A DNA stretch of 64,000 nt from an uncultured Candidatus Saccharibacteria bacterium (GTDB lineage: Bacteria > Patescibacteriota > Minisyncoccia > Phycocordibacterales > SBAW01): the NCBI GenBank assembly GCA_964420015.1, contig CAYQPO010000001.1, positions 87,048 through 151,047 on the forward strand, in the 5' to 3' direction. The stretch's first letter is position 1. The number at the start of each line of letters is the position of its first letter. The translations under genes and the position numbers were made by a program. Below the pieces are notes generated by a model. The model had not been told where the DNA came from. It worked only from the letters and a program-made list of their open reading frames with translations, and ran no database searches. Of the stretch, positions 1-64,000 are shown piece after piece.

Positions 1-507
1 CGAATCATAGCTCTGCTGCTCATACTGTTCGCCGATGTTGCGGCGGCGGCGGACAAAAAGGACGTCGACGAACTCATCCAGTTTGTAGTGAACAAAAAAC
101 AGCCCGGCATAAGATACATGCACTACCACGGCCGCGATTTCGTCAGCATTGCGGGCGTCACCTTTGACCACTACACAGCAGGAGGGATCGAGCGTGTTAC
201 AGTGGTCGTTCCCTACTTTGCCCCAAACGCACGCGGCGTTTTGGTACGAGTGCCTTGGTCAACACAAAAAGACGTGGTCATTATGCTCTCGAAGGTTCCT
301 TCAGACAAAACCGACTTCTACTCGAGTAGCGGTCCACGTTTAGTGATGACAGACGACAATAGCGACGGCACACTCGACCAATACGCCGTTGGTGATGCAG
401 CGACAGTTGAGATAGAGCAAAGTGACAAGAAGCCAAGCGCCGAGGAACAAACCTTTTACGATAAGACCATAGAGCGACTGCTCGCCCTCTATCGATCACT
501 CAACTGA
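1..507 (+). CDS. hypothetical exported protein (5'-partial; frame is open to the window start, N-terminus is hydrophobic)
   Basis: ORF 88..507 continues in frame to position 1 (…RIIALLLILFADVAAAADKK…). No recognisable motif. Confidence 0.4.
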   Translation, partial: RIIALLLILFADVAAAADKKDVDELIQFVVNKKQPGIRYMHYHGRDFVSIAGVTFDHYTAGGIERVTVVVPYFAPNARGVLVRVPWSTQKDVVIMLSKVPSDKTDFYSSSGPRLVMTDDNSDGTLDQYAVGDAATVEIEQSDKKPSAEEQTFYDKTIERLLALYRSLN

Positions 508-563
508 AGTTGAACGCCGCGCAACAGGAGTTACGCGGCAATTTTTTATCCCACCAACCGCAA

Positions 564-580
564 CAAAGGTCAGACCTATG
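564..580. repeat. REP-like palindrome CAAAGGTCAGACCTaTG (one mismatch; overlaps the RAYT stop codon), preceded by CCACCAAC
   Basis: Read directly from the sequence. Same core as the copies at 1064, 1270 and 54220. Confidence 0.6.
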
Positions 581-1256
581 CAACAACAGTTTTGAAAGAA
601 GTCAAAAGTTCTTCCAAATCATTCTGGTTTTTTAAAAATTCTGGCGTCTCTTCGTATGCGATCACTGCCCGTTCGGGTCTAGGTCCGATTGAGTAGTCGT
701 AAAAACTGGAATACGGGTAGTTAGATAGAAAACTTCGAGCAGCGTCGTGACGCGTGATGCCCTCTTTCTCCCAGCCAGGAAATCGTATAGAGAGTGCATT
801 GAGATGAACGTACGCAAAAATATACCTGAAATAAGCCTCATTGCCGACGAGCCGGCTTTTAAATGCCCCTTGTGCCAAAATCCCGCTGTGGTTATACAAA
901 AGATTAAAGTACATGGAATACGCCGTGAGAACTTTTCGCGTAAATTTAGTTATTCCATTTTTACTTTTTTGCCTAACAATAAGATGGAAGTGATTGGGCA
1001 TAAGAGCATAGGCAAATAAATCTACTAAAGATTTTGTCGGCTTTTCTTCCAAAAATATCGTGGCAAAGGTCTGACCTTTGTATTTTCGCAATAAGTCACG
1101 CAGATTTATGGGCTCTTCTGTATTCGCCAAATGAAGTAAAAGCATAAAACGCCGGTGATCAGCGTCGGTTTTAAAAATTTCTTGCTTATGAGCTCCACGG
1201 TTAAAAAGATGGTAGACCTCACCATCTACAAAAGGGGCATCTCTGAGCATTTCCAA
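576..1256 (-). CDS. REP-associated tyrosine transposase / IS200-like HUH transposase (COG1943-like)
   Basis: HUH motif LMPNHFHLIV. Overall similarity to the transposase IS200-like fold (…RRFMLLL…AYALMPNHFHL…YVHLN…). Flanked by REP palindromes. Confidence 0.7.
   Translation of the reverse strand: MEMLRDAPFVDGEVYHLFNRGAHKQEIFKTDADHRRFMLLLHLANTEEPINLRDLLRKYKGQTFATIFLEEKPTKSLVDLFAYALMPNHFHLIVRQKSKNGITKFTRKVLTAYSMYFNLLYNHSGILAQGAFKSRLVGNEAYFRYIFAYVHLNALSIRFPGWEKEGITRHDAARSFLSNYPYSSFYDYSIGPRPERAVIAYEETPEFLKNQNDLEELLTSFKTVVA
1064..1080. repeat. REP palindrome CAAAGGTCTGACCTTTG embedded in-frame in the RAYT gene (encodes …YKGQTFA…)
   Basis: Perfect 17-bp palindrome, identical to the copy at 1270..1286. 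Confidence 0.65.
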
Positions 1257-1269
1257 ATAGTACCACCAA

Positions 1270-1286
1270 CAAAGGTCTGACCTTTG
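1270..1286. repeat. REP palindrome CAAAGGTCTGACCTTTG 14 bp upstream of the RAYT start, preceded by CCACCAAC
   Basis: Perfect palindrome. Confidence 0.65.
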
Positions 1287-2378
1287 TCATCCTACTAAGC
1301 GGGCGATGTCGTGGGCGGTCACAAAGACCATCAGTACAATAAGGAGCGCCAAGCCCGCAAGCGAGAGCATATTGACCAACCGCACCGAAACTGGTCGACG
1401 CAATAAGCCTTCGATGCCGATGATCAGCAGTCGACCGCCATCGAGCCCAGGAATCGGCAAGATGTTGATGACTGCCAAGTTGATCGAGATCAGTGCTACC
1501 AAAAACGCCCCTTCAGAAAAGCCTTGTTTGACCGCCGACGCCCCTACCGAAGCAATCCCCACCGGCCCAGAGACCCCGCCAAGCCCGTGGCCTTGCACCA
1601 AGCCGCCCAAAAATACACCCAGACCCTGCACGGTGCCCACAACTAAGTCTTTTGCGGTGGCCGCTCCCTCTAGCAGCGCAAGGTGGATTGGTAATTTCAA
1701 AATACCTACATCGCCGAGTTCAACCCCTATTGCCTTACGCCCGTCGACCAACCCCTCGACTCCTTTGGCAAGAAAAGTTTTTTCATCCCCGTTTCGCAAG
1801 ACGGTGATGATCACGCTCTCGTCTTGATGCGCTGTAATAAAATTACGCACCACGTCTGCCTGTCGACTGTTGTTAAGAGTGCGCACATCGAGTTGTGCAT
1901 CTGCCGTTTGGAGCTTTTCCACCACATCACCGGGGGCGAAGCCCGCCGCCTCGGCGGGCGAGCCGGGCAACACACCCACGATTGTGGGGCGGGCATTGGT
2001 CACCGGGCCAAGGCCCTGATAGTCGGCCGAAGTGGGCACGCCGACCATATAGGCCGCGCTCAAAATGAGCCAGCCCACGAGGAGGTTCACCACCACTCCG
2101 GCAGCAATCACCGCAGCTTGAGTCCAACGACTCTTTTGGCTCATGCTTCTTGGGCCGGCCTCTACAGCATCTTCGCCAAAGATTTTTACATAGCCGCCTA
2201 CAAGCAGCAGGTTAAACGAGTAGAGGGTCTCCCCTACCCGCACACTAAGGAGCCTCGGCGGAAATCCGATCGAAAATTCATCAACCCGTATACCGGCGAG
2301 CTTGGCCGCAACAAAGTGCCCCAACTCGTGTACGAGTATCAAGGCAATCAAGCAAACAATAAAAATCAGCAGCGACAT
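1287..2378 (-). CDS. rseP: RIP site-2 zinc metalloprotease (M50) with PDZ domain
   Basis: HELGH zinc motif near the N-terminus. Multi-TM with a PDZ-like middle region. C-terminal LDGG motif. Confidence 0.85.
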   Translation of the reverse strand: MSLLIFIVCLIALILVHELGHFVAAKLAGIRVDEFSIGFPPRLLSVRVGETLYSFNLLLVGGYVKIFGEDAVEAGPRSMSQKSRWTQAAVIAAGVVVNLLVGWLILSAAYMVGVPTSADYQGLGPVTNARPTIVGVLPGSPAEAAGFAPGDVVEKLQTADAQLDVRTLNNSRQADVVRNFITAHQDESVIITVLRNGDEKTFLAKGVEGLVDGRKAIGVELGDVGILKLPIHLALLEGAATAKDLVVGTVQGLGVFLGGLVQGHGLGGVSGPVGIASVGASAVKQGFSEGAFLVALISINLAVINILPIPGLDGGRLLIIGIEGLLRRPVSVRLVNMLSLAGLALLIVLMVFVTAHDIARLVG

Positions 2379-2929
2379 TAGCTTGAGATTTCACGCTCTT
2401 TACGCTCAAGCATCGCCTCGAAATTTTTGTTAGTGGCGTCGACGCGCTTTTGCATCTCGTCTTTGGCACGAAACTTGTCGTCCTCGGTCATCTTTTTATC
2501 CTTTTCTTGTTTTTGGATATCACTCCACACCTCATCACGCGCACCGCGCAGTGCCGTACGCACCTCCTCCATCCGCTCTTTGGCAATTCTGAGCAATTTT
2601 TGTCGCGTCTCGCCGGTTAACTCAGGAAAGATGACCCGGACCCCGCCCTCGCCCGCCGAGACCGACACCCCAAGATTAGCCACCGTAATCGCCTTCTCAA
2701 TTTCTTTAGCCATCGCAGCGTCCCACGGAGCGATCTTGATAGAGCGCGTGTCCTCGACCGCTACGGTAGCCACTTGGTTGACTGGTACGCGGGTGCCATA
2801 GCTCTCGACCATTATCCCGTCTAAAATCGCCGGCGCGGCTCTGCCGGTGCGGATCGCACCCATCTCTTTTTGTGCACGCTCCTCGAGCTCCTTCAACCGC
2901 TTCTCAAACGGCTTAAAATCATATGCCAT
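2378..2929 (-). CDS. frr: ribosome recycling factor
   Basis: ~184 aa, charged coiled-coil, RRF-like sequence (…VESYGTRVPVNQVATV…IFPELTGETRQKL…). Start taken at MAYDFKPF. Confidence 0.8.
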   Translation of the reverse strand: MAYDFKPFEKRLKELEERAQKEMGAIRTGRAAPAILDGIMVESYGTRVPVNQVATVAVEDTRSIKIAPWDAAMAKEIEKAITVANLGVSVSAGEGGVRVIFPELTGETRQKLLRIAKERMEEVRTALRGARDEVWSDIQKQEKDKKMTEDDKFRAKDEMQKRVDATNKNFEAMLERKEREISS

Positions 2930-2975
2930 AGGTACAAAACAGTATACCAAACCTCATCCTTGCCGCTGGATTTTG

Positions 2976-3638
2976 CTATACCCGAAATTTTTTGGCGGCT
3001 TTGGGATAAATTTTAACCAGCGGATCTTTGGTCGTGTCGTATATGCGCGCGGGGGCCAGGTAGCGGCCGTAGTGGATCACCCGGTGGGTAAAGGTGCCCC
3101 ACTCACGCTCGGGCAGAAGCTCCATTAAATCTTTTTCGATCCTGACTGGATCTTTAAAATCAGAAAGGTCATACCGCTGCACAAACCTAATCACGTGTGT
3201 ATCAACCGTGATGCCGGCAGTAATACCATAGGCCTCTTTGAGCACCACGGTGGCGGTTTTGCGCGCAACGCCAGGCAGCTTCAGCATCTCCTCGATTGTT
3301 TTAGGCACCTTGCCGCCGAACTCATTTTCAACCATCTTTGCAGCAGCCAAAATGTTTTTGGTTTTGTTTTGATAAAAGCCCGAAGACTTTATGTCTTCCG
3401 CAAACTCTGCTGGGTTGGCGTGCACGTAGTCGTTGAGTGTTTTGTATTTTTTAAACAATTTCTCGGTAATTTTGTTGACCATTTTGTCGGTACACTGAGC
3501 CGAGAGCTGTACCGCGACCATCAGTTGCCACGGTGTTTTGTAGTTGAGCTCAATTTCGGCTCTTGGAAAAAGCTTTTTGAGCGCACGGTCGAGCTTTTGG
3601 ATTCGCCCTTTGCGCTCTCCTAGTTTTTTGGGCGTCAT
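2976..3638 (-). CDS. nth: endonuclease III-like HhH-GPD DNA glycosylase
   Basis: HhH-GPD signature (…LKLPGVARKTATVVL…VDTHVIRF…). No obvious 4Fe-4S cysteine cluster. Confidence 0.65.
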   Translation of the reverse strand: MTPKKLGERKGRIQKLDRALKKLFPRAEIELNYKTPWQLMVAVQLSAQCTDKMVNKITEKLFKKYKTLNDYVHANPAEFAEDIKSSGFYQNKTKNILAAAKMVENEFGGKVPKTIEEMLKLPGVARKTATVVLKEAYGITAGITVDTHVIRFVQRYDLSDFKDPVRIEKDLMELLPEREWGTFTHRVIHYGRYLAPARIYDTTKDPLVKIYPKAAKKFRV

Positions 3639-4234
3639 GCGGTTGGGAGCGAAAGGGCCAAATGCTCGAGCAACAGCTTAATGCTCGGAGAGCGGTCGGC
3701 TAGATAACCGCGCACCATGGCTAGGTCTTCAAGTGCTTGGGTGTTTTTCTTGACATTGGTGGCTAGGGCAGCCTCCAAGCCGTTGACCAAATCGAGCGTG
3801 CGTTCACGAAGAGCTTCCTCGTCTTTTATGAACTTTGTAATGAAGTCACTTCGTTGCTTTTGGTTTAATTTTAAAAATTGGAAGCTTTTTTCGGATTTCG
3901 GATTTCGGATGTCGGGTTTTTCATACGGCAACATCCGCGACTTGAGCGTCGGCAGCAATGCCCCATGGGGCACCAACACCACAAAGGTCGTCCCCGCCTG
4001 CGGCTCTTCGAACAATTTCAACAATGCTTGTTGCGCCTCAGTAGTAATAGAAGACGCCCCAATAAAAAACAAAGCCTCATTAAAATTTTTGAGCCCCGCG
4101 AGCGCGATGAGCGCTCGCGCCTCGTCTATCCCAAAGCGTTCATGGCGCTCGGCCACAAACGGCTTGAGTGCAGCCTTAAGCGCGTCAAATTCGCCCAAAC
4201 TCCCCTCGTAATAATACGTATGATGCGTGAGCAT
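3635..4234 (-). CDS. holB: DNA polymerase III delta'-like clamp-loader subunit (short form)
   Basis: LLKLFEEP…TTFVVLV…LPTLKSRM resembles the delta'/gamma-tau 'LLKTLEEPP…TIxSRC' region. Confidence 0.5.
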   Translation of the reverse strand: MLTHHTYYYEGSLGEFDALKAALKPFVAERHERFGIDEARALIALAGLKNFNEALFFIGASSITTEAQQALLKLFEEPQAGTTFVVLVPHGALLPTLKSRMLPYEKPDIRNPKSEKSFQFLKLNQKQRSDFITKFIKDEEALRERTLDLVNGLEAALATNVKKNTQALEDLAMVRGYLADRSPSIKLLLEHLALSLPTA

Positions 4235-4243
4235 GGCTCTATT

Positions 4244-5257
4244 TTAGCGCTTGGCAACGATCGCTTTTTTGTAGGTGTCGAGATGATCGAGCGCAATACC
4301 CGAGCCCTTAGCCACGCAATAGAGCGCGTCTTCGGCCACTTGAGCCTTGACCCCGGTGCGGCGCAGCACTAACTCGGCAAAGTTGCGCAAGAGTGCGGTA
4401 CCCCCAGTCATGGTTATTCCGTTGTCGATAATATCGGCCGCGAGCTCGGGCGGTGTGTCTTGGAGCACGTCGCGGATGGCCTTGATCATCTCGCGGAGCT
4501 CTTTGCCCATTGCTTTAACAATATCGTTGGTCCGGAGCTCTGCCGAGCGCGGTAACCCCGTGATAAAATCGCGGCCGCGCACCACCATAAGTAACTCTTC
4601 TTGCACCGGTACCGCAGAGCCGATACCGATCTTGACGTCTTCGGCAGTCTTGTCGCCAATAGCCAAGTTGTAAGTCTTTTTAATATAGTCGGCAATCGCG
4701 TGGTCGAGTTTGTCGCCAGCGCACTTGACGCTCGTCGAGGAGACTATTCCCCCGAGGCTGATCACTGCCACATCGATGGTGCCACCGCCAATGTCGACCA
4801 CCATGTGCCCGCGCGCCTCTTGGATAGGGATCCCCGCGCCGATCGCCGCGAGCACCGACTCTTTTACCACATACGCATTCTTGGCCCCCGCGCGGATCGC
4901 AGCCTCAACGACCGCGCGCCGTTCAGTCGAGGTTACGCCGGTGGGTACACTCACCATTACATCTGGTTTAAACAATTGCCAGCGACCAACAGCCTTGCGG
5001 ATAAAGTAGCGCAACATCGCCTGCGTCACGCGGTAGTCGGCGATCACCCCGTCGCGCATGGGGCGGTAGGCCACGATCTCGCCAGGCGTGCGCCCGATCA
5101 TCTCTTTGGCCTCGGCGCCTACGGCCAAGATGCGCTTATCAATTTCAGAGATAGCAACCACACTTGGCTCGTTTAAAACCACCCCCTTGCCCGGCACAAA
5201 CACCAGCGTGTTTGCGGTCCCGAGGTCTATGCCTAATTTGGGGGTCAAGAGTGCCAT
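4244..5257 (-). CDS. mreB: rod-shape determining actin-like protein MreB
   Basis: IDLGTANTLV, NEPSVVA and DIGGGT motifs. 337 aa. Confidence 0.9.
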   Translation of the reverse strand: MALLTPKLGIDLGTANTLVFVPGKGVVLNEPSVVAISEIDKRILAVGAEAKEMIGRTPGEIVAYRPMRDGVIADYRVTQAMLRYFIRKAVGRWQLFKPDVMVSVPTGVTSTERRAVVEAAIRAGAKNAYVVKESVLAAIGAGIPIQEARGHMVVDIGGGTIDVAVISLGGIVSSTSVKCAGDKLDHAIADYIKKTYNLAIGDKTAEDVKIGIGSAVPVQEELLMVVRGRDFITGLPRSAELRTNDIVKAMGKELREMIKAIRDVLQDTPPELAADIIDNGITMTGGTALLRNFAELVLRRTGVKAQVAEDALYCVAKGSGIALDHLDTYKKAIVAKR

Positions 5258-5296
5258 CGCTCTGGCATTGTACCCCTCTAAAACTTCGAGGACAAA

Positions 5297-5578
5297 TTAG
5301 GCCTCTTTTTGATGATTTTTAGGGTTGATCTCCCACCAAAACTTTTTAGAAAAGTCTTTGGCATCGTCGCAGACGCGTTTGAGGTAGTAAATGTCCTGCG
5401 TCGGCATTGCGCTCATGAGCCTTGCCATTCGCGCGATGGTGAGTGGCGGGTAATCATCTTTAATGCGGCCGGGGTTGAGCCGCTCGATGAAGTATTTCAT
5501 CAATTCGCCGCGCTCGGTCTGCTTGTCTTGCTTAGAGCGCTTGGAGGGCTCGCGCATATGTTTGCCTATATGCTCCAT
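5297..5578 (-). CDS. hypothetical small protein
   Basis: 93-aa ORF divergent from def. No motif recognised. Confidence 0.35.
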   Translation of the reverse strand: MEHIGKHMREPSKRSKQDKQTERGELMKYFIERLNPGRIKDDYPPLTIARMARLMSAMPTQDIYYLKRVCDDAKDFSKKFWWEINPKNHQKEA

Positions 5579-6158
5579 GCGCCGATTGTACTATATTGAG
5601 TGTGTGAAGGACCCAGTCGTACAAGTTGGCGACCCTGTACTACGCGCAAAGGCCTCGCCCGTATCTAAAAAAGATATCGGCTCGCGCAAGTTGCAGGCGG
5701 TGATCAAAAAAATGAGCGCAACACTAAAAAACGAAGGATTTGGCGTTGCCATCGCCGCGCCCCAGATCGGCGAGTCTATCCGCGTCTTCGTGGTCTTGGG
5801 GAAAGTCTTTCAGCCAGAAGAGGACGATGAAGCCAGCTCGCAGCCTCCACCACCCGACCGTGTGTTTATCAACCCCGAGCTTTTGCGTGTCTCCAAAAGT
5901 AAAAAAGAAATGACCGAAGGGTGCCTCAGTGTGCGGCACAAATATGGCTCGGTGATGCGCCACGAAAAGGCATCGGTGCGTGCATGGAACGAAAAGGGTG
6001 AGGAGTTTGTCTACCACGGCGCAGGGTTGATCGGACAGATCTTTCAGCACGAAATCGACCATCTCAACGGCATACTCTATATAGACAAAGCGGTCGCGGT
6101 AGCCGACGACAAAGACTGGGAAGAACTGCGCGAAAAGCGTGCCAAAAAGCATGCCTAA
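5577..6158 (+). CDS. def: peptide deformylase
   Basis: GVAIAAPQIG, EGCLS and HEIDHL motifs. The start could be ATG 5577 or GTG 5604. Confidence 0.85.
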   Translation: MRRLYYIECVKDPVVQVGDPVLRAKASPVSKKDIGSRKLQAVIKKMSATLKNEGFGVAIAAPQIGESIRVFVVLGKVFQPEEDDEASSQPPPPDRVFINPELLRVSKSKKEMTEGCLSVRHKYGSVMRHEKASVRAWNEKGEEFVYHGAGLIGQIFQHEIDHLNGILYIDKAVAVADDKDWEELREKRAKKHA

Positions 6159-6903
6159 TCCCCTTTTTGCGTTTTTTGGGAGCTCGGTCGACTCGCAGTT
6201 TGCACTCGACCAGCTTGAGCGCGTGGGGCTGAAACCCGCGCTCATCGTGCGCGACAAAAACTTTCCCGACGAGTTGTTTAACACCGAATGGGATTTCTTT
6301 TTGGTAGCTTCGTTTGGCAAAATTTTGCCCAAAAAAATCCTCGACTTACCCAAACACGGTTGTCTCAACATCCACCCTTCACTTTTGCCAAAGTTTCGCG
6401 GGCCTTCGCCGTATGTTTCGGCGATTTTGGCCAACGAGCGCACAACGGGGGTGAGCTTGATGCTCATGCAAGAAAAGATGGACGCCGGGCCGATCCTGGC
6501 ACAAGCAAAAATAGAACTCGAAGAGAGCGAGTGGCCGCCCAAAGGTTTGGTCTTGAGCGAAATGCTCTTTACTGAAGGGGTGAACTTACTTATCGAGGCA
6601 CTCCCCCTGCTTCTGGAGGGGAAACTCTCACCCCAAACACAAGACGAAAGCCAGGCAACCTATACTAAAAAATTTAGCGATACCGACGCATTGCTTGATC
6701 TAGACGACAACGCTCGGCAAAACTTACTCAAGATCCGTGCGTTCGACAAAAACCCACGCGCACACTTTATAACCAGCACGGGCAAGCGCGTGGTGGTAAC
6801 CGACGCGACGATACACCACGACAAACTTGAGATCCTAAAAGTAATACCCGAGGGCAAAAAAGAAATGCTCTACGCAGAGTATCTGCGCGGCGTTAGGGCT
6901 TAG
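6139..6903 (+). CDS. fmt: methionyl-tRNA formyltransferase
   Basis: HPSLLPKFRG followed by GVSLMLM…MDAGPIL. Forms a def-fmt operon. Confidence 0.8.
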   Translation: MPKSMPNPLFAFFGSSVDSQFALDQLERVGLKPALIVRDKNFPDELFNTEWDFFLVASFGKILPKKILDLPKHGCLNIHPSLLPKFRGPSPYVSAILANERTTGVSLMLMQEKMDAGPILAQAKIELEESEWPPKGLVLSEMLFTEGVNLLIEALPLLLEGKLSPQTQDESQATYTKKFSDTDALLDLDDNARQNLLKIRAFDKNPRAHFITSTGKRVVVTDATIHHDKLEILKVIPEGKKEMLYAEYLRGVRA

Positions 6904-7258
6904 AACGCCACCCGCGCAAGTAGTCTTTGAGGCGCGCGGCGCTCTTGCGCACGAGGTGCAGCTGTTTCTTTTTGCTGCGGGAAAGCTCGGCTTGCAGCTC
7001 GCCTATCGCCAAGTCGACCGACTCATGCAAGACCGCGCCCCACCGCTCGACGCGATACACCTCGCCCCGTGCTTCAACCGTAAACTCAGTGCGAAACTTG
7101 CCGCTGCGGCCCTCGGGCAAATACTGCACTTCGACATCAACGTGCGCGGTCGGGTCGTCTTGTAAAAACTTTTCAGCGTGCGCCAAGCGTTTTTCGATGT
7201 ATGAGCGGATTTCGTTGCTCATCTCAAGCCCTGTGCTTTTAATGTTGTAGTTGAGCAT
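6893..7258 (-). CDS. hpf: ribosome hibernation promoting factor / ribosome-associated inhibitor (short HPF)
   Basis: MLNYNIKSTGLEMS…IEKRL… is typical of YfiA/HPF. Start taken at MLNY. Confidence 0.7.
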   Translation of the reverse strand: MLNYNIKSTGLEMSNEIRSYIEKRLAHAEKFLQDDPTAHVDVEVQYLPEGRSGKFRTEFTVEARGEVYRVERWGAVLHESVDLAIGELQAELSRSKKKQLHLVRKSAARLKDYLRGWRSKP

Positions 7259-7279
7259 ACATTGCAAAGTATAGCAGCC

Positions 7280-7846
7280 CTAAAAATAGAGCCGGTACTC
7301 AAATGCATGGTTACCTAGGACGTAGACCCGCACCGAGGAATCTGCGAGCCCCCAATAGCGCATCCACTCACCAAAAAATCCTTGAAAGTGCTCAGGTGCG
7401 TAGTCACAGTTTTGGATAGTGATTATAATATTGTCCCGACCACGGCGAGCGCTAAAGTCGCTGTGATTAAATACTGCACGCGCGATTGAGCCCGCGTTGC
7501 GTATGAGCGTATGAAAGCCCTCGCGCGTATGCGGCAAAGAATTAAGGAGTGTTGCACCGAGAGTCGTCTGGGTAAAATTCTTAAAATGCAGCGCGCCCGC
7601 AGCCTCGGCGCGGGCAGCGCCTTGCAGACCATGACCTTCCTCGAGCAGGTCAAGTACGAGCTCGATCAAGCGCACCTCCTCGCACACGGGCACTTCTTGC
7701 AAAGCCCCAAACCTAAGTGGCGCTCCAAAGCGGCGCTCGAGCTCTCGTAGCGCCTCTTCGCCTTTGCGCCTGCGCAGGACGCTGAGATGGCTGTTTACAA
7801 ATACGCCCTTGATGGTCGCTTGCTTGCGTCGCAACATCGTAAGCAT
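7280..7846 (-). CDS. hypothetical protein
   Basis: 188-aa ORF with host-like GC. No motif recognised. Confidence 0.4.
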   Translation of the reverse strand: MLTMLRRKQATIKGVFVNSHLSVLRRRKGEEALRELERRFGAPLRFGALQEVPVCEEVRLIELVLDLLEEGHGLQGAARAEAAGALHFKNFTQTTLGATLLNSLPHTREGFHTLIRNAGSIARAVFNHSDFSARRGRDNIIITIQNCDYAPEHFQGFFGEWMRYWGLADSSVRVYVLGNHAFEYRLYF

Positions 7847-8240
7847 CGTGCCTACCTTATCCCATCAAAGCTAAACGGTTTATGAATTTTAGAAAAGAGC
7901 AGGCGGCCTTTTGGGCCGCCTGTGTCTCACCAACTAGGACGAGCTAACTTGCCGGCGCAACGCCGTTGTTGGGCGTCTTCGGCGTCTCGGAGGGCCGCTC
8001 GGTTTTGGCGGCATTCGCGACCAGCTGCTTTGCCGCAGCGGCGAGCAATTCCGGGTAGGAGCGGTGAGCCGGCTTGGTTTGGCCGACCTCGGCCAAGATA
8101 AGAATTTGTGTCATTCAACTCCCCGTGATTATATCCCGCTGCACGAATGCGCAGCGTTCTGCCAGATATACTACCATAAACCCAAAAAAACGGCTATAAT
8201 CCTTGCGTCCGACATATAGTCTGATAAAAGTTCGACATAT

Positions 8241-8312
8241 TCCTCGGTAGCTCAATGGTAGAGCAGCTCCCTGTTAAGGAGTTGGTTGTAGGTTCGAGTC
8301 CTACCCGAGGAG
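8241..8312 (+). tRNA. tRNA-Asn (anticodon GTT)
   Basis: 72-nt cloverleaf. Acceptor TCCTCGG/CCGAGGA. D-stem GCTC/GAGC. Anticodon loop CTGTTAA. T-loop TTCGAGT. No encoded CCA. Confidence 0.85.
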
Positions 8313-10004
8313 CAGAGTTGGACGAACGGAGGCGAAAACCTCCGTTTCGTCTTTATCCGCCTCACATTTTTCAGGTTCGAACGCAGGGTTTTCTGACTTT
8401 GCCGTAAGTAGGCCGTTGATTATGGCGGAATATAAACTTGCGTGGCGAATACTAGCTTTTCTGTCCTTTATCGTTAGGTTCGAACCGGTCTCGATCAAGG
8501 CCTCTCTTTTGGCGACAAAGTCATCGCTCAAAAATACTTTTTCAATTCCGACGGCTAGACTAAAAGCTTTCTGCGCTTTGGCGATTCTGGTTAAGTCTAC
8601 CCGGTCGTAAGCGGCTAATTCCATCTCGAGTATGTCGATCTCTGCTTTGAACACTGTTCTCGCGTTTAGCATGTCCTGGTCCGTCAGCAATCCTCTCGCA
8701 CGCATCAGGGTGAGTTCCCGATCCTCACCGCGCTTCTTTTCGAGAGTCTTGGTCAATGATGCCTTTCTTTCAAATTCGTCCTTCCTTTCAGTAGTCACCA
8801 GACTGTCTAGATTTTTTATGCACCAATCAGCAAGACTTTGCGAGATGGAGAGATTTTTCTTGAAGTGATCAGCCAAATACTTATCAATGTGTTTTTCGTC
8901 CAGCGCACCTTCCTTGCAGTCAGGATGTTGTTTCTTTGTACAATGGTAGAACGCATAATGGAGGTACTTTGGATTCTCCATTCGATCAATACGTACACCG
9001 CACCCCGGACAGGTTGTCTTTCCAGGATAGGAGAATTTCTTTTTACATGTAGGACAGATTAACTGGTACTTGGGATCGGCGGTGATAGTGCCGCCACAAC
9101 CTCCACACTCTGAAACAATTTTGTATGGGAACAAATCTTTATTTAATGATGGTCGAGGACGTCCACGTTTACCGAGTATTTTTTGATTTTCCCAGTATTG
9201 TTCCTCTGTGATCATTCTCGGTATTTCTTTGTTGAGCTCGTGTCTTCTACCGTCTTTGGTGACAAAAAAGCCGGCATATACAGGGTTTCGAAGCAATGTG
9301 TCTATTACGTATGAAATAACCAGCTTCTTTCCACCCTGTTTTTTATGAAGCACCGTTCGGATGCCCATCTCATCATTCGCAGTCCTCATTATTTGTCGTG
9401 CAGAATACTTTCGACTGTTAAACATCAAGAGAAGTTGTTTTATGAGACCGTAACGGTTCTTATCGACTAACCAGCCGCGGTCTCCGGGTTCTTTCGACAT
9501 ATCGTTTAGAAAACCTATCGGAGCGACACCATTGGGATAACCTTTTTCTTGCTCACGTGTTCGTAAGCCTCGTTTTGTATCAACGCTCAAGTCCCGAAGG
9601 TACTGGTTAGCAATACCGAGTTCGACTGCCATGATGAGCACATTGTCGCTAGGATGATAGCTGCGGTCGAATGTTTGAATATGTTTAATTACACCTTGTT
9701 GAAGCATCCAGCTAACAGTGCCACCATCGATTGGATTGCGTGATAATCGATTGAGTTTCCATGAGATGATGCCTTCCGCCTCCCCTCGACTTATTCTCTC
9801 GACCATCTGCGTGAACAATGGTCTGCCAGGTGCCTTTGCGGATTTTGCTTCTTCAAACTTACCAACGACCTCTAGTCCGAGACGAGAAGCAAGCGCTTCT
9901 AGTTCGCGGATTTGATCAGGTAAAGACTGGACTTGTTTATCCTCAGTGTCCGTCGACTTTCGAACATACATGAAGTATTTTATTTTTTGATTTTCATTTT
10001 TCAT
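8301..10004 (-). CDS. large serine recombinase (resolvase/invertase-type integrase with Zn-ribbon and coiled-coil)
   Basis: N-terminal YVRKSTDTEDKQVQSLPDQ catalytic Ser region. ~568 aa with CxxC…CxxC ribbons (CGGCGGT, CPTCKKK, CPGCG). Start taken at MKNENQ. The 3' end overlaps tRNA-Asn. Confidence 0.8.
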   Translation of the reverse strand: MKNENQKIKYFMYVRKSTDTEDKQVQSLPDQIRELEALASRLGLEVVGKFEEAKSAKAPGRPLFTQMVERISRGEAEGIISWKLNRLSRNPIDGGTVSWMLQQGVIKHIQTFDRSYHPSDNVLIMAVELGIANQYLRDLSVDTKRGLRTREQEKGYPNGVAPIGFLNDMSKEPGDRGWLVDKNRYGLIKQLLLMFNSRKYSARQIMRTANDEMGIRTVLHKKQGGKKLVISYVIDTLLRNPVYAGFFVTKDGRRHELNKEIPRMITEEQYWENQKILGKRGRPRPSLNKDLFPYKIVSECGGCGGTITADPKYQLICPTCKKKFSYPGKTTCPGCGVRIDRMENPKYLHYAFYHCTKKQHPDCKEGALDEKHIDKYLADHFKKNLSISQSLADWCIKNLDSLVTTERKDEFERKASLTKTLEKKRGEDRELTLMRARGLLTDQDMLNARTVFKAEIDILEMELAAYDRVDLTRIAKAQKAFSLAVGIEKVFLSDDFVAKREALIETGSNLTIKDRKASIRHASLYSAIINGLLTAKSENPAFEPEKCEADKDETEVFASVRPTLLLG

Positions 10005-10451
10005 AAAACAAAAGTGGAGCAACAACGTAGTTCTTAATCGCCAGACCAAGAATGTTGTTGCCCCGCTTTTATCCTCAAAGCCAGAGTTTGAGCGTCTTGG
10101 TCTGGCACTATCACTATGGTCCACACATACACGAAAGCAACTGCTGATACTTGGCCCGTGTGTCAGACCCCCCCTTACCCCCACGGCTTTTTGCCTTAGA
10201 GGATCGCCGTGCCCTTATCCCGTTTTCTCTCGGAGGGCGACTTGGTTTCAGTTATCCTGCCGGTTAGCGCAAGCGCCCCCGGTGGTGAACATGACTGCGT
10301 TAGAAACCTCTCGCTACACCGCAATCAGTGGTTGGCTTTCTGCCGATACTCGGCCATCCCTGTACCGTGGGATCACGGAGCCAGCCCTATGCCTGTTTTG
10401 TTTTTACAAGCCCCGCATAGGGTCTCACCCCCAGGGCTTGAAGAGGCGCGA

Positions 10452-10661
10452 TCACGCGCTGGTCTTTGGGTCGAGGGATTTTCCGTCCCTCGCATCAACG
10501 AGTGAATATTCTTCACTCGCTCGTGCGAGAGCAGTAACTCCTAGTCTTGTAAGACGCAGCAAAGAAGCGCCGATTTTTTCGGCTTGTTCATCGGTCAGCG
10601 AGATACCCTTATCACGAAGAATGATCTCCTTTAGTTCTTTTTTGGCTTCCTGCGATAACAT
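10452..10661 (-). CDS. hypothetical small helical protein (island-borne)
   Basis: 69-aa ATG ORF, MLSQEAKKELKEIILRDKGISLTDEQAEKIG… No family assigned. Confidence 0.3.
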   Translation of the reverse strand: MLSQEAKKELKEIILRDKGISLTDEQAEKIGASLLRLTRLGVTALARASEEYSLVDARDGKSLDPKTSA

Positions 10662-11224
10662 GAGAAGCCCTCTCTTTTCCTGACGGGTTCCAGACGCTAC
10701 AAGTAGCGACCCGCCAAGAAAGCAAAGGGCTTCTCGGTGTGCGTCTGGAGTTACGCCATATCAAAAAGACCCTACACACGACGTGCGGGGTCTTTTTGGC
10801 AATGCCAAAAGAAGAGCCACCACGCGTACGTGACGGATCCTTCTTTTTTCATTGAGTTGCCTCAAAAGTTGCTCTAAGGAGGTTCGGTTGCGGCTTTGAT
10901 TTTTGCCGTTTACCGATGGTCTTTGATTGTAAAAGAGCGGGTAGATTCATTCTACCGGTCCGTAGAGGACCGTCAATCGGGGTGGTGTGGGTCCGCAGCA
11001 AAATGCTAAAATCTTATTGTGGGCCGGTAAGGCACACGAAAATTGAATAAAGCGCCTAAACCAGCGGCAACGCTGGCATGGCAAAAGAAGTCCGAACAGA
11101 CATAGAGAACCCGTCATGGGGGTGTCTGTTCGGCCATATCGGGAAACCGGTATGCCGGCGCAAGCCGGGACCCGTGGCGGGTTCTCTGTGTACCTCCCGG
11201 GGTTATTGGCTAAGCCAAACCTCT

Positions 11225-11623
11225 ATGAAGAATAAGAAAGCAGTCGTTGGACTCTGTATTTTTATACTGGTCTGTTTGGTGTTCGCCGTCTGGCTCTCAA
11301 TGCTTCCAACAAGCCCGAACAAACAAGCACTGCCCAGCAATTCGACAGTTGGGTTAGGCGAGCAAGGGTTCCTTGCTGCCTCCACCACGGTCGGCGTCTC
11401 AAAAGACGCCTACGACGCATACTTCAAAGCGACATCGGCAAACGACGCCGTCGGGTATTACCAGCTCAAGGAAAGTGGGCAGATTTTCGACCTCACTGTA
11501 AAAACAAAAGTGCTCGTGCTTAGCAGCTCATGGGGCTATGACGAGATCCGTTTTCTCGATGGCGTCCATGTCGGTCAGACCGCGTGGGTTGGCTATGAGA
11601 CCATTTCTCAAAATCATCTTTGA
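11225..11623 (+). CDS. hypothetical membrane-anchored protein
   Basis: MKNKKAVVGLCIFILVCLVFAVWL signal anchor, then a soluble domain. Confidence 0.45.
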   Translation: MKNKKAVVGLCIFILVCLVFAVWLSMLPTSPNKQALPSNSTVGLGEQGFLAASTTVGVSKDAYDAYFKATSANDAVGYYQLKESGQIFDLTVKTKVLVLSSSWGYDEIRFLDGVHVGQTAWVGYETISQNHL

Positions 11624-11668
11624 CCGGGATCTTTTTAGTGTGTAAGGTTATGTTAAGTTACTGTTTAT

Positions 11669-11857
11669 ATGGCTGACACGAGAAAAGCCGAAATTATTAC
11701 CCTAGCTGAAGCTTCTGCCATTTTGGGTTTGCACCCAAATACCCTTCGCAAATGGGATAACAATGGCTATTTGAAGGCTATACGGATTGGTACTCGCAAA
11801 GATCGTCGATATAGAAAGAGCGATATATTGAGATTGCTCGACCACAAGAATCACTAA
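11669..11857 (+). CDS. excisionase/AlpA-type HTH DNA-binding protein (candidate RDF or operon regulator)
   Basis: 62 aa. ITLAEASAILGLHPNTLRKW…IRIGTRKDRRYRKSDI is typical of the HTH_17 / Xis family. Sits 5 nt upstream of the giant ORF. Confidence 0.65.
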   Translation: MADTRKAEIITLAEASAILGLHPNTLRKWDNNGYLKAIRIGTRKDRRYRKSDILRLLDHKNH

Positions 11858-11861
11858 ACTC

Positions 11862-14800
11862 ATGACTACTACCCCATCAATTAAAAAAGAAAGTGGAGCC
11901 AGTGGTGTAAATGCTCCTGCAAATGGCCTTCTATTCTTCAAGGAGGTAGCGAAATACTTCATGGACTTTTTGGAGACAGACTTCCATAAGCGGAAGTTGC
12001 CTCGACGAACTATTAGATACCGTGATGGTGATAATCTCCTTGTCGGATTAAATCTTCAGAAGTATGAGACATTCAATAAATTAATATTAAAACTTATTGG
12101 AAAGAACTTTGAAAAAAACATCTTAGGTAAGCTCGAGAAAGGTGTTTACCAGACATTACTACCAAAAAATCTGCTTGACCTTATCAAACTCCAAATCGGA
12201 AAAATTGAAGGGTCGTTAATAAACCAAATTACAGAAGATATTGCTGAGGAAATAGAGAAGTCAGGTACATTGCATGCAGAAGAATACGATATTGCTCTTT
12301 CAAACTCTATTGAGGCAGCTGCAAATATTATTCGTGATGAATTGGTTGATCCGTTCATAAAAAGTATAGAGAAACCATTGCAGAATTTACACCTTGGCGA
12401 AGAGGACGACATTTTCCGAATCGAGGAAGAAATGACCTCTGTTCTAGTAAAACAACTGGAAAGTAAAATTTCAGAGATATTGAATCTCTTTATCGCCGGA
12501 GAAAACATAAATCTCCAAAAAGAATTGAAGAGCATACTAGTACTATCGGATGTGAAAGGCACGTTGGAAACCTTTTTCGAAGACTTGCATGTCGCTGACC
12601 TCTTTGCGGAAGTATTCGAGATGCAACGTAATATGAGCATTCTTGATAAGCAGGATTTTTATCTTTACTTCGGCGACATTTCTTTCAATAACATAAAATA
12701 CCCCATCTTTTACATACCAGTCAGCGTAACAAGACAGGGTGAAGCGTTGAATCTAGAGTTTGATACACAGATCTACATAAACAAAAGAGCATTGGAATAT
12801 ATCGTTCAGGAATATAACACTCTAAAAGGAACCGGGGGCAGTCTCAAGAATGTCACGGAACGAATTATTTATCTTGCCCAGCACACGGACGATTTACAGG
12901 ATATTCTTTCAGAAATACTCATTGAAATAGGAAACCTTTTCGAGATAAATAACCATGTAGACTTTTCCGTATCTGAGACTGTAACGGCAAAAGGTGCATC
13001 AGTGCGCATATCGAACTCTTGTTATCTGTGTCTCTTCGACAAATCTGACGAAGCGTTAGTAAACGACTACGAGGATATTTTACGTGAATTGAATGCTGAA
13101 GGTGGACTGCTTGCTGAGGCGTTTAATAAATTACTTGGGGATTTTTTACACAATAACCCAGAGCCAGTGAATCCGGAGGTTGAGAAGGAGTGGGATGACA
13201 CAGAGACTTCTGATCGCCTTGTCGCACAAAGCCCTATTCCCTTGAATGCCGAGCAGTTGCAGATTCTTTCGGCAATAAAGAAAGATAGATGTAAGTACAT
13301 GATCGTTGAAGGCCCACCCGGTACTGGTAAAAGCCATACCATTACAGCGATTATTTTCGACGCAATATTGAGAGACAAATCCATCCTTGTTCTCTCAGAT
13401 AAAAAAGAAGCCCTTGATGTCGTAGAGAAAAACATTACTCAAACAATAAATAAGGTCCGGTTTGATAAGAACTTTCAGAACCCTATTCTGCGTCTTGGTA
13501 AGACTGGCAATACTTACGCACAAATACTTGCAAAAGGTACTGTCGAGAGTATCAAAACTCACTATCGTGCTGTTAGAAAGGACTTCGAGACCATCGAAGA
13601 GAATATAGACAAATCCAGCAATACGCTCAAGGAGGATTTGGAGGCGGAAATTATTGCCTATGGAAGTATAAACGTTCAGGAAATTCAGGAGCTTGTACAG
13701 CTTGAAGATACACTCAAAAATGCAAAATTGGTCTTTGACATAGATGAACTACTTGAGGATGAAAATGCTGCACTTGAGCTCGCGGAGATGAGATCTTCTC
13801 TTGAAGAGTTTTCTGGACAATTCAGAGGAATACATACTGAGGGAATATTAAAATTGCTCGGTATAAAGCTTAAGAACATAAACACAATAGATGAATACGA
13901 GGGACTTCTGCGCTTCCTGACGGCAACTCAAGAAAGCGTAAAGAAGGTACAAGACACCTTTGGAACAAAAGTGGAGGCCGTACAGAAATTCACTTCATTC
14001 ACAAAGGAAAACCTTGGAGAGCTAAACAAATTTGTGAAAGAATACACAGATCTCAAAGCTTTCCTCGTCGGGTTCCTTTTTAAAAAAGAGAGGGTTGTCG
14101 AAGTCGATTTACGATTCATGCGTACCTTGAACAGTTCATATGCTACGCCGCATGAACATCTGGTCGCATTGAAAGATGCTGTTGCCATCTTTGAATTCAT
14201 TGCGGGTCAGGGGCGAGAAATAAACAAGCAGTTCGAATCCGATTTTGACTTTATTGCACTTGTTCATTACATCCTTCGAGAGGGCGAGACTGCCGAAAGC
14301 CTCAATGAAGTTCTTGCATCTGCTGAAGAGGTTAAATATTTCAAGGAGTTTTCTGAAAAGTACCCTAAAACAGTAGTGCGCTCAGAGCTTGATCTGCAAA
14401 ATCTTGTTTCTCTGAACGACTGTGCCATTCTCTCTCTTGGAGAGTCCGAGTTCGACAAACAGCTTCGCTATTTAAACCTTCGTCAAAAAATAACGAGAGA
14501 GTTCTCGAACATACCAGATTTAAACTACGCTTTAAAAAGGAAGAATATTGAAGATTTGGTGATCACTCAAGTTGCATATCTCATGGATGGAAGGCTCATT
14601 AATTTTTATGAGCATAGTAAAAGTGACGCAGAGACGCTAAGAAACGTAATTCGAAGTAAACAAAGATTCCCCCGAGACGAATTTCAAAAACTTAAAGAAG
14701 CCTTTCCCTGTATCTTGGCAGGCATTAGAGACTACGCTGAATATATTCCTCTTGAACAGGAAATGTTTGATTTGGTCATAATTGACGAAGCTTCACAGGT

Positions 14801-16445
14801 TAGTGTAGCGCAAGCATTTCCGGCCCTGTTGCGCGCAAAGAAGGTTCTTATACTAGGAGATAAAAAGCAGTTTAGCAATATAAAAGCGGCACAGGCTCGA
14901 TCAGACACGAACAGAGAGTACCTTAATACTCTTGAGCAATCCTTCAAACGAAATGTATCAAGTGAAACAACACAGCTTGTAAGACTCAGTAAATTTAATA
15001 TCAAAACTTCAATTCTCGAATTTTTTGAATTTATTAGCAATTACAACACTCAACTCGTTAAACACTTTCGTGGCTACAAAGAAATAATCTCCTATTCCAA
15101 TAAGTTCTTCTATCAAGGAAAACTGCAGGTAATGAAAATCCGAGGAAAGGCTATAGACGACGTAATAAAGTTTACGTACGTTGATGCGAAGGCAGAGGAC
15201 GAGGTGTATCCGAATGCAAATATAAAGGAAGTCGAAGCAATTATTGCTCAATTGCAATCCCTAAAAGAAGCTGGGACAGAAACTAGCGTAGGCATTATTA
15301 CTCCCCACACAAATCAGCAAAAGTTATTGGTGGAACAAATAAATAAAATGCCTGATAGAGACTACTATATCGATAATCTCCAGCTGAAAATAATGACATT
15401 CGATACGTGTCAGGGTGAAGAGAGGGACATTATTTTTTATTCGATGGTTGGCTCAAAGCATAGCGATAAACTTTGGGGTGTGTTTATAAAAGATCTCAAG
15501 GATGTCGACATTGAAGAGGACGGCCAGATCAAAGCACAGCGACTAAACGTAGGATTCAGTCGCGCCAAGGAATGCATGCATTTTATCTTGAGTAAACCTC
15601 TGGATGACTTTAATGGGTCTATTGGTGATGCCCTAAGACATTATTTCTATATATCAGAAGAAGCAAAGAAGGAACGGGGTGTCGCGGAAACAGATGCTCG
15701 ATCACAGAAAGAGCCTGAAGTACTTAATTGGTTTTACCAAACGAGCTTTTGGAAAAAGAACACTGATTCTATCGAGTTCATACCCCAATTTGAGATTGGT
15801 AAATACTTAAAACAGCTTAATCCATCGTACATTCATCCATACTACAAAGTTGACTTTCTTCTCATTTATAAAGACGCGAAGCAAAAAGAACATAAGATCA
15901 TTATTGAATATGACGGTTTTCAAGAGCATTTTGTAAACACTGACGCTGTAAATGCTTACAACTATCAGAATTATTATTCTGACGACGATGTATACCGACA
16001 AAAGGTACTTGAGAGTTATGGTTACAAATTCTTACGAATAAATCGATTCAACGTCGGGAGCAACCCTATAAAGACTTTGGATGAACGGATTGCGCGGTTG
16101 GTAAAAGACGAACCTAACGAAAACCCTTTGCTGAATAACATTCATATGACCGTTGAAGGCCTCCAGAATGGAGCTATGAAAGAATGCCCGAAATGTAAGG
16201 AGATAAGATCCTATAGTGATTTTAAAGACTCCTCGTTACTCACTGGCGTGGGCCGATTCTGCAAGACCTGCAAGAATAATCGAATTACAGTTCAAGCGGC
16301 CCTAGTGGCTGCACGTCCTGCCCCGGTTCTCACAGATACAAAATGTCCACGCTGTAGCTCCCCGATGATTTTGAGAAGTGGTCGAAGAGGAAAATTTTAT
16401 GGTTGTTCCCGCTTCCCATATTGTCGCGGTACAAGAAACCTATAA
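11862..16445 (+). CDS. giant DUF4011 - SF1B (Upf1/DNA2-like) helicase - DUF559/Vsr-like endonuclease - C-terminal Zn-ribbon protein (Hhe-like)
   Basis: DUF4011-like N-terminal segment (…DISFNNIKYPIFYIPVSV…). Walker A GPPGTGKSHT. Motif II LVIIDEASQV. Motif V/VI TFDTCQGEERD. Vsr/DUF559-like C-terminal block (…IIIEYDGFQEH…GYKFLRINRFN). Ribbons CPKC…CKTC and topoisomerase-type CPRC…GCSRFPYC. Confidence 0.75.
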   Translation: MTTTPSIKKESGASGVNAPANGLLFFKEVAKYFMDFLETDFHKRKLPRRTIRYRDGDNLLVGLNLQKYETFNKLILKLIGKNFEKNILGKLEKGVYQTLLPKNLLDLIKLQIGKIEGSLINQITEDIAEEIEKSGTLHAEEYDIALSNSIEAAANIIRDELVDPFIKSIEKPLQNLHLGEEDDIFRIEEEMTSVLVKQLESKISEILNLFIAGENINLQKELKSILVLSDVKGTLETFFEDLHVADLFAEVFEMQRNMSILDKQDFYLYFGDISFNNIKYPIFYIPVSVTRQGEALNLEFDTQIYINKRALEYIVQEYNTLKGTGGSLKNVTERIIYLAQHTDDLQDILSEILIEIGNLFEINNHVDFSVSETVTAKGASVRISNSCYLCLFDKSDEALVNDYEDILRELNAEGGLLAEAFNKLLGDFLHNNPEPVNPEVEKEWDDTETSDRLVAQSPIPLNAEQLQILSAIKKDRCKYMIVEGPPGTGKSHTITAIIFDAILRDKSILVLSDKKEALDVVEKNITQTINKVRFDKNFQNPILRLGKTGNTYAQILAKGTVESIKTHYRAVRKDFETIEENIDKSSNTLKEDLEAEIIAYGSINVQEIQELVQLEDTLKNAKLVFDIDELLEDENAALELAEMRSSLEEFSGQFRGIHTEGILKLLGIKLKNINTIDEYEGLLRFLTATQESVKKVQDTFGTKVEAVQKFTSFTKENLGELNKFVKEYTDLKAFLVGFLFKKERVVEVDLRFMRTLNSSYATPHEHLVALKDAVAIFEFIAGQGREINKQFESDFDFIALVHYILREGETAESLNEVLASAEEVKYFKEFSEKYPKTVVRSELDLQNLVSLNDCAILSLGESEFDKQLRYLNLRQKITREFSNIPDLNYALKRKNIEDLVITQVAYLMDGRLINFYEHSKSDAETLRNVIRSKQRFPRDEFQKLKEAFPCILAGIRDYAEYIPLEQEMFDLVIIDEASQVSVAQAFPALLRAKKVLILGDKKQFSNIKAAQARSDTNREYLNTLEQSFKRNVSSETTQLVRLSKFNIKTSILEFFEFISNYNTQLVKHFRGYKEIISYSNKFFYQGKLQVMKIRGKAIDDVIKFTYVDAKAEDEVYPNANIKEVEAIIAQLQSLKEAGTETSVGIITPHTNQQKLLVEQINKMPDRDYYIDNLQLKIMTFDTCQGEERDIIFYSMVGSKHSDKLWGVFIKDLKDVDIEEDGQIKAQRLNVGFSRAKECMHFILSKPLDDFNGSIGDALRHYFYISEEAKKERGVAETDARSQKEPEVLNWFYQTSFWKKNTDSIEFIPQFEIGKYLKQLNPSYIHPYYKVDFLLIYKDAKQKEHKIIIEYDGFQEHFVNTDAVNAYNYQNYYSDDDVYRQKVLESYGYKFLRINRFNVGSNPIKTLDERIARLVKDEPNENPLLNNIHMTVEGLQNGAMKECPKCKEIRSYSDFKDSSLLTGVGRFCKTCKNNRITVQAALVAARPAPVLTDTKCPRCSSPMILRSGRRGKFYGCSRFPYCRGTRNL

Positions 16446-18001
16446 TGAAATATCTAATATCAAAAACTACATTTCTTTCTTTTCTTGAATGCTACAGAGA
16501 CGTATGGCTCCGTATTCACCGTCCCGAACAGGTGGGAAAGCTTCAGATCTCCGATTTTGAGCTTCACATTCTTGAGCAAGGTAATGAGGTAGAGGCTGAA
16601 GCTCGAAAACTGTTTCCTGACGGCGTCTATATTACTTCAACAGAAGACGACGCAGTAAATGACACTGTTTGTTTGATGCGAGAAAAGACAGCAACCATTT
16701 TTCAAGCCACATTTCTTGTAGATGGCTTCATTGCTAAGAACGATATGCTTGTTTATGACAAGGTGGGTGATAAGTGGGATCTCTACGAAGTGAAGGGAAC
16801 AAACTCTTTAAAAGAAGAAGGTGCCGGCTCTAGAGACCATATTGATGACCTTGCCTTTCAATTGAGTGTATTGAGGCGGTCAAATGCAAATGTGGGTCGT
16901 TGTTTCATTATTCATCTCAACAAAGAATATGTACGTGCGGGTGATATTGATCTCAAAGCTCTGTTTGTTGTTGATGATGTTACGGATAAAATAGAAGCAC
17001 GTTTGCCTGAGATAGAAGAGAAAATGAAAGTGGCTAAAGAATATTTAACTTCAGAGAAGGAACCGCCGCGAGGTTGTGAGTGTGTTTATAAGGCACGAAA
17101 GAAACACTGTACTAGCTTCCAACTCTCAAACCCAGAGATACCCGAATATTCTGTACACGACTTATCTCGTGTAAGTCAGAAAAAACTCGACCTATTTATC
17201 GAGCGAGGCATTTTTGATCTGAACGACATACCAGATGATTTTGAGCTCACTGATAATCAAAAAAATCAGGTGATGGCGCATAAGCGACAAAAATCAATAA
17301 TTAACATTGAAAATATAAAGAAGGAACTTAATGAACTCACTTTTCCATTCTATTTTTTTGACTATGAAGCCTTTGGCCCAGCGATACCTGCTTTTAACGG
17401 ATACGGTCCTTACAAGCACATACCGTTTCAATTTTCTATTCATATTCTGCGAAGCCCCACGACCCCTTTAGAGCACGTGGAGTTTTTACACGATAGTCTC
17501 TCTGACCCATCGGAAAAAGTAGTTGAGATATTAAAAAAACACATTCCGCCCGGAGGAACGATAATTGCGTGGTACAAACATTTTGAAAAAATGGTCTGCA
17601 AGGAAATAGGAATCCGGTTACCTCAACATGCTGCGTATCTTGAAGAGTTCAACAGCAGAATTTATGATCTGATGGACATATTCCATGACCAACACTACGT
17701 ACATCCTAGTTTTAAAGGAAAGAGCTCAATCAAGAAAGTACTCCCGACCTTAGCTGCTGAATTGCGTTACGACATGCTTGCTATCCAAGAAGGAGGACAG
17801 GCCGCAGATGCTTGGTGGAAGATGGTATCGCCGAACACATCAGTGGATGAAAAGAAACAAATTGCCCATGATCTGAAGGTCTATTGTGGTCTTGATACAT
17901 ATGCCATGTACGCAATTTGGCATCACTTGCAAGAAACAATAACGGATGGAGTGGTACCGACACGTCTTCTTTATCCACCGATTCATTCAGTCAAGAAATA
18001 A
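16445..18001 (+). CDS. DUF2779-like protein with N-terminal Cas4/RecB-type PD-(D/E)XK nuclease motifs
   Basis: N-terminus MKYLISKTTFLSFLECYRDVWL resembles the DUF2779 start. D…D…EVK nuclease triad (…KNDMLVYD…LYEVKG). The ATG overlaps the stop of the giant ORF (TAATG). Confidence 0.6.
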   Translation: MKYLISKTTFLSFLECYRDVWLRIHRPEQVGKLQISDFELHILEQGNEVEAEARKLFPDGVYITSTEDDAVNDTVCLMREKTATIFQATFLVDGFIAKNDMLVYDKVGDKWDLYEVKGTNSLKEEGAGSRDHIDDLAFQLSVLRRSNANVGRCFIIHLNKEYVRAGDIDLKALFVVDDVTDKIEARLPEIEEKMKVAKEYLTSEKEPPRGCECVYKARKKHCTSFQLSNPEIPEYSVHDLSRVSQKKLDLFIERGIFDLNDIPDDFELTDNQKNQVMAHKRQKSIINIENIKKELNELTFPFYFFDYEAFGPAIPAFNGYGPYKHIPFQFSIHILRSPTTPLEHVEFLHDSLSDPSEKVVEILKKHIPPGGTIIAWYKHFEKMVCKEIGIRLPQHAAYLEEFNSRIYDLMDIFHDQHYVHPSFKGKSSIKKVLPTLAAELRYDMLAIQEGGQAADAWWKMVSPNTSVDEKKQIAHDLKVYCGLDTYAMYAIWHHLQETITDGVVPTRLLYPPIHSVKK

Positions 18002-18169
18002 AACATAGTTGCAATATCTTTACGAAGAGCTGGAATGGTTCGATGTCTCTCCCGAGCGAAAAGAATGCTAACGAGCTCCGGCGGATCATTAAAGAAACAA
18101 CTGGCGACAATGTGTCGCTACAGGAGGTCTACAAAATTTGGCACTATCTCCAGAAAATATTTCTCTGCA

Positions 18170-18823
18170 CTAGCTTGTGGAGAGGCAGGAAGCCACCTGT
18201 CCGGCCGGAACAGCCACCATTGTTCGAGACACTGCATTCAGATCACAAACTACGGAAGGCCGGAGAGACTGGCGCATAACAGGTGTTTCGTCCTCGCGTT
18301 CCTCCAGGTGGCGTTCACTCCACCTCGGATCGTTTGGATTGTTGTGTCTGTGGAGCGCGAGCGCGTCGATAATTTCCCGAAGGTGTCCTTGGCATTTTGC
18401 GCGCTCCGGTTCAGGCAGCACGTCGACTAAAAATCGCACATCGTCCACGCTGACCGTGCTCATGATTTTGTGCTGGACCATCTGCTTTTCGCTAAAGTCA
18501 TGGAAGTACTGCAGCCAGAGCTTTTGGCTGAATGGATTGCCTTTGACCGCCGAGCGGTAGATGCCCTCAATCACAGCGCTCGTTTTGCCGAAGGCCCATT
18601 CCTTGCGCAGTGTGGTCACGCGCGCCTCGAAGTCAGGGCGGCGCTTCCATCGCGCCGGCGTGTTGGCGCCTATCTTGTAAAAGTCGACGAACTGTTCCTG
18701 CGTTTCGATGCCAAGTCTCATGCGTTCGCTCGGCGGCATAGCGCTCCAGAGGATAAATTCTGTGTACACGTCGACACGGTTAGGTTCTCTATTTTCACCA
18801 TTTGTCACCATTTGTTTGTTCAT
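18170..18823 (-). CDS. hypothetical protein (possibly phage/island-related)
   Basis: 217-aa ORF with no recognised motif. Confidence 0.35.
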   Translation of the reverse strand: MNKQMVTNGENREPNRVDVYTEFILWSAMPPSERMRLGIETQEQFVDFYKIGANTPARWKRRPDFEARVTTLRKEWAFGKTSAVIEGIYRSAVKGNPFSQKLWLQYFHDFSEKQMVQHKIMSTVSVDDVRFLVDVLPEPERAKCQGHLREIIDALALHRHNNPNDPRWSERHLEEREDETPVMRQSLRPSVVCDLNAVSRTMVAVPAGQVASCLSTS

Positions 18824-19133
18824 GGTTTCGTTGCAAACATGTTGCTACTGTTCGCTTTTTCTTAATTGTACGCCTCCTGCATCAAACGGTGAATGGTGAT
18901 TTTGCCCTTACTGTGGGTCCACGCGCGAGAAGGGGTCGAAGGGCGGTGAATCCTCAACTTGTCATGGGCCATCGCACACCGGGGCGAACAGGGGCTAATT
19001 ATGGGGTAAGGGCGGTTTCTACCTTGTCCCGGTATTGGATAGAATTGCGTAAAGCATGTGTTCGGACATTGTCCAACATGTGGAGCAAACGATTTTAGGT
19101 CTTAAAACAAGGAGATTTTGGGGAGGAGTTTTA

Positions 19134-19493
19134 ATGGTTCGAACCTGTTATACTTCTTTTATGGAAGCTGATTTTTCAAACTTTGCCAATCTAGATATTC
19201 GCGTCGGGACGATTACTAAAGCAGAGCCAGCAAAAACCAATAAACCAACCTATCGAATGACGATAGATTTTGGCCCTGAAATCGGAACGAAGATTTCATG
19301 CGGCGCATATACCAACTACTCGACTGATTATTTGGTCGGAAAACGCGTGGTTGGCGTAGTTAACTTCGCTCCTCGCAAAATGGGACCTGAAGTCTCTGGG
19401 GTTTTAGTTTTGGGTGTGCACGATCCCAATAGCACGGGTACACTCTTCCTCACTGTTGACGGTGAAGCTCCAAACGGCTCAAAGATATTTTAA
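19134..19493 (+). CDS. CsaA/Trbp111-like tRNA-binding domain protein
   Basis: …FANLDIRVGTITKAE…VVNFAPRKM…SGVLVLG… is the EMAP/tRNA-binding OB fold. GGAGG RBS 7 nt before ATG 19134. Confidence 0.7.
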   Translation: MVRTCYTSFMEADFSNFANLDIRVGTITKAEPAKTNKPTYRMTIDFGPEIGTKISCGAYTNYSTDYLVGKRVVGVVNFAPRKMGPEVSGVLVLGVHDPNSTGTLFLTVDGEAPNGSKIF

Positions 19494-19547
19494 GCTCTGG
19501 ATTTAAGAGGAATTGTTTCTAACCTCATTCAGTGCCCGGAGTTCGCA

Positions 19548-20912
19548 CTAGATCCGATATCCCATCTCGCCATGCACGGCCACGTCTAACCCTTCGGCCT
19601 CCTCCTTGGCCGAGACGCGCAATGGGAAGCGCACCCATCCGAGTACTTTGAGGATCACCCAAGTGACAACGAACGAGTAAACACCCACCGCGGCAACGGC
19701 AATAAACTGCACCCACAACTGATGCGGATTGCCAAAGAGGAGTCCATTTTGCCCGGCTGAGTTGATCGCCTGCTCGGCAAACACCCCCGTGAGCAAAGCG
19801 CCGGTGAGCCCGCCTATCCCGTGGCCCGCCCACACATCGAGCGTGTCGTCTATTTTTATTGCTCTGCCGCGAATATAAACGGCAGCATACGTTACTGCCC
19901 CACCCAAGATACCAATCGCAATAGAGGCCACCGGCCCCACAAAGCCCGACGCCGGCGTAATGGCCACAAGGCCACACACCGCGCCTATGGCCGCTGCCAT
20001 GGCCGAGGGGCGGCGATTCTCCGCCCACGAGAGCGCGACCCAAGTGAGCGCTGCCGCTGCAGCTGCGGTATTGGTGACCACAAAGGCGCTTGCGGCGAGC
20101 GCGCCCGAAGCGAGCGCCGACCCCGCGTTGAACCCAAACCACCCAAACCACAGTAGAGCGGCCCCCAAGATCACAAAGGGAACATTGTTGGCAGTAGAGC
20201 CAGGATGACGCGTCTCGAGCCGCTTACCCACCAAAAGCGCCGCCGCAAGCGCCGAGAAGCCAGCGGTCATATGCACCACGGTGCCACCGGCGAAGTCTAG
20301 TGCCCCGAGTGAGTGGAGCCAGCCCATAGGGCTCCATACCCAGTGCGCGACGGGGTCGTACACCAGTGTGGCCCATAGGAGCGTAAATATGACCAGCGTC
20401 TTAAACTTAATGCGCTCAACAAAAGCGCCGATGATGAGCGCCGGTGTAATGATCGCGAACATCGCCTGGAAGATCATAAAGACGAGCGCAGGGATCGTAC
20501 TCGCGTAGTTGGTATCAGGTGCAAACCCCACGCCGCGCAACCCGAAGTGGGCCAGATCGCCCAAAAGACCGTGCCCCAAATCGGGGCCAAACGCGAGCGT
20601 ATATCCCACCACCACCCACTGCACCGAAATGAGCGCCAATATGATCATCGACTGCTTAATCACCGAGACGACATTTTTGCTACTGACCATCCCGCCGTAG
20701 AAAAACCCAACCGCAGGCGTCATGATCATGACCAAGGCCGAGGAGGCGAGCATCCACGCGGTATCCCCGCTCGAGAGCGCGCTTCCTGCGTCGCCCGCCG
20801 AAGCGCCGCCAAACTGTGTCGCTGCCCATCCGACCAGGACCCCGAGCCCCAACCACCCGACCAAGTGCCACACAAAACCCGTCTCGCGTGCCGACCTTAG
20901 AAGTTGTTCCAT
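19548..20912 (-). CDS. amt: ammonium transporter
   Basis: ~11 TM. Amt signature regions (…FFYGGMV…DFAGGTVVHM…). Confidence 0.85.
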   Translation of the reverse strand: MEQLLRSARETGFVWHLVGWLGLGVLVGWAATQFGGASAGDAGSALSSGDTAWMLASSALVMIMTPAVGFFYGGMVSSKNVVSVIKQSMIILALISVQWVVVGYTLAFGPDLGHGLLGDLAHFGLRGVGFAPDTNYASTIPALVFMIFQAMFAIITPALIIGAFVERIKFKTLVIFTLLWATLVYDPVAHWVWSPMGWLHSLGALDFAGGTVVHMTAGFSALAAALLVGKRLETRHPGSTANNVPFVILGAALLWFGWFGFNAGSALASGALAASAFVVTNTAAAAAALTWVALSWAENRRPSAMAAAIGAVCGLVAITPASGFVGPVASIAIGILGGAVTYAAVYIRGRAIKIDDTLDVWAGHGIGGLTGALLTGVFAEQAINSAGQNGLLFGNPHQLWVQFIAVAAVGVYSFVVTWVILKVLGWVRFPLRVSAKEEAEGLDVAVHGEMGYRI

Positions 20913-22324
20913 AGAAGTTGATTAGTCACCTCATGGTGATAAATTATCTCGGTACGCTTTATGGTCGTACCGAGGGCTTTCGGCGAGCGGTCCGCCGCGG
21001 CCTGCTTATAATGCACGAACTTTTCCTTAGACTCTTCGCCTAAGATTTTCGTGACAAATTTGCTCGCCTTACACAGCGCGATCGCGTCGTAGATATTGTC
21101 GGGCAAAAAGCGCAGGCGCTCGCGCTTGTCCTTGTCTTTATGCAACTTCTCGCCCTCGAGCCCTGTCTTGATCATCGTGTAGAGGAGGAGGTAGGGGTTG
21201 GCATCGGGTGCAACGCTACGCAACTCAATGCGCGCGGTGCGTTCGTTGCCCACGGGGATGCGTATCATCGAACCCCGATCGACGGCCGAAACTTTTATTT
21301 GATTAGGTGCCTCGAAGTGTGGGTCGAGCCGGCGATAGGCGTTGACTGAGGAGTTGATGATGAGGCAGATCTCGGGCGCATGGTTGAGGAGTCGAAGGAT
21401 GAAATCCCACGCAATTTTAGAAAGTCCGTCTTGCCCTTTGGGGTCATAAAATATATTCTTGCCATTTTTACTGAGTGAGAAGTTGGTGTGCATGCCTGAG
21501 CCATTGATGCCCATGAACGGCTTAGGGAGAAAGGTCGCGGTCATCCCCATGTTGCGCGCTACTTGCCGGCAAATGAGCTTGTAGAGTTGAATGTTGTCTG
21601 CGGCCCGTACCACCTCGGCGTAGCTAAAGTTCATCTCAAACTGGCTGGGGGCAACTTCGGGGTGGTCCTTTTCGTTTTTAAAGCCCATCGCGCGCTGAGC
21701 CTCGGCCGCAGCATCAATAAAAAGCCGCAGGCGATCCTGCGGGAGTGAGTGGTAGTATCCACCGGTTGTTATGAGCTTGAACCCCTCCTCTACCCTATAG
21801 TGTTGCTCGCTCGCTATGCCGTCGACCAAAAAACCCTCTATTTCGGGTGCAGCAAAAGCGGTCAAGCCCCCTTCGCGTTTAATCTTTTGCGTGAGTGCGC
21901 GCAGCTGACCGCGAAAGTCGCTGTAGTAGGGCGAGCGGTCACGGTTTAAGACCGAAGCGAAAAAGATCACCTTGCCCGGGCCAAAGATCTCCGAGGGCAT
22001 CCAGCGGATAGAGGAGAAATCGACCTCAAGCCGCAAATCGCTCTCGTGCTGCTGCGTAAAGCCGCGGATAGAACTCCCGTCGAAGGTAAGATTATTAAGC
22101 GAGTCGAGGAGGAACTTCTTGTCATAGTCGAGCATGTGCAGGCGCCCTTCTATGTCGGTAAAGCAGATGGTGACGGCCTTGATGCGTTTCTCTTTCTTGA
22201 GATAGGCAGTGTACTTTTTTTGCAATGCGGCGAAGGTGAGCTTTTCCGCATCCCCTTTTGCTTTGAGGTTGATCTCCTCTAACTTGTCGTACGGGATTTC
22301 GAGAAAATTCTTCAGTCCGGTCAT
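20897..22324 (-). CDS. glnA: glutamine synthetase
   Basis: GSGMHTNFS motif. 475 aa. Overlaps the downstream amt start by 16 nt. Confidence 0.85.
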   Translation of the reverse strand: MTGLKNFLEIPYDKLEEINLKAKGDAEKLTFAALQKKYTAYLKKEKRIKAVTICFTDIEGRLHMLDYDKKFLLDSLNNLTFDGSSIRGFTQQHESDLRLEVDFSSIRWMPSEIFGPGKVIFFASVLNRDRSPYYSDFRGQLRALTQKIKREGGLTAFAAPEIEGFLVDGIASEQHYRVEEGFKLITTGGYYHSLPQDRLRLFIDAAAEAQRAMGFKNEKDHPEVAPSQFEMNFSYAEVVRAADNIQLYKLICRQVARNMGMTATFLPKPFMGINGSGMHTNFSLSKNGKNIFYDPKGQDGLSKIAWDFILRLLNHAPEICLIINSSVNAYRRLDPHFEAPNQIKVSAVDRGSMIRIPVGNERTARIELRSVAPDANPYLLLYTMIKTGLEGEKLHKDKDKRERLRFLPDNIYDAIALCKASKFVTKILGEESKEKFVHYKQAAADRSPKALGTTIKRTEIIYHHEVTNQLLWNNF

Positions 22325-22444
22325 TTAAGGATTAATTGGCCAATAATTACTTTAAAATTAATACGAATTAATATTATAGGACTATTAATTAACTGTGGAT
22401 AAGTGTTTGCGCGACACTGAGCCCTTGAGTGTCAAACGAGGGAG

Positions 22445-23605
22445 CTATTTTTTGCTCGTGGTAAGGGTGACCGGCAAGCGGAGCATCCTGGTGACGCTCC
22501 AATCACCAAACGGGTTTACATAGTAGATGTAGAATGAGGACCCAAGTACCAGAGGGTTGCCCCCTGCGGTGTTAAGGAGTGTCGGATAGTAGTATGTGTT
22601 GTTAGGATTTCCTGCGGGGGTAACCGTGGTCGTAGTATTCCAATTGCTGATACCGTCTTGGGAGAACGTAATGTTTATGCTATTCCAGCCATTGTCGTAG
22701 ACCATGGCGTACTGATTAATGGTGGAGACGTAGGCAACATTCGGGTCCCAGCAGGTGCCACTGCAGGGGAAGATAGTGCTAAAGGCCCCGCCGCCGTTTT
22801 GAGGATTGGCGAGATCGGTCACGCCGGGTTGGCTAAATGATCCGTTGTAATATTTTTTGAATACCGTCCCTGCGCCAGAGGTAAACGGCGCTCCTGCCTG
22901 AGCGGCTGCAATGAGCGCAGAGAGTGGTGCGCGGGCCGTGGCCATTTGAAAGCCCGAGCAGTTAGTGCCCATGTCGTTGTAGTACACATAGAGGTACCCA
23001 TCGCCTTTTGAAACGAGTGTGCCGGGGCCCACGTCGATCTGGCAATTATTTGCACGAGCTGTTTGCGGGGCGATCACCTGGCCAAGTTTGTGCCATGTGG
23101 TGCCATGGTCTGCAGAGTAGGCAAGCCCCAGACCCGCATAGAACGGAGTCCCTGAAGTTGGAGAGTACCAGTACTCGCCGTGATAGAGCTGAAGCAACAG
23201 ATTGCTCTTTGCATCAAAGTAGAGGGCTCCTCCGCCTGCATAGTTTTGATCAAAACTACCCGAAGCACCGCGCGCAATGTTTGTAGCAATAGTTATTTTT
23301 GAAATGGTGGTGGTGCTGTTTATGTTGCTCCAGGTCCAACACAATGAGTTGAGGTTAAGGCCGTCGGGAGCGCAGAAAAAGTTGGTTGTGCCCATTTGAG
23401 TTGCTCCAAGTGTCCCATCGGGGGCGTAGATATTTCCAAACGTTGCGGCTCGCTGCGAGGGCGTCATGAGCAGTTGTGAAGAGCCGACGTTTACCGTTAG
23501 AGTACCGGCCTCAGCACTATGAGACAGACCAAGTAATGCAACCACACCGACCGTACAAACTATTAAAATCAAAAACAGGTGTCCTTTAAAATTCTGCATG
23601 CACAT
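22445..23605 (-). CDS. secreted BNR/Asp-box repeat (sialidase-like beta-propeller) protein
   Basis: Signal peptide. Asp-box YSADHGTTW (SxDxGxTW). Rich in Gly, Thr, Asn and Tyr. Confidence 0.55.
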   Translation of the reverse strand: MCMQNFKGHLFLILIVCTVGVVALLGLSHSAEAGTLTVNVGSSQLLMTPSQRAATFGNIYAPDGTLGATQMGTTNFFCAPDGLNLNSLCWTWSNINSTTTISKITIATNIARGASGSFDQNYAGGGALYFDAKSNLLLQLYHGEYWYSPTSGTPFYAGLGLAYSADHGTTWHKLGQVIAPQTARANNCQIDVGPGTLVSKGDGYLYVYYNDMGTNCSGFQMATARAPLSALIAAAQAGAPFTSGAGTVFKKYYNGSFSQPGVTDLANPQNGGGAFSTIFPCSGTCWDPNVAYVSTINQYAMVYDNGWNSINITFSQDGISNWNTTTTVTPAGNPNNTYYYPTLLNTAGGNPLVLGSSFYIYYVNPFGDWSVTRMLRLPVTLTTSKK

Positions 23606-23731
23606 ATGCTAGCACTACTCGGGCTCCTCAGGTAGGACACGAAACCACAAGGGAGCTGCTCTACCCTATTTATGCAAGCTTCATGTTTGCTTCTGCTATA
23701 CTAAAAAGACTATTGGATAACTAACAATGCT

Positions 23732-24070
23732 ATGAAAAAGTACTTTGTGTTGTATATGGCGAGCGAGGGCGACTTTAAAAAAGCGATGGCGCAGATGCCT
23801 ACGATGACCGAGGCAGAGCGCAAAGCGTCGATGGACGAGTGGATGGTGTGGATGAAGAGTAAGGGTGGCGTCGTCGACATGGGTGCACCTTTGGGCAAGA
23901 CCAAACGGGTGACGCCAAGCGCTATAGCCGACGCACGCAACGAAATAGGCGGCTACTCGATCGTCGAGGCCCAGAGCCACGAGGAGGCTGCTCAAAAGAT
24001 GCAAGACAGCCCGCACTTCAAGATGATCCCCGGCGGGTGGATCGAGGTGATGGAGATCATGCCGATGTAG
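23732..24070 (+). CDS. hypothetical small protein (YciI/Dabb-like size)
   Basis: 112-aa ORF. No confident motif. Confidence 0.4.
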   Translation: MKKYFVLYMASEGDFKKAMAQMPTMTEAERKASMDEWMVWMKSKGGVVDMGAPLGKTKRVTPSAIADARNEIGGYSIVEAQSHEEAAQKMQDSPHFKMIPGGWIEVMEIMPM

Positions 24071-24083
24071 TGAGTCGGCCTTG

Positions 24084-24413
24084 CTACTTAGTTTTACTGA
24101 GAACCCATTTTTGTGATGGGCTGAGTGGCTTGTCGTTGCGGTGCATGCAGCCGGCCCAGCAACAAGGTCGGCGCATGCCGCCTTTCAATTTTGAGAGGGC
24201 TTTTTTGATGCGGATGCTGCGCGTCTCGAGCTTTTTACCCGAGATGACCCAACAAATCCACTCGCTGCGCGCGAGCGGCGTGATGTCGTTCCACACCACA
24301 AGTGATTTAGGGCTCGCCGCGAGCGCTGCGCGCAAATCTGGGGGCAGTGTGTGTACGGTGCTGGTAGTAGCAACGGTCGTCATATCAAGCATCCTATCAC
24401 CTACATCGTGCAC
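24084..24413 (-). CDS. YdeI/OmpD-associated (DUF1801-like) family protein
   Basis: …LARSEWICWVISGKKLETRSIRIKKALSKLKGGMRRPCCWAG… The start may be the internal Met (MTTVATT) at 24383. Confidence 0.5.
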   Translation of the reverse strand: MHDVGDRMLDMTTVATTSTVHTLPPDLRAALAASPKSLVVWNDITPLARSEWICWVISGKKLETRSIRIKKALSKLKGGMRRPCCWAGCMHRNDKPLSPSQKWVLSKTK

Positions 24414-24469
24414 AAAAAGTTAATGCTACACTTTTAGTACGGCCGCGCTTCCTTGCGCATGGTGGCCGG

Positions 24470-24835
24470 ATGCACACCAGGAGCAGCAGCATGATCATCC
24501 GCGCATGGGTAGCGGGAGCAGTGCTCTTGGCTACGCCGGCATGGGCAGACTCACCCGAAACGACTCCGCCTAAACCAGCGGGCCGCTATGTTGAGTTTTC
24601 TGTCGACGGAGGCAAAACCTTTGTCAGCACGAGACTCACCAGCGTCGAGTACTGGTTTAAAAAGGGGCAGCTGGTCTTCCGCACTGACCGGTGGAAACAT
24701 ACGACCCCAAGGGAGTTTAGAAATTTCATACGCAAACTGCACCGGCCTCCCACGATCGACTTCAGATCGACCGTGGCCGGCGCAGGAGTGCACGACCAGC
24801 CGCCGCAGGCGGTTGCGACTATCCCAGTGCGCTAG
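24470..24835 (+). CDS. hypothetical secreted protein
   Basis: Signal peptide …AVLLATPAWADSP. Confidence 0.4.
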   Translation: MHTRSSSMIIRAWVAGAVLLATPAWADSPETTPPKPAGRYVEFSVDGGKTFVSTRLTSVEYWFKKGQLVFRTDRWKHTTPREFRNFIRKLHRPPTIDFRSTVAGAGVHDQPPQAVATIPVR

Positions 24836-24865
24836 GGCACCGGGTAACACTTCTGGAGGATCGGG

Positions 24866-25132
24866 ATGAAGAAGCATCTGTTGATTGCGGCTCTGGCAGC
24901 GCTGGCGCTGAACAGCTCTCTGCCGGCGCAGGCCAACGACGCCGACAAAACGGCTCACAATGTCGCCGCGGAGGCGAACCGTGACGCCAAGGCTGCGGCC
25001 CGCGAGTACGATCGTACAGTCGACTGGGTCGGCCGGCGGCTCGAAGGCAATGCAAAGACGCTCGAGCGAGCTGGCGAGAGCATCAGCCAGTTTGCCAAGC
25101 ACCTTGGCCGACACCGCGACCAAAACAAGTAG
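24866..25132 (+). CDS. hypothetical small secreted protein
   Basis: Signal peptide MKKHLLIAALAALALNSSLPAQA. Followed by an intrinsic terminator. Confidence 0.45.
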   Translation: MKKHLLIAALAALALNSSLPAQANDADKTAHNVAAEANRDAKAAAREYDRTVDWVGRRLEGNAKTLERAGESISQFAKHLGRHRDQNK

Positions 25133-25140
25133 CACAAACA

Positions 25141-25175
25141 AGCCCCGGCCATTCGGCCGGGGCTTTCGGTGTTTT
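25141..25175 (+). terminator. rho-independent terminator AGCCCCGGCC-ATTC-GGCCGGGGCT + T-tract
   Basis: Perfect 10-bp GC stem plus TTTCGGTGTTTT. Near-identical to the hairpin at 49704. Confidence 0.7.
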
Positions 25176-25274
25176 GGAACGCGGCAAAATAGCCCCGTTG
25201 GCAAGCCTTTGAGTTTTGTCTATACTGCGGGCGGATTGAGCCGAATTTCATAGCCTGCAACCAAGGAGCGTGCA

Positions 25275-26582
25275 ATGCTTAACGTCCCGAACTTGTCTGA
25301 TGCGTCGCTCCTCGTGCTGCGGCGGATCGAACACTATCTCACGCGGTGGAAGGAGTTCCCCACCCCGTTTGCACTGACCAACGAGGAGGCTCCAAACCGT
25401 GCCTGGAAGCAGCGTCAAAAGATCTTGCGCGAATATCATGCACTGGAAAGTGCTCGAGCAATCGCGCGCACGACGCAAGAGTGGTCCACGGGGAGCGTAA
25501 CTGCACTCGGCGCTGAGCTACTACTGCGGCCACCACAGTGTGGGCCAAAAGACCCCATCTTCCGCGACGAAAAAAGAACGGCCCGGCGCCGACACAGGTT
25601 GCGCGGCAAGCTGGCAGAGGTGTTGCGCTTTATTGGTCGCTTCGTGGGGGAGCATGGGCATTTCCCCTCGCCAGTCACGATCACCGAGTACTTGAGCCAC
25701 AAGGTTACCAGCTGGGGGCGCTCGCACACGATCGCCTATCTGCGTAGACTAGAGGATGAAGGGGTCGTCGCCCGCAAGAAAAAGCACAAGCATGCCGCGT
25801 GGGAGAAAGAAGGGTACATCACTCCCAACGGGCAGATCCTCTACGAGACGCTCCCGCTTGAGCACAAGCCTAAGCGAGAGCGGCCCAAGCGCAAAGGAGG
25901 CGGCATTGCAGCAGACGGCGGCACCAAGTTTAAGAATATGCTGCTCTCGGCCGAAAGGCTGGGGTCGGAGATGATCCAATTTGCCGACCGCTACTCCAAA
26001 CTTGGGGCGCGGGTCAAAAAGGGTAACGCGCGGCAACTGGGCTTGCGTATGGCGACCTTTTCGCTCGAGGAGGGTCGCACCTGCTCGCCCGACTGTGGGT
26101 TGCGCAAGATGTGCTACGCGGGCAAGATGTCACTGCAAAAGCGCATCTTGTACGAGGGCACCAAAACCGCAACACTGCTTGCAGAAGAGATGCGGAGGGC
26201 TGGTCCACTGCACTACCGGGTCAACACGGTGGGCGACATCCCGGACTCGGAGTTCTTGCTGATACTCTTTGCAGGGATTGGTACCTCCCTCTCGACCGCC
26301 TTTGGGTATACCCACTGGCAGCCTGAGGACCCGCTCGGAGCGCAGATCCGTGAGTTCTCGGATCGGTACTGGGACTTCTTTGCAATTCGCACAAGCTACG
26401 AGCACGGCTCCCGCAAGCCCTTGCCCGAGCGTGCGGCAGTTGTTATGCCCGAGTTTAGCAAAAAACTGCTCGAGTTGCACAACGCAGTCCCCTGTCCGCA
26501 ACAATTGGGACAGAGCCTCAGTTGTGCCGCCTGCGGCTATTGTTGGAACACGAGGCGTAACGTCGCGTTTCGACATCACTAG
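25275..26582 (+). CDS. hypothetical protein with tandem winged-helix-like N-terminal regions and a Cys-rich C-terminal domain
   Basis: …TITEYLSHKVTSWGRSHTIAYLRRLEDEGVV… HTH-like. C-terminal CSPDCGLRKMCYAG…CPQQ…CAACGYC. Confidence 0.4.
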   Translation: MLNVPNLSDASLLVLRRIEHYLTRWKEFPTPFALTNEEAPNRAWKQRQKILREYHALESARAIARTTQEWSTGSVTALGAELLLRPPQCGPKDPIFRDEKRTARRRHRLRGKLAEVLRFIGRFVGEHGHFPSPVTITEYLSHKVTSWGRSHTIAYLRRLEDEGVVARKKKHKHAAWEKEGYITPNGQILYETLPLEHKPKRERPKRKGGGIAADGGTKFKNMLLSAERLGSEMIQFADRYSKLGARVKKGNARQLGLRMATFSLEEGRTCSPDCGLRKMCYAGKMSLQKRILYEGTKTATLLAEEMRRAGPLHYRVNTVGDIPDSEFLLILFAGIGTSLSTAFGYTHWQPEDPLGAQIREFSDRYWDFFAIRTSYEHGSRKPLPERAAVVMPEFSKKLLELHNAVPCPQQLGQSLSCAACGYCWNTRRNVAFRHH

Positions 26583-26636
26583 TCGACAGCCAACCAACAC
26601 TCCCGGCGCAGCCTCCTTAGGCTGCGCCGGTATCTT

Positions 26637-27125
26637 TTATTTCAGCTTAACCGAGTTGAGCGCGGTGTTAGCCGCCGAAATATCAGCGATGATTGCGACC
26701 AAGCTATTAGAGATGTTGCTCGCATTGCTCGCGGTGATCGCAACTCCTTTAAGCGCCGCAAGGCGGTTTGATGCATCTTTCATCGCTGCAATTGCTGCAT
26801 CCATGTTGTTGCCCTTGGCTGCCGCGACACTAACTGCGAGCGAGAGTTTCGGGACGATCACATCGAGCGCTGCTACCGCGCCTGCGACCTCAGCTGCGGC
26901 CGCAGTGAGTTTGGCCGAGTCGCTGCCGGCAGCTTTAATGTCAGCTGCGGCCTTGTTGGTAATATTGACCACGCCGACGCTCGAGGGTGCTACACCGGCG
27001 TTGTTGGCGTTAGCTGCGGCAGCACCTTGAGAGCCTGCCGACACGCCCGGGATAATCCCCGCCCACCACAAAAGCCCTACAATAATTGCTGCGACGATCA
27101 CACCCCAGATAACCTTTTGAGACAT
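26637..27125 (-). CDS. hypothetical Ala-rich membrane-anchored protein
   Basis: N-terminal TM. Low-complexity A/S/N-rich helical repeats. Confidence 0.4.
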   Translation of the reverse strand: MSQKVIWGVIVAAIIVGLLWWAGIIPGVSAGSQGAAAANANNAGVAPSSVGVVNITNKAAADIKAAGSDSAKLTAAAAEVAGAVAALDVIVPKLSLAVSVAAAKGNNMDAAIAAMKDASNRLAALKGVAITASNASNISNSLVAIIADISAANTALNSVKLK

Positions 27126-27296
27126 ATAAAAAACTTAAAAAATAAATATAAACCCACTCCCCTTCAGTATAGCTTCATATTTATTTCTTGCACTGGGCTT
27201 TGGGGACAGCCAACTGAACTTAACGAACCTTTAATACCAGTCGCTGTAGCATAGGCTCGTGCGCATATTACTCGGCATAAAACCCATTAAAAAATT

Positions 27297-27470
27297 ATGG
27301 CAAACAACACTTCTCGTCGCGGCTTCGCCTCGATGGACAAGGAGAAACAGCGACAAATAGCCAGCAAGGGCGGCAAGGCTGCACACGAGCGCGGCACCGC
27401 GCACGAGTTTAACTCGCGCGAGGCCGCTGAGGCCGGCCGCCTGGGCGGGCTCGCCCGCGGTCGCCGTTAG
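27297..27470 (+). CDS. KGG-repeat general stress peptide (not in the ORF track; 57 aa)
   Basis: MANNTSRRGFASMDKEKQRQIASKGGKAAHERGTAHEFNSREAAEAGRLGGLARGRR. KGG and GG-x-R repeats typical of the YciG/Con-6 family. A terminator hairpin follows. Confidence 0.5.
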   Translation: MANNTSRRGFASMDKEKQRQIASKGGKAAHERGTAHEFNSREAAEAGRLGGLARGRR

Positions 27471-27552
27471 CTACGGCGCAAAACCTGATGCAGAGACCGC
27501 CTTCGCTGTGCGCAGGCGGTTTTTGTAAACAAAAAGCCGGAGTAAAACGAGT

Positions 27553-28896
27553 TCATCGTTTTGCTCCGGCCGCCGGGAAGAAAGCAAGTTGTACCGGCTT
27601 CCCTAATCGCTTGTAGTAACTCTCGGGCAGCTCCAGTTGGGCGAGCTTAGCGAGTTGCACCACCGCGACGAGAAAGTTCCACCCGTAGAAACGCATGGCG
27701 AACGCGATCACATCGCCGTGCGCTTTGCACTTGTGACAATGGAAGGTCTGCAAGATGGGGCTTGCGGTTAGGCTCTGCCCTCGTGCTCGACAAAACGGAC
27801 AGGGCGCCCGCACGCCAGTGGCTTTGGGTGCCCACTGATGCTGCGGCATACACGAACGTACGTAGGGCACCACAGGCACCTTTTGTCGAAGCTCATCGAG
27901 CCATTGCTTGTCGAACCGATATCGCATCTTGCCTTGCGGCTTGGGCGGGCATTTCTGCGCCAAGATCGGCTCGCAGAGCGCGAGCTTTTCTTTGATCGCA
28001 TTGACTCGCTCGGTTCGTATCGCTCCGTCGAAGCGATCCTCCAGCTCCTTAAACCATGCGATCCGCCCCCGCAGCTGCGGGAGCGCTACGTCCAGCAAAC
28101 TATTGCTCAACAACACTTCGAGCTGCCGCTCGAGCGTGTCATAAAAGCCTTTCGTATGCGTAACGCGCTTGCGCCCTAGTTGCACGCCGGTGACCACCAC
28201 TGGGTGCGTGCGTCGATCTCCAGGTGACGTCTTTTTTTCGTTTACCCGGAAACCCGCACGCCCAACGATGTAGCGGATCTGCCCACGCACATAGCGTGGA
28301 ATCTCCGCCGCCGAAGAGAAGTTAAGGTCATCGGCGTAGCGCGTGTAGGTTATCGGCGCGTGCTTGTGCTCTTGGTGATGCGCAAGCAACTGCCCGATCG
28401 GCTCGTCGAGCCAAGAGCGAGCAACGAGCTCAAAGAGCAAAGGAGAACACGGCGCCCCTTGAGCAAGCCCGAGGTTTGGCACCATGCAATAGCGCTCTAC
28501 AAAGTCGATAACCTCCCTTGCCTCCCCAAACCACGGGTCGAGCAACAGAAGTTGTGCCGCCAGCTTGGAGGCCGACACGCTTGGGTAGGCATCTTTTAAG
28601 TCGAGTTGGAAGAAGTAACGATTGAGTTGATGGTCGAGCGCTCCTCGCACAGGAGACTGGCTGATGCCGGGCACCAATTTCTCGATCACTTCGACCAGGT
28701 TTTCGTGCACCGCTCGAAGCTCATCGCTGGGCTTCGAGATCGTTCGCCTTTTGCCCTTTATATTTCGGCGCTTGGTGACAAACGTCAGAGCATCGCGAGG
28801 ATGCCCCGAAAGTAGTTCGGCTATCCTCATTGCATGCTCCTCAGAGAGTGACCGTCCAAAAAGAGTGTAATCGGGCATACCAAAGCAGTCAAACAA
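27553..28896 (-). CDS. retron-type reverse transcriptase fused to a C-terminal DnaG-like CHC2 zinc finger
   Basis: RT motifs FFQLDLKDAY (A), GLAQGAPCSPLLF (B), YTRYADDL (C), HPVVVTGVQL (retron-like VTG). C-terminal CPFCRARGQ…FHCHKCKAHGDVIAF matches the primase CHC2 pattern. TTG start at 28896; the alternative is ATG at 28878. Confidence 0.75.
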   Translation of the reverse strand: MFDCFGMPDYTLFGRSLSEEHAMRIAELLSGHPRDALTFVTKRRNIKGKRRTISKPSDELRAVHENLVEVIEKLVPGISQSPVRGALDHQLNRYFFQLDLKDAYPSVSASKLAAQLLLLDPWFGEAREVIDFVERYCMVPNLGLAQGAPCSPLLFELVARSWLDEPIGQLLAHHQEHKHAPITYTRYADDLNFSSAAEIPRYVRGQIRYIVGRAGFRVNEKKTSPGDRRTHPVVVTGVQLGRKRVTHTKGFYDTLERQLEVLLSNSLLDVALPQLRGRIAWFKELEDRFDGAIRTERVNAIKEKLALCEPILAQKCPPKPQGKMRYRFDKQWLDELRQKVPVVPYVRSCMPQHQWAPKATGVRAPCPFCRARGQSLTASPILQTFHCHKCKAHGDVIAFAMRFYGWNFLVAVVQLAKLAQLELPESYYKRLGKPVQLAFFPAAGAKR

Positions 28897-28929
28897 AAAA
28901 GCTCCGATCTTGATCGGAGCTTTTACCTC

Positions 28930-29270
28930 GAGGCCTGGGGGCCATCAAGACAGTGATGTGGTTGAGGCAACGGCGAAGCCGGTTGCTGATCCTCCCCCTG
29001 GCGGTCGGATCGACATGTGAGACACCACCGATGCCGTCGTGCACCAGGGAGCGACCTCAAGGAGCGACCTGCGGTCGCACTCGAAGCATGCTCAGGGCTC
29101 AAGGCCACCGGGCAGGTGGCTATTGCCGGCACGCGTCCTATGCGCGGGGAGTCCTACGTAGCGTCCTACGAGGTTTACCCCAGAAGACCCTTCAAGCGCA
29201 ACGCCGGAAGGGGCAGTGTAGTAGAAAAGAACATCACGATGGTGCTCATTAAAGAGTTCCCCCAGGCCAA
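28930..29270 (-). ncRNA. candidate retron msr-msd-like structured ncRNA upstream of the RT
   Basis: ~340-bp GC-rich ORF-poor region bracketed by a 10-bp inverted repeat (CCCCCAGGCC 29259..29268 and GGCCTGGGGG 28932..28941). Internal hairpins. A TATAGT -10-like element sits just upstream on the minus strand. Confidence 0.3.
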
Positions 29271-29311
29271 CCGTGTGCACTATACCTCAAATTTCTGCCG
29301 CTCAGCTTATT

Positions 29312-29341
29312 TTGACATAAAGCTCGGCTGTGTGTTATACT
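29312..29341 (+). promoter_or_regulatory. sigma70-type promoter TTGACA-N18-TATACT for the OMP gene
   Basis: Near-consensus hexamers ~50 bp upstream of ATG 29390. GAGGGAAAGGA RBS. Confidence 0.5.
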
Positions 29342-29389
29342 GTAGAGCGGATTGGGCAATCAAGCCCGCCTGAGGGAAAGGACCTTTCT

Positions 29390-30097
29390 ATGAATCGTTC
29401 TCTGTCGGGGGCCTTGGTGGCCCTTTCGCTTTGCTTTGCGGCTCCGGCCACCGCGGCCGACGCTCCGAGCCTCCCGCGTCGCCAGTACGTGCCGGCTAAC
29501 GATTACGTCCGCCAAAACTGGGCGGGCGACTATATCGGCTTGACCGGCAGCTACAGCTGGGGTCGTGCCTCGTCGTGGGACTCCACGACCGGCGGCTTCA
29601 ACTACGGCACACACGGCGGCCTCGGTGGCGTCAGCTACCTGCACTACTGGCAGTTTGGCAACGTGGTCTTCGGACCCGAGGTCACCTGGTCGTGGGGCTC
29701 GGTCAGCGGCAAGAAGATCTTCGACTGCGGCCCGGGCTGCGTGCCTGTTAGCCACGCGAAGATCACTTCGCTCGGCACCGTCGGCGCCAACGTCGGCTAC
29801 GCGCTCGGCGACTTCTTGCCCTACGTCGGCGGCGGGTATGCCCGCGCGTCGACAACGATCCGCTCCGACCTCAACTTGGGCGGCACGACGCTCCTGTCGA
29901 TGACCAGCAGGCAACCGGCCGACGGCTGGTATGCCAAAGCGGGCCTCGAGTACAAGCTGACCGACAACATCACCGTCGGCCTCGCCTACCAGCGGACCGA
30001 GCTGACGCTCTCCGACTTCGGCGACTCGACCGGCTTTCGATCGAGCCAGAAGGCGACCGATAACGCGATCAGAGCCGATCTTCGGCTGCGCTTTTGA
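29390..30097 (+). CDS. outer-membrane beta-barrel protein (OmpA-like/opacity-family barrel)
   Basis: Signal peptide …AAPATAADA. Alternating amphipathic beta strands rich in Gly and aromatics. Ends with the C-terminal …LRLRF OMP signature. Confidence 0.7.
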   Translation: MNRSLSGALVALSLCFAAPATAADAPSLPRRQYVPANDYVRQNWAGDYIGLTGSYSWGRASSWDSTTGGFNYGTHGGLGGVSYLHYWQFGNVVFGPEVTWSWGSVSGKKIFDCGPGCVPVSHAKITSLGTVGANVGYALGDFLPYVGGGYARASTTIRSDLNLGGTTLLSMTSRQPADGWYAKAGLEYKLTDNITVGLAYQRTELTLSDFGDSTGFRSSQKATDNAIRADLRLRF

Positions 30098-30119
30098 GCT
30101 GATCGCACGCACTACAAAA

Positions 30120-30147
30120 GGCCCGGGACTTCTCCCGGGCCTTTTTG
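30120..30147. terminator. bidirectional intrinsic terminator GGCCCGGGA-CTTC-TCCCGGGCC flanked by A/T tracts
   Basis: Lies between the convergent OMP and SWIB genes. Confidence 0.7.
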
Positions 30148-30166
30148 TGCGTCAAAAACGCTCTGT

Positions 30167-30424
30167 TTATTTGAGGTGCCCGGAGACGAGCTTAGTCATC
30201 TCGAACATGGTTACCTCCCCTTTACCGCCGAACACTTTCTTAAGCTTGTCATCGGCCAAAATATTGCGCTTATTTTTGGGGTTTTGGAGATCATGCTTCT
30301 TGATGTAATCCCAGATCTTTTTAACTACCTCCCCGCGCGACATTGGACCCTTCCCTACCACCGCCTCGAGGTCAGCCGAGAGGTGCATAGGTTTGAGCAG
30401 TGCCGGATTTGCTTGCCTTGCCAT
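30167..30424 (-). CDS. SWIB/MDM2 domain protein
   Basis: …GPMSRGEVVKKIWDYIKKHDLQNPKNKRNILADDKLKKVFG… is the SWIB fold consensus. Start taken at MARQ. Confidence 0.7.
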   Translation of the reverse strand: MARQANPALLKPMHLSADLEAVVGKGPMSRGEVVKKIWDYIKKHDLQNPKNKRNILADDKLKKVFGGKGEVTMFEMTKLVSGHLK

Positions 30425-30677
30425 TCTTTTATTCAAATAATTGATTAATTTCGCACAGCGCCAGTATAGCACTCCCCTAGGGAGTGCCTAGAGGGCCCTG
30501 TGGGCAGGGCTTCACCCCCACCTCAGGCGCAACGGCCTACACTTTTTGTTATGGAACTCGTCTTGGTATGCAGGCAGTGCGGCCACACCGAGCGCGGCGA
30601 GAGCGCCCGAGGCTTAATGGTCAAGGTTCGCATGCTCAACCATCTCAACCGAGCCCACCCCGACGAGGTCGAGTCGT

Positions 30678-31472
30678 TTACACACTCGGTCGAGCAGACG
30701 CAACCCTCGTCACACTAAAGCTCGCGCCGTCTTGCCCCAGCACCGAGGGCGCCGCTAGTGCGCTCCCAAAGTGGCTATAGAGCGAAAGTGGGGTCGCGCC
30801 CGCGCTCTCGGGCGTGGTGGCGATGCCATCTTTAACTGCGCCTGCTGCACGAAACACCACTGCCCCAAAGTCGACCAGGGGCAAGAGCCCAACATGCCGC
30901 CCCCCAACCACCAGCGGGCTTTCTTCGACCCAATTGGCCGAGGAGTGTTCCGAGTGATAGGTAACCGTGCGTACACTTTGTTTGTCGGTTGTGTTGTTTA
31001 CAAAGAGTATCTGCCAGGTATCGGTCCCCACTTCGGTAAGAGCGACCGTGATCGAGTCGCCGGCCGACACCGAAAGTGGCGCCACTTGCGACACCTCTGG
31101 CAAGGTCTCGTACCAAGTCTCGTACTCGACCTGGCCGTTTTCGGTCATGCTTTGTGTGCCGGCTTGGATCAAATCATCGCTCTCTACCCCACCGATCCCC
31201 ACCCAGGTTGCCTCGCCAGCAAGTGAGTGCGCTGCAAGGACCTGCGGCACCCGCCACGTTGCTGAGACTGCCGTGTAGGTACCCTGGTTGGCAATGTATC
31301 CGGCCCAGTTGTACGAGGCGGCAGTGGTCGTTGCAAGCGGCGCATAAAACGCTGGCTGGCTGTTGCCCTCAAGCAAGGTGGCAGAGCTCCCGGGTGAGTT
31401 ACCCAAAAAAACTGCTGCAACACTGAGGAGCACACCTATGGAGAGCAGCTTAAGAAGCTGGGGCGCGCGCAT
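30678..31472 (-). CDS. secreted peptidase G1 (eqolisin / scytalidoglutamic peptidase)-like protein
   Basis: Signal peptide. SYNWAGY matches the G1 N-terminal SxNWAG. TWVGIGG and …NWVEES… resemble the Q/E catalytic-region motifs. Confidence 0.55.
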   Translation of the reverse strand: MRAPQLLKLLSIGVLLSVAAVFLGNSPGSSATLLEGNSQPAFYAPLATTTAASYNWAGYIANQGTYTAVSATWRVPQVLAAHSLAGEATWVGIGGVESDDLIQAGTQSMTENGQVEYETWYETLPEVSQVAPLSVSAGDSITVALTEVGTDTWQILFVNNTTDKQSVRTVTYHSEHSSANWVEESPLVVGGRHVGLLPLVDFGAVVFRAAGAVKDGIATTPESAGATPLSLYSHFGSALAAPSVLGQDGASFSVTRVASARPSV

Positions 31473-31556
31473 GCAGACACGCTACCAAACCACATAAAAA
31501 GAAAAGGTGAAGCCTCTTGCGCTTGGAGCTTTTTTCAGACAATCTTCACTGCAACC

Positions 31557-33668
31557 GTGATGGCATACCTTATCGGCCGCATGCACTACCTCCGCGCACT
31601 CTTTTCGCGCTCCTACCTTGCCCGCTTTGTTGCAATCGTAGCGGTCCATGCAAGCATCGTCGAGCTCAGCCTGTTTTTGGTGCCGCCCAATCTCCCCGGC
31701 GCATCGTTAGTCTGGCCTCCCTCGGCAGTCGGCTTGGCATTTTTGTGGTTTTGGGGGTTAGAGATGTGGCCCGCGCTCGTGGGCGCGTTTTTTGCCGTGC
31801 TGCTGGCAAACGGTATCTCGCCGCCCCTGGTTGCAACCACAGCGCTGGGCAACGCGCTGGAGGCATTGATCGGCGCGTTTATACTGCGGTACTATCTCGA
31901 TTTCGATCCGATGCTCTGGCGCCTGCGCGACGCATTGGGGCTCATTGTTGCCGCGTTTTTGGCTGCGCTCGCCTCGGCGACAATCATCTCGCTGGGTGTT
32001 GGGCTCATCTTACACGACGGGACGCCCTCGTCAGTGTTATGGTTGGGACTCTGGATCGGGCATACTGTCTCGATCATCACCTTCGGGCCATTTGCATTGC
32101 GTTGGTTTCATAAACCGTACTTCACTCGCACGCGCAATGAATGGATCGAGGGCATGATTGGCTTTGGTGTGTTAATCGCGCTCAGCTTTTTGATGAGCTG
32201 GACTCCGTACACCACGATCGGCGGCATACCGCTCCTGTACGTAGCGGTCATGGTGCTCATCTGGGTGGCCCTGCGCACCGGCCCGCGTGGCATTGCCTTT
32301 GCGCTTTTGGTCTTTGCGCTCATCCTTTCGACCGGCGTACTCTATGGGCACGCTTTACAATCACCAAGTGCTGATCCCCGCCAAATACTGTTTGGGGTTC
32401 AGATGATCATTGGTGTGCTCTCGCTTATCTTTTTGCTCTTTACCTCAATCACCGAGGAGCGCAAGGAGGCCGTGATCGCCCTTGAGGCTCACGTGGGCCA
32501 GCTTGAAGGGGCACTACAAAAAATCAGCAGCGAAGACCAGGCCAAGACCGACTTTATCGCGATCCTCGCACACGAGCTGCGCAACCCCCTTTCTCCCATA
32601 GTCTCCGCCCTCGAGCTCATCAAGCATAACGGCATAGAACCTGAAAACGAAAAGCTGGTGACGAGCATCGCCTCGCATGTCCACACCATGGCGCGGCTTT
32701 TGGACGACTTATTGGACATATCCCGCATCTCGCTCAAGCGCCTTAAACTCCAAAAAGAACCTGTGGAGATTCGTTCGGTCTTTGAGCGGGCACTCGAAAT
32801 GGTGCACCCACAAATTGAAGCGCGTGGGCATCGGCTTGCGGTTGAACTCCCCCAAGAAGAAATCTGGCTTCATGGTGATCCGGTGCGTTTAGGACAAATC
32901 TTCGTCAACCTGCTCAACAACGCGGCTAAATATACTGAGCAAGGCGGAGCGCTTAGTCTCAAGGCAAAACGCGATGGCCCGACCCTTGTGGTCGAGGTCC
33001 GCGACAGCGGCATAGGGATCTCACCCGATCGTCTAAGTGCTATTTTTGAGCCCTTTGGCGGCGACACGCCGGCGCGCGGATCGGCGGGACTCAGAATTGG
33101 TCTCTCCCTTGCCAAGCGCATGGCGCAGATGCACCACGGTACTCTCGAGGCCCATTCGGCGGGCGAAGGCAAAGGCTCCCAGTTTGTCGTGAGGCTCCCA
33201 CTTCCTACCAATATGCCCTTACCACTCCACGAAAACCCCAAACGTGTCCGCAGTCGCTTTTCGCGCGAAACGCTTGCACGGAGTGCTGCCAGAGACGAGC
33301 GGCTCAAAATTTTGGTTGTCGATGACAACGAAGCGGCTGCACAAAACCTTGGTCGTTTGCTTGAGCTCGGCGGCCACACTACTGCGATCGCGTATGATGC
33401 GCCACAGGCGCTTGCGCTTGCACGGCGTCTAGAACCCCATGTGGCGCTTCTCGACATCGGACTGCCGAGCATGGACGGCTACCAACTTGCAAAAGAGCTG
33501 CAAGTGCTCTTGCCGCAAATACAGTTGGTTGCTATTACAGGCTTTGGCCAGGCCGAGGACCGCCAAAGGGCTAGAGAAGCAGGCTTTGAAGAACATATGG
33601 TAAAACCAGTCTCCATTGTCGATGTCGAGCGTGTGCTCGGCGAGTTGCGCAATGGCGACACGTCCTAA
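31557..33668 (+). CDS. hybrid sensor histidine kinase / response regulator with polytopic N-terminal membrane domain
   Basis: ~8 TM. HisKA H-box IAILAHELRNPLSPI. HATPase (…GIGISPD…GLSLAKRMAQMHHG…). C-terminal receiver (LKILVVDDNE…LLDIGLPSMDG…). Confidence 0.8.
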   Translation: MMAYLIGRMHYLRALFSRSYLARFVAIVAVHASIVELSLFLVPPNLPGASLVWPPSAVGLAFLWFWGLEMWPALVGAFFAVLLANGISPPLVATTALGNALEALIGAFILRYYLDFDPMLWRLRDALGLIVAAFLAALASATIISLGVGLILHDGTPSSVLWLGLWIGHTVSIITFGPFALRWFHKPYFTRTRNEWIEGMIGFGVLIALSFLMSWTPYTTIGGIPLLYVAVMVLIWVALRTGPRGIAFALLVFALILSTGVLYGHALQSPSADPRQILFGVQMIIGVLSLIFLLFTSITEERKEAVIALEAHVGQLEGALQKISSEDQAKTDFIAILAHELRNPLSPIVSALELIKHNGIEPENEKLVTSIASHVHTMARLLDDLLDISRISLKRLKLQKEPVEIRSVFERALEMVHPQIEARGHRLAVELPQEEIWLHGDPVRLGQIFVNLLNNAAKYTEQGGALSLKAKRDGPTLVVEVRDSGIGISPDRLSAIFEPFGGDTPARGSAGLRIGLSLAKRMAQMHHGTLEAHSAGEGKGSQFVVRLPLPTNMPLPLHENPKRVRSRFSRETLARSAARDERLKILVVDDNEAAAQNLGRLLELGGHTTAIAYDAPQALALARRLEPHVALLDIGLPSMDGYQLAKELQVLLPQIQLVAITGFGQAEDRQRAREAGFEEHMVKPVSIVDVERVLGELRNGDTS

Positions 33669-34315
33669 GATTTTATTACTCCGTACACCACCAAGCGTTC
33701 GTCATACGTCTTCTGTCCCGCGATCCACACACCTTCGCACGTTATTAAATTGAGCCGTGCTTGATCTGCACGATTAAACAACAGCTCGGTCGGCACCGCT
33801 TGGTATGGATAGGTGGCGATTTCGCTCACCACAAAGCGCCGCACGCTCGAACTCGCCGTAACCACATCGATCTCGTCGCCCACTGCGATATCGCTCAAAT
33901 GTTTAAACACGCCAGGGAGTGCCAACCCGTTATCAACATGGCCGTCCATCACCGCGCTTCCTACAAACCCGGGTACCGTGCCCGCTTTGTACCATGCGAC
34001 GTCGGTAAAGTTACTCGGTACCGCCATCGCGCCACTTTTAGCGATCCCCACATACTGGATGTGTGCATCGAGGTTCAGTCTCGGAATTCGTAAGCGCACA
34101 GGCAAGTCGCCCCCAACTGCTACTTGTTTTGACACAGGCTGTATTGCCGCCTCGGGTTCGTTTTCGGGAGCAATAGTTGCGCGCGCGAGCGTATAGACAA
34201 AAACGCCCACACCGCCCACGAGGAGTAGCGCGGCGATAAGCGTTTTAGGAGAAGTCTTCACGGGAGCTGTAAGCGTAGCGACGCGGACTGAAACAGACGT
34301 GAATATTATGCCCAA
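33665..34315 (-). CDS. sortase (class F-like transpeptidase)
   Basis: N-terminal TM. …LRIPRLNLDAHIQYVG…GHVD…NLITCEG… carries the conserved His, the TLxTC Cys and the downstream Arg region. Confidence 0.7.
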   Translation of the reverse strand: MGIIFTSVSVRVATLTAPVKTSPKTLIAALLLVGGVGVFVYTLARATIAPENEPEAAIQPVSKQVAVGGDLPVRLRIPRLNLDAHIQYVGIAKSGAMAVPSNFTDVAWYKAGTVPGFVGSAVMDGHVDNGLALPGVFKHLSDIAVGDEIDVVTASSSVRRFVVSEIATYPYQAVPTELLFNRADQARLNLITCEGVWIAGQKTYDERLVVYGVIKS

Positions 34316-34768
34316 CTAGTACCAGCCAAAATACTGCAGCGCTTTGCGCACTACCCACACAGTAAAGAGCGCCAAGAGGAGGGAGGCCAGAATGTCGACT
34401 AAGTAATGGAGTCCTGCCGCGACGCGCGCAAACCCGATCAAAAACGCAAGGATCCAGAGCGCCAATCCAGAGCGCACGTCGGCGATCCAAGCGACGCTTG
34501 CCAAAATGCTGCTTGCAAGCATATGGTCTGAAGGAAAGCTGTTATCAATGTCATGCGGCACAAGCGGCGTAAACCCTTCTTGAGCAAATGGTTGCGGGTG
34601 GCTAAAGAAGAGCCCTGCAACGCGCGCGAGCGCATACCCAACCGCAAGAGAAACGACCGCGAGAAGTGCGAGCCGATTGCGATGCGGCGAGACGAGCACC
34701 ACTGCCACTGCACCGAGCGCCACAATATAGATAAGGTATTTTGCTCCAAAAATAATGAGTGCGTCCAT
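34316..34768 (-). CDS. PAP2-family phosphatase (membrane)
   Basis: FPSDHM and RVAAGLHYLVD match the PAP2 motifs PSGH and SRxxxxxHxxxD. Confidence 0.65.
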   Translation of the reverse strand: MDALIIFGAKYLIYIVALGAVAVVLVSPHRNRLALLAVVSLAVGYALARVAGLFFSHPQPFAQEGFTPLVPHDIDNSFPSDHMLASSILASVAWIADVRSGLALWILAFLIGFARVAAGLHYLVDILASLLLALFTVWVVRKALQYFGWY

Positions 34769-35915
34769 AGCTCTTATGATACCTCACAGACAAAACGCCC
34801 CGCGGCAAGCCGCGGGCGTTCGAATCGGTGGTATGATCCCTGCCATGGGCTTTATAAATTACGAGTATTTGCGGCCAATAAACGAGCCGGTATGGTTTGC
34901 TGCGCTCCATATGCGTAACGCGCTGCGCAGGCGCGCTGCGCAAAGTAATAATGCGACACTGATTATCAACGTGAGTCTTATCGGTGAATTTGCGGCCTCG
35001 CTTCCTGCCATGCACGCACTGATGGAGCAGTGCCCCGGCCCGGTCGATCTTCTCGTCTCTCCCCCACTGCGCTCGCTCGCCGAGCGCGTGCGCGGTGTGC
35101 GCAAAGTCTATACCGCAAGCTCCTCATTTAAACGCGCCGGCGAGCGAGGCAGCGAGATGCTTCCCTCAGCGCAGTACGACACTATCGTCGCCTTCCGGAT
35201 GAGCGCAGGGGCATACCACGCACTTAGTCGTGTACAGGCAGAGCATGTGCGCAGCGGTCTTACACACGTTGTCTCCTATGGATTTCATATAGGTTGGAGC
35301 ATGGCCCGCGGCAAAACGCCCATGAGCCTTCGAGAACATTCTTTTAAGATCGCACACTTGTCCGACAGAAAGCCAACCCTCAAAGAGCTTTTTAATTTTA
35401 CCGACGAAGAATATGCCTTGGGCAAAGCGCGTGTGGGGAGTGGGCCCGTGGTAGCAATACACACCGGAGCATCGTGGGTGCGCAATAGTTGGCCCCTTGA
35501 GAATTGGGCGGCGCTACTCGTCCTCCTGCATACCCATGGGTACATTACAGCGCTTGTCGGTACGCAAAAAGAGCAGGCTGATTTCGACGCATTGCAAACA
35601 ATGCTCCCTTTTCCTATCCGCTCACTCGTTGGCTTGCCGCTCCCAGAGCTACTGCCAACACTTGTTGCTTGCAAGGCATTTATCGGCGTAGACTCCGGGC
35701 CACGAAACCTCGCGCATCTTTGCGACCTTCGGAGCGTAACCTTGCTAGGACCAGCGCCGCACCTCTTTACCCCACACGATAAGCGCGACCGGGTGCTTGA
35801 TAAATCTGGAGGCCGGCGTGTACTTGAACGTTATATAAAGACAAAGGGCAAAAGTTTAATGGAACAGCACACGCCGCAAGAAGTGTTCGAGCAATTTATG
35901 CAGCTGCCCCAATAG
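34755..35915 (+). CDS. glycosyltransferase family 9 (LPS heptosyltransferase-like)
   Basis: …IINVSLIGEFAASLPA…WPLENWAALL…FIGVDSGPRNLAHL… The true start is probably an internal Met (34833 or 34845). Confidence 0.6.
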   Translation: MSASIALMIPHRQNAPRQAAGVRIGGMIPAMGFINYEYLRPINEPVWFAALHMRNALRRRAAQSNNATLIINVSLIGEFAASLPAMHALMEQCPGPVDLLVSPPLRSLAERVRGVRKVYTASSSFKRAGERGSEMLPSAQYDTIVAFRMSAGAYHALSRVQAEHVRSGLTHVVSYGFHIGWSMARGKTPMSLREHSFKIAHLSDRKPTLKELFNFTDEEYALGKARVGSGPVVAIHTGASWVRNSWPLENWAALLVLLHTHGYITALVGTQKEQADFDALQTMLPFPIRSLVGLPLPELLPTLVACKAFIGVDSGPRNLAHLCDLRSVTLLGPAPHLFTPHDKRDRVLDKSGGRRVLERYIKTKGKSLMEQHTPQEVFEQFMQLPQ

Positions 35916-37080
35916 TTTTGGCGTGATGTGCAAGCGCACTAGCATATGCTTGCTCCCAACGGTCAACCACTTTTTCGACCGCGCATGTCTGAGCAGACTC
36001 TCTCGCCAAAGCGCCCTCGCGCTTGCGCATCTCCTCACTGTTGAGCAACTCAACAAGGACTTGCGTGCAGCTATGGGTATCGCGCGGCTCAACAAGCCGC
36101 ATGCCGCCCACAGGCCTTGGTGTAGCAGCCGAGCGGGCAACTACTGCTGGCGTGCCAGCTGCCATCGCTTGGAGGCGCGCGAGGCCCTGGGTTTCAGAAG
36201 TACTCATAGAACAAAACACATCCGCCGCTCCTAAAAGTTTGGCGAGGGGTTCTTTGCCCAGCGTGCCGATAAAACGCACGTGCTCTGGTATGCCAAGCGC
36301 TCGCGCCTGCGCTTCTAACTCGCTGCGAATATCGCCGTGCCCGGCGATGAGCAGTTGTGCTTGCGGAGAAGCATTGAGCACTTCGGGCACGGCACCAAGC
36401 AACACGTCGATTGATTTTTCTTTCACCAAACGGCCGGCATAGACTATCAGCGGGCCCTCGACACCATATGCGCGCCGCACTGCAACACGCTCGTCTTCAT
36501 CAAGCGGCACAAAGAGCGAGAGATCAATCGGGTTGGTTATAGCCGCATGCGGCGCTACAATCGGTCCGCCAAGCTCCTCGAGCGCAAAAGCGGTGGGTGC
36601 GGAGACAAAGTCGGCTTGGTTGCACAAAAAGCGCACATAGCGCGCAAGCCACTTAAGCACTCGGGGTGTGAGGTATGCTGCATGCAACTCCATCGCCAAA
36701 TGGTTTGTCACCACCAGTGGAATGTTAAAAAGTTTTGCGGCTACAGTCGCTTCAAGCGCCAGCCCCCAAATGGTTTGGATATGAATAAGATCCGGCCTGC
36801 GCCATGCAAAATAGAGCAAATGGGTGGGAAACGGCAACGGCATACGATACAGAGGTGCAAACCACGGGATAGAAAGCAGTCGATGGATGGTCACTCCGGG
36901 GCCCAAGTCGCGCTCGCGATGCGGCACCCCGCCACGAACATACTCGCGCTTAGGATAATACGGCACATAAAACTCAACGGTATGCCCACGTGCTGCCAAG
37001 CCGCGCGCCAAAAGCTCGGCTGAGTCGTGCGTGCCCCCGAGGTTGGGGTAAAAATAGTCTGAGACCAGCGCAATCTTCAT
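35896..37080 (-). CDS. glycosyltransferase family 4 (GT-B)
   Basis: MKIALVSDYFYPNLGGTHDSAELL… The C-terminal half has the EX7E-like region typical of GT4. Confidence 0.7.
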   Translation of the reverse strand: MKIALVSDYFYPNLGGTHDSAELLARGLAARGHTVEFYVPYYPKREYVRGGVPHRERDLGPGVTIHRLLSIPWFAPLYRMPLPFPTHLLYFAWRRPDLIHIQTIWGLALEATVAAKLFNIPLVVTNHLAMELHAAYLTPRVLKWLARYVRFLCNQADFVSAPTAFALEELGGPIVAPHAAITNPIDLSLFVPLDEDERVAVRRAYGVEGPLIVYAGRLVKEKSIDVLLGAVPEVLNASPQAQLLIAGHGDIRSELEAQARALGIPEHVRFIGTLGKEPLAKLLGAADVFCSMSTSETQGLARLQAMAAGTPAVVARSAATPRPVGGMRLVEPRDTHSCTQVLVELLNSEEMRKREGALARESAQTCAVEKVVDRWEQAYASALAHHAKTIGAAA

Positions 37081-37694
37081 TGGGTAGGTGGCGGAGTATC
37101 GTCTTTAACTTCCTTGAGCATACGTTTACTCAGTTTGATACTCACGAAAAAGTACCCCACCAAAAAAACCGAAAGGCCGAGCAAGACATATTCGAAATTG
37201 GAAATAAGCCGCTCTATCGTACCTCCCAGCGCACCACCCAAAAAATATCCCAGCACCAACAAGACGCCATATTGCACCACTGCCGCAACCGCTCCCCAGC
37301 CAAAAAATTTCTGGAGTGGCATGTGTATCATGCCCGCCACCACGATAAAACTGGTAGAAATGCCGTACGATATTTTGCCCAAAAGCATCGTGATGCCTGC
37401 GCGGCGCGTCCAGAGACCGCGGACGTGCTCTAAATGCGCCTCCTCCACGCCGATTTTTGCAAGCAAACGGTGCGCGAGCCTGGTACGACCGCCGTAGTAG
37501 CCAAGCAGATAGTAGAGGCCGTCCATAAACATATCGCGGCCAAAGAAAAATGCCGCCAGAACAAAAATATTAAAGTAGCCCGCCGCCGCAAGTGTCCCCG
37601 CCACAAAGGCGATCACTGGCCCCTCGGCAAAAGAAAGCGGAACCAAGATTAGCCAGCGGCTTTCGATGAGCGTCTGCGCAAGGTGGCTGTCCAT
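37077..37694 (-). CDS. DedA/VTT-domain membrane protein
   Basis: Multi-TM with a DedA-like core (…RRAGITMLLGKISYG…). Confidence 0.6.
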   Translation of the reverse strand: MDSHLAQTLIESRWLILVPLSFAEGPVIAFVAGTLAAAGYFNIFVLAAFFFGRDMFMDGLYYLLGYYGGRTRLAHRLLAKIGVEEAHLEHVRGLWTRRAGITMLLGKISYGISTSFIVVAGMIHMPLQKFFGWGAVAAVVQYGVLLVLGYFLGGALGGTIERLISNFEYVLLGLSVFLVGYFFVSIKLSKRMLKEVKDDTPPPTQ

Positions 37695-37717
37695 ATGGGA
37701 AGCAGTATACTACTCCT

Positions 37718-38383
37718 ATGTGGTTAGGGGCGCTCGTTGAACGATACAAAACATACTCTGCAAATCGAGAATTCTGGCTCTCGACCTTGACCGGAATACT
37801 CCTGTTTGCACTCAGTGTGATCGCGAGTTTCTACGCGATCACGTATGCCACAGAGCGTGCAAGCAACTCGGTAACCGACCTCGTACTCTCCAACACGCCC
37901 ATATTCGACCTAAACGCGCTCATGGTAGTGGGCACCCTACTACTAATCGCGTGTATTACATTTTTATTCTTGCATAACCCACAATGGATGCCGTTTGGTT
38001 TACACACTCTGGCGCTGTTCTTTTTTATCCGCTCCGCTTTTACCGTGTTTACCCACGTAGCATCCTACCCCATTCCGTTAAACTCGACACCCGACATCCA
38101 AAGCTCAATTGGACGATTCCTCTTTGGATTTGGAGGTGACCTCTTTTTTTCTGCACATACGGCGGTTCCGTTTTTAATGGCACTCTTGTGTTGGCATAAC
38201 ACAAGATTGCGCACGCTTTTTTTGCTCTGGTCGGTCTGCTTTGGCGTAGTGGTCCTACTTGGTCATTTGCACTACACGATTGACGTAGTTTCAGCCTACT
38301 TTATTACCTACGGGATCTATCACCTGGCGCTGTGGCTTTTCCCTAAGGAGCGAGAGCTCTTTTTGACCGACACAAACTCCTAA
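37718..38383 (+). CDS. PAP2-like polytopic membrane protein
   Basis: SAHTAVPF and LGHLHYTIDV motifs. Confidence 0.5.
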   Translation: MWLGALVERYKTYSANREFWLSTLTGILLFALSVIASFYAITYATERASNSVTDLVLSNTPIFDLNALMVVGTLLLIACITFLFLHNPQWMPFGLHTLALFFFIRSAFTVFTHVASYPIPLNSTPDIQSSIGRFLFGFGGDLFFSAHTAVPFLMALLCWHNTRLRTLFLLWSVCFGVVVLLGHLHYTIDVVSAYFITYGIYHLALWLFPKERELFLTDTNS

Positions 38384-38431
38384 AGAGTCGCTTCATTAAC
38401 GCTTCAGGATCTATCCCGCTATACTGGGAGC

Positions 38432-39121
38432 ATGCACATACTGATAGTCGAAGACGAAGAGCGCTTGGCTAAGGCGCTTAAAAAAGGATTGGAACTTAAA
38501 GGGTATGCGGTCGACTGGCTCCCCGACAGCGAAAAGGCTCGCAATCGCATCATGCTGTATCGCAATGAGTACGATCTCATTATCCTCGACCTCATGCTCC
38601 CCGGGATAGACGGGGCGGCCATCACTGAGACCGTGCGCAAAGACGGTGTCATCACCCCAATCATTATCTTGACCGCACGTAACGAGACTGAGCATAAGGT
38701 CGATTTGCTCAACAAAGGTGCAGACGATTACGTGGTGAAGCCTTTTTCCTTTGAAGAACTCTTAAGCCGCATCCAAGCGGTGCTCCGTAGACCCGCGCAG
38801 AGCAAACCCGTAACGCTTAAGGTAGGACCTTTGCAAATGGACATGGCGACCCGTACGGTAAAAAAAGATGACGAGGAGATCTCGCTTACGCTCAAAGAGT
38901 TTGCCCTCTTGGAGTGTTTTATGCGCCAGCCAGGCGAAGTGCTCTCACGCGAAAAATTGTTCGACCATGTGTGGGACTTCAACTCGCTCTCGTGGAGCAA
39001 TGTTTTGGATGTGCATATGAAAAATCTGCGCAAAAAACTGGGCACCGATGCAAACAATGAACAACTATTTGAAACAGTTCGCGGTGTGGGCTATCGCCTC
39101 TTGGGAGAGGTGCGCGAATAG
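38432..39121 (+). CDS. OmpR-family response regulator
   Basis: Receiver (ILIVEDE…LILDLMLPGIDG) plus winged-helix C-terminal domain (…VRGVGYRL). Confidence 0.85.
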   Translation: MHILIVEDEERLAKALKKGLELKGYAVDWLPDSEKARNRIMLYRNEYDLIILDLMLPGIDGAAITETVRKDGVITPIIILTARNETEHKVDLLNKGADDYVVKPFSFEELLSRIQAVLRRPAQSKPVTLKVGPLQMDMATRTVKKDDEEISLTLKEFALLECFMRQPGEVLSREKLFDHVWDFNSLSWSNVLDVHMKNLRKKLGTDANNEQLFETVRGVGYRLLGEVRE

Positions 39122-39911
39122 TCTCCTCAAAACAATTTTTGCTCGCGAGATATACGCGAGTCAAAAACGCTTCATTGCTGATGTAGCGCATGAGCTGCGC
39201 ACTCCTCTTTCAACCATCAAAACGTCGGCTGAAGTGGCACTCATCGACACGGGACTGCCCAAAGACGCGCGGGAGAGCTTCAAAGAAATTTTGGGCGAAC
39301 TAGAGCGCATCTCGGGGATCATCGACAACTTACTTTCTTTAAACACGCTTACCCGCCCCGAACAGATGCACTTTAAAAATCTTGACCTTATCCCTCTGGC
39401 AGAAGCGACTGTCGCACGCCACAAGCTGCTTGCGCGCGAGCGTGGAATCCGTCTGCGGCTCTACACCAAACCCGGCTCAATTAGTTGGGCCAATGCGGTC
39501 GCAGTCGAGCAGATCATGACCAACCTTATTAAAAATGCCCTTCTCTATACGCCTTCTAGCGAAGGCGGCGTTGTCTTAGTGCGCTTGAGGCCTCAAGACG
39601 GCAGAATCTTGTTTGAGGTCGAGGACAGCGGCGTTGGAATTTCACAAGAAGAGCTTGCACACATTTTTGAGCCGTTTTACCGAGCCGATACCTCGCGCAC
39701 ACAACTAAAAACTAAAACTGGCTCGGGCCTAGGCCTCACCATCGTACATGAGATGGTCAAAGCGATGCAGGGCGAGATTGTTGTCCGCAGTCGGCGACGC
39801 CATGGCACTACGGTATCGGTGTATCTTCCCCAAGGGGGCGCTGCTGCAAAAGAGCGTGAAGCGCTCACCCAAAATGCACTCTCGTTCACCTCCCATTCAG
39901 CGGGCTCTTAA
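39084..39911 (+). CDS. soluble sensor histidine kinase (cognate to the OmpR-type RR)
   Basis: H-box IADVAHELRTPLSTI. HATPase N/G boxes (…NLIKNALLYT…DSGVGIS…GSGLGLTIV…). Probable GTG start at 39084 overlapping the RR gene. Confidence 0.7.
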   Translation: MWAIASWERCANSLLKTIFAREIYASQKRFIADVAHELRTPLSTIKTSAEVALIDTGLPKDARESFKEILGELERISGIIDNLLSLNTLTRPEQMHFKNLDLIPLAEATVARHKLLARERGIRLRLYTKPGSISWANAVAVEQIMTNLIKNALLYTPSSEGGVVLVRLRPQDGRILFEVEDSGVGISQEELAHIFEPFYRADTSRTQLKTKTGSGLGLTIVHEMVKAMQGEIVVRSRRRHGTTVSVYLPQGGAAAKEREALTQNALSFTSHSAGS

Positions 39912-40111
39912 TACAATGTGGTTTCGACGGCGTGTGGAACCGCATAGCGGCCGCTGTCACTTTTACTAGCAGACGCGAGTTCTTATAGGCATAGTAGCCT
40001 AACGGTCAAAGACGAGTATGACGGAAGAAGTACTGGTTTAGCCGGAGGGCCCCCGCACCAAGGTGCGCGGGGCCCTCCGGCGTATCGTCTTTATGTTCTA
40101 CAATAGAACTC

Positions 40112-40888
40112 ATGAGAGGCCTTGCGCCGCGTATAGTTGTATTTGACCTCGACGGCACACTCGCCGAGAGCAAACAACGTGTCTCGGGGGAAATGGCCGA
40201 CCTACTTAGTGAGCTTATAAAGCACACACGCGTTGCGGTCATGTCGGGCGGCGGGATGAGGCAGTTCGAGCTGCAGCTCCTCAATTTTTTGCCCCGCGAG
40301 ACTAATCTACAAAACCTCTATCTCTTTCCTGACAACGCGGCGCAATGCTTTATCTTTCGCAACGGGCAGTGGCACGCGCAATACGACAACGCGCTCTCAG
40401 CATCGGAGCGCGACCGCATCTTGATGGCACTTGGTGAAGCGCTCGAGGAGGTTGGGCTTGCGGACGCACCCGTGCGTATCTGGGGCGAACGGATCGAAAA
40501 CCGTGGAGCAGAGATCGCCTTCTCCCCTTTAGGCCAACAAGCGCCGCTTCAAGCCAAACAAGAGTGGCATAAAGCGCACGAGGACTCACGTCACCAACTG
40601 GTTGAAACCTTGCACAAAAAATTGCCTGAGTTTGGGGTAACTACCGGCGGTCTCACCACTATCGATATCACGCGCAAGGGCATCGATAAGGCTTACGGGG
40701 TGCAGCGTTTGCGCGAACTTGCTCGCGCCGACATCGGACAAATGCTCTACGTGGGCGACGCACTCGAAGAGGGTGGCAATGACGCAGTCGTGGTACCTAC
40801 GGGCATTCCGACCCACGCGGTATTTGGTCCCGTAGAAACACGTGGGCTCATTGAGGAAATCTTGAGTGTTTCTAAACATGCATCGTAG
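40112..40888 (+). CDS. HAD-superfamily (IIB, PMM/Cof-like) hydrolase
   Basis: VFDLDGTL motif I. …VGDALEEGGNDA… motif IV. Confidence 0.6.
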   Translation: MRGLAPRIVVFDLDGTLAESKQRVSGEMADLLSELIKHTRVAVMSGGGMRQFELQLLNFLPRETNLQNLYLFPDNAAQCFIFRNGQWHAQYDNALSASERDRILMALGEALEEVGLADAPVRIWGERIENRGAEIAFSPLGQQAPLQAKQEWHKAHEDSRHQLVETLHKKLPEFGVTTGGLTTIDITRKGIDKAYGVQRLRELARADIGQMLYVGDALEEGGNDAVVVPTGIPTHAVFGPVETRGLIEEILSVSKHAS

Positions 40889-40929
40889 TCCACGCTTGCT
40901 GGTTACCAAAGAAGCGTTATAGTTTAAGC

Positions 40930-42288
40930 ATGTTCGAGCGAATACTGTCGCCCGCCCGTTTGGCAGCTACAGGTGCTCTCCTGGCGTTCGTCTTCCCTTG
41001 TGTTGCCGCTGCGGCGCTTAATCCACCAACGATCACCGTCAGTGGACAAAACTTGCCCGTCACCGATACCATAGACAACACCCTATTCGCTCCCGACAGT
41101 GGCTGGTCGGTGGTGATGACGTTTGGCGAAGCGCTGATCACTCCTCCGACTGTGGTGGCGAGCGACCATGCCACTGAGAGCTTCCCGCAACTGGTTTCTT
41201 TGTGCGATAACCAGGCCGCGTCAACAACGTATTGCTTTACCTACACCAAACCAAGTACTTTTCACCAAGGCTCGCTGTATTACTTTGATGTCTCCGACGC
41301 GGCCGGAGCAAGTGGAAGCATGTCGCTCACCAGTTATCGCTTTATCCTTGATACCGCTGCCCCCGTGCTTGCCTTTACCTCCGTACCCAACCCAAGCCAC
41401 AGCGCCCTCCCCACCATCGCCGGCACCTCGGACGATGCGCAGTCGCCCATCACCGTGCATGTCTACAGTGCCACGCAGAGCGTGTACATGATCACGAGCG
41501 CTCCTACGGGCAACTGGTCGGTCACCGTGCCTGCGGGGAGCCCTCTTAGCGCCGGCTCCTATACGGTCGAGGCCTCGAGCACCGATCCCTATGGCCACCG
41601 CGCGACTCCTATAACTGCCACACTCGTGGTTGACAACAGTGCGCCGGCTATCACCTTCCCCTACAGCCCTGCGGCCAGTGGCTATGCAAGCTCAACAACT
41701 GTAGTAGTGCCGTTTGTGGTGAGCGACCCGGACAACGACTCGGTCGCCATACAATGCTGGTTTAATGCCGGAGCGCCTCACCCCTGCGCGATGCCAAGCG
41801 AGACTTCTCAAGGCACGCTTGCAGAAGGCCCAAACACCTTTCATATAACTGCGACTGATGTCTATGGCAATGTCACCACGACCGTCCGCAGTTTTATAGT
41901 TGATGTGACGCCCCCCGTGCTCAGCGAAGTGGCCCCCATCGGCACTACCACGAACACCTCGCCGGCCTATCAAGTGGTTGCGAGCGAAGCGGCGAGTCTG
42001 GCCTTCGGTGGGAGTTGCGCCACCAACACGGTTTCAGTACCCGCAGGTCAAAGTACGATTATTTTTACCAACCTTTCAGTGGGGACGTATAGCAATTGCA
42101 CGGTCATCCCAACCGACCTGGCAGGCAACCGAGGTCTGGTGCTTGCAGTGACCCCCTTCACCATCGTGAGCACAAGTCCATCGCAGGGCTTGCCCCAGGG
42201 GCTTTCTACAGGCACCAACACCACCTCGGTCCAAAACGCGAGCGCTCAGGGGAAAGCGTCCGTGCAAACACACGTCCTAAACAAATAA
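40930..42288 (+). CDS. secreted surface protein with Ig-like (Big-type) repeats
   Basis: Signal peptide. Repeated ~90-aa beta-rich T/S/P/V modules. Confidence 0.5.
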   Translation: MFERILSPARLAATGALLAFVFPCVAAAALNPPTITVSGQNLPVTDTIDNTLFAPDSGWSVVMTFGEALITPPTVVASDHATESFPQLVSLCDNQAASTTYCFTYTKPSTFHQGSLYYFDVSDAAGASGSMSLTSYRFILDTAAPVLAFTSVPNPSHSALPTIAGTSDDAQSPITVHVYSATQSVYMITSAPTGNWSVTVPAGSPLSAGSYTVEASSTDPYGHRATPITATLVVDNSAPAITFPYSPAASGYASSTTVVVPFVVSDPDNDSVAIQCWFNAGAPHPCAMPSETSQGTLAEGPNTFHITATDVYGNVTTTVRSFIVDVTPPVLSEVAPIGTTTNTSPAYQVVASEAASLAFGGSCATNTVSVPAGQSTIIFTNLSVGTYSNCTVIPTDLAGNRGLVLAVTPFTIVSTSPSQGLPQGLSTGTNTTSVQNASAQGKASVQTHVLNK

Positions 42289-42290
42289 GT

Positions 42291-42737
42291 ATGACCCCCG
42301 GGCTGAAAATACTTATTTGTATGTTCGCAGCAGCGTTCGTGGCGGGGGTGGTGCTCGTCGTGTTGCCCGGTAATAGCAAAGCCCCGAGCATTCCACAAAC
42401 CACAAGCACGACTAAGAAGCTCCCGCCTGTAACGGATGTTACTGTACGGATGCTTTCTAAAACTTCCTTGCAAATTAGCGGCAGTATGAGCAACACTTGG
42501 TATTTCGAGGCGACCTTCCCCGTCGAGCTCCTCGATGCAACTAGCGCAGTGATTGCTCGGGCCCCCGCACAAGCAAAGACCGATTGGACTCTACCTGGCC
42601 TCGTGCCTTTTTTGGTCACCCTCTCGTTCCCTCCACAACCAGCAGGGAGCAGCGGCACGGTAATCTTTAAGAAGGACAACCCTTCCGGCGACCCGAGCCG
42701 CGATGACTCAGTGAGCGCCCCTGTAGTTTTTCAGTAG
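42291..42737 (+). CDS. hypothetical membrane-anchored secreted protein
   Basis: N-terminal TM MTPGLKILICMFAAAFVAGVVLVVL. Confidence 0.45.
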   Translation: MTPGLKILICMFAAAFVAGVVLVVLPGNSKAPSIPQTTSTTKKLPPVTDVTVRMLSKTSLQISGSMSNTWYFEATFPVELLDATSAVIARAPAQAKTDWTLPGLVPFLVTLSFPPQPAGSSGTVIFKKDNPSGDPSRDDSVSAPVVFQ

Positions 42738-42831
42738 TATTCATTCACCTGAGCTTAACGAGCAAAGAGCAATAGTTACCCCCGAACCTCAGCAGGTCCG
42801 GGGTTTCTTTATAAGCATTACTTTCATCTCT

Positions 42832-44097
42832 ATGTACACGATTCGCAAATTTGCAGCGGCGCTCAGCGTGGCTGCGCTCGTCGTGGGCCCGCTCTCGGCG
42901 CTCGCTGCCCCCGGAGGCCCAGCGGTGACACTCACCTCGAGCGCGCCGTTCATTCAAGCGACGCCCACCAACGTCACCTGGGCCTCGCCGATCCCGTTTA
43001 GCGTGAGCCTGTCGAGTTCGACCACGAACTTTGATGCAGCCGACATCCAGGTTGTCGGGGGCTCGGTACAAAACTTTGCGGGGAGCGATGCTGCTTACAC
43101 GTTTAGCGTCAAACCGGGCGATGGCGACCCCAGCCACGACACCGAGCCACGCTACGTGCAGGTACAAATTAACGCCGATCAGTTTGATGGCAACCAGGCG
43201 AGCCAATCAATCGCCTTTTGGTATGACCCAAGTCAAGCTCCGGTCGACACCACCGCTCCGGTGGTAACTATCACCCAAGGCCCAACCGACGGCTCGACGC
43301 AACCAGTTGCAAACGCCTCAAGCAGTGCAGCGATACACTTCGAGTTTACGGTGGACGACGCCTCTTCGACCGTACGATGTTCGATCGTGGACGCAAGCTC
43401 AACCGACTCCTTCTTCGGTTGCGGCTCACCCCAGGACTATGCTCTGCCTGTAGGCAACTATCGTTTTGTAGTCCAGGCAACTGACCAGGCCAACAATATC
43501 GGCTCGAGCACGCGAAGCTTTATGGTTGCAGTAAGCTCCACTACCGCAACCACCACGAGCGACACGGGCGGTTCTTCGTCTGGCTCTGCGGGTGGTGGCA
43601 CTGGTAGCGGACCTACACTCCCCAACGGCGGAGGCATTGCGCCTAACAATACGGGCAATGGCATGATCGTCGGTTCTGGGCCTATAGCACCGGGGAGCCC
43701 TGGTGGGAGTTTTATTCCCACCGGCTCTGGGGTGTTTGTGAATCCTAACCCACCCATAATCCCCACCACTGCGGGCAACGGAGGCTTGAGTCCTTTGGCA
43801 CTTGCCCCGGCGCCGGCCACCGTGGCCTCGCGCTCAAGTCTTGCAGCCGTCCCACGCTCAGGAGCACGTCTGACCGCCACCACACAAACCCCCTCGGGCG
43901 ACCTCTCGAATCCTGCCTCGAGTACTGATACCTCGCAATCTGCGATTGCTGAAGACCAAAACGCTTCCTCGACCCTCTTGCAAGGCCAAGGAGCGGCGGT
44001 AGCAACTGCAGGCGCCTCGAGCGCAGTTTGGTTCTGGGGCATTGTGGTCCTCCTTGCCCTCGCCGTCATCGGCTGGCTCCTGTACCGCTCTGCTTAA
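42832..44097 (+). CDS. secreted Ig-like repeat surface protein with C-terminal TM anchor
   Basis: Signal peptide, Ig-like modules, Gly/Ser/Pro-rich linker, C-terminal …WFWGIVVLLALAVIGWLLYRSA. Confidence 0.5.
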   Translation: MYTIRKFAAALSVAALVVGPLSALAAPGGPAVTLTSSAPFIQATPTNVTWASPIPFSVSLSSSTTNFDAADIQVVGGSVQNFAGSDAAYTFSVKPGDGDPSHDTEPRYVQVQINADQFDGNQASQSIAFWYDPSQAPVDTTAPVVTITQGPTDGSTQPVANASSSAAIHFEFTVDDASSTVRCSIVDASSTDSFFGCGSPQDYALPVGNYRFVVQATDQANNIGSSTRSFMVAVSSTTATTTSDTGGSSSGSAGGGTGSGPTLPNGGGIAPNNTGNGMIVGSGPIAPGSPGGSFIPTGSGVFVNPNPPIIPTTAGNGGLSPLALAPAPATVASRSSLAAVPRSGARLTATTQTPSGDLSNPASSTDTSQSAIAEDQNASSTLLQGQGAAVATAGASSAVWFWGIVVLLALAVIGWLLYRSA

Positions 44098-44126
44098 TGC
44101 TCCACCTCACCAAGAAAAAGGCTTGC

Positions 44127-44579
44127 CTAGAGCGAGCCTTTTTCTTTGGCGTCCATCTTCAAGATCTCGGCGCGCCAGCCGATGCCGTTGGCGACCACTT
44201 GCAAGAGCGACCCCATGCCGGCTAGGGCCAGCACAAAGAGCACCGACCACGCCCAGGGGAATACAAAATAACAAAACACCACCACCAATGCCGCCCACAT
44301 CCCAATGCACCACGGACAGCTCAAAAGATCGCGCACGGTGGCACAAAAACTGTTGTCAAAGTTCCAGAGGTCGCGAAACCACCGAGCGATTTTGTCATAC
44401 ACAATAAGACGCGTGATCCTAAGCGTTGCAAAGGCAAGCATCACCGTGTCAAACGGCGGTACGGATATTAAAAAACCGCCGCGGATCTCGCGCATCTCCC
44501 AAATTGCTGCTCCCAACACGAGGAGAAAAAATACACTAAAAATAAAGTTCCACCCATTCTCTTTTTTGAGCGCTGACAT
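44127..44579 (-). CDS. DUF1360-like membrane protein
   Basis: CPWCIGMW motif, 4 TM. Confidence 0.5.
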   Translation of the reverse strand: MSALKKENGWNFIFSVFFLLVLGAAIWEMREIRGGFLISVPPFDTVMLAFATLRITRLIVYDKIARWFRDLWNFDNSFCATVRDLLSCPWCIGMWAALVVVFCYFVFPWAWSVLFVLALAGMGSLLQVVANGIGWRAEILKMDAKEKGSL

Positions 44580-44756
44580 GCCTCAAATATACCCTAACTG
44601 GGGGCTTTTTTGCCATGCCCAATTGCGTCTTGATGAAAACTATTCTCTCGTGCCCTATCCACAGGAATTTGGCCACCTTGAGCAAACCTCCGGCCCTATA
44701 CTGAAAAATTGTGAGCTGCACTCCAGCCGTTTATTTCTAATTTTTTAGCTTTACGC

Positions 44757-47700
44757 ATGGCCCCTCTTCAAAAGATCAAAAAACGCAACGGGCAGATCGT
44801 CGACTTCTACCCTCAAAACATCACGGTTGCTGTGCAAAAGGCTTTTGCCGCCACGGTGGGCGACAGCCACGATCAACAGGCCCAGGAGATCACCCGTGTC
44901 GTGGTTGAGACGCTTGCCGCTAAATTTGGCAACACAGCGATCATCCCGAGCGTAGAGGATGTGCAAGATCTTGTGGAGATGGCACTGATGCAGCGGGGCT
45001 ACTATAACGTCGCTAAGGCTTACATCATCTACCGGTACGAGCACACAAAGCTGCGTGAGGAAAAACGCCAAGAAATTGCTGAGAAAATTAGCGAAAATCA
45101 ACTGCTGATCACCAAGCGCGATGGCTCGCAGGAAAACTTTAGTGAGACCAAGCTTGGCCGCACACTTGCCCGCGCCACCGAGGGCTTTGAGCGCATCGTC
45201 GACCAAGCGGCCGTTATTGCCCGCGTGCGCCAGGAGATGTACGAAGGGATCAAAACCAAAGAGATCCACGACGTGCTCATTATGGTCACCCGCTCGATGA
45301 TCGAGCGGGACCCGGCCCATTCCTATGTGGCCGCACGTTTGCTCCTCGAGTACATGTACCGCGAGGTGGTCGGCGAGGTTGAGGACTACTCAAAGCTCGA
45401 GGAAGAGCACCGCAAGGCCTTCGCCCGCTCTATCAATCGCGGGGTCGAGATCGGCTGGTTTGATCCGCGCATGCTCGAGTTTAATCTCGATACTATGGCT
45501 GAGGCGATCGACCTCAAACGTGACCGCGACTTTAAATATCTGGGCCTGCAGACCCTCCAGAGCAACTATCTTTCCAAAGATCAAAAAAACAGCCGCAAAC
45601 TACTTGAGACTCCACAAATTTTCTGGATGCGCGTCGCCATGGGTTGTGCACTGAATGAAAAACCCGAAGACCGTGAGCGTATCGCGATAGAGTTTTACGA
45701 AATTATGTCAGGGATGTACTACATGCCCTCCTCGCCCACGCTCTACCACGCGGGCACCACGATTCCACAGCTTTCTTCCTGCTTTCTCTCCACCGTGCCT
45801 GACGATCTGCATTATATTTTTGACGAATACAAAGACGCAGCGCAGCTTCTAAAGTTTGCCGGGGGCACCGGGACCGATTGGACCCCGGTGCGCGCGCTCG
45901 GCTCCTTGATCAAAAAGATTGGCGTCGAGAGCCAGGGTGTAGTCCCCTTCCTTAAAATCGCCAACGATGTGACCATCTCGATCAATCGCTCGGGCCGCAG
46001 GCGCGGTGCGGCTGCCGTTTACCTCGAGTATTGGCACCTCGAGATCGAAGACTTTATGGAGCTCAAAAAGAACACCGGCGACGAGCGCCGCCGCACACAT
46101 GACCTTAACACTGCTGCGTGGATCCCCGACTTGTTTATGAAACGCCTACAAGAAGACGGCTACTGGATGCTCTTTAGCCCCTCCGACGTGCCCGACCTGC
46201 ACGACCTCTATGGCAAGCGCTTTGAGGAAGCCTACGCGCGCTATGAAGAGCTTGCCGAGGAGGGCAAAATCCCCCACCACAAAAAGCTGCGTGCGGCAGA
46301 CCTCTGGCGCAAGCACCTCACCATGCTGTTTGAGACGGGTCACCCGTGGATCACCTGGAAGGACCCGAGCAATGTGCGCTCGCCGCAAGACCACGTCGGT
46401 GTGGTGCACTCCTCAAACCTCTGCACCGAAATAACCCTCAACTCCTCGGCCGAAGAAACCGCAGTGTGCAACCTCGGGTCGCTTAACTTGGTGAGCTTTG
46501 TAAACGACGGGCGCTTCGATCGCGACTTGGTTGCGCGTGTGGTGCCGGTTGCAATGCGCATGCTCGACAATGTCATCGATATCAACTTCTACCCCACCGA
46601 AAAAACCAAACGCTCCAACCTGCGGCACCGTCCGGTGGGCCTCGGTATCCGCGGGCTCATGGACGCGCTCTACAAGCTCAACCTCAACTTTGACACCGAC
46701 GAGGCAGTCGCGTTTAGCGACGAATCGCAGGAGGTGATCGCTTACCACGCAATCCTCTCCTCAGCTCTGCTTGCTAAAGAGCGTGGCGTCTACGAAACCT
46801 ACAAAGGTTCTAAGTGGGACCGCGGTATCCTGCCCCAAGACACCATTGCGCTCCTCGAGCAAGAGCGCGGCACGGTGATCGATGTCCCCCGCCACGAAAC
46901 ACTCGACTGGCGCTTGGTGAGAGAGGCTATCAAGCAGTGGGGCATGCGCAACTCCAATACGATGGCCCATGCACCTACCGCAACCACCGCCAACATCGCT
47001 GGTTGCTATCCCACCATCGAGCCGATCTATAAAAATATTTATGTAAAGTCGAACATGGCTGGCGACTTTATGATTGTCAACGAGTATCTCGTCAACGACC
47101 TCAAAACGTTGGGACTTTGGACTGCGGAGATGCTCGAGAAGATCAAATACTACGACGGTTCTATCCAAGACATCGCCGAAATCCCGCCGGGGATTAAAGA
47201 AAAGTATAAAGAGGTGTTCGAAATGGAGCCGCAGTGGCTCATCAAAGCAGCTGCCTACCGCGGTCGCTGGATGGATCAGTCGCAGTCGCTCAACATTTTC
47301 TACGGTGGCACCTCAGGCAAAGTGCTCTCACAAATATATGAGTATGCTTGGAGCCTCGGGCTTAAAACTACCTACTACCTGCGCACGTTGGGCGCTAGTC
47401 GCGTTGAAAAATCAACCGTAAATCTGGCCAAATTTGGCGCCACCAGTTCGAAGGATGCTGGCGCTTCTGTGGTCTCGGCAGTTGCGGTCCAGGAGATGGT
47501 AGCCGCGGTGAGCAAAAATGACGACCCAATGGCTAAGACCACCGTGGGCGCTGTGCAAAGCATGAGCGTGGGCGAGGTCGCCGCTATTGTTGAGGCCGAG
47601 CAGGTTCGCGCAGGCCAGATGGACATTATTGCGCTGGCTAAAACCGCTCCTGCAGCCCCAGTGCCCGCTTTGCAGCCGATGGTTAAAAAAGGAGTGCCCT

Positions 47701-47786
47701 CTTTCGGCGCTGTGGTCGAAAAAAAAAGCCCCGGGAACCCTAGGGTCGAGATAATTGGCGAAGTCTGCGAGAGCTGCTCGGCGTAG
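44757..47786 (+). CDS. nrdA: class I ribonucleotide reductase alpha subunit with two N-terminal ATP-cones
   Basis: Two ATP-cone segments (KRNGQIVDF…, KRDGSQENF…). Catalytic SNLCTEI. C-terminal CESCS pair. Confidence 0.85.
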   Translation: MAPLQKIKKRNGQIVDFYPQNITVAVQKAFAATVGDSHDQQAQEITRVVVETLAAKFGNTAIIPSVEDVQDLVEMALMQRGYYNVAKAYIIYRYEHTKLREEKRQEIAEKISENQLLITKRDGSQENFSETKLGRTLARATEGFERIVDQAAVIARVRQEMYEGIKTKEIHDVLIMVTRSMIERDPAHSYVAARLLLEYMYREVVGEVEDYSKLEEEHRKAFARSINRGVEIGWFDPRMLEFNLDTMAEAIDLKRDRDFKYLGLQTLQSNYLSKDQKNSRKLLETPQIFWMRVAMGCALNEKPEDRERIAIEFYEIMSGMYYMPSSPTLYHAGTTIPQLSSCFLSTVPDDLHYIFDEYKDAAQLLKFAGGTGTDWTPVRALGSLIKKIGVESQGVVPFLKIANDVTISINRSGRRRGAAAVYLEYWHLEIEDFMELKKNTGDERRRTHDLNTAAWIPDLFMKRLQEDGYWMLFSPSDVPDLHDLYGKRFEEAYARYEELAEEGKIPHHKKLRAADLWRKHLTMLFETGHPWITWKDPSNVRSPQDHVGVVHSSNLCTEITLNSSAEETAVCNLGSLNLVSFVNDGRFDRDLVARVVPVAMRMLDNVIDINFYPTEKTKRSNLRHRPVGLGIRGLMDALYKLNLNFDTDEAVAFSDESQEVIAYHAILSSALLAKERGVYETYKGSKWDRGILPQDTIALLEQERGTVIDVPRHETLDWRLVREAIKQWGMRNSNTMAHAPTATTANIAGCYPTIEPIYKNIYVKSNMAGDFMIVNEYLVNDLKTLGLWTAEMLEKIKYYDGSIQDIAEIPPGIKEKYKEVFEMEPQWLIKAAAYRGRWMDQSQSLNIFYGGTSGKVLSQIYEYAWSLGLKTTYYLRTLGASRVEKSTVNLAKFGATSSKDAGASVVSAVAVQEMVAAVSKNDDPMAKTTVGAVQSMSVGEVAAIVEAEQVRAGQMDIIALAKTAPAAPVPALQPMVKKGVPSFGAVVEKKSPGNPRVEIIGEVCESCSA

Positions 47787-47805
47787 TTTGGTACACTAAA
47801 CCACC

Positions 47806-48057
47806 ATGGCAAAGAAAGAACCGACAAATGGCGAAATCATGAGTTTTGTAAAAAAGCAGTTTCAATTGCAGCAGGAGTTGCTTGAAAAAACTGCCTACGA
47901 TATTCGCGACTTACGCCAAGGCCAAATGCTACACGACAAACGATTTGATGAAATTGAACAGACGCTTGATGGAGTTACCCGCGCAGTAGACAAAGATGCA
48001 ATAAAAGTCATAGATCACGAGCGCAGGATCCATCGGCTCGAGTTCCGTTCTAAGTAA
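47806..48057 (+). CDS. hypothetical small coiled-coil protein
   Basis: 83 aa. Good context between nrdA and its terminator. Confidence 0.4.
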   Translation: MAKKEPTNGEIMSFVKKQFQLQQELLEKTAYDIRDLRQGQMLHDKRFDEIEQTLDGVTRAVDKDAIKVIDHERRIHRLEFRSK

Positions 48058-48063
48058 AATATG

Positions 48064-48090
48064 AAAAGGCCCCGCGGTTGGGGCCTTTCC
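48064..48090. terminator. bidirectional intrinsic terminator GGCCCC-GCGGTT-GGGGCC
   Basis: GC hairpin flanked by AAAA and TTT. Confidence 0.6.
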
Positions 48091-48109
48091 CAACATGCGG
48101 GGCCGTGAC

Positions 48110-48505
48110 CTACTCCTGATCGGCCGCCCAGTGGCGACCCTCGCGATCCCGACCATAACGCCGTGCAATCTCATCAGGCCGACGAAACTGATGCTCATGG
48201 TAGATCACTGCGATCATCGCGGCGACCAGCGTCTCCACCACCAACTCGATCATGTCTTTGAGCGAGTGATTGAGTTTGGCGAGCTCCTGCTTGCCATGCT
48301 CGGTGCCGTGGACGATGGCAACGCGGTTGTGCAAGCTCATCCGCTCGGCGCGCTGCCTGATCTGAGCTACGTAGCGTTCGACGAACACATCGACCTGTTC
48401 AATGGGCGAGAGGCGCAAATCTAGGCCATCGACTTTCAAGTCCTTGACCAAGCCGCGGGCCCGATCAAGCACTCCTTTAGAGAACTCTGCTACCTGTCCA
48501 GTCAT
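48110..48505 (-). CDS. hypothetical protein
   Basis: 131-aa ORF. No motif recognised. Confidence 0.35.
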   Translation of the reverse strand: MTGQVAEFSKGVLDRARGLVKDLKVDGLDLRLSPIEQVDVFVERYVAQIRQRAERMSLHNRVAIVHGTEHGKQELAKLNHSLKDMIELVVETLVAAMIAVIYHEHQFRRPDEIARRYGRDREGRHWAADQE

Positions 48506-48672
48506 GGTGAACTCCTCGTAGTTGTAGCCGTGGGAGGGAATCTCGATGACCTGAAAACCCTACTATATACAAAGCTCGGCTGTCAAGGCCTATCGTTAGG
48601 CTCACATGTGTTCTTTGCTGCGCTATCCCCTTGCCCGCCCTGACCCCACCGCTACAATCAAAAGTACACACC

Positions 48673-49665
48673 ATGGCAGTAATCAACGGCGCGTCGACCA
48701 CCGACCCGAACAAAATTCTCCCGATGCGCTACCCATGGGCACGTACGCACTACAAAAAAGGTGTGGCCAACAACTGGGTGCCCGAGGAGGTCTCTATGCA
48801 GCAAGACGTCGAACTCTGGAAGAAGCCCGGAGCGCTCAGCGAGGACGAGCGCCGCATGATCATGTGGAATCTCGGGTTTTTCTCTACCGCAGAGTCGCTC
48901 ACCGCTAACAATCTCGTGCTCGCGATTTATCGCCATATCACCAACCCCGAGTGCCGGCAATATTTGCTGCGTCAGGCTTACGAAGAGGCGGTGCATACCG
49001 ACACGTTTATCTACTGCTGCGACACGCTGGGGCTCAATCCAGACGAAATTTATAAGATGTACGAGAACATCCCCAGCATTAAGGAGAAGGACCAATTCGT
49101 GGTCGACATGACCCGCTCGGTATTTGACCCGGGCTTTTCTACCCAAGGCAGCGAAAATATCCAAAAATTCGTGCACGATCTGGTGGGCTACTACGTTATT
49201 ATGGAGGGTATCTTTTTTTATGCAGGCTTTGCGATGATGCTCTCGATGCTGCGCAAAAATCGCATGGTCGGCGTGGGCGAGCAATTCCAGTTTATTTTGC
49301 GCGACGAGTCAGTGCATCTTGCGTTTGGCGCCGACCTCATCAACACGATCGTGGCCGAAAATCCGGCCATTTGGACGCCCGAGTTTAAAGAGACCCTGAC
49401 CAAAAACATCCGAGTTGGGGTTGAGTTGGAAAAACAGTATGCCGACGACGCACTGCCCAGAGGCGTGGTGGGCCTCTCGCCGAGCTCGGTCAAACAGTAC
49501 GTCGAGCATGTCGCCGACCGTCGCTTGGAGCGCATTGGTCTGCAAAAGCAGTACCATGTCGACAACCCCTTCCCCTGGATGAGTGAGATTATGGACATGC
49601 CTAAAGAAAAGAACTTTTTCGAAACGCGCGTTACAGAGTATAAAACTGGAGAGCTGGATTGGTGA
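48673..49665 (+). CDS. nrdB: class I ribonucleotide reductase beta (R2) subunit
   Basis: Diiron ligand motifs …EEAVHTD… and …RDESVHL…. C-terminal …ELDW. Confidence 0.85.
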   Translation: MAVINGASTTDPNKILPMRYPWARTHYKKGVANNWVPEEVSMQQDVELWKKPGALSEDERRMIMWNLGFFSTAESLTANNLVLAIYRHITNPECRQYLLRQAYEEAVHTDTFIYCCDTLGLNPDEIYKMYENIPSIKEKDQFVVDMTRSVFDPGFSTQGSENIQKFVHDLVGYYVIMEGIFFYAGFAMMLSMLRKNRMVGVGEQFQFILRDESVHLAFGADLINTIVAENPAIWTPEFKETLTKNIRVGVELEKQYADDALPRGVVGLSPSSVKQYVEHVADRRLERIGLQKQYHVDNPFPWMSEIMDMPKEKNFFETRVTEYKTGELDW

Positions 49666-49700
49666 TTTTCTAAATCACCTTGAGCTTGTCGAACGGGTAA

Positions 49701-49731
49701 AAAAGCCCCGGCCATCGGCCGGGGCTTTTCG
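49701..49731 (+). terminator. rho-independent terminator AGCCCCGGCC-ATC-GGCCGGGGCT + TTTTCG
   Basis: Near-identical to the terminator at 25141. Confidence 0.7.
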
Positions 49732-49871
49732 TCACTGTTGATTGGGCTGGTTAAGCCCGCTCAAGTGCTCGCTCTCGTCATGGTGCGTAGTCATTGCCTG
49801 CAACCAGACGAGGATCAGCAACCCAAGCGCGCCGAACACAAAGAGAGCGCGCAGTAGCTTCAGAAGTAGCT

Positions 49872-50168
49872 TCATTGGTCTCTCACCACCTGAGCCCTAT
49901 TTCCGAAGAGCTCTTTCAGAATGTTCGAATTTCCCTCCAACAGCTCTTCGGAGAAGCGAATCTCCAGATTCAGATTGCGTGCCCGCGCAACCAGATCTAG
50001 CCGGTCGCAAACATCCGCAACGTCACCACGGGGATGACACAGTGACAGTTGTTCTCCGCAGTACGGATCATGCTGCCCAACAAAAAGAAAGCCTGGAGTC
50101 TCGGCCGACGCAACCAAAACGACGAGCGTAAGCTTCGGCTCATCAAGGAGCCTCAGTTTTGTGGTCAT
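49872..50168 (-). CDS. hypothetical protein
   Basis: 98-aa ORF of uncertain reality. Confidence 0.25.
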   Translation of the reverse strand: MTTKLRLLDEPKLTLVVLVASAETPGFLFVGQHDPYCGEQLSLCHPRGDVADVCDRLDLVARARNLNLEIRFSEELLEGNSNILKELFGNRAQVVRDQ

Positions 50169-50222
50169 GGCGTCCTCGCTCTGTAGTACAGGTTCACTCG
50201 ATAGTGTGCCACAAAAGTAGGG

Positions 50223-50987
50223 CTACTTCAAACTTTTTTCCACCCCATATTCGCCCACTTTGGTGCGCAAAATATGCAGTGCCAAGGCCGGGCAACCGAG
50301 CTCCTCGCCAAGCCCATTGGCGATCGAGCGCACGTAGGTCCCCGAGCTACATGCAACTTCGATGGTGGCACAGGGGAACTCTCTGGTGCCGTCTTTTTTT
50401 AGATGCCGACGCCAACCAAGCATCACCTCTTCTTGTCGAAAGTCGCCGTTGACCTTTGCAACCGACTCGTCGATGTAGCTCAAGAGTGTCGGCTCGTCGA
50501 CTTTGTACATTTTTTCTATTTCGATGTTATGGATGGTCACGCTCCGGCGCGGCATGATAAGCGAGCCGAGCGCACCTCCTCTTGCCCATTCAAACAACGA
50601 TTTGCCTTCGACTGTTTTGCTGGAGTACGGCGGGTACTCTTGCTCGATATGGCCGCGAAATTCGTTGAGCGCTTTTTGGACCTTTTGTTTAGTAATCTCT
50701 TCGGCCTCGCCCGTATCCATGACTCTGCCCAGCACATCGTAGGTGTCGGTTGAGAAGCCCCACAATACGTCTACCACATACTCCTTATTGAGCTCCAAAT
50801 AGGCATCGCGACTTTGGTTAGCCGCCCCGACTAAGCAGAGCATTACGCCTTCGGCCATTGGGTCGAGCCGGCCAGCGTAGGAGAGCACTTCATGCTCGTA
50901 ATGGGGCTTTTGGGTACGCAGGCGCTCGAGCCGTTCGCGCGGCGTTTCGCCAAGCTGTTTGTAGAGATTTAAGACCGTGCCGCGCAT
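50223..50987 (-). CDS. truB: tRNA pseudouridine(55) synthase
   Basis: …GRLDPMAEGVML… with the catalytic Asp region. C-terminal PUA-like region. Start taken at MRGTVLNLYK. Confidence 0.8.
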   Translation of the reverse strand: MRGTVLNLYKQLGETPRERLERLRTQKPHYEHEVLSYAGRLDPMAEGVMLCLVGAANQSRDAYLELNKEYVVDVLWGFSTDTYDVLGRVMDTGEAEEITKQKVQKALNEFRGHIEQEYPPYSSKTVEGKSLFEWARGGALGSLIMPRRSVTIHNIEIEKMYKVDEPTLLSYIDESVAKVNGDFRQEEVMLGWRRHLKKDGTREFPCATIEVACSSGTYVRSIANGLGEELGCPALALHILRTKVGEYGVEKSLK

Positions 50988-51042
50988 TTCTGTTACAATA
51001 CTCGATACCAGCCGCGCAGGCAAAAATTTGGCAAAAATTCAG

Positions 51043-52290
51043 ATGACCAAGAACAAACTCTCGACCGAACCGTATAAAGGTGTGCGCGACTTCTACCCCG
51101 AGGACTATGCGCTGCAAAAATTTATATTTTCTACGTGGCGCAGTGTCGCCGAGAAAGCGGGTTATGTCGAGTATGAGGCCTCCATTTTAGAGCCAGCCGA
51201 GCTTTACAAAGCCAAAGGTGCTGACAACGAAGAGATACTCAAAGAACAAATATACGCATTTAAAGATCGCGGCGAGCGCGAGGTGACGTTGCGCCCTGAG
51301 ATGACGCCGAGCTTAGCGCGCATGGTTGCGGGGCGTCGACGCGAGCTTGGCTTCCCCTTGCGGTGGTATTCGATCCCCAACTGCTTTCGCTATGAGCGCC
51401 CGCAGCGCGGGCGCCTGCGCGAATTTTGGCAACTCAATGTCGATTTGTTTGGGAGCAAAAGTCTCGCCGCCGACGGCGAGGTGATTGGCGTAGCCTACGG
51501 CATCATGCGCGCGCTCGGCGGGAGCGAGAGCGACTTTGTCATCAAAGTGGGCTCGCGCCCGGCTATGAATCAGGTCGCTAAGCGCGCGGGCCTCTCGAGC
51601 GAAAATACGAAGAAGTTTTTTGGCTTGCTCGATCGGCGCGACAAACTATCGAGCGTCGATTTTGAGACGGGGTTGCGCGAGCTTGGGGTCCAAGCGAGTG
51701 CGGTCTCGGCTAGTGACGTGCCCGAGGATGTCGCCGAGCTCATCGAAAAGTTCAATCAAGCAGGCATCGAAAATATCGTCTACGACCCAGCCATTGTGCG
51801 CGGCTTTGCCTACTACACCGGCATCGTCTTCGAGGTCTTTGACACCCATCCTCAAAACAACCGCGCCTTGTTTGGCGGAGGGCGCTACGACAACTTAACT
51901 GCTATGTTCGACGACGAGCCTCTGCCGGGAGTGGGCTTTGGTATGGGCGACGTAACCATACGCGACTTTTTAGAAACGCGGGGCCTTATCCCTGCCTATA
52001 CTCCTCCAACGCAGGTCTACGTTGCGGTCACCGACCCAACTCTCGCCTACGAGGCGCAGACGCTCGCAGGAGAGATGCGCAGGCAAGGGGTGAACGTGGC
52101 GATCGACTTCGGCGAGCGCAAACTGGGCGACCAAATTAAAGTTGCGGTCAAGCACGCAGTGCCGTGGTTGGTAGTGGTCGGGCAAAACGAACTCCAAAGC
52201 GGCGAGTTTATGGTTAAAAACCTTGGGACAGGCACTCAAGAGTCTATGCGTCGCGAGCAATTGGGGGAGTTTTTTGCTACTCTCAAATAA
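51043..52290 (+). CDS. hisS: histidyl-tRNA synthetase
   Basis: Class II motifs (…LRPEMTPSLARMVA…RWYSIPNCFRYERPQRGRLREFWQ…). C-terminal anticodon-binding domain. Confidence 0.85.
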   Translation: MTKNKLSTEPYKGVRDFYPEDYALQKFIFSTWRSVAEKAGYVEYEASILEPAELYKAKGADNEEILKEQIYAFKDRGEREVTLRPEMTPSLARMVAGRRRELGFPLRWYSIPNCFRYERPQRGRLREFWQLNVDLFGSKSLAADGEVIGVAYGIMRALGGSESDFVIKVGSRPAMNQVAKRAGLSSENTKKFFGLLDRRDKLSSVDFETGLRELGVQASAVSASDVPEDVAELIEKFNQAGIENIVYDPAIVRGFAYYTGIVFEVFDTHPQNNRALFGGGRYDNLTAMFDDEPLPGVGFGMGDVTIRDFLETRGLIPAYTPPTQVYVAVTDPTLAYEAQTLAGEMRRQGVNVAIDFGERKLGDQIKVAVKHAVPWLVVVGQNELQSGEFMVKNLGTGTQESMRREQLGEFFATLK

Positions 52291-52297
52291 CCCCCAA

Positions 52298-52870
52298 ATG
52301 AAACGACTCACCTTCGATATAGAAACTGAGGGCGTATGGCGCGGTAATGGCGACTTCTCAAACCTAGAAATTTCGGTATTGGGCGTGCACGACTCCGAGA
52401 GCGGCGAGCTCATCGGCTTTTATCGCGACGAGCTGAGCAAAGCGTGGCCACTGTTTGAGTCGGCCGATATTATTGTAGGCTATAACTCGGACCACTTCGA
52501 CATCCCGATCCTCAATAAATACTACGCAGGCGACTTGAGTAAGATTAAAAGCATCGACTTGCTCAAAGAGGTTAAAAATGTTTTGGGCCGCCGCCTCAAA
52601 CTCGACAACTTGGCCGAGGCAACACTCGGCCGCGGCAAGATAGGTGACGGCCTCGAGGCGGTCGAGTGGTGGAAGCAAGGACTGAAGGAAAAGGTCAAAG
52701 AATATTGTTTGATGGATGTCAAAATCACCAGCGACTTGTACGACTATGCAAAAAAGCAAGGGTCGCTTAAGTACCGCGACTACGACGGTCTGCGCGATAT
52801 AAAGCTCGATACCTCTGGTTGGGAGGTAGTGTCTGACTCCCCGGCCCTCACACACACGCTACCTTTTTAG
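52298..52870 (+). CDS. DEDD-family 3'-5' exonuclease
   Basis: Exo I FDIETEG. Exo II …VGYNSDHFDIPIL…. Exo III …YCLMDV…. Confidence 0.65.
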   Translation: MKRLTFDIETEGVWRGNGDFSNLEISVLGVHDSESGELIGFYRDELSKAWPLFESADIIVGYNSDHFDIPILNKYYAGDLSKIKSIDLLKEVKNVLGRRLKLDNLAEATLGRGKIGDGLEAVEWWKQGLKEKVKEYCLMDVKITSDLYDYAKKQGSLKYRDYDGLRDIKLDTSGWEVVSDSPALTHTLPF

Positions 52871-52943
52871 TTGCCTCTGGCGTTGCGTTTTAAAACAACA
52901 AAGCCCCGCAATCGACAGGGCTTTGCGCCTTCGGTTGCGGGAC

Positions 52944-53357
52944 TCAGAAGTGGATATACTTGCCATTCGTCCTCTCGCCGAGGATATAGACTAAAACGCC
53001 ATAACCGTCACTTTCGGCCACTACGCAGGTTTGGCGCCGTTCGGCTTCTTGCCATACCTTATTGGTCCGACTGGCGATATAGAACTTGCGCGACCGGTAG
53101 CGATTATTGGCCACGTAGTTGCCCCGAGCATAGTGGTTATAGTAAGTGAACGGGCCCCAGTGATTGGTACCGTTCTTAACCTTGCAGTCGGCCAGATACT
53201 TTTCGTAGCCCGCCTGTTTCGCCTCACGCTGCTCCTGCTCGGCTTTTTCCACTGCTTGCTGCTGCTCAAACTTTTCGCGAGCAACCTTTTGTTCAGAAGT
53301 CTCACCGCAGGCGATAAGCGCCAAGGCTGCAAGAGCAAGTGCGAACGTCCGGAACAT
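52944..53357 (-). CDS. hypothetical lipoprotein
   Basis: Signal peptide with lipobox LIACG. Confidence 0.45.
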   Translation of the reverse strand: MFRTFALALAALALIACGETSEQKVAREKFEQQQAVEKAEQEQREAKQAGYEKYLADCKVKNGTNHWGPFTYYNHYARGNYVANNRYRSRKFYIASRTNKVWQEAERRQTCVVAESDGYGVLVYILGERTNGKYIHF

Positions 53358-53483
53358 GTTTTCACTCCCTGTTGGATGTGCTGCGGGCGAATCTGCCCTT
53401 CGCCCGACAGTTTAACATATAAAGTATCACGTTGTCAATAGTGTTGCAAAGTAAGGCTTTTTTTGTGTTAAAATCTTCAGCAT

Positions 53484-54209
53484 ATGAAATCCCAATATGT
53501 GTTGCCCATTACTATCGTGATCGCCGGTGCGCTCATTGCTGGAGCGGTGTTCTGGAGCGGCAAAAATTCTACCCAAGGCATGGCGCCCAACACTAACCCC
53601 AACGGCTCTATCACTGCCCGCGCCTATACCCCCGGCCAAGACCACATTTTGGGCAACCCTAACGCTGCAGTAAAAGTGGTTGAGTATATGGACTTGGAGT
53701 GCCCACACTGCAAGGTGTTTAACACCACGATGCACCAGATTATTGCGTACTACGGCAAGAGCGGCCAGGTGGCCTGGGTACAGCGACCCTTCCCGCTGGC
53801 ACAGATCCACTCTAAAGCCCCGCAAGAGGCACAAGCCGCCGAGTGCGCCGCAGCCCAAGGCGGCGACACAGCCTACTTCGCTTACACCGACAAAATCTTT
53901 GAAATCACTCCCTCGGACAATGGCCTCGACCTCGCACAACTCCCGACGGTGGCACAGCAAGTTGGCTTGGATGTAGCTAAGTTCAACGACTGCCTCTCTA
54001 AAAACACCTACGCTCAAAAAGTTACCGACAGCTACAACGAAGCGCTCTCCTACGGTGCGCAGGGCACGCCGTTTAGCCTCGTGATGGTCGGGACCGAAGC
54101 GGTTGCGCTCTCGGGCGACCAACCCTACGACAGCATGCGTGCCGCGATCGACGCCGTCCTCTCGAGTACCGGCCAGCCGAGCACGACTGCCTCAACCACG
54201 GCTCAATAG
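53484..54209 (+). CDS. DsbA-like thiol:disulfide oxidoreductase
   Basis: N-terminal TM. CPHC active site. Thioredoxin fold. Confidence 0.75.
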   Translation: MKSQYVLPITIVIAGALIAGAVFWSGKNSTQGMAPNTNPNGSITARAYTPGQDHILGNPNAAVKVVEYMDLECPHCKVFNTTMHQIIAYYGKSGQVAWVQRPFPLAQIHSKAPQEAQAAECAAAQGGDTAYFAYTDKIFEITPSDNGLDLAQLPTVAQQVGLDVAKFNDCLSKNTYAQKVTDSYNEALSYGAQGTPFSLVMVGTEAVALSGDQPYDSMRAAIDAVLSSTGQPSTTASTTAQ

Positions 54210-54219
54210 TCAAAAAATA

Positions 54220-54236
54220 CAAAGGTCAGACCTTTG
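54220..54236. repeat. REP palindrome CAAAGGTCAGACCTTTG 11 bp after the DsbA-like gene stop
   Basis: Identical core to the REPs flanking the RAYT at 0.5-1.3 kb. Confidence 0.65.
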
Positions 54237-54291
54237 TAAAAGCAAAAGGGCGGAAGGGTTCCGACCACCCTTTCGCCCCTTCTAGTTTCGA

Positions 54292-54567
54292 TCACACATC
54301 GACAGCGGTTCTCGGTTTCAATTTCGGAGAATCGCTGATGACACTGTCTGCGACCTTAGTGAACAGCACGATACCAGACCGAGCCTCGAGGTCACCCTGA
54401 CTGTGAGAAAGTGCTGATGGGCTAAACCTTGTGTAGATGATCTGATCAGCATGATAGCCCAGACTGTTCATGTTTTCGATCAGTTTCTGGAGGCCTAATC
54501 CAGATCGCGCCCCGACAGTGCCCTCGGCACAGAATTCTTCGACACGTTGCTGAACCGACATTACCAA
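54292..54567 (-). CDS. hypothetical small protein
   Basis: 91 aa. No motif recognised. Confidence 0.3.
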   Translation of the reverse strand: MVMSVQQRVEEFCAEGTVGARSGLGLQKLIENMNSLGYHADQIIYTRFSPSALSHSQGDLEARSGIVLFTKVADSVISDSPKLKPRTAVDV

Positions 54568-54647
54568 AATCTCCCTTGCCGTTGCGTTCTAAGTTCGCCA
54601 CAAATTATACTATAGAATATGGAATACTGTCAAGTTCCCAAAACCCT

Positions 54648-55502
54648 TTATTCTTCGGGCCTAAAATGGGCGTCGTACTCTTCGGGAGTCACGTTGATGC
54701 GGTAGATGTCGAAGCTGTTCTCCCCCTCGAAAATGTCAGAAGGGTTGGGCAAAAAGACATTCATGTGTTTGAGTGCCTCGGTTGCATCGCGCAGCAGGCG
54801 GTTAAAGATAATGAACTCTTGGCGAAAGGTGCGAAAGTCGATCACGTGCCGACGCATTTGCGAGCTCCCGTCTTGATTGCGGCTGATCTTGCACTCGTGG
54901 ATGATAAAGCACCGTACCGGCTTACCAAAGGTTTTTTTGACCGTATAGTAGTTGAAGATTGCTTGGAGTACAAATAATGCTTTGTCACCTCTATAGGGGC
55001 TAAACGCCGCCACGAACTTATGATCGACGATATCGACTCCGCGTGGGTCGACTTTGCTTTGCACCACAAGATCTGAAACCGCTTTGATAGGCAGCTCGAG
55101 GCCAGAGACCGGCACGGTCGCCTTAACCTCTACCCCGAGCACGTTGTATTTTGGCGGCCGAGCCAAATAAAAACCAACTGCCTGCGCATACTCGCGCTCC
55201 ATACTCTCGCGCTTGGCTTTTTTCGCTGCTTTGGTTTTGGCCTTGCCAAAGTTGATCTCAAAGTCGGGCACGCTGCGCAAATATTCCAGTCCGAGTGCCA
55301 CCGCAGTCTCTTTGCCCAAACCGCCGTAGTAGTGCTGGAGTGCGGTGTGCGCGGCGCGTCCAACTACGCCTGCCGGACTGCTGGGCGTGTCATAAATTTG
55401 CTCGACATAGCGCTTGTGCCACGCAAGCGGATTGCGCAAGAACGCCATCAAACTTGAGTGGCTCCAATGCTCAATCGGCAGCTTTTGCTTGGCCATAGGC
55501 AC
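54648..55502 (-). CDS. PD-(D/E)XK (Cas4/RecB-like) nuclease family protein
   Basis: N-terminal …WSHSSLMAFLRNPLAWHKRY… Core …DIVDHKF… and …ECKISR…. Confidence 0.5.
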   Translation of the reverse strand: MPMAKQKLPIEHWSHSSLMAFLRNPLAWHKRYVEQIYDTPSSPAGVVGRAAHTALQHYYGGLGKETAVALGLEYLRSVPDFEINFGKAKTKAAKKAKRESMEREYAQAVGFYLARPPKYNVLGVEVKATVPVSGLELPIKAVSDLVVQSKVDPRGVDIVDHKFVAAFSPYRGDKALFVLQAIFNYYTVKKTFGKPVRCFIIHECKISRNQDGSSQMRRHVIDFRTFRQEFIIFNRLLRDATEALKHMNVFLPNPSDIFEGENSFDIYRINVTPEEYDAHFRPEE

Positions 55503-55587
55503 AGTATAGCCTCATTGACGATTCAGGTGTTTTGTCCTATTATCCAACGCGGTACGCGCGGCACGAGCTTGCCGCAGGGAGAGTTTA

Positions 55588-55692
55588 ATGGATGGCCCAG
55601 TTGTCCCGGAGCCGGCGAGCAACCGCGGACTGCTTCGAGGCACAGTGGTTTTTCTCTTGATCGTTGGCACCCTGTGGTTGGTCTTGCACTAA
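55588..55692 (+). CDS. possible 34-aa membrane peptide
   Basis: AGGGAG RBS. MDGPVVPEPASNRGLLRGTVVFLLIVGTLWLVLH. A terminator follows. Confidence 0.25.
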   Translation: MDGPVVPEPASNRGLLRGTVVFLLIVGTLWLVLH

Positions 55693-55705
55693 CCCACGGC
55701 GCCAA

Positions 55706-55737
55706 AACGCCCGGCGATGAGTCGGGCGTTTTGTTTT
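55706..55737. terminator. bidirectional intrinsic terminator (ACGCCCG-GCGATGAGT-CGGGCGT + T-tracts) downstream of rpoD
   Basis: GC stem with T-runs on both strands. Confidence 0.65.
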
Positions 55738-56984
55738 TAGTAACTCCGCAATCTTTTAGCTTTTTCGTGCGTGCGGATGCGCTCAAGCGCTTTAGCCTCG
55801 ATCTGGCGGATGCGCTCGCGGGTAACGCCAAACTTCTTCCCCACCTCCTCGAGCGTGTGGTAGATGCCGTCTTCGAGCCCATGGCGCAGTTTCAAAATTT
55901 CGCGCTCCTTGGGCGAGAGCTCGTCGAGGATCTCGCGCAGCTGGTCGGCCAAAATGCGCCGCGCCACCTCCTGGTCAGGCGAAAGAATTTTGTCGTCTTT
56001 GATGAAGTCGCCCAAAACCGACTTACCGTCTTCGTCGGCATCGCCAACCGGGCTCTCAAGCGAAACCGTGTCTTGGTCGATCTTCTCTATCTGGTAGATT
56101 TTCTCGACGTCGACGCCCATCTCGAGCGCTACCTCCTCGGCAAGCGGGTCGCGGCCAAGATCCTGAGAGAGTCGGCGTGAGACCTGCTTGTATTTAGCAA
56201 TCGTCTCGACCATGTGCACTGGGATACGGATCGTGCGGCTCTGATCGGCAAGCGCGCGCGTAATCGCCTGGCGGATCCACCACGTTGCGTAGGTTGAGAA
56301 TTTGAATCCTTTGGTAAAGTCGAACTTGTCCACCGCCTTGAAGAGCCCGAGATTGCCCTCTTGAATAAGGTCGAGCAAGGTCAAGTCGGGCGAGCGGCCC
56401 ACATACTTTTTGGCAATAGAGACCACCAAGCGCAGGTTGGCTCGTGCGAGCAAGTTGCGCGCCTCGCTGTCACCCTCGGTGATGCGCTTGGCCAAGGCGC
56501 GCTCTTGCTCGCCATTTAAGAGCGGATACTTACCTATCTCGCGCAGGTACATTTGGATCGAGTCGTACTGGCTGTCGGAGCGAGAGTAGCCCTTCTCTTG
56601 GTCGGGTTCGGAGACGTCGAGCATGCCGCCACCTTCGAGCACATCGATGTGTGCAGTCGAAAACTTTTCATACAGCACCTCCAAAAACTCGACATCCGTC
56701 TCGATATTGGGAAAGCTTTTTAAGATTTCATCATAGGTGACGAAGCCGCGCTCGCGACCGCGCGCCATGAGTGCTTCTGCTTTTTTGTTTTGTTCGTCGA
56801 CGCGTTTTTGGAGTTTGGAAGAGAGTTTGGGCACCGGCGGAGCCTTTTTAGTAATTAGCTTTTTCTTGGGCGCAAGCTTAGCCCGGCGCGCTTTGGAGAG
56901 CGCCTTAAACTTGGCCGACACCCTGGCCGGCCCTCCGGCTTTTTTGCGTCGGGGTTTAGTTTTTGTACCCTTCTTTTTAGTCAT
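55737..56984 (-). CDS. rpoD: primary sigma-70 factor
   Basis: Regions 2-4 (…[19 protein letters not shown]…[13 protein letters not shown]…, …[11 protein letters not shown]…). Basic N-terminal tail. Confidence 0.9.
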
Positions 56985-57003
56985 TATGTTGTTGACGATT
57001 ATA

Positions 57004-58635
57004 TCACAAAAACTTCATTTTAAAACGTTCTTTTTGAAGCATGCGCTGTATGTCAGCAAGCATGTCGCCTGCAACCACTCGCTCGCTTGTATGATCGCCC
57101 ACTTCGGCATCGAACTTAAACCGTAAATCTTCGGCAAAGGGCTCGAGCTCTTCTTGGTAGCGCGCAAGGCGCTCAGTCCCCAAGAGCGTCTTCAGTTCCT
57201 CTTTACCCGAAGCAAACCCAAAAAGCAGCATACCGATCTTTTTTTGCAAGGGCATCAGCGTCGATTCTGCAACGTCTTGATGAATATCCGGTGAATCACC
57301 CTCTTGTGGAATTGGTCTTTTGGCCACTTCGGCGCGCACGGCATCCTCGCTCACGCCAAGCTTGTTGGCCACAAGCCGGATGTTTTGCTCGCGTTCAATC
57401 TCACTCTGCATCGCTGCAATAAGCGGCAAGATATTTGCCTCGACCAGCTTGCGATAGCTCCCCACATCTTTTGCCTGCGGTCTAAGCGCACCGAGAAAGA
57501 ACTCGACCGCCCTATGCGCAGTGCGGACAGCAGCCTTTAATAGCTCGGGGTTTTCTTTGGCCACGTCGGCCGGGTCTGCTCCCGGGGGGAAGGTCGGCAC
57601 CTTGACCTCAAATCCTTGTGCAGCGGCAAGGTAGGCGCTCCTAAGCCCGGCGCGGATGCCCGCCTGGTCGGCATCAAGTGCAAGCACTAAGCGCTTCGAG
57701 AGTCTGCTCAGGATTTGCAGGTGTTCTGCTGTGAGTGCAGTCCCCGAGAGCGCCACGGCGAAGTGCAGCCCCGATTGGTGCGCAAGAATCAAGTCGAACT
57801 GGCCCTCAACCAGCAAAATGCAGTCGAGCTTGCGTATGTAATTGCGCGCAGCATGGAGCCCGTAGAGTGTACGTGATTTTTTAAAGAGTGCCGTTTCAGG
57901 CGAGTTAACGTACTTTGCGGGTTCGCTGTCTTGCTTGGCCCCCGGGACCGCTTCAAAAAACCTTCCTGAGACCGCGATGGGCGCTCCACCGAGATCGAAT
58001 ATCGGGAACATGATCCGGCCGCGAAACCGGTCAAATACTCTTACCTCTTCTGGTCGCTGCGCTCCTGCAGGTCGTTTCTCAGAACGAACTCCAAAGCCCG
58101 CGTCTACCATATCCGGATACCCAAAACCCAAACTCAACAAGTGTCTCGAGAGGCTGTCCCAGGTGGCGGGCGCGTAGCCTATGCGCCACTCTTTAATGGT
58201 CTCCTCACTCACCCCCCGTGTGTGGAGGTAGTCGTGCACATCCCTACGTACTACAAGCTGGCTTTCAAAATATTTCACCGCCGCTTCGCAGACCTCTCTG
58301 AGCCGCTCCTCGATGTGGGCCTGCTCAGGGTCTTTAGGCCTGAAGCTCCGGCTCTCTAGTTTGACCCCGGCCTTTTCTGCCAGCTGCTTTAAAACGGTTA
58401 GAAAGTCGCTCCCCTCTATTTTTTGCAGGAACGAGAACACGTCTCCCCCCTCGCCACAGCCAAAACACTTATATGTCCCGCGCTCGGGTGAGACATGAAA
58501 GCTCGGTGTGCGCTCTTTGTGGAAGGGGCAGCGGCCAGTGTAGCTCTTGCCCGCCCGCCGCAGCTGCACATACTGCCCCACCACCTCGACAATATTGATC
58601 CGGTCTTTAATTTGCTGCACTTCATCCCCCGCCAT
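57004..58635 (-). CDS. dnaG: DNA primase
   Basis: CHC2 Zn finger [13 protein letters not shown]…[21 protein letters not shown] (…LVEGQFD…LALDADQAG). Confidence 0.9.
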
Positions 58636-58720
58636 AGGCTAATAGTATAACACTTGACACTGTCGGACAGTGTAATGCATAATGTGCACAATTTGGAAAT
58701 GCACCTTGGGAGAAGGCCCT

Positions 58721-58849
58721 ATGGAAATATTGACCGGCTTGTTTTTGCTCGGTGCTGGGATTAGCCACATCATAGAGGTTGACGCGACTGGAGTATTGCT
58801 CATGCTGGCCGGTTGCACTCACTTCTTGCATGCTTGGTTAGAGAAGTAA
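58721..58849 (+). CDS. possible 42-aa hydrophobic peptide
   Basis: GGGAGAAGG RBS. MEILTGLFLLGAGISHIIEVDATGVLLMLAGCTHFLHAWLEK. A strong terminator follows immediately. Confidence 0.35.
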   Translation: MEILTGLFLLGAGISHIIEVDATGVLLMLAGCTHFLHAWLEK

Positions 58850-58856
58850 AGTACGA

Positions 58857-58887
58857 AACGCCGGCGCTTTCGCGCCGGCGTTTTTAA
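58857..58887 (+). terminator. rho-independent terminator AACGCCGGCGC-TTTC-GCGCCGGCGTT + TTTTT
   Basis: Perfect 11-bp stem plus a T5 tract. Confidence 0.75.
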
Positions 58888-58933
58888 TTCTAAAACTATA
58901 TAAACGCATTTAAATATAGATATTGTGGAAAAT

Positions 58934-58947
58934 TTCGCATATGCGAA
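58934..58947. repeat. palindrome TTCGCATATGCGAA (operator-like) upstream of the PaaX-like gene
   Basis: Perfect 14-bp palindrome. Second copy at 59499..59512 within a ~24-bp direct repeat (GGAAAAtTTCGCATATGCGAA). Confidence 0.6.
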
Positions 58948-58971
58948 AAAGTGATTAGTATAATCTTTACT

Positions 58972-59463
58972 ATGGTGAGATCTTCAAAAGGCGCGGCGAT
59001 GCAGGGCGGCAAAGAACTGCTGCTTGATGTGCTGCAACTGGTGCTCGACCAAGCCCCGATTGACCGCCGCTATGCTAAGAAACTCTATTACTTACGGCAA
59101 GAAAAATATATTATCCATACCCGGGGCAAAGACCAACTAACTGGCAAAGGCGCTCGCGCACTGAGCGAACGAAAGTTATGGCAGCTGAGAATCCCAACAC
59201 CTAAGCGCTGGGATGGCGCATGGCACTTGGTACTGTTTGATATCCCTAAAGACAAGCGCCGTAGGCGTGACATATTTCGCACACACCTGAGAGAACTCGG
59301 CCTTCGGTTATATCAAAATTCAGTCTGGGTACATCCATACCCACTAGAAAAAGAAATCCTACAGATAGCAGAGTTTCACAAACTTAAAGATTGTGTGTCG
59401 TTTGTGACAGCAGAAAAGATAAGCGGCGAGAAACACCTCATGCAAGCATTTGGCCTATTGTAA
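58972..59463 (+). CDS. PaaX-like small transcriptional regulator domain protein
   Basis: …WDGAWHLVLFDIPKDKRRRRDIFRTHLRELGLRLYQNSVWVHP… matches the PaaX core (W.G.W.L….P….R….R..L…GFG…SVW). Confidence 0.55.
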   Translation: MVRSSKGAAMQGGKELLLDVLQLVLDQAPIDRRYAKKLYYLRQEKYIIHTRGKDQLTGKGARALSERKLWQLRIPTPKRWDGAWHLVLFDIPKDKRRRRDIFRTHLRELGLRLYQNSVWVHPYPLEKEILQIAEFHKLKDCVSFVTAEKISGEKHLMQAFGLL

Positions 59464-59498
59464 TTGGCTATAACTGTCTATATTGAATTTAGGAAAAA

Positions 59499-59512
59499 TT
59501 CGCATATGCGAA
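59499..59512. repeat. second copy of palindrome TTCGCATATGCGAA downstream of the PaaX-like gene
   Basis: Perfect 14-bp palindrome. Confidence 0.6.
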
Positions 59513-59630
59513 GTTTTCGGTAAGTTTTTTACAGGATCTACTGCACAACGGAGGCAAAAAGGCGCGGAGGCTGTCTGGCCTCCACGCCTTTTTTTACTTT
59601 TAAATTTCTTGCTCTGAGCTTGTCGAAGGG

Positions 59631-62600
59631 TTAGCGAGCGAGTTCGCGGTCGCCTTCTATAGTCTGCAGCGGCTTGGGGGCAAGCTTCTCAACAATCGCG
59701 GCCTTCGGCGAGCCTTTAAAGCCCGTACCTGCGGGGATCAAGCGGCCCAGGATCACGTTCTCCTTCAAACCCTCGAGGGCATCTTGCGCACCGTAGATCG
59801 AGGCTTTAATAAGCATGCGGGTCGTATTTTGGAACGACGCTGCTGAAAGGAAGCTTGCACGACTAAGCGAGACATCGAGAATACCCATGACCATAGGCTC
59901 CCCTTTTGCAACTTCGCCACCCGCCTCGGTGGCAACCACATTTGCTGCCTCAAAGTCTGCCTGCGGTACCACGTCCCCGAGCGAATACTCGGTCGTACCC
60001 GAAGCAGTAATGCGCACGCGGCTAAACATTTGCCGCACGATCACCTCAACGTGCTTGACCGAGATCGACGCACCCTGGAGCTCGTAGATCTTAATGACTT
60101 CGGCCATCACATACTCTTGCGTGCGTTCTTTGCCTGCATACTTAAAGAGCTCTGCCAAGTCGGCCGACCCGTCGGTGAGCAACTGACCCTTCTCGACACG
60201 GCTGCCTACTTTAACCAGTGGCACGCGGCGCACGTGGGCCTCATATTCGACCATATCCTTCTTACTTTTTTTGTGTTCGATGTCAGGAGCCACCACGATA
60301 GTTTTTTCCTTGCCGTCATCGCGGATTTCAACCACTTCTCCAGAGACTGAGGCGACCACCGCCGGATTGCGCGGTGCACGACGCTCAAAGATCTCCTCAA
60401 CGCGGGGCAGACCTTGCGTCACATCGCCGCCTGAAGACGCTGCGCCGCCAGCGTGCTTAACGTTCATGGTGAGCTGCGTGCCCGGCTCGCCGATCGCTTG
60501 TGCGGCGACCGTACCGACCGCTTCGCCGAGTGTTACTGGCTTCATGGTGCCGAGATCTGCGCCATAGCAGCGAGCGCAAAGGCCTGTCGAAGTTTTGCAT
60601 GCTACCGGCGAGCGGACCACTACCTCCGGGACACCGAGCTCTTCGATACGCTTAGCGTCAACGCTCGTGATAAAGTGGCCCTTCTTGTACTCAATCTTGC
60701 CATCTTTTTCGATAGACTCTGCCAAATAGCGACCGTCGATGTTTTTAGCAAGGAAGGTGCCGATACCCGAGGCCGACTCGCGCGAAATAGTGAGACCTTC
60801 CTTGGTGCCGCAGTCCTCCTCAACAATGACAATGTCTTGTGCAACATCGAAGAGGCGCCGGGTGAGGTATCCTGCCTTGGCGGTCGAGAGTGCGGTTGCA
60901 GCCAAGCCTGAGCGCGAACCGTGCGTGGTGGTAAAGTACTCTATTGGGCTAAGGCCCTCCTTCATCGACTTGGTTACGGGGAGCTCAATCGTGTCGCCGG
61001 AGGGTGAGGCAATGAGGCCCTTCATACCCGCCATTTGGGTCAACTGTGCGACCGAACCGCGGGCCTTCGACTTAAGCATGTCGGAGACTGAGCCGTTTAC
61101 CGGCAGTGCGGTCGGAATCAGCTTCTCGATGTCGGCTTTGGCTTGGTGCCAAATTTCGATGTTCATCTGGTAGCGCTCCTCTTCAGTCAACAATCCTTCT
61201 TGCCAGTGGCGGATCACTTCGTCTGACCTTTTTTGTGCAGCAGCGATGATCGCGTTCTTCTCCTCAGGCACGCGGATGTCGTCGAGCGACCAGGTGATGC
61301 CAGATTGCGTTACATAGCGAAAACCAAATGCTTTGATTTTGTCCATGATCTCGGGGACCTTTTCCAAACCATAGCGGTTAATAAGGTCATCTACGAGTTT
61401 GCCAAGCTTCTCTTTGCCGATAGAATCGTTGATGTAGGGATAATCTCCGGGGAAGACGGTGTTGAAGAGCAGTCGCCCGACCGTGGTCTCAAAAAGTTGG
61501 CCACCAAACTGAGCGTATTTCTCCTTCTCCGAGGGTTGCACCTTGATCTTGGCTTGAAAGCCTACTGCGCCGTAGTCGTAGGCCAAAATCGCGGCGTTCG
61601 GCGATTGGAAAGCACTCCCTTCTCCCTTCGCACCCGCAACCTCTTTGGTCATCCAATAACTGCCGAGCAAAATGTCGAGGAGTTTTGTTGCCACAACCGG
61701 CTGGCCGTCGCCCGGTTTGAGGATGTTTTTCGGTGCAGCCATAATCTCGCGCGCCTCGGCTTGAGCCTCAGGCGAGAGCGGCACGTGGACAGCCATCTGG
61801 TCGCCATCGAAGTCGGCATTGAACGCCGGGCACACCATCGGGTGGAGCTGGATCGCGTTACCCTCGATCAGGATCGGCTGGAATGCCTGGATACCCAAGC
61901 GGTGTAGCGTTGGTGCGCGGTTAAGCATCACGTATTTGTCTCTAATGACATCTTCGAGGATTGCCCACACCTCTGGCACACCTTCGTCGATGAGCCGCCC
62001 GGCGCCACGGATGTTATAGGCGAGCTCTTTTTCAAGCAGCTTGCCGATCACGAAGGGGCGGAACAGCTCGAGCGCCATGTGTTTAGGCAAACCGCACTGA
62101 TTGAGCTTGAGCTCCGGACCGACGACAATTACCGAGCGGCCAGAGTAGTCGACGCGCTTGCCGAGTAAGTTTTGGCGGAAAAGGCCAGACTTGCCCTTGA
62201 GATTGTCCGCGAGCGACTTCAGTGGCCTGGTGCGAGCCTGGGTGGTGGCGGAAAAAGCGGCCCCGCCGTGGCGGATTGAGTTGTCGATAAGCGCGTCGAT
62301 CGCCTCTTGCAAGATGCGCTTCTCGTTGCGCAGGATCACGTCCGGCGCATGGATCTCGAGGAGCTTTTTGAGACGGTTGTTGCGGTTGATGACGCGGCGA
62401 TAGAGGTCGTTGACGTCGCTCGTCGCATGGCGGCCGCCCTCGAGTGCGACCATAGGCCGAAGCCCCGGCGGGATAATCGGGATGCGGGTTAAGAACATCC
62501 ACTCGGGACGGACGTTAGCCCGCACCATGCCACGGAGTATTGAGAGGCGCTTGCCGAGCTTCTCGCGCTCAGCGGCACCGGCGTCGGGCAATCTTGCTTC

Positions 62601-64000
62601 AATTTCTTTGACCAGCTCCTTGAGGTTGAGCGTCTTGCAGAGGTTGTAGATAGCCTCGGCGCCGATCCCTGCCTCGAACATCGCGCCATATTTAATGGCA
62701 AAGCGATGATACTTTGCTTCGTCGAGCACCGCGCCCACCTCGATTCCGTCGATGTCACGCTTAGCCTCCAAGAAGAGCTCTTTAATTTTTTCTTTGCTCT
62801 TGTCGTCTTGGAGATTTTTAAGTTTGGTCTTGTACTCCGCCTCAAGCTCATGTACGATGCGCTCCTTCTCTTTTTGGTGCACGGCGCCCACCATGTAGCC
62901 AGCAAAGTAGACTACCTTCTCCAGATCAGAGCCAGAGATACCGAGAATGCTCGCGAGACGCGACGGGATGGCACGCAAGAACCACACGTGTGCGACGGGG
63001 ACAGCGAGATCGACATGACCCATGCGTTCGCGACGCACAATCGAGCGCGTGATCTCTACACCGCATTTCTCGCAGACGATGCCCTTGTAGCGGATGCCAC
63101 GATATTTACCGCAGTAGCATTCATAATCGCGTTCAGGGCCAAAGATCTTTTCGTCAAAGAGTGAGTTCTTCTCCGGGCGCTGGGTGCGATAGTTGATTGT
63201 CTCAGGCTTGGTAACCTCACCGTGCGACCACTCCAAGATACGCTCGGGCGAAGCGGGGCGGATGCGCAAACCGTCGAAATCACCGGTCTCGGCGCCCGGC
63301 GTTTTGCGGCCAGAGCGCAGTGGGGCTCCGCCTTGCATAAGTTCGATGTCGAGTGCAAGCCCGCGCAGGGTGTGCAAGAGTACGTTGAACGAAGCCGGTG
63401 CAAAGTGATGGGTGATCCGCTCACCGCGCACGATCGCGTCGAACGCAGCCGAGCGGCCAGTAATGTCGTCAGACTTGACCGTGAGCATTTCGCGCAGTGT
63501 GTACGCCGCGCCGTAGCCAAGCAAGGCCCAGACCTCCATCTCGCCGAAACGCTGACCACCACCCTGTGCTTTGCCGCCAAGGGGCTGCTGCGTAATGAGA
63601 CTATAGGGGCCGATCGAGCGCATGTGGATTTTGTCCTCGACCATGTGGTGGAGCTTCAAGATATACATGTAGCCGACGGCGACCTCTTGCTCAAACGCCT
63701 CACCGGTGCGACCGTCGTAGAGCTTCATCTTGCCACTCTCATTAAAGCCGGCCGCTTTGAGCTCCTCACGGATCTCGCCTTCGGTCGCACCGGCAAACGG
63801 TGGGCAGATAGCTTGATAATTAAGCGTGTTAGCGGCGAGCCCCAAGTGAAGCTCGAGGATCTGGCCAAGGTTCATACGGCTGGGCACGCCGAGCGGAGTT
63901 AAAATCACGTCTACCGGGCGGCCGTCTTTGGTATACGGCATGTCCTCTTCGGGCAAAATGCGCGAAATGACGCCCTTATTTCCGTGGCGGCCGGCGAGTT
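59631..64000 (-). CDS. rpoBC: RNA polymerase beta-beta' fusion (rpoB C-terminal part fused in-frame to full rpoC; 5'-partial, continues beyond the window)
   Basis: Upstream of the ORF-track start the frame stays open to the window edge, with the RpoB C-terminus (…[18 protein letters not shown]…[13 protein letters not shown]…). It continues without a stop through …[38 protein letters not shown]… into the RpoC N-terminus (Zn CxC…Cxx[10 protein letters not shown]) to the stop at 59631. Confidence 0.8.

Follow-up and report, generated by a model that had tools for sequence, protein, structure and literature searches.

A predicted Y1 HUH gene of Patescibacteria is bracketed by lineage-specific palindromes and carries the same palindrome within its coding sequence

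Among domesticated transposases that co-evolve with the DNA they target, RAYT genes and their REP palindromes are the best-known case. A 64,000-nucleotide stretch of DNA from an uncultured Candidatus Saccharibacteria bacterium (hereafter the window) includes a gene resembling this type in which three copies of one hairpin lie within 0.7 kb, one of them also coding for part of the enzyme. How would such a gene come to carry, inside its own reading frame, the palindrome that flanks it? The preliminary description of the locus offered an answer, namely that a REP from a family dispersed in the genome had inserted into a REP-flanked transposase gene without disturbing the frame.

A search of the window for CAAAGGTCWGACCTTTG, with up to two mismatches allowed, returned exactly the four sites named in that description (564-580, 1064-1080, 1270-1286 and 54220-54236), the first of which, CAAAGGTCAGACCTATG, departs from the pattern by one mismatch. 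The chance expectation is zero, with no match in 100 dinucleotide shuffles, and a looser search (three mismatches in 15 nt) added only two sites, both at chance level. The features of the locus are as follows.

576..1250, minus strand: Y1 HUH (RAYT-like) gene, 224 aa; ATG at 1250, alternative TTG at 1256, TAG stop at 576-578
1270..1286: 5′ flanking palindrome, CAAAGGTCAGACCTTTG on the gene strand; single-stranded DNA hairpin of -6.6 kcal/mol
1064..1080: internal in-frame palindrome, CAAAGGTCAGACCTTTG on the gene strand; codons Y57-K58-G59-Q60-T61-F62-A63
564..580: 3′ palindrome, CATAGGTCTGACCTTTG on the gene strand, one mismatch; overlaps the last codon and the TAG stop
551..558: CCACCAAC (TTGGTGG on the gene strand), after the 3′ palindrome with a 5-nt spacer
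1263..1270: second CCACCAAC, overlapping the first base of the 5′ palindrome by 1 nt
54220..54236: solo dispersed palindrome, intergenic; -7.3 kcal/mol, z = -6

The gene is indeed bounded by palindromes at 564 and 1270, and the copy at 1064-1080 is in frame. The 5′ copy abuts the stop codon of rseP (1287-1289) and lies 19 nt upstream of the ATG, or 13 nt upstream of the TTG, rather than the 14 bp before the start that had been given; alignment with homologs favors the ATG at 1250. At the other end, the 3′ copy overlaps the stop codon as proposed and its mismatch does generate the TAG, yet the palindrome would have provided a stop in any case. On the gene strand this copy reads gCA TAG GTC TGA, whereas a perfect palindrome would read gCA AAG GTC TGA (A-K-V-stop). 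In many homologs the AAG GTC TGA of the palindrome supplies a ...KV* terminus. The mismatch therefore moves the stop two codons earlier. There are precedents both for REPs that supply stop codons and for REPs that lie in frame within tnpA_REP genes of subclass 2.4 (PMC6006769, PMC3733652).

The element CCACCAAC accompanies both flanking copies, as previously described, but at unequal spacing (a 1-nt overlap at 1263-1270 versus 5 nt at 551-558), and it is specific to this genome, being absent from a relative with the same palindrome (L123). The two copies may reflect local duplication of a palindrome-plus-tail unit, and the GGTGG within the 1263-1270 copy is, from its sequence, likely to be the ribosome-binding stretch on the gene strand. 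When folded as single-stranded DNA, the palindromes form hairpins with 7-9 bp stems and 3-nt loops (-5.6 to -7.3 kcal/mol), and the mismatched 3′ copy folds weakly (-2.1 kcal/mol). In the window, inspection by eye shows no larger imperfect palindrome (REPIN) surrounding the internal copy. The arms of the solo copy reach 10 bp (TACAAAGGTC/GACCTTTGTA). Contrary to the initial proposal that this copy terminates a DsbA-like gene, it does not overlap that gene, a CPHC thioredoxin-fold ORF at 53484-54209, but begins 10 nt past its stop codon (54207-54209).

These positions, directly behind the rseP stop, 10 nt past that of the DsbA-like ORF and across the stop codon of the HUH gene itself, would suit hairpins that operate at the RNA level as 3′-end stabilizers, terminators or translational attenuators, with the gene association being secondary, and REPs are known to act as RNA-level elements (PMC3733652). 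However, no T-tract follows any copy, and a promoter and terminator scan of positions 400-1500 produced nothing beyond shuffle level and called none of the palindromes a terminator. Likewise, positions 300-1600 gave no Rfam match, both loop orientations occur, and a purely RNA-based function leaves unexplained the lineage-specific co-variation of the palindromes with the HUH gene and its internal copy that is presented below. We regard this explanation as improbable. As a separate matter, an RNA-hairpin role could coexist with the REPtron-like explanation developed below.

What does the gene encode? The original identification of an HUH protein stands, in that motifs, profile and predicted fold together support a Y1 HUH enzyme. 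The HUH motif comprises N86-H87-F88-H89, located in strand 87-94 of an AlphaFold model of the 224-aa protein (pLDDT 90), and the predicted catalytic tyrosine, singled out for checking from the start, is Y147 in the motif YVHLNA, within helix 138-150. Residues N86, H87, H89 and Y147 are invariant among 32 aligned sequences. The Y-motif consensus among relatives is YVHLNP, which matches the class 2 pattern Y-x-x-x-N-P; Y147 and N151 do not vary, and the window protein has an alanine at the proline position. The Pfam profile Y1_Tnp (PF01797) gives a marginal 24.9 bits, where 23 is required, and the NCBIfam RAYT equivalog NF047646 gives 26.4 bits, short of the required 80. With Foldseek, the best match of the model in the PDB is 4ER8, the E. 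coli REP-associated transposase (TnpA_REP; E = 1.5e-6), and the matches to 4ER8, ISDra2 TnpA and IS608 TnpA span E = 1.5e-6 to 1e-3. A sequence search of solved structures with the window protein gave no significant match, and the link to 4ER8 comes from the fold search alone.

The N-terminal part of the protein exceeds canonical Y1 profiles by approximately 24-29 residues, which bears out the extra region of some 20 aa previously noticed ahead of the HUH motif. Between helix A and the HUH strands, a pair of additional helices is confidently modeled (50-56 and 62-68), and the KGQTF residues specified by the internal palindrome (58-62) are predicted to form the turn that joins them.

A survey of relatives covered 81 related gene copies, among which 72 loci had enough flanking sequence and 60 could be scored for an internal copy. 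The same palindrome is present both 5′ and 3′ of the gene in 57 of the 72 loci. The consensus of these palindromes is CAAGG-N5-CCTTG, but the version is lineage-specific: there are 44 distinct 15-nt cores, and the AGG-N5-CCT spacing is present in 46 of 57. Flanking hairpins are a trait of the family: on a frame that stays constant, each lineage carries a palindrome of its own. The 5′ hairpin has a median position of -50 relative to the start, and the 3′ palindrome begins inside the ORF in 33 of 60 relatives. In some lineages the arms extend to 13-16 bp, REPIN-like inverted doublets adjoin several genes (L146, L154, L189 and L191), and certain loci carry the palindrome in tandem arrays. Across the relatives, the palindrome consensus lacks the GT[AG]G foot that canonical REPs carry, and no consistent loop orientation among the three copies was found from lineage to lineage.

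Perfect symmetry and constant spacing are also what might be expected of a double-stranded operator, a dyad bound by a dimeric protein (possibly through the enzyme's own C-terminal helical domain) for auto-repression and without any hairpin chemistry. A promoter would be expected in the interval that separates the start codon from the upstream gene, which is where the 5′ copy lies, and loop orientation would be irrelevant to an operator. An operator is nevertheless hard to reconcile with copies within the coding sequence and across its stop codon, with arms of 13-16 bp, with the doublets and tandem arrays, and with solo copies that are distant from the gene or within other genes. Moreover, the strictly conserved HUH motif and tyrosine point to a nuclease function. 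Overall, we judge an operator function to be unlikely.

The relatives also bear directly on the origin of the internal copy. A cognate palindrome occurs at nt 156-182 of the gene in 29 of the 60 scorable relatives, with 0-2 mismatches in 15 nt, while the best internal match in the others is at the background level of 4-7 mismatches, resulting in a bimodal distribution. The three-hairpin layout seen in the window, with a 5′ hairpin, an in-frame hairpin (codons 57-63 in the window gene) and a hairpin across the stop codon, is therefore common to about half of the scorable relatives, and the remaining half either lost the internal copy or never had it. This absence indicates that the internal copy is not essential. 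Wherever it is present, it matches the flanking copies: the DNA is identical in 21 loci and differs by 1-2 mismatches in 9 more. One relative (L189) gives a hint that an internal copy can lag behind its flanks, as a relic of an earlier palindrome type. There are 23 distinct internal versions, and 26 of the 29 copies share the same codon phase. Furthermore, a locus's own palindrome was found in its flanks for 30 of 32 loci, as opposed to 4 of 682 tests with the palindromes of other loci, which indicates that inner and outer hairpins evolve in concert. This family-wide co-variation had been overlooked in the preliminary description.

A recent in-frame REP insertion into the RAYT gene of the window, keeping the frame and adding approximately 20 aa, would account for an internal copy that is identical to the flanking copies and for a region that is extra relative to canonical Y1 profiles, and REPs within tnpA_REP genes of another subclass are documented. 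Alignment contradicts this account. The KYKGQTF segment is present in 31 of 31 close homologs (53-97% identity) and G59 is invariant in 32 sequences, and we conclude from the alignment that the segment is ancestral, the very outcome that had been named in advance as a refutation of an insertion. That 29 relatives, deeply diverged and with 23 different palindromes, place it at one nucleotide position and in one codon phase likewise suggests that the inner copy is old and maintained. In addition, the palindrome makes up only 17 nt of an insert of roughly 75-90 nt, and that insert is modeled with confidence as a two-helix element. We consider a recent insertion very unlikely.

Could the protein sequence alone have produced the internal palindrome? 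If K-G-x-T-F were conserved for structural reasons, its codons might happen to be self-complementary and the flanking copies would be unrelated. Both the invariance of G59 in the 32 closest homologs and the placement of the motif in a tight turn between two helices are compatible with this idea. The AGG core encodes glycine in 28 of 29 internal copies; in clades that lack the internal palindrome, however, this glycine is mostly gone and the motif is not kept, and the peptide motif thus appears to follow a constraint on the DNA and not the reverse. Exact identity between internal and flanking DNA in 21 loci, the near absence of matches to foreign palindromes, and a palindrome that extends across 11 codons in one relative (L143) further argue against such a coincidence, to which we assign almost no probability.

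An autonomous IS200-like insertion sequence of about 735 bp is another candidate, wherein the hairpins would be the left and right ends of a hairpin-gene-hairpin unit and solo palindromes would be scars. The size and the subterminal hairpins recall IS200, the palindrome-plus-TTGGTGG tail occurs at both ends, genomic context varies between clades, and in a distant relative (L192) the gene is inverted within its slot. In contrast, each exact protein (P0011 and P0082) occurs in one genomic context over more than 20 contigs and samples, which is unlike the behavior of a multi-copy insertion sequence, and occupation of the same rseP-proS slot in L192 favors a stable location. Two paralogs on one contig (L133) have diverged to 40% and 34% identity to the query and each has its own palindrome, and downstream synteny (ORFs of ~200 aa and ~700 aa, L10 and L12) is common to lineages approximately 55-64% identical to the window protein. 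Also weighing against mobility are a Y-motif of the form Y-x-H-x-N instead of the Y-x-x-x-Q of IS200, and the finding of no relatives on viral contigs. An insertion sequence therefore seems an unlikely identity for this locus. Clustering of neighboring genes at the 81 loci identified no conserved partner, L10 and L12 being present some 4-5 kb downstream in a subset only.

A contig from essentially the same organism (L122) departs from the window at 27 positions in 170 nt, and only on the upstream side of the internal hairpin. A hairpin-bounded event of recombination or hypermutation was entertained as a cause and dropped, since the divergent stretch lies at the contig end and contains stop codons, and two other copies (L001 and L002) match the window exactly.

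The description of the palindromes as a family dispersed in the genome is weakly borne out. The window holds one solo palindrome in its 64 kb. Relatives hold 8 cognate solo copies in 446 kb (1.8 per 100 kb), half of which are less than 1 kb from the gene, and this is far sparser than classical REPs. These copies are nonetheless about 40 times more common than controls with foreign palindromes (0.044 per 100 kb), and solo copies also occur far from the gene and within other genes. A palindrome scan of 596 Gb of genome contigs returned at least 119 loci, against about 280 chance matches expected, and among the matches listed most are single chance matches in unrelated phyla. Patescibacteria are over-represented among the matches listed, with at least 18 loci and several MAGs matched on two contigs; again among the matches listed, half of the Patescibacteria copies are intergenic, versus 12 of 101 elsewhere. 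Separately, palindrome copies were seen in frame in Patescibacteria tsaD, mnmA and dus genes.

The explanation that we favor, and consider probable though far from secure, is that the locus is a REPtron-like unit bracketed by cognate hairpins and belonging to a large, Patescibacteria-specific branch of Y1 HUH (RAYT or TnpA_REP-like) proteins. The gene would be stably located and its product a putative endonuclease for hairpins in single-stranded DNA. Judging from its fold, the enzyme may recognize its cognate hairpins through the conserved AGG/CCT stem and may cleave and rejoin DNA beside them, in the manner of IS608 TnpA and E. coli TnpA_REP. The internal copy would descend from an ancient in-frame hairpin insertion and would now form a surface helix-turn-helix insert. 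Its identity with the flanking copies could be upheld by selection, if the enzyme binds it or uses it as a substrate, or by short-patch conversion between hairpins only 200-500 nt apart, whether by template switching or by strand exchange that the enzyme mediates. The same activity could also have given rise to the rare solo copies, including that at 54220.

Several points count against this REPtron-like assignment. First, the protein scores below the threshold of the RAYT equivalog NF047646. Second, the palindromes are perfectly symmetric, lack a foot and are barely dispersed. Third, loop orientation is inconsistent between lineages, which is awkward for a strand-specific mechanism on single-stranded DNA. 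Fourth, the motifs NHFH, xQG and YVHLN[PA] resemble those of Quentin's subclass 2.1, for which no REPs are reported (PMC6006769).

A more ambitious proposal, which we advance only tentatively and regard as rather doubtful, is that the in-frame hairpin is a functional cis-element bound or cut by its own enzyme, as part of self-control at the DNA or mRNA level or of a programmed rearrangement involving three hairpins. It would then be a dual-coding site that co-evolves with the specificity of the enzyme. If so, the family would represent a self-targeting domesticated transposase with a recognition code that can be read from CAAGG-N5-CCTTG variants, under selection that spans a large part of Patescibacteria. 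If instead the internal copy is a mere passenger, the locus extends the set of known intragenic REPs neatly but modestly. The Patescibacteria branch, with dozens of lineages and distinct hairpins on a fixed CAAGG-N5-CCTTG frame, constitutes a compact natural experiment that could be used to derive rules of protein-hairpin specificity from co-variation, to test the action of HUH enzymes on their own genes, and to study how repeats this short evolve in concert. With it, hairpin-flanked Y1 genes are seen in host-dependent bacteria with streamlined genomes, and in a 2.1-like sequence class reported to be without REPs.

How does this locus compare with known systems? The closest structural match, E. 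coli TnpA_REP (RayT/YafM; the REPtron, 4ER8, Quentin subclass 2.2), likewise has a Y1 HUH fold and is encoded by a low-copy gene that lies within cognate hairpin palindromes paired to its lineage. Sequence identity to the window protein is only about 13%, and the latter has an extra two-helix insert and a C-terminal helical region of some 70 aa. In addition, E. coli has hundreds of REPs, whereas the palindromes here are perfect, short, devoid of a GTAG foot and hardly dispersed. IS200, IS608 and ISDra2 TnpA proteins are structurally similar and use the HUH and tyrosine chemistry that is predicted here, from units of about 0.7 kb with subterminal hairpins at both ends. Unlike these elements, the present family is not multi-copy in relatives, has a class 2 Y-motif and a longer protein, and its gene fills the element and overlaps the 3′ hairpin.

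By motif comparison by eye, the family (NHFH, [LF]xQG, YVHLNP, ~225-240 aa) fits subclass 2.1 TnpA_Y1/TIRYT (Bertels group 1), with NH[YF]H, FQ and Y[IV]HLNP motifs, ~238 aa and a C-terminal extension (PMC6006769 Table 1). Members of that subclass are reported to be without REP-like structures or to have long terminal inverted repeats with GGGGWSAS (PMC6006769; Di Nocera 2013, PMC3733652). The flanks here are instead short self-palindromes, and no GGGGWSAS is seen by eye in the flanks of the window gene.

In-frame REPs in RAYT genes are already known from subclass 2.4 of Cyanobacteria and Bacteroidetes, wherein a cognate REP with a GT[AG]G or double foot lies within the transposase ORF, keeps the frame and falls in a part of the protein that is peripheral (Quentin et al. 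2018, PMC6006769). The window case involves a different site and a different clade. Its AQG/FQG and YVHLN[PA] motifs are not those of subclass 2.4, and its internal copy (57-63) is N-terminal to the HUH motif (86-89). The codon position and phase of this copy are fixed, and in Patescibacteria it changes together with the flanks across at least 23 versions of the palindrome. Finally, Rickettsia palindromic elements (RPE) and intragenic REPs are likewise palindromic repeats that have entered functional ORFs in frame and are tolerated there as surface peptide segments. RPE, however, are 100-150 bp long and have no associated HUH gene, whereas here the host ORF encodes the enzyme that is presumed to act on the repeat.

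The pattern CAAAGGTCWGACCTTTG occurs at four sites in the 64 kb of the window and in none of 100 shuffled sequences, and looser palindrome searches of the window added only chance-level sites. Three of the four copies belong to a single minus-strand gene, and the flanking and in-frame copies noted in a preliminary description are confirmed with small corrections.

564-580, 3' copy: one mismatch; overlaps the stop of the gene at 576..1250 (minus strand)
1064-1080, internal copy: in-frame; codons 57-63 (Y-K-G-Q-T-F-A) of the same gene
1270-1286, 5' copy: begins directly after the M50/RseP stop at 1287-1289; ends 19 nt before the ATG
54220-54236, solo copy: intergenic; 10 nt past the stop of a CPHC thioredoxin-fold ORF

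The solo copy had been described as terminating a DsbA-like gene, with which it has no overlap. Folded as single-stranded DNA, the window copies have stems of 7-9 bp capped by 3-nt loops. The gene-strand 3' end reads gCA TAG GTC TGA. Because the 3' copy would encode A-K-V-stop if its single mismatch were removed, and many homologs end in KV followed by a stop, the palindrome normally supplies the stop codon.

Several other repeats in the window are worth recording. The internal copy (1056-1080, gene strand) and the solo copy (54214-54236) have six further bases in common on one side (AAAATA-CAAAGGTCAGACCTTTG), which hints that one was derived from the other; the 5' and 3' copies share a TTGGTGG tail instead. 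A GC-rich hairpin followed by a T-run (516-548; GCCGCG...CGCGGC, AATTTTTTA) lies directly past a plus-strand ORF ending at 507 and forms the outer boundary of the hairpin-gene-hairpin unit. It looks like the intrinsic terminator of this ORF and is absent from the consensus terminator scan. A second perfect palindrome, TTCGCATATGCGAA, occurs at 58934-58947 and 59499-59512, 565 nt apart, against 0.37 matches expected (at least two in 5 of 100 shuffles), and may represent an operator pair.

The 224-residue protein marginally exceeds the Pfam Y1_Tnp threshold (24.9 bits vs. 23) and falls far below that of the NCBIfam RAYT equivalog (26.4 bits vs. 80). Residues N86, H87 and H89 of the HUH motif, as well as Y147, H149 and N151, are invariant among 32 aligned homologs. 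A structure search with an AlphaFold model built on this alignment (pLDDT 90) returned 4ER8 as the best PDB match (E=1.5e-6), the E. coli REP-associated transposase with a bound REP hairpin, followed by ISDra2 and IS608 TnpA. Between helix A (29-41) and the strand preceding HUH (76-83), the model places two extra short helices (50-56 and 62-68) joined by a KGQTF turn. Since the Pfam and NCBIfam profile coordinates likewise imply ~24-29 additional residues in the N-terminal part, the insert relative to canonical Y1 enzymes is real.

A word-index search recovered 566 relatives, which belong to Adlerbacteria, Parcubacteria, Paceibacterota or Minisyncoccia wherever named, and an exhaustive search, clustered at 50% identity, yielded 115 clusters with E<=1e-30 and 2,744 with E<=1e-10. 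The DNA comparison covered 80 metagenomic loci of homologs plus a single locus of a Kaiserbacteria MAG (L046). In many relatives the codons homologous to KGQTF form a perfect palindrome whose sequence varies by lineage (versions include CAAGGACGGTCCTTG, ACAAGGTTCAACCTTGT and CCATAGGCGAGGCCTATGG; that of locus L143 spans 33 nt with 16-bp arms), and further copies of that lineage's palindrome lie shortly before the start codon and at or across the stop codon.

The 5' and 3' palindromes match in 57 of the 72 loci with enough flank. Their cores comprise 44 distinct 15-nt versions on a constant CAAGG-N5-CCTTG frame, and AGG-N5-CCT is kept in 46 of 57. At nt 156-182, 29 of 60 gene copies with matched flanks hold an internal copy with 0-2 mismatches over 15 nt, in 23 distinct versions and with identical codon phase in 26 of the 29; the others show 4-7 mismatches, which equals background and makes the distribution bimodal. 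As a specificity control, flanks were searched for the gene's own palindrome, which was found at 30 of 32 loci, and for clearly different palindromes belonging to other loci, which were found in 4 of 682 tests. We conclude with high confidence that the three-hairpin architecture is family-wide, with inner and outer copies in concerted evolution and a gene retaining conserved HUH and Tyr residues.

A glycine derived from the AGG core is encoded in 28 of the 29 internal copies, and both this residue and the peptide motif are mostly not kept in clades without the palindrome, suggesting that the peptide follows the DNA at this site. Clades with and without the internal copy interleave on a neighbor-joining tree, a pattern that fits ancestral presence followed by several losses; because approximately half of the family lacks the copy, it is dispensable. 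The preliminary description had read the in-frame copy as a REP insertion that gave this gene ~20 aa more than typical RAYTs. The RAYT-like gene with its flanking and in-frame palindromes and its extra residues stands, but the segment is present in 31 of 31 close homologs and the same site holds different palindromes in relatives, which argues that the copy is ancestral and maintained rather than inserted into this gene.

In the L150, L184 and L176 clade, where the cognate internal copy is absent, a different, AT-rich palindrome (TTTGAAAnnnATTTTCAAA) lies a little past the usual site, at ~nt 188-245, and the internal peptide IGLPY of locus L189 suggests a palindrome type unlike its flanks. Both may be fossils of earlier hairpin versions. 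Contig L122 (1-170, vs. window 1047-1215) comes from essentially the same organism and is 100% identical to the window from 1046 downward. In the internal hairpin and upstream of it, the contig has 27 differences in 170 nt, stop codons included; this stretch is probably a poor contig end, and its boundary coincides with the hairpin.

The REP family had also been called dispersed, and this is barely so. Across 446 kb of relatives' loci, eight cognate palindromes lie >400 nt from the gene (1.8 per 100 kb), ~40 times the foreign-palindrome control yet low in density, and half of the dispersed copies lie no more than 1 kb from the gene. Several genes of the family have REPIN-like inverted doublets and short tandem arrays beside them. 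Among the matches listed, the window palindrome also occurs in other Patescibacteria MAGs, where half of the copies are intergenic and others reside in-frame inside tsaD, mnmA and dus genes.

L076, 6504-6520: in-frame copy, housekeeping gene of another Patescibacteria MAG
L097, 2193-2209: likewise
L115, 3252-3268: likewise
L027, 5518-5534: likewise

The palindrome is translated as TKVRPL at a shared position of TsaD-like proteins from two different MAGs, as KGQTF in an MnmA-like protein and, with GQTL beside it, as KGLTF in a Dus-like protein. These copies look like intragenic REPs similar in kind to the RPEs of Rickettsia. At least six Bacteroides/Phocaeicola loci (L003, L015, L017, L048, L063, L109) carry the exact palindrome and, usually offset by 22 nt, a near-copy of it (for example CTAAGGTCTGACCTTAG); no homolog of the window gene was found nearby, and the pairs are tandem palindromic repeats of a separate family that shares the AGGTCTGACCT core. 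The exact 17-mer at six or more Neisseria loci (L004, L018, L020, L099, L113, L121) suggests a conserved gene segment or repeat of that genus, not chance.

Two exact protein sequences of relatives, P0011 and P0082, each occupy one genomic context in >20 contigs from different samples, both upstream of the same gene series (~200 aa, ~700 aa, L10, L12). On contig L192, a distant relative (RseP 37% and ProRS 57% identical to the window proteins), a paralog fills the same rseP-proS slot as the window gene in opposite orientation. Paralogs on one contig are diverged, match the query unequally (40% and 34% on L133) and each have their own palindrome. No relatives were found among the viral contigs searched, and no conserved partner gene among the neighbors of family loci. 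Taken together, these observations point to a resident, vertically inherited gene rather than a proliferating IS.

The two diverged L192 paralogs (4638-5319 and 9889-10678) carry palindromes TACATAGCCCCCGCCTATGTA and GCAAGAACSGTTCTTGC, and the one between proS and rseP is inverted relative to neighboring genes, possibly through inversion between its flanking palindromes. Adlerbacteria contigs carry LAGLIDADG homing-endonuclease ORFs a few kb past the L10/L12 genes; samples differ in whether such an ORF is present and in how long it is.

L203, 19466-19909: LAGLIDADG ORF
L207, 13120-13563: LAGLIDADG ORF
L210, 9675-10529: LAGLIDADG ORF

Given the fold match and what is established for the TnpA enzymes of IS608 and ISDra2 and for TnpA_REP of E. 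coli, we propose with moderate confidence that the enzyme would recognize the hairpin when the DNA is single-stranded, probably through a conserved contact with the invariant AGG/CCT stem, and would cleave and rejoin beside it. Solo palindromes would be rare products of this activity. Palindrome type has changed more than 20 times and the internal copy has kept pace, for which one of two processes must hold: the internal copy may be under selection as a site that the enzyme must recognize, or it may be overwritten by short-patch conversion from neighboring copies, either through strand exchange mediated by the enzyme or through template switching, the repeats being separated by 200-500 nt. As rival readings of the unit we consider less likely a recent insertion, an IS200-like element, a duplex operator, hairpins acting in RNA, and a peptide-driven coincidence.

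Much of this has precedent. It is established that REPtrons pair each RAYT with a REP of its own (PMC6006769), and earlier descriptions also cover REPs in ORFs, stop codons supplied by REPs, and REPtrons of species that have no REP family (PMC3733652). In-frame REPs within tnpA_REP genes are reported as a 'unique feature' of subclass 2.4, and no REPs are reported for subclass 2.1 (PMC6006769). By motif inspection, the window's family resembles subclass 2.1 (NHFH, xQG, YVHLNP, ~230 aa). Unlike subclass 2.4, it is a Patescibacteria clade whose internal copy has a single fixed position and codon phase on the N-terminal side of HuH, and unlike canonical REPs, its palindromes have no GT[AG]G foot. 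A literature search found no description of co-variation between internal and flanking palindromes in RAYT-like genes. Thus, whereas REP-RAYT pairing and intragenic, in-frame REPs are already known, the clade, foot, site and co-variation differ here, and the co-variation is, to our knowledge, new.

What the first reader, a model, noticed from the sequence alone, without database searches (positions are those of the whole stretch)
8241..18056. AT-rich integrative island at tRNA-Asn driven by a large serine recombinase
tRNA-Asn(GTT) at 8241..8312 is immediately followed by a minus-strand large serine recombinase whose last ~4 codons overlap the tRNA 3' end. From there to ~18.0 kb the GC content falls from ~58-60% to ~38-45%. 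A degenerate copy of the tRNA 3' end (GGTTCGAtGTCtCtCCCGAG at 18036..18055, compared with GGTTCGAGTCCTACCCGAGG) sits right after the last island gene. Serine integrases need only short core identity, so a long direct repeat is not expected. The cargo is an HTH plus a helicase-nuclease module rather than phage structural genes, so this looks like a defence island, not a prophage.
Basis: partly seen in the sequence, partly recalled or inferred. Interest (0 to 1): 0.7.

Follow-up and report, generated by a model that had tools for sequence, protein, structure and literature searches.

The report
Serine-recombinase island at tRNA-Asn, boundary revised
A roughly 10.7 kb mobile island sits at the end of a tRNA-Asn gene and is carried by a serine recombinase from a large, undescribed tRNA-linked family; it holds two structured RNAs and a probable anti-phage helicase, but the proposed right-hand attachment site is really the start of a conserved small gene.

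Summary
The core observation holds. tRNA-Asn(GTT) lies at 8241-8313. An intact 567-aa large serine recombinase (LSR, 8301-10004, minus strand) has its stop codon 13 nt inside the tRNA 3' end. This layout is typical of the family: 41 of 80 relatives in species-representative genomes have a tRNA overlapping the LSR end, and 5 more have an intron-split tRNA-Asn. The closest LSR-free relative has 3.9 kb where the window has 21.9 kb.

Two points fail. Only 11.6-18.0 kb is strongly AT-rich. The "degenerate tRNA copy" at 18036-18055 is the ribosome-binding site and first codons of a conserved small ORF (18043-18279). That ORF and the convergent 217-aa gene (18170-18823, a fold like a prophage small-terminase-type protein) form a module found next to tRNA-overlapping LSRs elsewhere. 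The island therefore reaches at least about 18,998. No attR, empty site or excised form was found.

New findings:
- LOOT RNA (RF03000, function unknown) is a recurrent island component, lying upstream of a membrane-anchored protein gene.
- A 325-nt covarying RNA with no Rfam match lies directly upstream of the LSR.
- An inverted tRNA-Asn pseudogene sits at 23620-23666.

Defence cargo is plausible but falls below the family cut-offs.

The parts
8241..8313 (+). tRNA-Asn(GTT), the target gene. Its last 13 nt are shared with the recombinase ORF.
   Evidence: ARAGORN and Rfam RF00005 at 72.7 bits. Identical to the tRNA-Asn of the LSR-free relative L082 except for one compensated acceptor pair, 4:69.
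8301..10004 (-). Large serine recombinase, 567 aa, apparently intact.
   Evidence: Pfam Resolvase, Recombinase and zinc ribbon. The catalytic RKS motif and 8 conserved cysteines are invariant in a 28-sequence alignment. More than 1100 homologs, mostly Patescibacteria MAGs. The stop codon lies 13 nt inside the tRNA, as in most Asn and Gln relatives.
10005..10144 (-). LSR-proximal leader with two interleaved inverted repeats (CCAGACCAAGA/TCTTGGTCTGG and GCAACAAC/GTTGTTGC). Shared with L091.
   Evidence: Read from the sequence and from the alignment with L091. The pseudoknot reading is an inference.
10145..10469 (-). Structured RNA of about 325 nt directly upstream of the LSR and co-oriented with it. 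It matches no Rfam family.
   Evidence: nhmmer E 1e-54 to 1e-96 in L089, L091, L001, L096 and L098. 70 predicted pairs, 93.4% of cells paired. 15 pairs have compensatory changes, against 6.6 +/- 1.7 in shuffles (0/500) and 1-7 in slid controls. G-U pairs and GNRA loops fit the LSR-sense strand. No Rfam match at E<=1.
10452..10661 (-). Small conserved ORF (69 aa) upstream of the leader RNA. Function unknown.
   Evidence: 50-52% identical ORFs at the same position in L089 and L091. No Pfam, PHROG or PADLOC hit.
11053..11168 (+). LOOT RNA (Rfam RF03000).
   Evidence: 80.1 bits against a gathering score of 46.4. My own covariance model finds LOOT on the cargo side of the LSR in 24 loci and on the host side in 2-3 (binomial p 5e-5).
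11226..11623 (+). 132-aa protein with an N-terminal membrane anchor, 58 nt downstream of LOOT.
   Evidence: ORF and sequence. A TM-type hit, OppC_N. In most LOOT loci a co-oriented gene for an N-terminally hydrophobic protein starts 40-70 nt after LOOT.
11669..11857 (+). 62-aa HTH_17/MerR-type (excisionase-family) DNA-binding protein, 4 nt upstream of the helicase gene.
   Evidence: Pfam HTH_17 at 9.4e-11. PADLOC mad1 at 3.9e-10. NCBIfam 'excise' domain at 23.2 bits, below its 28.8 cut-off.
11862..16445 (+). 1527-aa SF1 helicase (AAA_11/AAA_12) with a Vsr/DUF559-type nuclease motif and C-terminal Top1-type zinc ribbons. Candidate defence protein.
   Evidence: Pfam. PADLOC PDC-S37 3e-47, MkoC 2e-44, Hhe 7e-26. 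NCBIfam ProA 153 bits and Hhe 124 bits, far below their cut-offs of 1500 and 2000. GC 39.6%.
16445..18001 (+). DUF2779 protein, 518 aa from the ATG used in the public gene calls.
   Evidence: Pfam DUF2779 at 2.2e-39. Gene call of 518 aa in L093 and L094. GC 40.8%.
18043..18279 (+). Conserved small ORF (78 aa, MSLPSEKNANELRRIIKETTG...).
   Evidence: DNA and peptide conservation with L101 and L099.
18170..18823 (-). 217-aa protein that is recurrently linked to LSRs, with an N-terminal helical domain like the prophage phBC6A51 protein.
   Evidence: Homologs lie about 1 kb upstream of tRNA-overlapping LSRs in L099 and L101, and directly upstream of LSRs of this family in L036 and L044. AF2 model with pLDDT 76.7; best PDB match 2ao9, probability 0.99, E 0.09, TMt 0.58-0.64.
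18824..18998 (.). Conserved non-coding stretch upstream of the 217-aa gene. It marks the outermost point of homology with the compact element in L101.
   Evidence: nhmmer aligns window 18009-18998 with L101 7791-8856 at E 1e-103. The alignment shows a motif that is duplicated in L101.

Best explanation
The window carries an integrated mobile element of about 10.7 kb, from inside tRNA-Asn (about 8.29 kb) to about 19.0 kb.

Integration (inferred). The element entered by site-specific recombination catalysed by its own large serine recombinase. Its attP carries a replacement for the tRNA 3' end, and this replacement overlaps the recombinase stop codon. The tRNA therefore stays intact after integration.

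Anatomy (shown). The element has two conserved ends.
- tRNA-proximal module: LSR, a structured 5' leader RNA, a 69-aa ORF, LOOT RNA and a membrane-anchored protein gene.
- Distal module: a small HTH-like ORF and a 217-aa small-terminase-like DNA-binding protein.
- Between them sits an exchangeable, AT-rich cargo slot. Here it holds an excisionase-type HTH, a 1527-aa helicase-nuclease and a DUF2779 protein. This is most likely an anti-phage system.

Basis of each step.
- Shown: gene content, the tRNA overlap, its recurrence across the family, absence from the nearest relative, the RNA structures, and the linkage of both end modules to LSRs.
- Inferred: the recombination itself, the crossover point, the right-hand att site (expected between 18.99 and 19.14 kb), present-day mobility, the defence function, and the roles of the RNAs.
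For: - LSR domains and invariant catalytic and zinc residues.
- The stop codon lies inside the tRNA.
- The same geometry holds in 41 of 80 species-representative loci: Asn 23, His 7, Gln 4, Trp 3, Ser 2, Tyr 2. Five more have an intron-split tRNA-Asn.
- L089 and L091 have an LSR 60-63% identical at the same HPF-Fmt-Def-MreB-linked tRNA-Asn, but with different cargo.
- L082 (MreB 92.5% identical) has no LSR. It has 3.9 kb between tRNA-Asn and SWIB where the window has 21.9 kb.
- The proximal module is conserved at DNA level, E 1e-69 to 1e-75.
- LOOT lies on the cargo side in 24 loci.
- The distal module is homologous to L101 and L099 next to other tRNA-overlapping LSRs.
- Cargo hits anti-phage helicase models, and relatives carry defence-type cargo.
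Against: - No attR, no displaced tRNA 3' end in direct orientation, no empty site within the species and no circular junction was found.
- The 217-aa module is absent from the 10 kb upstream of the LSR in L089 and L091. Its membership of this particular element, rather than of an older neighbour, is therefore inferred.
- The whole 8.3-30 kb tract is variable relative to L082, so the outer limit is not fixed.
- All defence-family scores are far below the curated cut-offs.
- LSR relatives at the same locus in hosts whose MreB is only 72% identical could mean long vertical residence rather than current mobility.
Confidence: 0.7

Rival explanations
1. Tandem array, with the reader's boundary right for the live element. 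Element A runs from 8.29 to about 18.04 kb. The small ORF and 217-aa gene are the stump of an older element B whose recombinase was deleted. The GGTTCGA...CCCGAG string is then what is left of B's tRNA-like arm.
For: - The motif begins exactly at the T-loop GGTTCGA. tRNA repeats start at the same place in L061, and the fragment retained next to the LSR in L063 ends there too.
- It sits at the end of the AT-rich block.
- In L036 and L044 a homolog of the 217-aa protein lies directly upstream of an LSR. That is the order expected for a compact element B.
- The tail after GGTTCGA matches the tRNA better than 98.9% of random 18-mers.
Against: - The same bases are the RBS and codons 1-5 of an ORF whose peptide is conserved in L101 and L099. 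Those elements target tRNA-Val and their DNA lacks GGTTCGA.
- Whole-motif scores are within background.
- There is no trace of a second LSR in the window.
- The L063 and L061 repeats may stem from unrelated insertions.
Confidence: 0.15
2. Resident, no longer mobile locus. The LSR with its leader RNA and LOOT is an old, vertically inherited fixture beside tRNA-Asn in this lineage. The AT-rich helicase block and other genes arrived separately at a general integration hotspot.
For: - The LSR, leader RNA and ORF69 sit at the same syntenic tRNA-Asn in the window, L089 and L091. LSR identity there is 60-63% and MreB identity 72%.
- There are no recognisable att repeats in more than 30 loci.
- GC of the proximal module (45-58%) is close to that of the host, unlike the cargo at 40%.
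- The 8.3-30 kb tract is a mosaic. It holds a retron-type RT and an inverted tRNA pseudogene.
Against: - The nearest relative, L082, lacks the whole module.
- The family switches between six tRNA identities and occurs in a viral contig (L085) and on contig ends.
- The ORF is intact with all catalytic residues.
Confidence: 0.1
3. Larger or rearranged unit. The true unit is the 15.3 kb between the intact tRNA-Asn (8241-8313, +) and the inverted tRNA-Asn pseudogene (23620-23666, -). This could be a bigger island that later suffered an inversion, or a segment invertible by the LSR.
For: - The pseudogene scores 37-40 against a background of 27 or less.
- It retains D-arm, anticodon-stem, T-arm and acceptor parts.
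- It lies just before the first gene that has a homolog near the L082 tRNA-Asn.
Against: - Simple integration yields direct repeats, not inverted ones.
- The pseudogene keeps 5' parts of the tRNA, which a displaced 3' end would not.
- The intervening Amt, GlnA and secreted-protein genes have host-like GC of 52-60%.
- No comparable inverted copy was seen in relatives.
Confidence: 0.05

Closest known systems
Large serine integrases of temperate phages and islands (Bxb1, phiC31, A118/LI, TP901-1; SCCmec Ccr; XisF)
   Same: Same domain order: Resolvase catalytic domain, Recombinase domain, then a cysteine-rich zinc ribbon. The best NCBIfam neighbours are XisF and CcrA/B, all far below their cut-offs. 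The gene sits at one end of the element.
   Different: Known serine integrases mostly target protein-coding genes. Mageeney et al. [quoted passage not shown] They found only 14 of 297 such cases, which they described as needing proof. Here a whole clade has its ORF ending inside a tRNA. No att sites or recombination directionality factor (RDF) are defined. Identity to any phage-record LSR is 31% or less, over partial alignments.
tRNA-targeting genomic islands with tyrosine integrases (Islander/TIGER class; P4-like; tycheposons)
   Same: An integrase lies next to the tRNA 3' end, the tRNA is kept intact, and the cargo is variable and often defensive. The island is absent from a close relative. 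Tycheposons include a minority with large serine recombinases.
   Different: The enzyme family differs, so no long direct repeat is expected, and none was found. The integrase ORF physically overlaps the tRNA. The element also carries the LOOT RNA and a structured leader RNA.
LOOT RNA motif (Rfam RF03000; Weinberg et al. 2017 ZWD collection)
   Same: A full-length match at 80.1 bits with all helices.
   Different: The papers I could read treat it as a metagenomic RNA and give no function. Here it is placed in a defined context. It lies on the cargo side of tRNA-linked LSR elements, 40-70 nt upstream of genes for membrane-anchored proteins.
Hhe / ProA / Mokosh-type anti-phage helicase-nucleases
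   Same: An SF1 (AAA_11/AAA_12) helicase core plus a Vsr/DUF559-like nuclease motif in one large protein. The helicase core matches Hhe, ProA, MkoA/C and PDC-S37 models.
   Different: Only about 300 residues match, and scores of 124-153 bits fall far short of cut-offs of 1500-2000. The N-terminal 440 aa are unassigned. It has extra Top1-type zinc ribbons, and it is paired with a DUF2779 protein and an HTH_17 protein.
Phage satellites (PICI-like elements) with their own small terminase
   Same: A small integrative element with an integrase at one end and a small-terminase-like DNA-binding protein at the other, and no structural genes.
   Different: The fold match is weak (E 0.09) and covers only the N-terminal half. 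No primase or replication module and no capsid-remodelling genes were recognised. No helper phage is known.

Membership tests
Large serine recombinase (serine integrase) | N-terminal Resolvase catalytic domain with the nucleophilic serine | tested here: met
   PF00239 at E 1.7e-16 over residues 11-153. Y13, R15 and S17 are invariant in 28 sequences.
Large serine recombinase (serine integrase) | Recombinase domain plus a zinc-ribbon domain C-terminal to the catalytic domain | tested here: met
   PF07508 at 21.9 bits, just above its 21.1 cut-off. Weak DZR_2 hit. Eight invariant cysteines: C300, C303, C317, C320, C332, C335, C355 and C363.
Large serine recombinase (serine integrase) | Defined attP/attB pair with a 2-bp crossover, and unidirectional integration | not testable with these tools
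   No attP, attB or attR was recovered. This needs read mapping or biochemistry.
Integrative genomic island at a tRNA gene | Integrase gene adjacent to the tRNA 3' end | tested here: met
   13-nt overlap, recurrent in 41 of 80 relatives.
Integrative genomic island at a tRNA gene | Flanking direct repeat, that is, the displaced tRNA 3' fragment at the far end | tested here: not met
   The only direct candidate (18036-18055) is an ORF start and scores within background. Serine integrases do not require such a repeat.
Integrative genomic island at a tRNA gene | Absent from related genomes (empty site) | tested here: inconclusive
   L082 (MreB 92.5% identical) lacks the LSR, the RNAs and the cargo at its tRNA-Asn, but its far flank is not collinear. 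All same-strain contigs are occupied.
Integrative genomic island at a tRNA gene | Deviant base composition | tested here: met
   The cargo at 11.6-18.0 kb is 39.6-42.3% GC against 52-55% in the flanks. The end modules are near host values.
LOOT RNA (RF03000) | Score above the Rfam gathering threshold over the full model | tested here: met
   80.1 bits against 46.4, model positions 1-121 of 121.
Hhe / ProA anti-phage proteins | Whole-protein score above the NCBIfam equivalog cut-off | tested here: not met
   ProA 153 bits against 1500, and Hhe 124 bits against 2000. Only the helicase C-terminal core aligns.
Prophage | Capsid, tail, portal and large terminase genes | tested here: not met
   No such Pfam or PHROG hits in 8.3-19.1 kb.
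Phage satellite (PICI-like) | Small-terminase homolog plus integrase plus a replication module, mobilised by a helper phage | tested here: inconclusive
   Integrase is present. There is a TerS-like fold hint only: 2ao9 at probability 0.99 and E 0.09. No replication module was recognised. Helper dependence cannot be tested here.

The most novel reading that the evidence does not exclude
A large clade of serine integrases, mostly in Patescibacteria, has specialised on tRNA 3' ends, with the integrase ORF terminating inside the tRNA. The clade mobilises compact satellite-like elements whose conserved core includes two structured RNAs: LOOT and a new 325-nt leader. In the boldest version, the leader RNA is more than a passive 5' UTR. 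It would control or take part in recombination, for example by sensing the state of the tRNA or host to gate integrase synthesis. LOOT would control a membrane protein that excludes superinfecting phage.
Probability: 0.12. Interest if true: 0.85.

Novelty: new variant of a known kind. Interest (0 to 1): 0.6.

Why it matters
tRNA genes are the classic target of tyrosine integrases. For serine integrases the literature I could read calls tRNA targeting unreported or unproven (PMC7192596). This window belongs to a family with more than 1100 members. In that family the serine integrase gene ends inside a tRNA (Asn, His, Gln, Trp, Ser or Tyr) in more than half of species-representative loci.

If the family is active, three things follow:
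- It would be a source of serine integrases with fully conserved natural landing sites.
- It would explain part of the gene flux in the reduced genomes of Patescibacteria.
- It would give LOOT, an orphan RNA family, its first genomic context, and add a new covarying RNA tied to a recombinase gene.

For the scan itself, there is a practical lesson. A short tRNA-like string at a GC break was a false att site, and comparison with related elements moved the boundary by about 1 kb.

Tried and rejected
- **attP forms.** I took L001, L055, L029, L031 and L012 for unintegrated attP forms with a crossover in the anticodon loop. Rejected: they are tRNA-Asn genes split by a group I intron. The 5' halves lie 250-600 nt further on, RF00028 hits L001, and the phenomenon is already described (PMC13011429).
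- **Direct repeats of the tRNA.** I searched upstream of the LSR in 33-37 loci with three scoring schemes. Direct and inverted best scores had the same mean of about 20. Only L061 stood out.
- **11-nt anticodon-loop match at 22570-22580.** It lies inside a coding region, with no further homology.
- **Empty-site search.** Exact look-ups of flanking proteins returned only occupied contigs: L081 and L093-L095. The window's own LSR and helicase are not on record. The first genome-contig scan with the single protein found nothing.
- **Far-flank synteny.** Comparison among L082, L089 and L091 showed none.
- **A second, decayed LSR near the pseudo-tRNA.** None found.
- **More copies of the leader RNA.** One extra locus in metagenome contigs and none in viral contigs. 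Not present in the other 75 LSR loci.
- **DNA-level constraint on the TTCGAACC that encodes FEP.** 10 of 46 loci have TTAGAACC, so the constraint is probably at protein level.
- **Phage records.** No LSR closer than 31% identity.
- **Function of the small genes.** Pfam, PHROGs and PADLOC gave nothing significant for ORF69, the small ORF or the 217-aa protein.

Full report
**1. What is in the sequence**

ARAGORN and Rfam place a single tRNA-Asn(GTT) at 8241-8313 on the + strand. On the minus strand an ORF runs from 10004 to 8301. From its likely start (MKNENQKIKYF...) it encodes 567 aa with Resolvase (E 1.7e-16), Recombinase (just above cut-off) and zinc-ribbon signatures. In a 28-sequence alignment the catalytic Y13/R15/S17 and eight cysteines are invariant, so the gene looks intact. 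Its TAG stop is the reverse complement of tRNA positions 61-63, and 13 nt are shared.

The GC statement is only partly right.
- The flanks are 52-55% GC.
- The recombinase is 44.8%.
- The next 1.6 kb is 46-60%.
- Only 11.6-18.0 kb is 39.6-42.3%.

**2. The recombinase family is tRNA-linked**

A protein search gave more than 1100 homologs at E<=1e-10. Most come from unnamed metagenomic contigs, and the named ones are mainly Patescibacteria. I fetched 80 loci from species-representative genomes.
- In 41 of them a tRNA on the opposite strand overlaps or abuts the recombinase end: Asn 23, His 7, Gln 4, Trp 3, Ser 2, Tyr 2.
- The stop codon usually lies 13 nt inside the tRNA for Asn and Gln, and 10-15 nt inside for His and Trp.
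- Five more loci (L001, L012, L029, L031, L055) have the tRNA-Asn 3' half at that place and the 5' half 250-600 nt further on, separated by a group I intron. This intron position is already published (PMC13011429).
- Several of the remaining loci are contigs cut within about 270 nt of the recombinase match.
- Others form a second class, mostly in non-Patescibacteria hosts, whose ORF continues past a '..DDVRTY..' motif.

Mageeney et al. [quoted passage not shown] They found 14 of 297 cases 'requiring experimental proof'. I found no paper describing this clade.

**3. Presence and absence in related hosts**

L082 is a JGI contig whose MreB is 92.5% and SWIB 92% identical to the window's.
- It has the same tRNA-Asn next to the DUF2378 gene. 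The tRNA differs by one compensated acceptor pair.
- It has no recombinase, no LOOT and no leader RNA.
- It has 3.9 kb between tRNA-Asn and SWIB, where the window has 21.9 kb.

L089 and L091 (MreB 72% identical) carry recombinases 63% and 60% identical. These sit at the same tRNA-Asn, beside HPF-Fmt-Def-MreB, but with different cargo: an unknown 1136-aa protein in one and an AAA_15 ATPase in the other. L097 and L098 (64%) carry an XhoI/Eco57I R-M system and a methylase + HATPase + helicase set.

Four contigs from the same strain (L081, L093-L095) all carry the island, so no true empty site was found.

**4. The proposed attR is not a tRNA remnant**

The motif at 18036-18055 scores 24 against the tRNA. 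The best chance scores in 37 relatives reach 25-27 on either strand. A longer alignment is matched by 17% of random windows.

Window 18009-18998 is homologous at DNA level to L101 7791-8856 (E 1e-103) and to L099 (E 2e-90). In the alignment the motif is the ribosome-binding site, the ATG at 18043 and the first codons of a small ORF. The peptides are:
- window: MSLPSEKNANELRRIIKETTGDNVSLQEVYKIWHYLQKIFLCTSLW...
- L101: MTVPSLKNAADLQRIIKETTG...
- L099: MTAPSLKNAVELQRVIKETTG...

L101 and L099 have no GGTTCGA there.

That ORF and the convergent 217-aa gene (18170-18823) form a pair.
- In L101 and L099 the pair lies about 1 kb upstream of another family of 566-aa serine recombinases. Those ORFs overlap tRNA-Val or tRNA-Glu.
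- N-terminal homologs of the 217-aa protein lie directly upstream of recombinases of the present family in L036 and L044.

The pair is therefore mobile-element DNA, and the island extends to at least about 18,998. The att site is expected between there and the tRNA-binding-protein gene (start 19134), but I could not identify it.

It is not excluded, and I give it 0.15. The motif does begin at the T-loop. The tRNA repeats of L061 start at that position, and the tRNA fragment retained beside the LSR in L063 ends there. Those cases may reflect other insertions.

**5. Crossover position**

No displaced tRNA 3' end in direct orientation exists in the window or in the 10-kb cargo flanks of more than 30 relatives. 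There are two possible reasons. Most elements may exceed the fetched flank. Alternatively, the crossover may lie so close to the tRNA 3' end that nothing recognisable is displaced. This remains open.

**6. Conserved core next to the recombinase**

Window 10005-10695 is conserved at DNA level in L091 (E 3e-75), L089 (4e-69) and L001 (7e-37). It contains a 69-aa ORF (10452-10661) and a non-coding block of about 325 nt (10145-10469). The block is also found in L096 and L098.

On six sequences the RNAalifold consensus has 70 pairs.
- 93.4% of cells are paired.
- 15 pairs show changes on both sides, against 6.6 +/- 1.7 in shuffles (0 of 500) and 1-7 when the partners are slid.
- By eye, one inner helix is fully rewritten in L098 (UUGCG/CGCAA to CACGU/ACGUG).
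- G-U pairs and GAAA loops fit the recombinase-sense strand.
- The single-sequence z-score is -2.3.
- Rfam 15 gives no match at E<=1.

Caveats: there are only six sequences, and the structure was derived from the same alignment. I read the block as a structured 5' leader of the recombinase mRNA. Its role is unknown.

**7. LOOT RNA**

Rfam finds LOOT (RF03000) at 11053-11168 with 80.1 bits against a gathering score of 46.4. I built a covariance model from six copies.
- It finds LOOT in 24 recombinase loci on the cargo side, 0.6-7 kb from the recombinase.
- It finds LOOT in 2-3 loci on the host side (binomial p 5e-5).
- One of the cargo-side loci is a viral contig (L085).
- It finds none in L082.
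- In most loci a co-oriented gene starts 40-70 nt downstream and encodes a protein with an N-terminal hydrophobic anchor. These proteins are otherwise diverse. In the window this gene is 11226-11623.

The papers I could read give LOOT no function. A leader or co-transcribed RNA for a membrane protein of the element is my inference.

**8. Cargo**

- The 62-aa HTH_17/MerR protein (11669-11857) belongs to the excisionase-type HTH family.
- The 1527-aa protein (11862-16445) has an SF1 helicase core, an MTES_1575/DUF559-type nuclease motif and Top1-type zinc ribbons.
- Its helicase core matches PDC-S37, MkoA/C and Hhe in PADLOC, and ProA and Hhe in NCBIfam. The NCBIfam scores are 124-153 bits against cut-offs of 1500-2000, so it is not a member of those families.
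- DUF2779 follows at 16445-18001.

Defence is the most likely function. The grounds are the resemblance and the defence-type cargo of sister elements, and it has not been shown.

**9. The 217-aa protein**

An AlphaFold model built on 22 sequences has a mean pLDDT of 76.7, confident for residues 20-170. Its best PDB neighbour is 2ao9, a protein of B. cereus prophage phBC6A51 (probability 0.99, E 0.09, TMt 0.58-0.64). From my own knowledge, 2ao9 is regarded as a small-terminase-type nonamer. This is a lead towards a satellite-like lifestyle, not a result.

**10. Other features of the tract**

An inverted tRNA-Asn pseudogene lies at 23620-23666 on the minus strand. It lacks the first 16 nt and the anticodon loop, and it scores 37-40 against a background of 27 or less. 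I have no tested explanation for it. The 8.3-30 kb tract also holds an Amt-GlnA pair and a retron-type RT fused to a DnaG zinc finger.

**Verdict**

The right boundary and the att argument are wrong. Mobility, the crossover point, the defence function and the roles of the RNAs remain inferences.

Noticed in passing
window 23620-23666 (minus strand): Inverted tRNA-Asn pseudogene (GGTAGAGCAGCTCCCTtgtGGTTtCGtGTCCTACCtGAGGAGC). It lacks the 5' 16 nt and the anticodon loop. It lies between a 386-aa secreted-protein gene and a 112-aa gene whose homolog sits 2.5 kb from the tRNA-Asn of L082. With the intact tRNA it brackets 15.3 kb in inverted orientation.
   Followed up: partly
window 27553-28896 (minus strand): 447-aa reverse transcriptase (RVT_1; NCBIfam retron St85-type at 104.6 bits, below its cut-off) fused to a DnaG-type CHC2 zinc finger. 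It is a likely defence-associated RT, sitting in the same variable tract.
   Followed up: no
L001 11744-12033; also L012, L029, L031, L055 just after the recombinase: tRNA-Asn genes split by a group I intron in the anticodon loop, and so missed by ARAGORN. The intron in L001 is about 600 nt against about 250 nt in L055; its content was not examined. This matches the published position 35/36 introns of Patescibacteria.
   Followed up: yes
L099 1809-3509 and 5120-6847; L101 9607-11307: A second, distant family of 566-575-aa serine recombinases (about 24-30% identity over the N-terminal part). Their ORFs read through almost the whole of a tRNA-Val or tRNA-Glu gene.
   Followed up: partly
window 8291, 8374, 8477 (+ strand): GGTTCGA occurs three times within 190 nt: in the tRNA T-loop and in the codons for the conserved FEP and GSNL motifs of the recombinase C-terminus. 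At FEP, 30 of 46 loci keep TTCGAACC and 10 have TTAGAACC.
   Followed up: partly
L061 1680-1880 and 2700-2900: Two units about 1 kb apart, 7.3 and 8.3 kb upstream of the recombinase. Each unit holds a near-perfect copy of the tRNA-Tyr 3' end. About 95 nt away it also holds an inverted copy interrupted by a hairpin, and it ends in a terminator.
   Followed up: partly
L063 11557-11640 and 17277-17351: The recombinase keeps only the tRNA-Asn 3' end up to the T-loop. The intact tRNA-Asn lies 5.7 kb away in the same orientation, as if a second element had inserted at the T-loop. No second recombinase of this family is present.
   Followed up: partly
L006, L010, L013, L019, L046, L047, L054, L056, L076, L083 (recombinase C-termini): A second class of family members, mostly in non-Patescibacteria hosts and one viral contig, has no adjacent tRNA. 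The ORF continues for 30-50 codons past a conserved '..DDVRTY..'. In L019, L056 and L083 this motif is encoded by an identical GTTCGAACC.
   Followed up: partly
window 19548-22324: An ammonium transporter and a glutamine synthetase lie in tandem on the minus strand at 52-60% GC. They sit inside the tract that is variable relative to L082. The host's relatives are labelled Patescibacteria.
   Followed up: no
L016 8478-8578 (minus strand): A SAM riboswitch (RF00162, 48.3 bits) lies within the cargo side of another LSR element, about 340 nt from its LOOT RNA.
   Followed up: no
L097 11575-11691: A 33.9-kb Logan contig ends inside the tRNA-Asn, just past the T-arm and 17 nt after the recombinase ORF. 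This would fit an assembly-graph branch at the integration junction.
   Followed up: no

What the first reader, a model, noticed from the sequence alone, without database searches (positions are those of the whole stretch)
11669..18001. Candidate defence operon: Xis-type HTH, a 1527-aa DUF4011/SF1 helicase/Vsr(DUF559)-nuclease/Zn-ribbon protein, and a DUF2779 Cas4-like nuclease
Three co-oriented genes are packed with 4-nt and overlapping (TAATG) junctions on the island. The giant ORF combines a DUF4011-like N-terminal region, a complete Upf1/DNA2-like SF1B helicase core (GPPGTGKSHT, DEASQ, QGEERD), a DUF559/Vsr-like PD-(D/E)XK endonuclease block ending in the characteristic GYKFLRINRF, and, unusually, two C-terminal zinc ribbons including a topoisomerase-type C4 finger (CPRC…GCSRFPYC). 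Helicase plus Vsr-like nuclease is the architecture of the single-gene Hhe defence system (Gao et al. 2020), although no HEPN motif was confirmed here. In this locus it is translationally coupled to a second predicted nuclease whose N-terminus matches DUF2779 and carries a D…D…EVK triad. I do not recognise that pairing as a described system. A helicase-nuclease with a second Cas4-like nuclease partner on a mobile island is a strong candidate for a new or variant anti-phage system.
Basis: partly seen in the sequence, partly recalled or inferred. Interest (0 to 1): 0.85.

Follow-up and report, generated by a model that had tools for sequence, protein, structure and literature searches.

The report
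Helicase-nuclease with swappable dual-nuclease partner
A mobile island in a Patescibacteria-type genome carries a giant helicase-nuclease related to, but distinct from, the Hhe anti-phage protein. It is translationally coupled to a two-headed (Cas4-like plus DEDDy) nuclease that also trails many unrelated defence systems elsewhere, so this is a modular variant of a known defence theme and not a dedicated new system.

Summary
The three co-oriented genes, their 4-nt gap and their TAATG overlap are real. They form a low-G+C block (0.35-0.45 against about 0.55) beside a large serine recombinase and a tRNA-Asn gene.

The 1527-aa protein has an Upf1/Dna2-like SF1B helicase, a Vsr/DUF559/MTES_1575-type nuclease and two C4 zinc ribbons. 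DUF4011 is not supported. The protein scores far below the Hhe, ProA and PDC-S37 model thresholds, so it is a separate family.

The 518-aa protein is a DUF2779 member. The Pfam domain is its C-terminal DEDDy exonuclease, and the N-terminal half is the Cas4-like Fe-S nuclease.

DUF2779 follows this helicase family in only about 5 of 65 informative loci, and the HTH gene precedes it in 4 of 66. Conversely, DUF2779 genes sit tightly downstream of several Hhe/PDC-S37-like helicases. They also sit downstream of Gabija-like, GmrSD, RM-like, IetA-like and MzaB-like genes.

Best reading: a stand-alone-capable helicase-nuclease defence gene plus an exchangeable accessory nuclease. This is a new variant of a known kind, untested experimentally.

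In passing: LOOT RNA recurs on these serine-recombinase islands.

The parts
8241..8313 (+). tRNA-Asn(GTT), probable integration target at the left edge of the island
   Evidence: ARAGORN and Rfam tRNA at 72.7 bits. The recombinase ORF ends inside the tRNA's 3' end. L002 has the same layout of a tRNA abutting the recombinase gene.
8301..10004 (-). Large serine recombinase; the likely true start is the MKNENQ... Met near 10004 (the mechanical ORF extends to 10184)
   Evidence: Pfam Resolvase 2e-16, Recombinase 2.8e-4 and a sub-threshold zinc ribbon. Homologous recombinases lie within 5 kb of the helicase in 16 of 71 loci.
11053..11168 (+). LOOT RNA (Rfam RF03000), a structured sRNA of unknown function on the island
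   Evidence: 80.1 bits against a gathering score of 46.4, with a full-length model match. It is also present above the gathering score in 8 related loci. The window and L017 copies differ by compensatory changes.
11669..11857 (+). Small HTH_17 / MerR / excisionase-type DNA-binding protein (62 aa), a facultative first gene of the cassette
   Evidence: Pfam HTH_17 9e-11 and PADLOC mad1 4e-10. It lies 4 nt from the helicase start. It is found upstream of the helicase in only 4 of 66 loci.
11862..13241 (+). Family-specific N-terminal domain of the giant protein (residues 1-460): a helical bundle plus an alpha/beta module, function unknown
13242..15620 (+). SF1B (Upf1/SMUBP2/Sen1/Dna2-like) helicase core with a roughly 360-residue insertion between the two RecA-like halves (residues about 461-1253)
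   Evidence: AAA_11 5.5e-17 and AAA_12 8e-21. The PDB profile search hits Upf1, SMUBP-2, Sen1 and DNA2. Walker A G489-K490-S491, D975-E-A-S and Q1184...R1188 are invariant.
15765..16106 (+). Vsr/DUF559/MTES_1575-type PD-(D/E)XK endonuclease domain (residues about 1302-1415)
   Evidence: Pfam MTES_1575 6e-5 and DUF559 2e-3, both sub-threshold. hhalign to the L086 MTES_1575 domain gives probability 86%, E 5.6e-6. D1331, E1349, D1351 and H1356 are invariant.
16182..16445 (+). Two C4 zinc ribbons (C1442/1445/1467/1470 and the topoisomerase-I-type C1495/1498/1515/1521)
   Evidence: Zn_ribbon_Top1 7e-12. All eight Cys are invariant. The PDB profile search hits the topoisomerase I C-terminal ribbon. 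Some relatives replace this tail with a WYL domain.
16445..18001 (+). DUF2779 protein (518 aa): an N-terminal Cas4-like PD-(D/E)XK nuclease with a four-Cys Fe-S motif, plus a C-terminal DEDDy 3'-5' exonuclease
   Evidence: PF11074 at 135 bits over residues 303-428. D100, E115, K117, C211, C213, C222, D306, E308, D408, Y480 and D484 are invariant, and C16 is >=90% conserved. The AF2 model has pLDDT 82, and its best PDB match is Cas4 4r5q at probability 1.0, followed by MGME1, RecE, and Maelstrom/ERI2/RNase T for the C-terminal half. PMC3985635 and PMC13621843 describe the same architecture.

Best explanation
The cassette at 11669-18001 is a horizontally acquired, nuclease-based anti-mobile-element (most likely anti-phage) module. 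It is carried by a small island that appears to be integrated at a tRNA gene and that encodes a large serine recombinase, in a Kaiserbacteria-like Patescibacterium.

The main gene encodes a self-sufficient helicase-nuclease of the Hhe/PDC-S37 design but of a separate family. Proposed mechanism:
1. Its topoisomerase-type zinc ribbons bind single-stranded or damaged DNA.
2. The Upf1/Dna2-like SF1B motor translocates 5'->3'.
3. The Vsr-type endonuclease nicks or cleaves the invading DNA.
4. The translationally coupled DUF2779 protein acts as an exchangeable accessory effector. Its Cas4-like Fe-S nuclease and its DEDDy exonuclease digest the exposed strands from both polarities, so nicks become irreparable gaps. 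In trans this amounts to a Dna2/AddAB-like helicase plus Fe-S nuclease machine.
5. The small HTH protein is an optional transcriptional regulator.

Shown: domain identities, intact catalytic residues, tight gene coupling, the recurrence of helicase followed by DUF2779, and mobile/defence contexts.
Inferred: substrates, polarity, physical interaction between the proteins, and the defence phenotype itself.
For: - Domains and invariant catalytic residues.
- Foreign G+C confined to the three genes, next to tRNA-Asn and a serine recombinase.
- 76 genome loci across many bacterial phyla and several archaeal lineages, at 41-90% identity, with non-conserved neighbourhoods.
- The neighbours are enriched in recombinases, integrases, Prim-Pol, SIR2, SoFic and several PADLOC candidate systems.
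- The best PADLOC and NCBIfam hits are to defence helicases: PDC-S37, MkoA/C, Hhe and ProA.
- Hhe defence depends on its Vsr-domain residue E1731 (bioRxiv 10.1101/2022.06.16.496414).
- A TAATG overlap is found here and in L017.
- DUF2779 lies directly downstream, with gaps of -4 to +26 nt, of four different Hhe/PDC-S37-like helicase lineages. These are the window, L001, L017, L055, L061 and L079 type, plus L080, L085 and L086.
- Two other Cas4-like nuclease families occupy the same position in L065, L076 and L069.
- Helicase-linked DUF2779 genes are spread over the DUF2779 tree.
- The analogous COG2251 Cas4-like/RNase H-like family is often fused to tandem AAA helicase domains (PMC3985635).
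Against: - There is no experimental evidence for this family.
- It is not recognised as its own family in PADLOC v2, and it scores far below the Hhe and ProA equivalog cut-offs.
- Most helicase homologues have no DUF2779 partner (about 60 of 65) and no HTH gene (62 of 66), so any partnership is dispensable.
- DUF2779 also follows unrelated systems, which would equally fit an independent defence-island gene.
- Some DUF2779 clades lie in conserved chromosomal DinB/FolD contexts, and a member is quasi-essential in JCVI-syn3.0 (PMC13621843). That points to a housekeeping DNA-processing role for at least part of the family.
- Promoter and terminator scans are uninformative.
Confidence: 0.5

Rival explanations
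1. These are two independent genes that merely share a defence island. The helicase-nuclease is a single-gene system like Hhe. DUF2779 is a separate stand-alone nuclease, either a defence gene in its own right (often with a WYL regulator) or a solo-Cas4-like gene, that tends to insert at the 3' end of other defence operons without cooperating with them.
For: - The helicase is usually solitary.
- The modules are shuffled: L017 has a 90%-identical helicase but a 41%-identical DUF2779, with the breakpoint at the gene junction.
- DUF2779 follows Gabija-like, GmrSD, RM-like, IetA-like, MzaB-like and PDC-S26 genes.
- A WYL gene is adjacent to DUF2779 in four lineages: L078, L079, Aliarcobacter and Rhodoferax.
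Against: - Stop/start overlaps or gaps of 9 nt or less with the upstream gene occur in most cases (-1, -4, -4, -4, 1, 2, 2, 3, 4, 7, 9). That argues for co-translation and not chance adjacency.
- DUF2779 is consistently the downstream member, and the upstream gene is consistently a nucleic-acid-acting NTPase or nuclease.
- Three different Cas4-like families converge on the same position behind this helicase family.
Confidence: 0.3
2. The genes serve the mobile element or the host's DNA metabolism and not immunity. For example, they could act as a Dna2/AddAB-like end-resection and repair module, or help element replication or recombination, in a reduced genome that may lack canonical end-processing enzymes.
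For: - A DUF2779 member is quasi-essential in the minimal Mycoplasma genome, and the authors conclude it plays a role beyond immunity (PMC13621843).
- One Patescibacteria DUF2779 clade is syntenic with DinB and FolD.
- The Priestia plasmid relative of the helicase sits next to a Y-family 'damage repair protein' and YolD.
- The Xis-like HTH and the recombinase are element functions.
Against: - The helicase family is patchily distributed, is exchanged between bacteria and archaea at 50-70% identity, and lies in non-conserved contexts. That is not the pattern of a repair gene.
- The cassette is compositionally foreign even to its own island.
- Its nearest characterised relatives are defence proteins.
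Confidence: 0.12
3. The cassette is phage- or satellite-encoded and acts for the virus, for example in superinfection exclusion or host DNA degradation, and not as cellular immunity.
For: - One IMG/VR contig carries the helicase family (L113), and 12 IMG/VR loci carry DUF2779 relatives.
- A serine recombinase and an apparent tRNA integration site are also typical of prophages.
Against: - Only 1 helicase hit in 2.9 million IMG/VR contigs, and only weak helicase-only matches in 50,697 phage records.
- The island is about 10 kb, and no structural or replication genes were detected in it.
Confidence: 0.05

Closest known systems
Hhe (single-gene helicase + Vsr endonuclease anti-phage system; Gao et al. 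2020; NCBIfam NF042953, PADLOC PDLC02194)
   Same: One very large protein that combines an AAA_11/AAA_12 SF1 helicase with a C-terminal Vsr/DUF559-clan endonuclease. It has a defence-island or mobile context, and the nuclease acidic residues are conserved (in Hhe, E1731A abolishes defence).
   Different: - Only the C-terminal half of the helicase aligns (124 bits against the 2000-bit equivalog cut-off).
- About 27% identity to annotated Hhe on Vibrio plasmids.
- No DUF4011 hit; it has its own 460-residue N-terminal domain.
- Two extra C-terminal zinc ribbons.
- Shorter (1527 aa against about 1800-1900 aa).
- Sometimes followed by a DUF2779 nuclease.
PADLOC candidate system PDC-S37
   Same: It is the best PADLOC hit (3e-47). 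The L086 helicase, which also has DUF2779 downstream, is a strong PDC-S37 match (786 bits). The helicase plus MTES_1575 nuclease design is the same.
   Different: The window protein matches only model positions 928-1205 of 1550. PDC-S37 is defined as a single gene and is itself unvalidated. The term does not appear in the searched literature.
Dna2 / AddAB / COG2251 (TM0106-type) helicase-nucleases
   Same: An SF1 helicase working with a Cas4-like PD-(D/E)XK nuclease that carries a four-Cys Fe-S cluster. COG2251 proteins (Cas4-like plus RNase_H_2) are often fused to tandem AAA helicase domains (PMC3985635). The COG2251-type gene itself replaces DUF2779 behind this helicase in L065 and L076.
   Different: Here the Fe-S nuclease is a separate, facultative gene. 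The helicase carries its own Vsr-type nuclease. The context is a mobile or defence island, not replication or repair.
PF11074/DUF2779 family, e.g. MMSYN1_0389 of JCVI-syn3.0 (PMC13621843) and UU173 family
   Same: The same two-nuclease fusion (Cas4-like plus DEDDy), with D-E-K and DEDD-Y residues conserved.
   Different: The window protein keeps all four Fe-S cysteines, whereas MMSYN1_0389 has two. It is island-borne and translationally coupled to a helicase-nuclease, whereas the Mycoplasma gene is chromosomal and quasi-essential.
Mokosh (MkoA/MkoB, MkoC) and ProA (NCBIfam NF058533)
   Same: Related Upf1-like helicase cores (PADLOC MkoC 2e-44, MkoA 5e-39; ProA 7e-45).
   Different: The matches cover the helicase core only. 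There is no PLD nuclease. The ProA score is 153 bits against a 1500-bit cut-off.

Membership tests
Hhe | Score at or above the curated equivalog cut-off of NCBIfam NF042953 (2000 bits), with a full-length match | tested here: not met
   124.4 bits. Only residues 944-1245 match, to model positions 1257-1539 of 1797. The PADLOC Hhe hit is 88 bits over the same segment.
Hhe | N-terminal DUF4011 domain | tested here: not met
   No DUF4011 hit in the whole protein at E<=0.01, or in residues 1-459 at E<=1.
Hhe | SF1 helicase (AAA_11/AAA_12) with intact motifs | tested here: met
   AAA_11 5.5e-17 and AAA_12 8e-21. The Walker A, DEAS and Q...R motifs are invariant. The PDB profile search hits Upf1, SMUBP2 and DNA2.
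Hhe | C-terminal Vsr/DUF559-type endonuclease with catalytic acidic residues | tested here: met
   Sub-threshold in Pfam (MTES_1575 6e-5, DUF559 2e-3). hhalign gives probability 86%, E 5.6e-6 to a bona fide MTES_1575 domain. D1331, E1349, D1351 and H1356 are invariant.
Hhe | Protects against phage when expressed alone | not testable with these tools
   This needs heterologous expression and plaque assays.
PADLOC PDC-S37 | Near full-length match to the PDLC05009 model | tested here: not met
   159 bits, covering model positions 928-1205 of 1550 only. By contrast the L086 helicase scores 786 bits.
ProA (NCBIfam NF058533) | Score at or above the 1500-bit equivalog cut-off | tested here: not met
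   153.1 bits, helicase segment only.
Mokosh | MkoA-type helicase together with a PLD-family nuclease, either as MkoB or fused as in MkoC | tested here: not met
   Only the helicase core matches. No PLD domain was found in any of the three proteins.
PF11074 / DUF2779 | Pfam gathering score, and a Cas4-like plus DEDD(y) two-nuclease architecture | tested here: met
   135.1 bits against 23.3. The D100/E115/K117 triad, four Cys, and D306/E308/D408/Y480/D484 are conserved. The fold matches Cas4 4r5q and RNase H-like exonucleases. PMC3985635 and PMC13621843 describe the same architecture.
CRISPR-associated Cas4 | Located in a cas operon or next to a CRISPR array | tested here: not met
   No tandem or closely spaced direct repeats anywhere in the 64-kb window. 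PADLOC Cas models do not hit the protein at E<=0.01. The neighbours are the helicase and an unknown ORF.
Large-serine-recombinase integrative island | Resolvase + Recombinase + zinc-ribbon recombinase at the edge of a compositionally distinct segment, next to a tRNA gene | tested here: met
   Similar layouts with a recombinase, and in most cases a tRNA gene, are seen in L002, L017 and L019. The att sites and the right border were not determined: no border repeats were found and no empty site was found.
LOOT RNA (Rfam RF03000) | Score at or above Rfam's gathering threshold with a full-length model match | tested here: met
   80.1 bits against 46.4, model positions 1-121 of 121. Eight further loci score 65-100 bits.

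The most novel reading that the evidence does not exclude
DUF2779 proteins (a Cas4-like Fe-S nuclease fused to a DEDDy exonuclease) are a so far unrecognised, promiscuous accessory effector. This effector plugs in at the 3' end of many mechanistically different DNA-targeting defence systems: Hhe/PDC-S37-like helicases, Gabija-like, GmrSD, type III/IIG RM-like, IetA-like and MzaB-like. It would supply two-polarity end degradation, possibly in hosts that lack RecBCD/AddAB. The helicase family in this window would then be a new single-gene defence family distinct from Hhe. Separately, LOOT RNA would be a functional component of the serine-recombinase islands that carry these cassettes and that often lie next to tRNA genes.
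Probability: 0.3. Interest if true: 0.7.

Novelty: new variant of a known kind. Interest (0 to 1): 0.55.

Why it matters
If the reading is right, it adds a large, widely transferred helicase-nuclease family (more than 1,500 proteins, in bacteria and archaea) to the Hhe-like class of single-gene defences. It also shows how such genes travel on small serine-recombinase islands in Patescibacteria, a group whose immunity is poorly known.

The more general point is that DUF2779 is a family of unknown function, with one member quasi-essential in a minimal cell. It turns out to be a recurrent, tightly coupled downstream partner of many unrelated defence systems. That gives a concrete, testable hypothesis for its function: two-polarity degradation of DNA opened by a partner NTPase or nuclease.

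The recurrent LOOT RNA on the same islands gives a first genomic handle on an orphan RNA family.

Tried and rejected
- **Membership in Hhe, ProA, PDC-S37 or Mokosh.** Only the helicase core matches.
- **A conserved third gene after DUF2779.** None found. The genes that follow differ between loci: an unnamed 168-aa gene (L017), a zinc-ribbon protein, a 205-aa protein, a transposase-like fragment.
- **An obligate three-gene system.** The HTH gene is present in only 4 of 66 loci.
- **Island att sites.** No tRNA-derived or other border repeats were found.
- **An empty site in related Kaiserbacteria contigs.** Synteny diverges right after the amt gene, so the right border rests on G+C only.
- **A PDB sequence-profile search with the DUF2779 alignment.** Nothing significant; the fold search was needed.
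- **Promoter and terminator scans.** At chance level.
- **Exact look-up of the giant protein's contig.** Failed. Cluster look-ups gave no organism names, so the host was inferred from GlnA similarity.
- **Literature.** PDC-S37 returned nothing and the ProA searches returned nothing relevant. The held text has nothing specific on LOOT.
- **CRISPR association.** No repeat arrays in the window.

Full report
**1. What is in the sequence**

The three ORFs exist as described, all on the + strand:
- 11669-11857, 62 aa.
- 11862-16445, 1527 aa.
- 16445-18001, 518 aa. This uses the ATG that homologues use; the mechanical ORF begins at a TTG at 16403.

The first two genes are separated by 4 nt. The second and third overlap in TAATG. 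A 300-nt G+C profile shows that the foreign composition (0.35-0.45) is confined to about 11,600-18,200, which is exactly these three genes. The neighbouring segments differ:
- The serine recombinase gene to the left is intermediate (0.43-0.47).
- The 10.1-11.6 kb segment (0.51-0.56) and the right flank from about 18.2 kb (0.55-0.56) are close to the window's usual G+C of about 0.55.

The left edge of the island is a tRNA-Asn gene (8241-8313). It abuts the 3' end of a large serine recombinase gene with Resolvase and Recombinase domains and a sub-threshold zinc ribbon. The host is probably a Candidatus Kaiserbacteria-like Patescibacterium, since its GlnA is 86% identical to Kaiserbacteria entries. 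That is an inference.

**2. The giant protein**

Pfam gives AAA_11 (461-596), AAA_12 (1060-1241) and Zn_ribbon_Top1 (1493-1526). A profile of 42 family members finds Upf1, SMUBP-2, Sen1 and DNA2 in the PDB, so this is an SF1B helicase.

The nuclease assignment is weaker in Pfam: MTES_1575 at 6e-5 and DUF559 at 2e-3, both below the cut-offs. Three things support it:
- hhalign aligns residues 1302-1415 with the strongly scoring MTES_1575 domain of a related helicase, at probability 86% and E 5.6e-6.
- The alignment is motif for motif: YKVDF with YKIDL, IIEYDGFQEH with GIECDGAAYH, and RQKVLESYGYKFLRIN with RQEVLENYGWKLYRIW.
- D1331, E1349, D1351 and H1356 are invariant.

Both four-Cys ribbons are invariant.

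An exhaustive search of 1.84 billion representatives finds this N-terminal domain in 448 clusters. It is almost always at the N-terminus of 1300-1700-aa proteins. It is therefore a family-specific module.

**3. Relation to known defence proteins**

The best PADLOC hits are PDC-S37, MkoC, MkoA and Hhe. The best NCBIfam hits are ProA and Hhe. All of them cover only the C-terminal half of the helicase. The scores are far below the equivalog cut-offs: 124 against 2000 bits for Hhe and 153 against 1500 bits for ProA. Annotated Hhe genes on Vibrio plasmids are about 27% identical over a third of the protein.

The protein therefore works like Hhe on paper (helicase plus Vsr-type nuclease), but it is not a member of Hhe. 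For Hhe itself, a Vsr-domain mutation (E1731A) abolishes defence (bioRxiv 10.1101/2022.06.16.496414).

**4. Distribution and context of the helicase family**

More than 1,500 homologues were found. Full-length relatives at 58-90% identity occur in Patescibacteria, Pedobacter, Syntrophaceae and Aenigmarchaeota. A scan of species-representative genomes returned 76 loci from many bacterial phyla and from Methanoperedens and Woesearchaeota.

The neighbourhoods are not conserved. The only recurrent neighbour is a large serine recombinase, in 16 of 71 loci. Bulk scans of 122 immediate neighbours gave the following:
- Mobile-element genes: recombinases, integrases, Prim-Pol and IstB.
- Defence-type genes: SIR2, SoFic, DUF2130 and several PADLOC candidate systems.

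The family is nearly absent from viral collections, with 1 IMG/VR contig and only weak helicase-only hits in phage records. This patchy, horizontally transferred, island-borne pattern is what defence genes show.

**5. The DUF2779 protein**

PF11074 matches residues 303-428, which is the C-terminal half. In 41 homologues the conserved residues split into two sets:
- N-terminal half: D100, E115 and K117 are invariant, and there are four Cys (C211, C213 and C222 invariant, C16 at least 90% conserved). This is a Cas4/AddB-type PD-(D/E)XK nuclease with an Fe-S cluster motif.
- C-terminal half: D306, E308, D408, Y480 and D484, a DEDDy exonuclease.

The AlphaFold model (pLDDT 82) matches Cas4 4r5q best (probability 1.0), then MGME1 and RecE. 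The C-terminal half matches Maelstrom, ERI2 and RNase T.

Published work gives the same picture. Majorek et al. 2014 place DUF2779 in the 3'-5' exonuclease clade and note that it co-occurs with a Cas4-like domain (PMC3985635). A 2026 study of JCVI-syn3.0 describes the family as a Cas4-like nuclease fused to a DEDD nuclease in which tyrosine replaces the usual histidine. That study reports a quasi-essential member (PMC13621843).

**6. Is the pairing real?**

*Seen from the helicase side.* DUF2779 lies directly downstream in the window, L001, L017, L055 and L061. That is about 5 of 65 informative loci. It is about 6 kb away in L028 and L113. The HTH gene precedes the helicase in 4 of 66 loci.

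In other loci the same downstream slot, co-oriented and with a short gap, holds other genes:
- A COG2251-type Cas4-like/RNase_H_2 protein (L065, L076).
- A PDDEXK_1/Cas4 protein (L069).
- DUF2130 proteins, an AAA_13 ATPase, serine recombinases, or small unknown proteins.

L017 carries the closest helicase (90% identical protein, 79% DNA identity across the HTH and helicase genes). Its DUF2779 is only 41% identical. The DNA similarity stops about 22 nt into the DUF2779 gene, yet the TAATG overlap is preserved. The partner gene has therefore been swapped as a cassette.

*Seen from the DUF2779 side.* Every close homologue (57% identity or more) with enough upstream sequence follows a large AAA_11/AAA_12 helicase that carries an MTES_1575-type nuclease (strong in L080, L085 and L086, weak in L079). 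The gaps are 2, 7 and -4 nt, and in L079 a small WYL gene lies in between. These helicases are only about 25% identical to ours, and the one in L086 is a strong PDC-S37/Hhe match. Helicase-linked DUF2779 genes are scattered over the DUF2779 tree.

DUF2779 also follows unrelated genes:
- On plasmids: an IetA-like AAA ATPase (Rhodoferax), an MzaB-like GHKL ATPase (Planktothrix), and a PDC-S26-type PD-(D/E)XK protein (Aliarcobacter).
- In IMG/VR and metagenome contigs: GmrSD, a ResIII endonuclease plus a PIF1-like helicase, a Gabija-like AAA_15/TOPRIM plus UvrD pair, and an SNF2/PLD plus Eco57I-type methylase pair.

The gaps are mostly 9 nt or less, or overlaps. WYL regulator genes flank DUF2779 in four lineages.

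Some DUF2779 genes have no such partner. One Patescibacteria clade is syntenic with DinB and FolD.

**7. Interpretation**

The helicase-nuclease is best read as a self-sufficient, Hhe-like but distinct defence gene. DUF2779 is best read as a facultative, exchangeable nuclease module that is repeatedly wired, by translational coupling, behind DNA-acting NTPases and nucleases.

The most likely mechanism is as follows:
1. The zinc ribbons and the SF1B motor engage invading DNA.
2. The Vsr-type domain nicks or cleaves it.
3. The two DUF2779 nucleases then resect both strands. In trans this is a Dna2/AddAB-like arrangement.

Domain identities, intact catalytic residues, gene coupling and recurrence are shown. 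Substrates, polarity, physical interaction and the phenotype are inferred.

The main rival is that the two genes are independent neighbours in a defence island. A lesser rival is a role in DNA repair or element maintenance. That one gains some weight from the quasi-essential Mycoplasma homologue and from the DinB-linked clade.

**8. Novelty**

No paper in the searched library links DUF2779 to defence-gene neighbourhoods or to helicases. PADLOC v2 has no model for DUF2779 and none for this helicase family as such.

The design, a helicase with a Vsr nuclease plus a Cas4-like nuclease, is made of known parts. The locus is therefore a new variant of a known kind, not a categorically new system. 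The claim of a dedicated two- or three-gene system is not upheld.

**9. Seen in passing**

An Rfam LOOT RNA lies on the island at 11053-11168 (80 bits against a gathering score of 46). The same RNA family occurs above threshold in 8 of 10 related loci tested. It is usually within a few kb of a large serine recombinase, and a tRNA gene is detected in about half of those loci. The window and L017 copies differ by compensatory changes. LOOT may therefore be a hallmark of this type of island.

Noticed in passing
window 11053-11168 (+); also L017 11753-11871, L054 9076-9195 (-), L011 6713-6834, L019 14751-14873, L080 1793-1910, L085 3680-3800, L079 12281-12396, L002 7260-7379: LOOT RNA (Rfam RF03000, an orphan sRNA family) recurs above the gathering score on the islands that carry the helicase or DUF2779 cassettes. 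It usually lies within a few kb of a large serine recombinase, and a tRNA gene is detected in about half of the loci. The window and L017 copies differ by compensatory substitutions. Its position relative to the cassette varies: upstream in the window, downstream in L017.
   Followed up: partly
window 8241-10184: The large serine recombinase gene ends inside the 3' end of tRNA-Asn, overlapping it by about 13 nt. L002 has the same tRNA/recombinase abutment (tRNA 2244-2314, recombinase 2312-3895 on the - strand). No att repeats were found and the right border is undefined.
   Followed up: partly
window 11078-11623 (+): A mechanical 181-aa ORF overlaps the LOOT RNA at its 5' end. A later Met (MKNKKAVVGLCIFILV...) would give a small protein of about 130 aa with an N-terminal hydrophobic segment. 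The only hit is a weak OppC_N match, the G+C is host-like, and the function is unknown.
   Followed up: no
window 18170-18823 (-): A 217-aa ORF immediately right of the cassette has no Pfam hit and no homologue in any fetched locus other than copies of the same contig. It has host-like G+C (0.55). It is unclear whether it belongs to the island.
   Followed up: no
P0069, P0070, P0084; L079 7402-7998; L078 19-525: In some relatives of the helicase a WYL domain takes the place of the C-terminal Top1-type zinc ribbon. The WYL domain is either fused to the helicase or encoded as a separate small gene between the helicase and DUF2779. WYL genes also follow DUF2779 on Aliarcobacter and Rhodoferax plasmids.
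   Followed up: partly
L089-L092 and L107 (for example L091 4619-12997): One clade of unpaired DUF2779 genes sits in a conserved chromosomal block: VTT-domain protein, DinB (IMS), FolD, a 78-aa ORF, DUF2779, hemerythrin, GIY-YIG, P-type ATPase. This suggests a housekeeping or repair role for that clade.
   Followed up: partly
L126 1790-7503 and L127 1798-7503 (IMG/VR contigs): A Gabija-like pair (AAA_15/OLD-TOPRIM plus a UvrD helicase) is followed within 21-25 nt by a DUF2779 gene. L122 has GmrSD followed by DUF2779 (gap 9). L130 has an unannotatable 1581-aa protein that overlaps the DUF2779 start by 4 nt.
   Followed up: partly
L133 and L135 (glnA-anchored contigs labelled Kaiserbacteria or metagenome): The closest glnA-bearing relatives encode cytochrome oxidase subunits (COX1/COX2, cytochrome bd). 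That is unusual for Patescibacteria, so the taxonomic label of the host lineage should be treated with caution.
   Followed up: no
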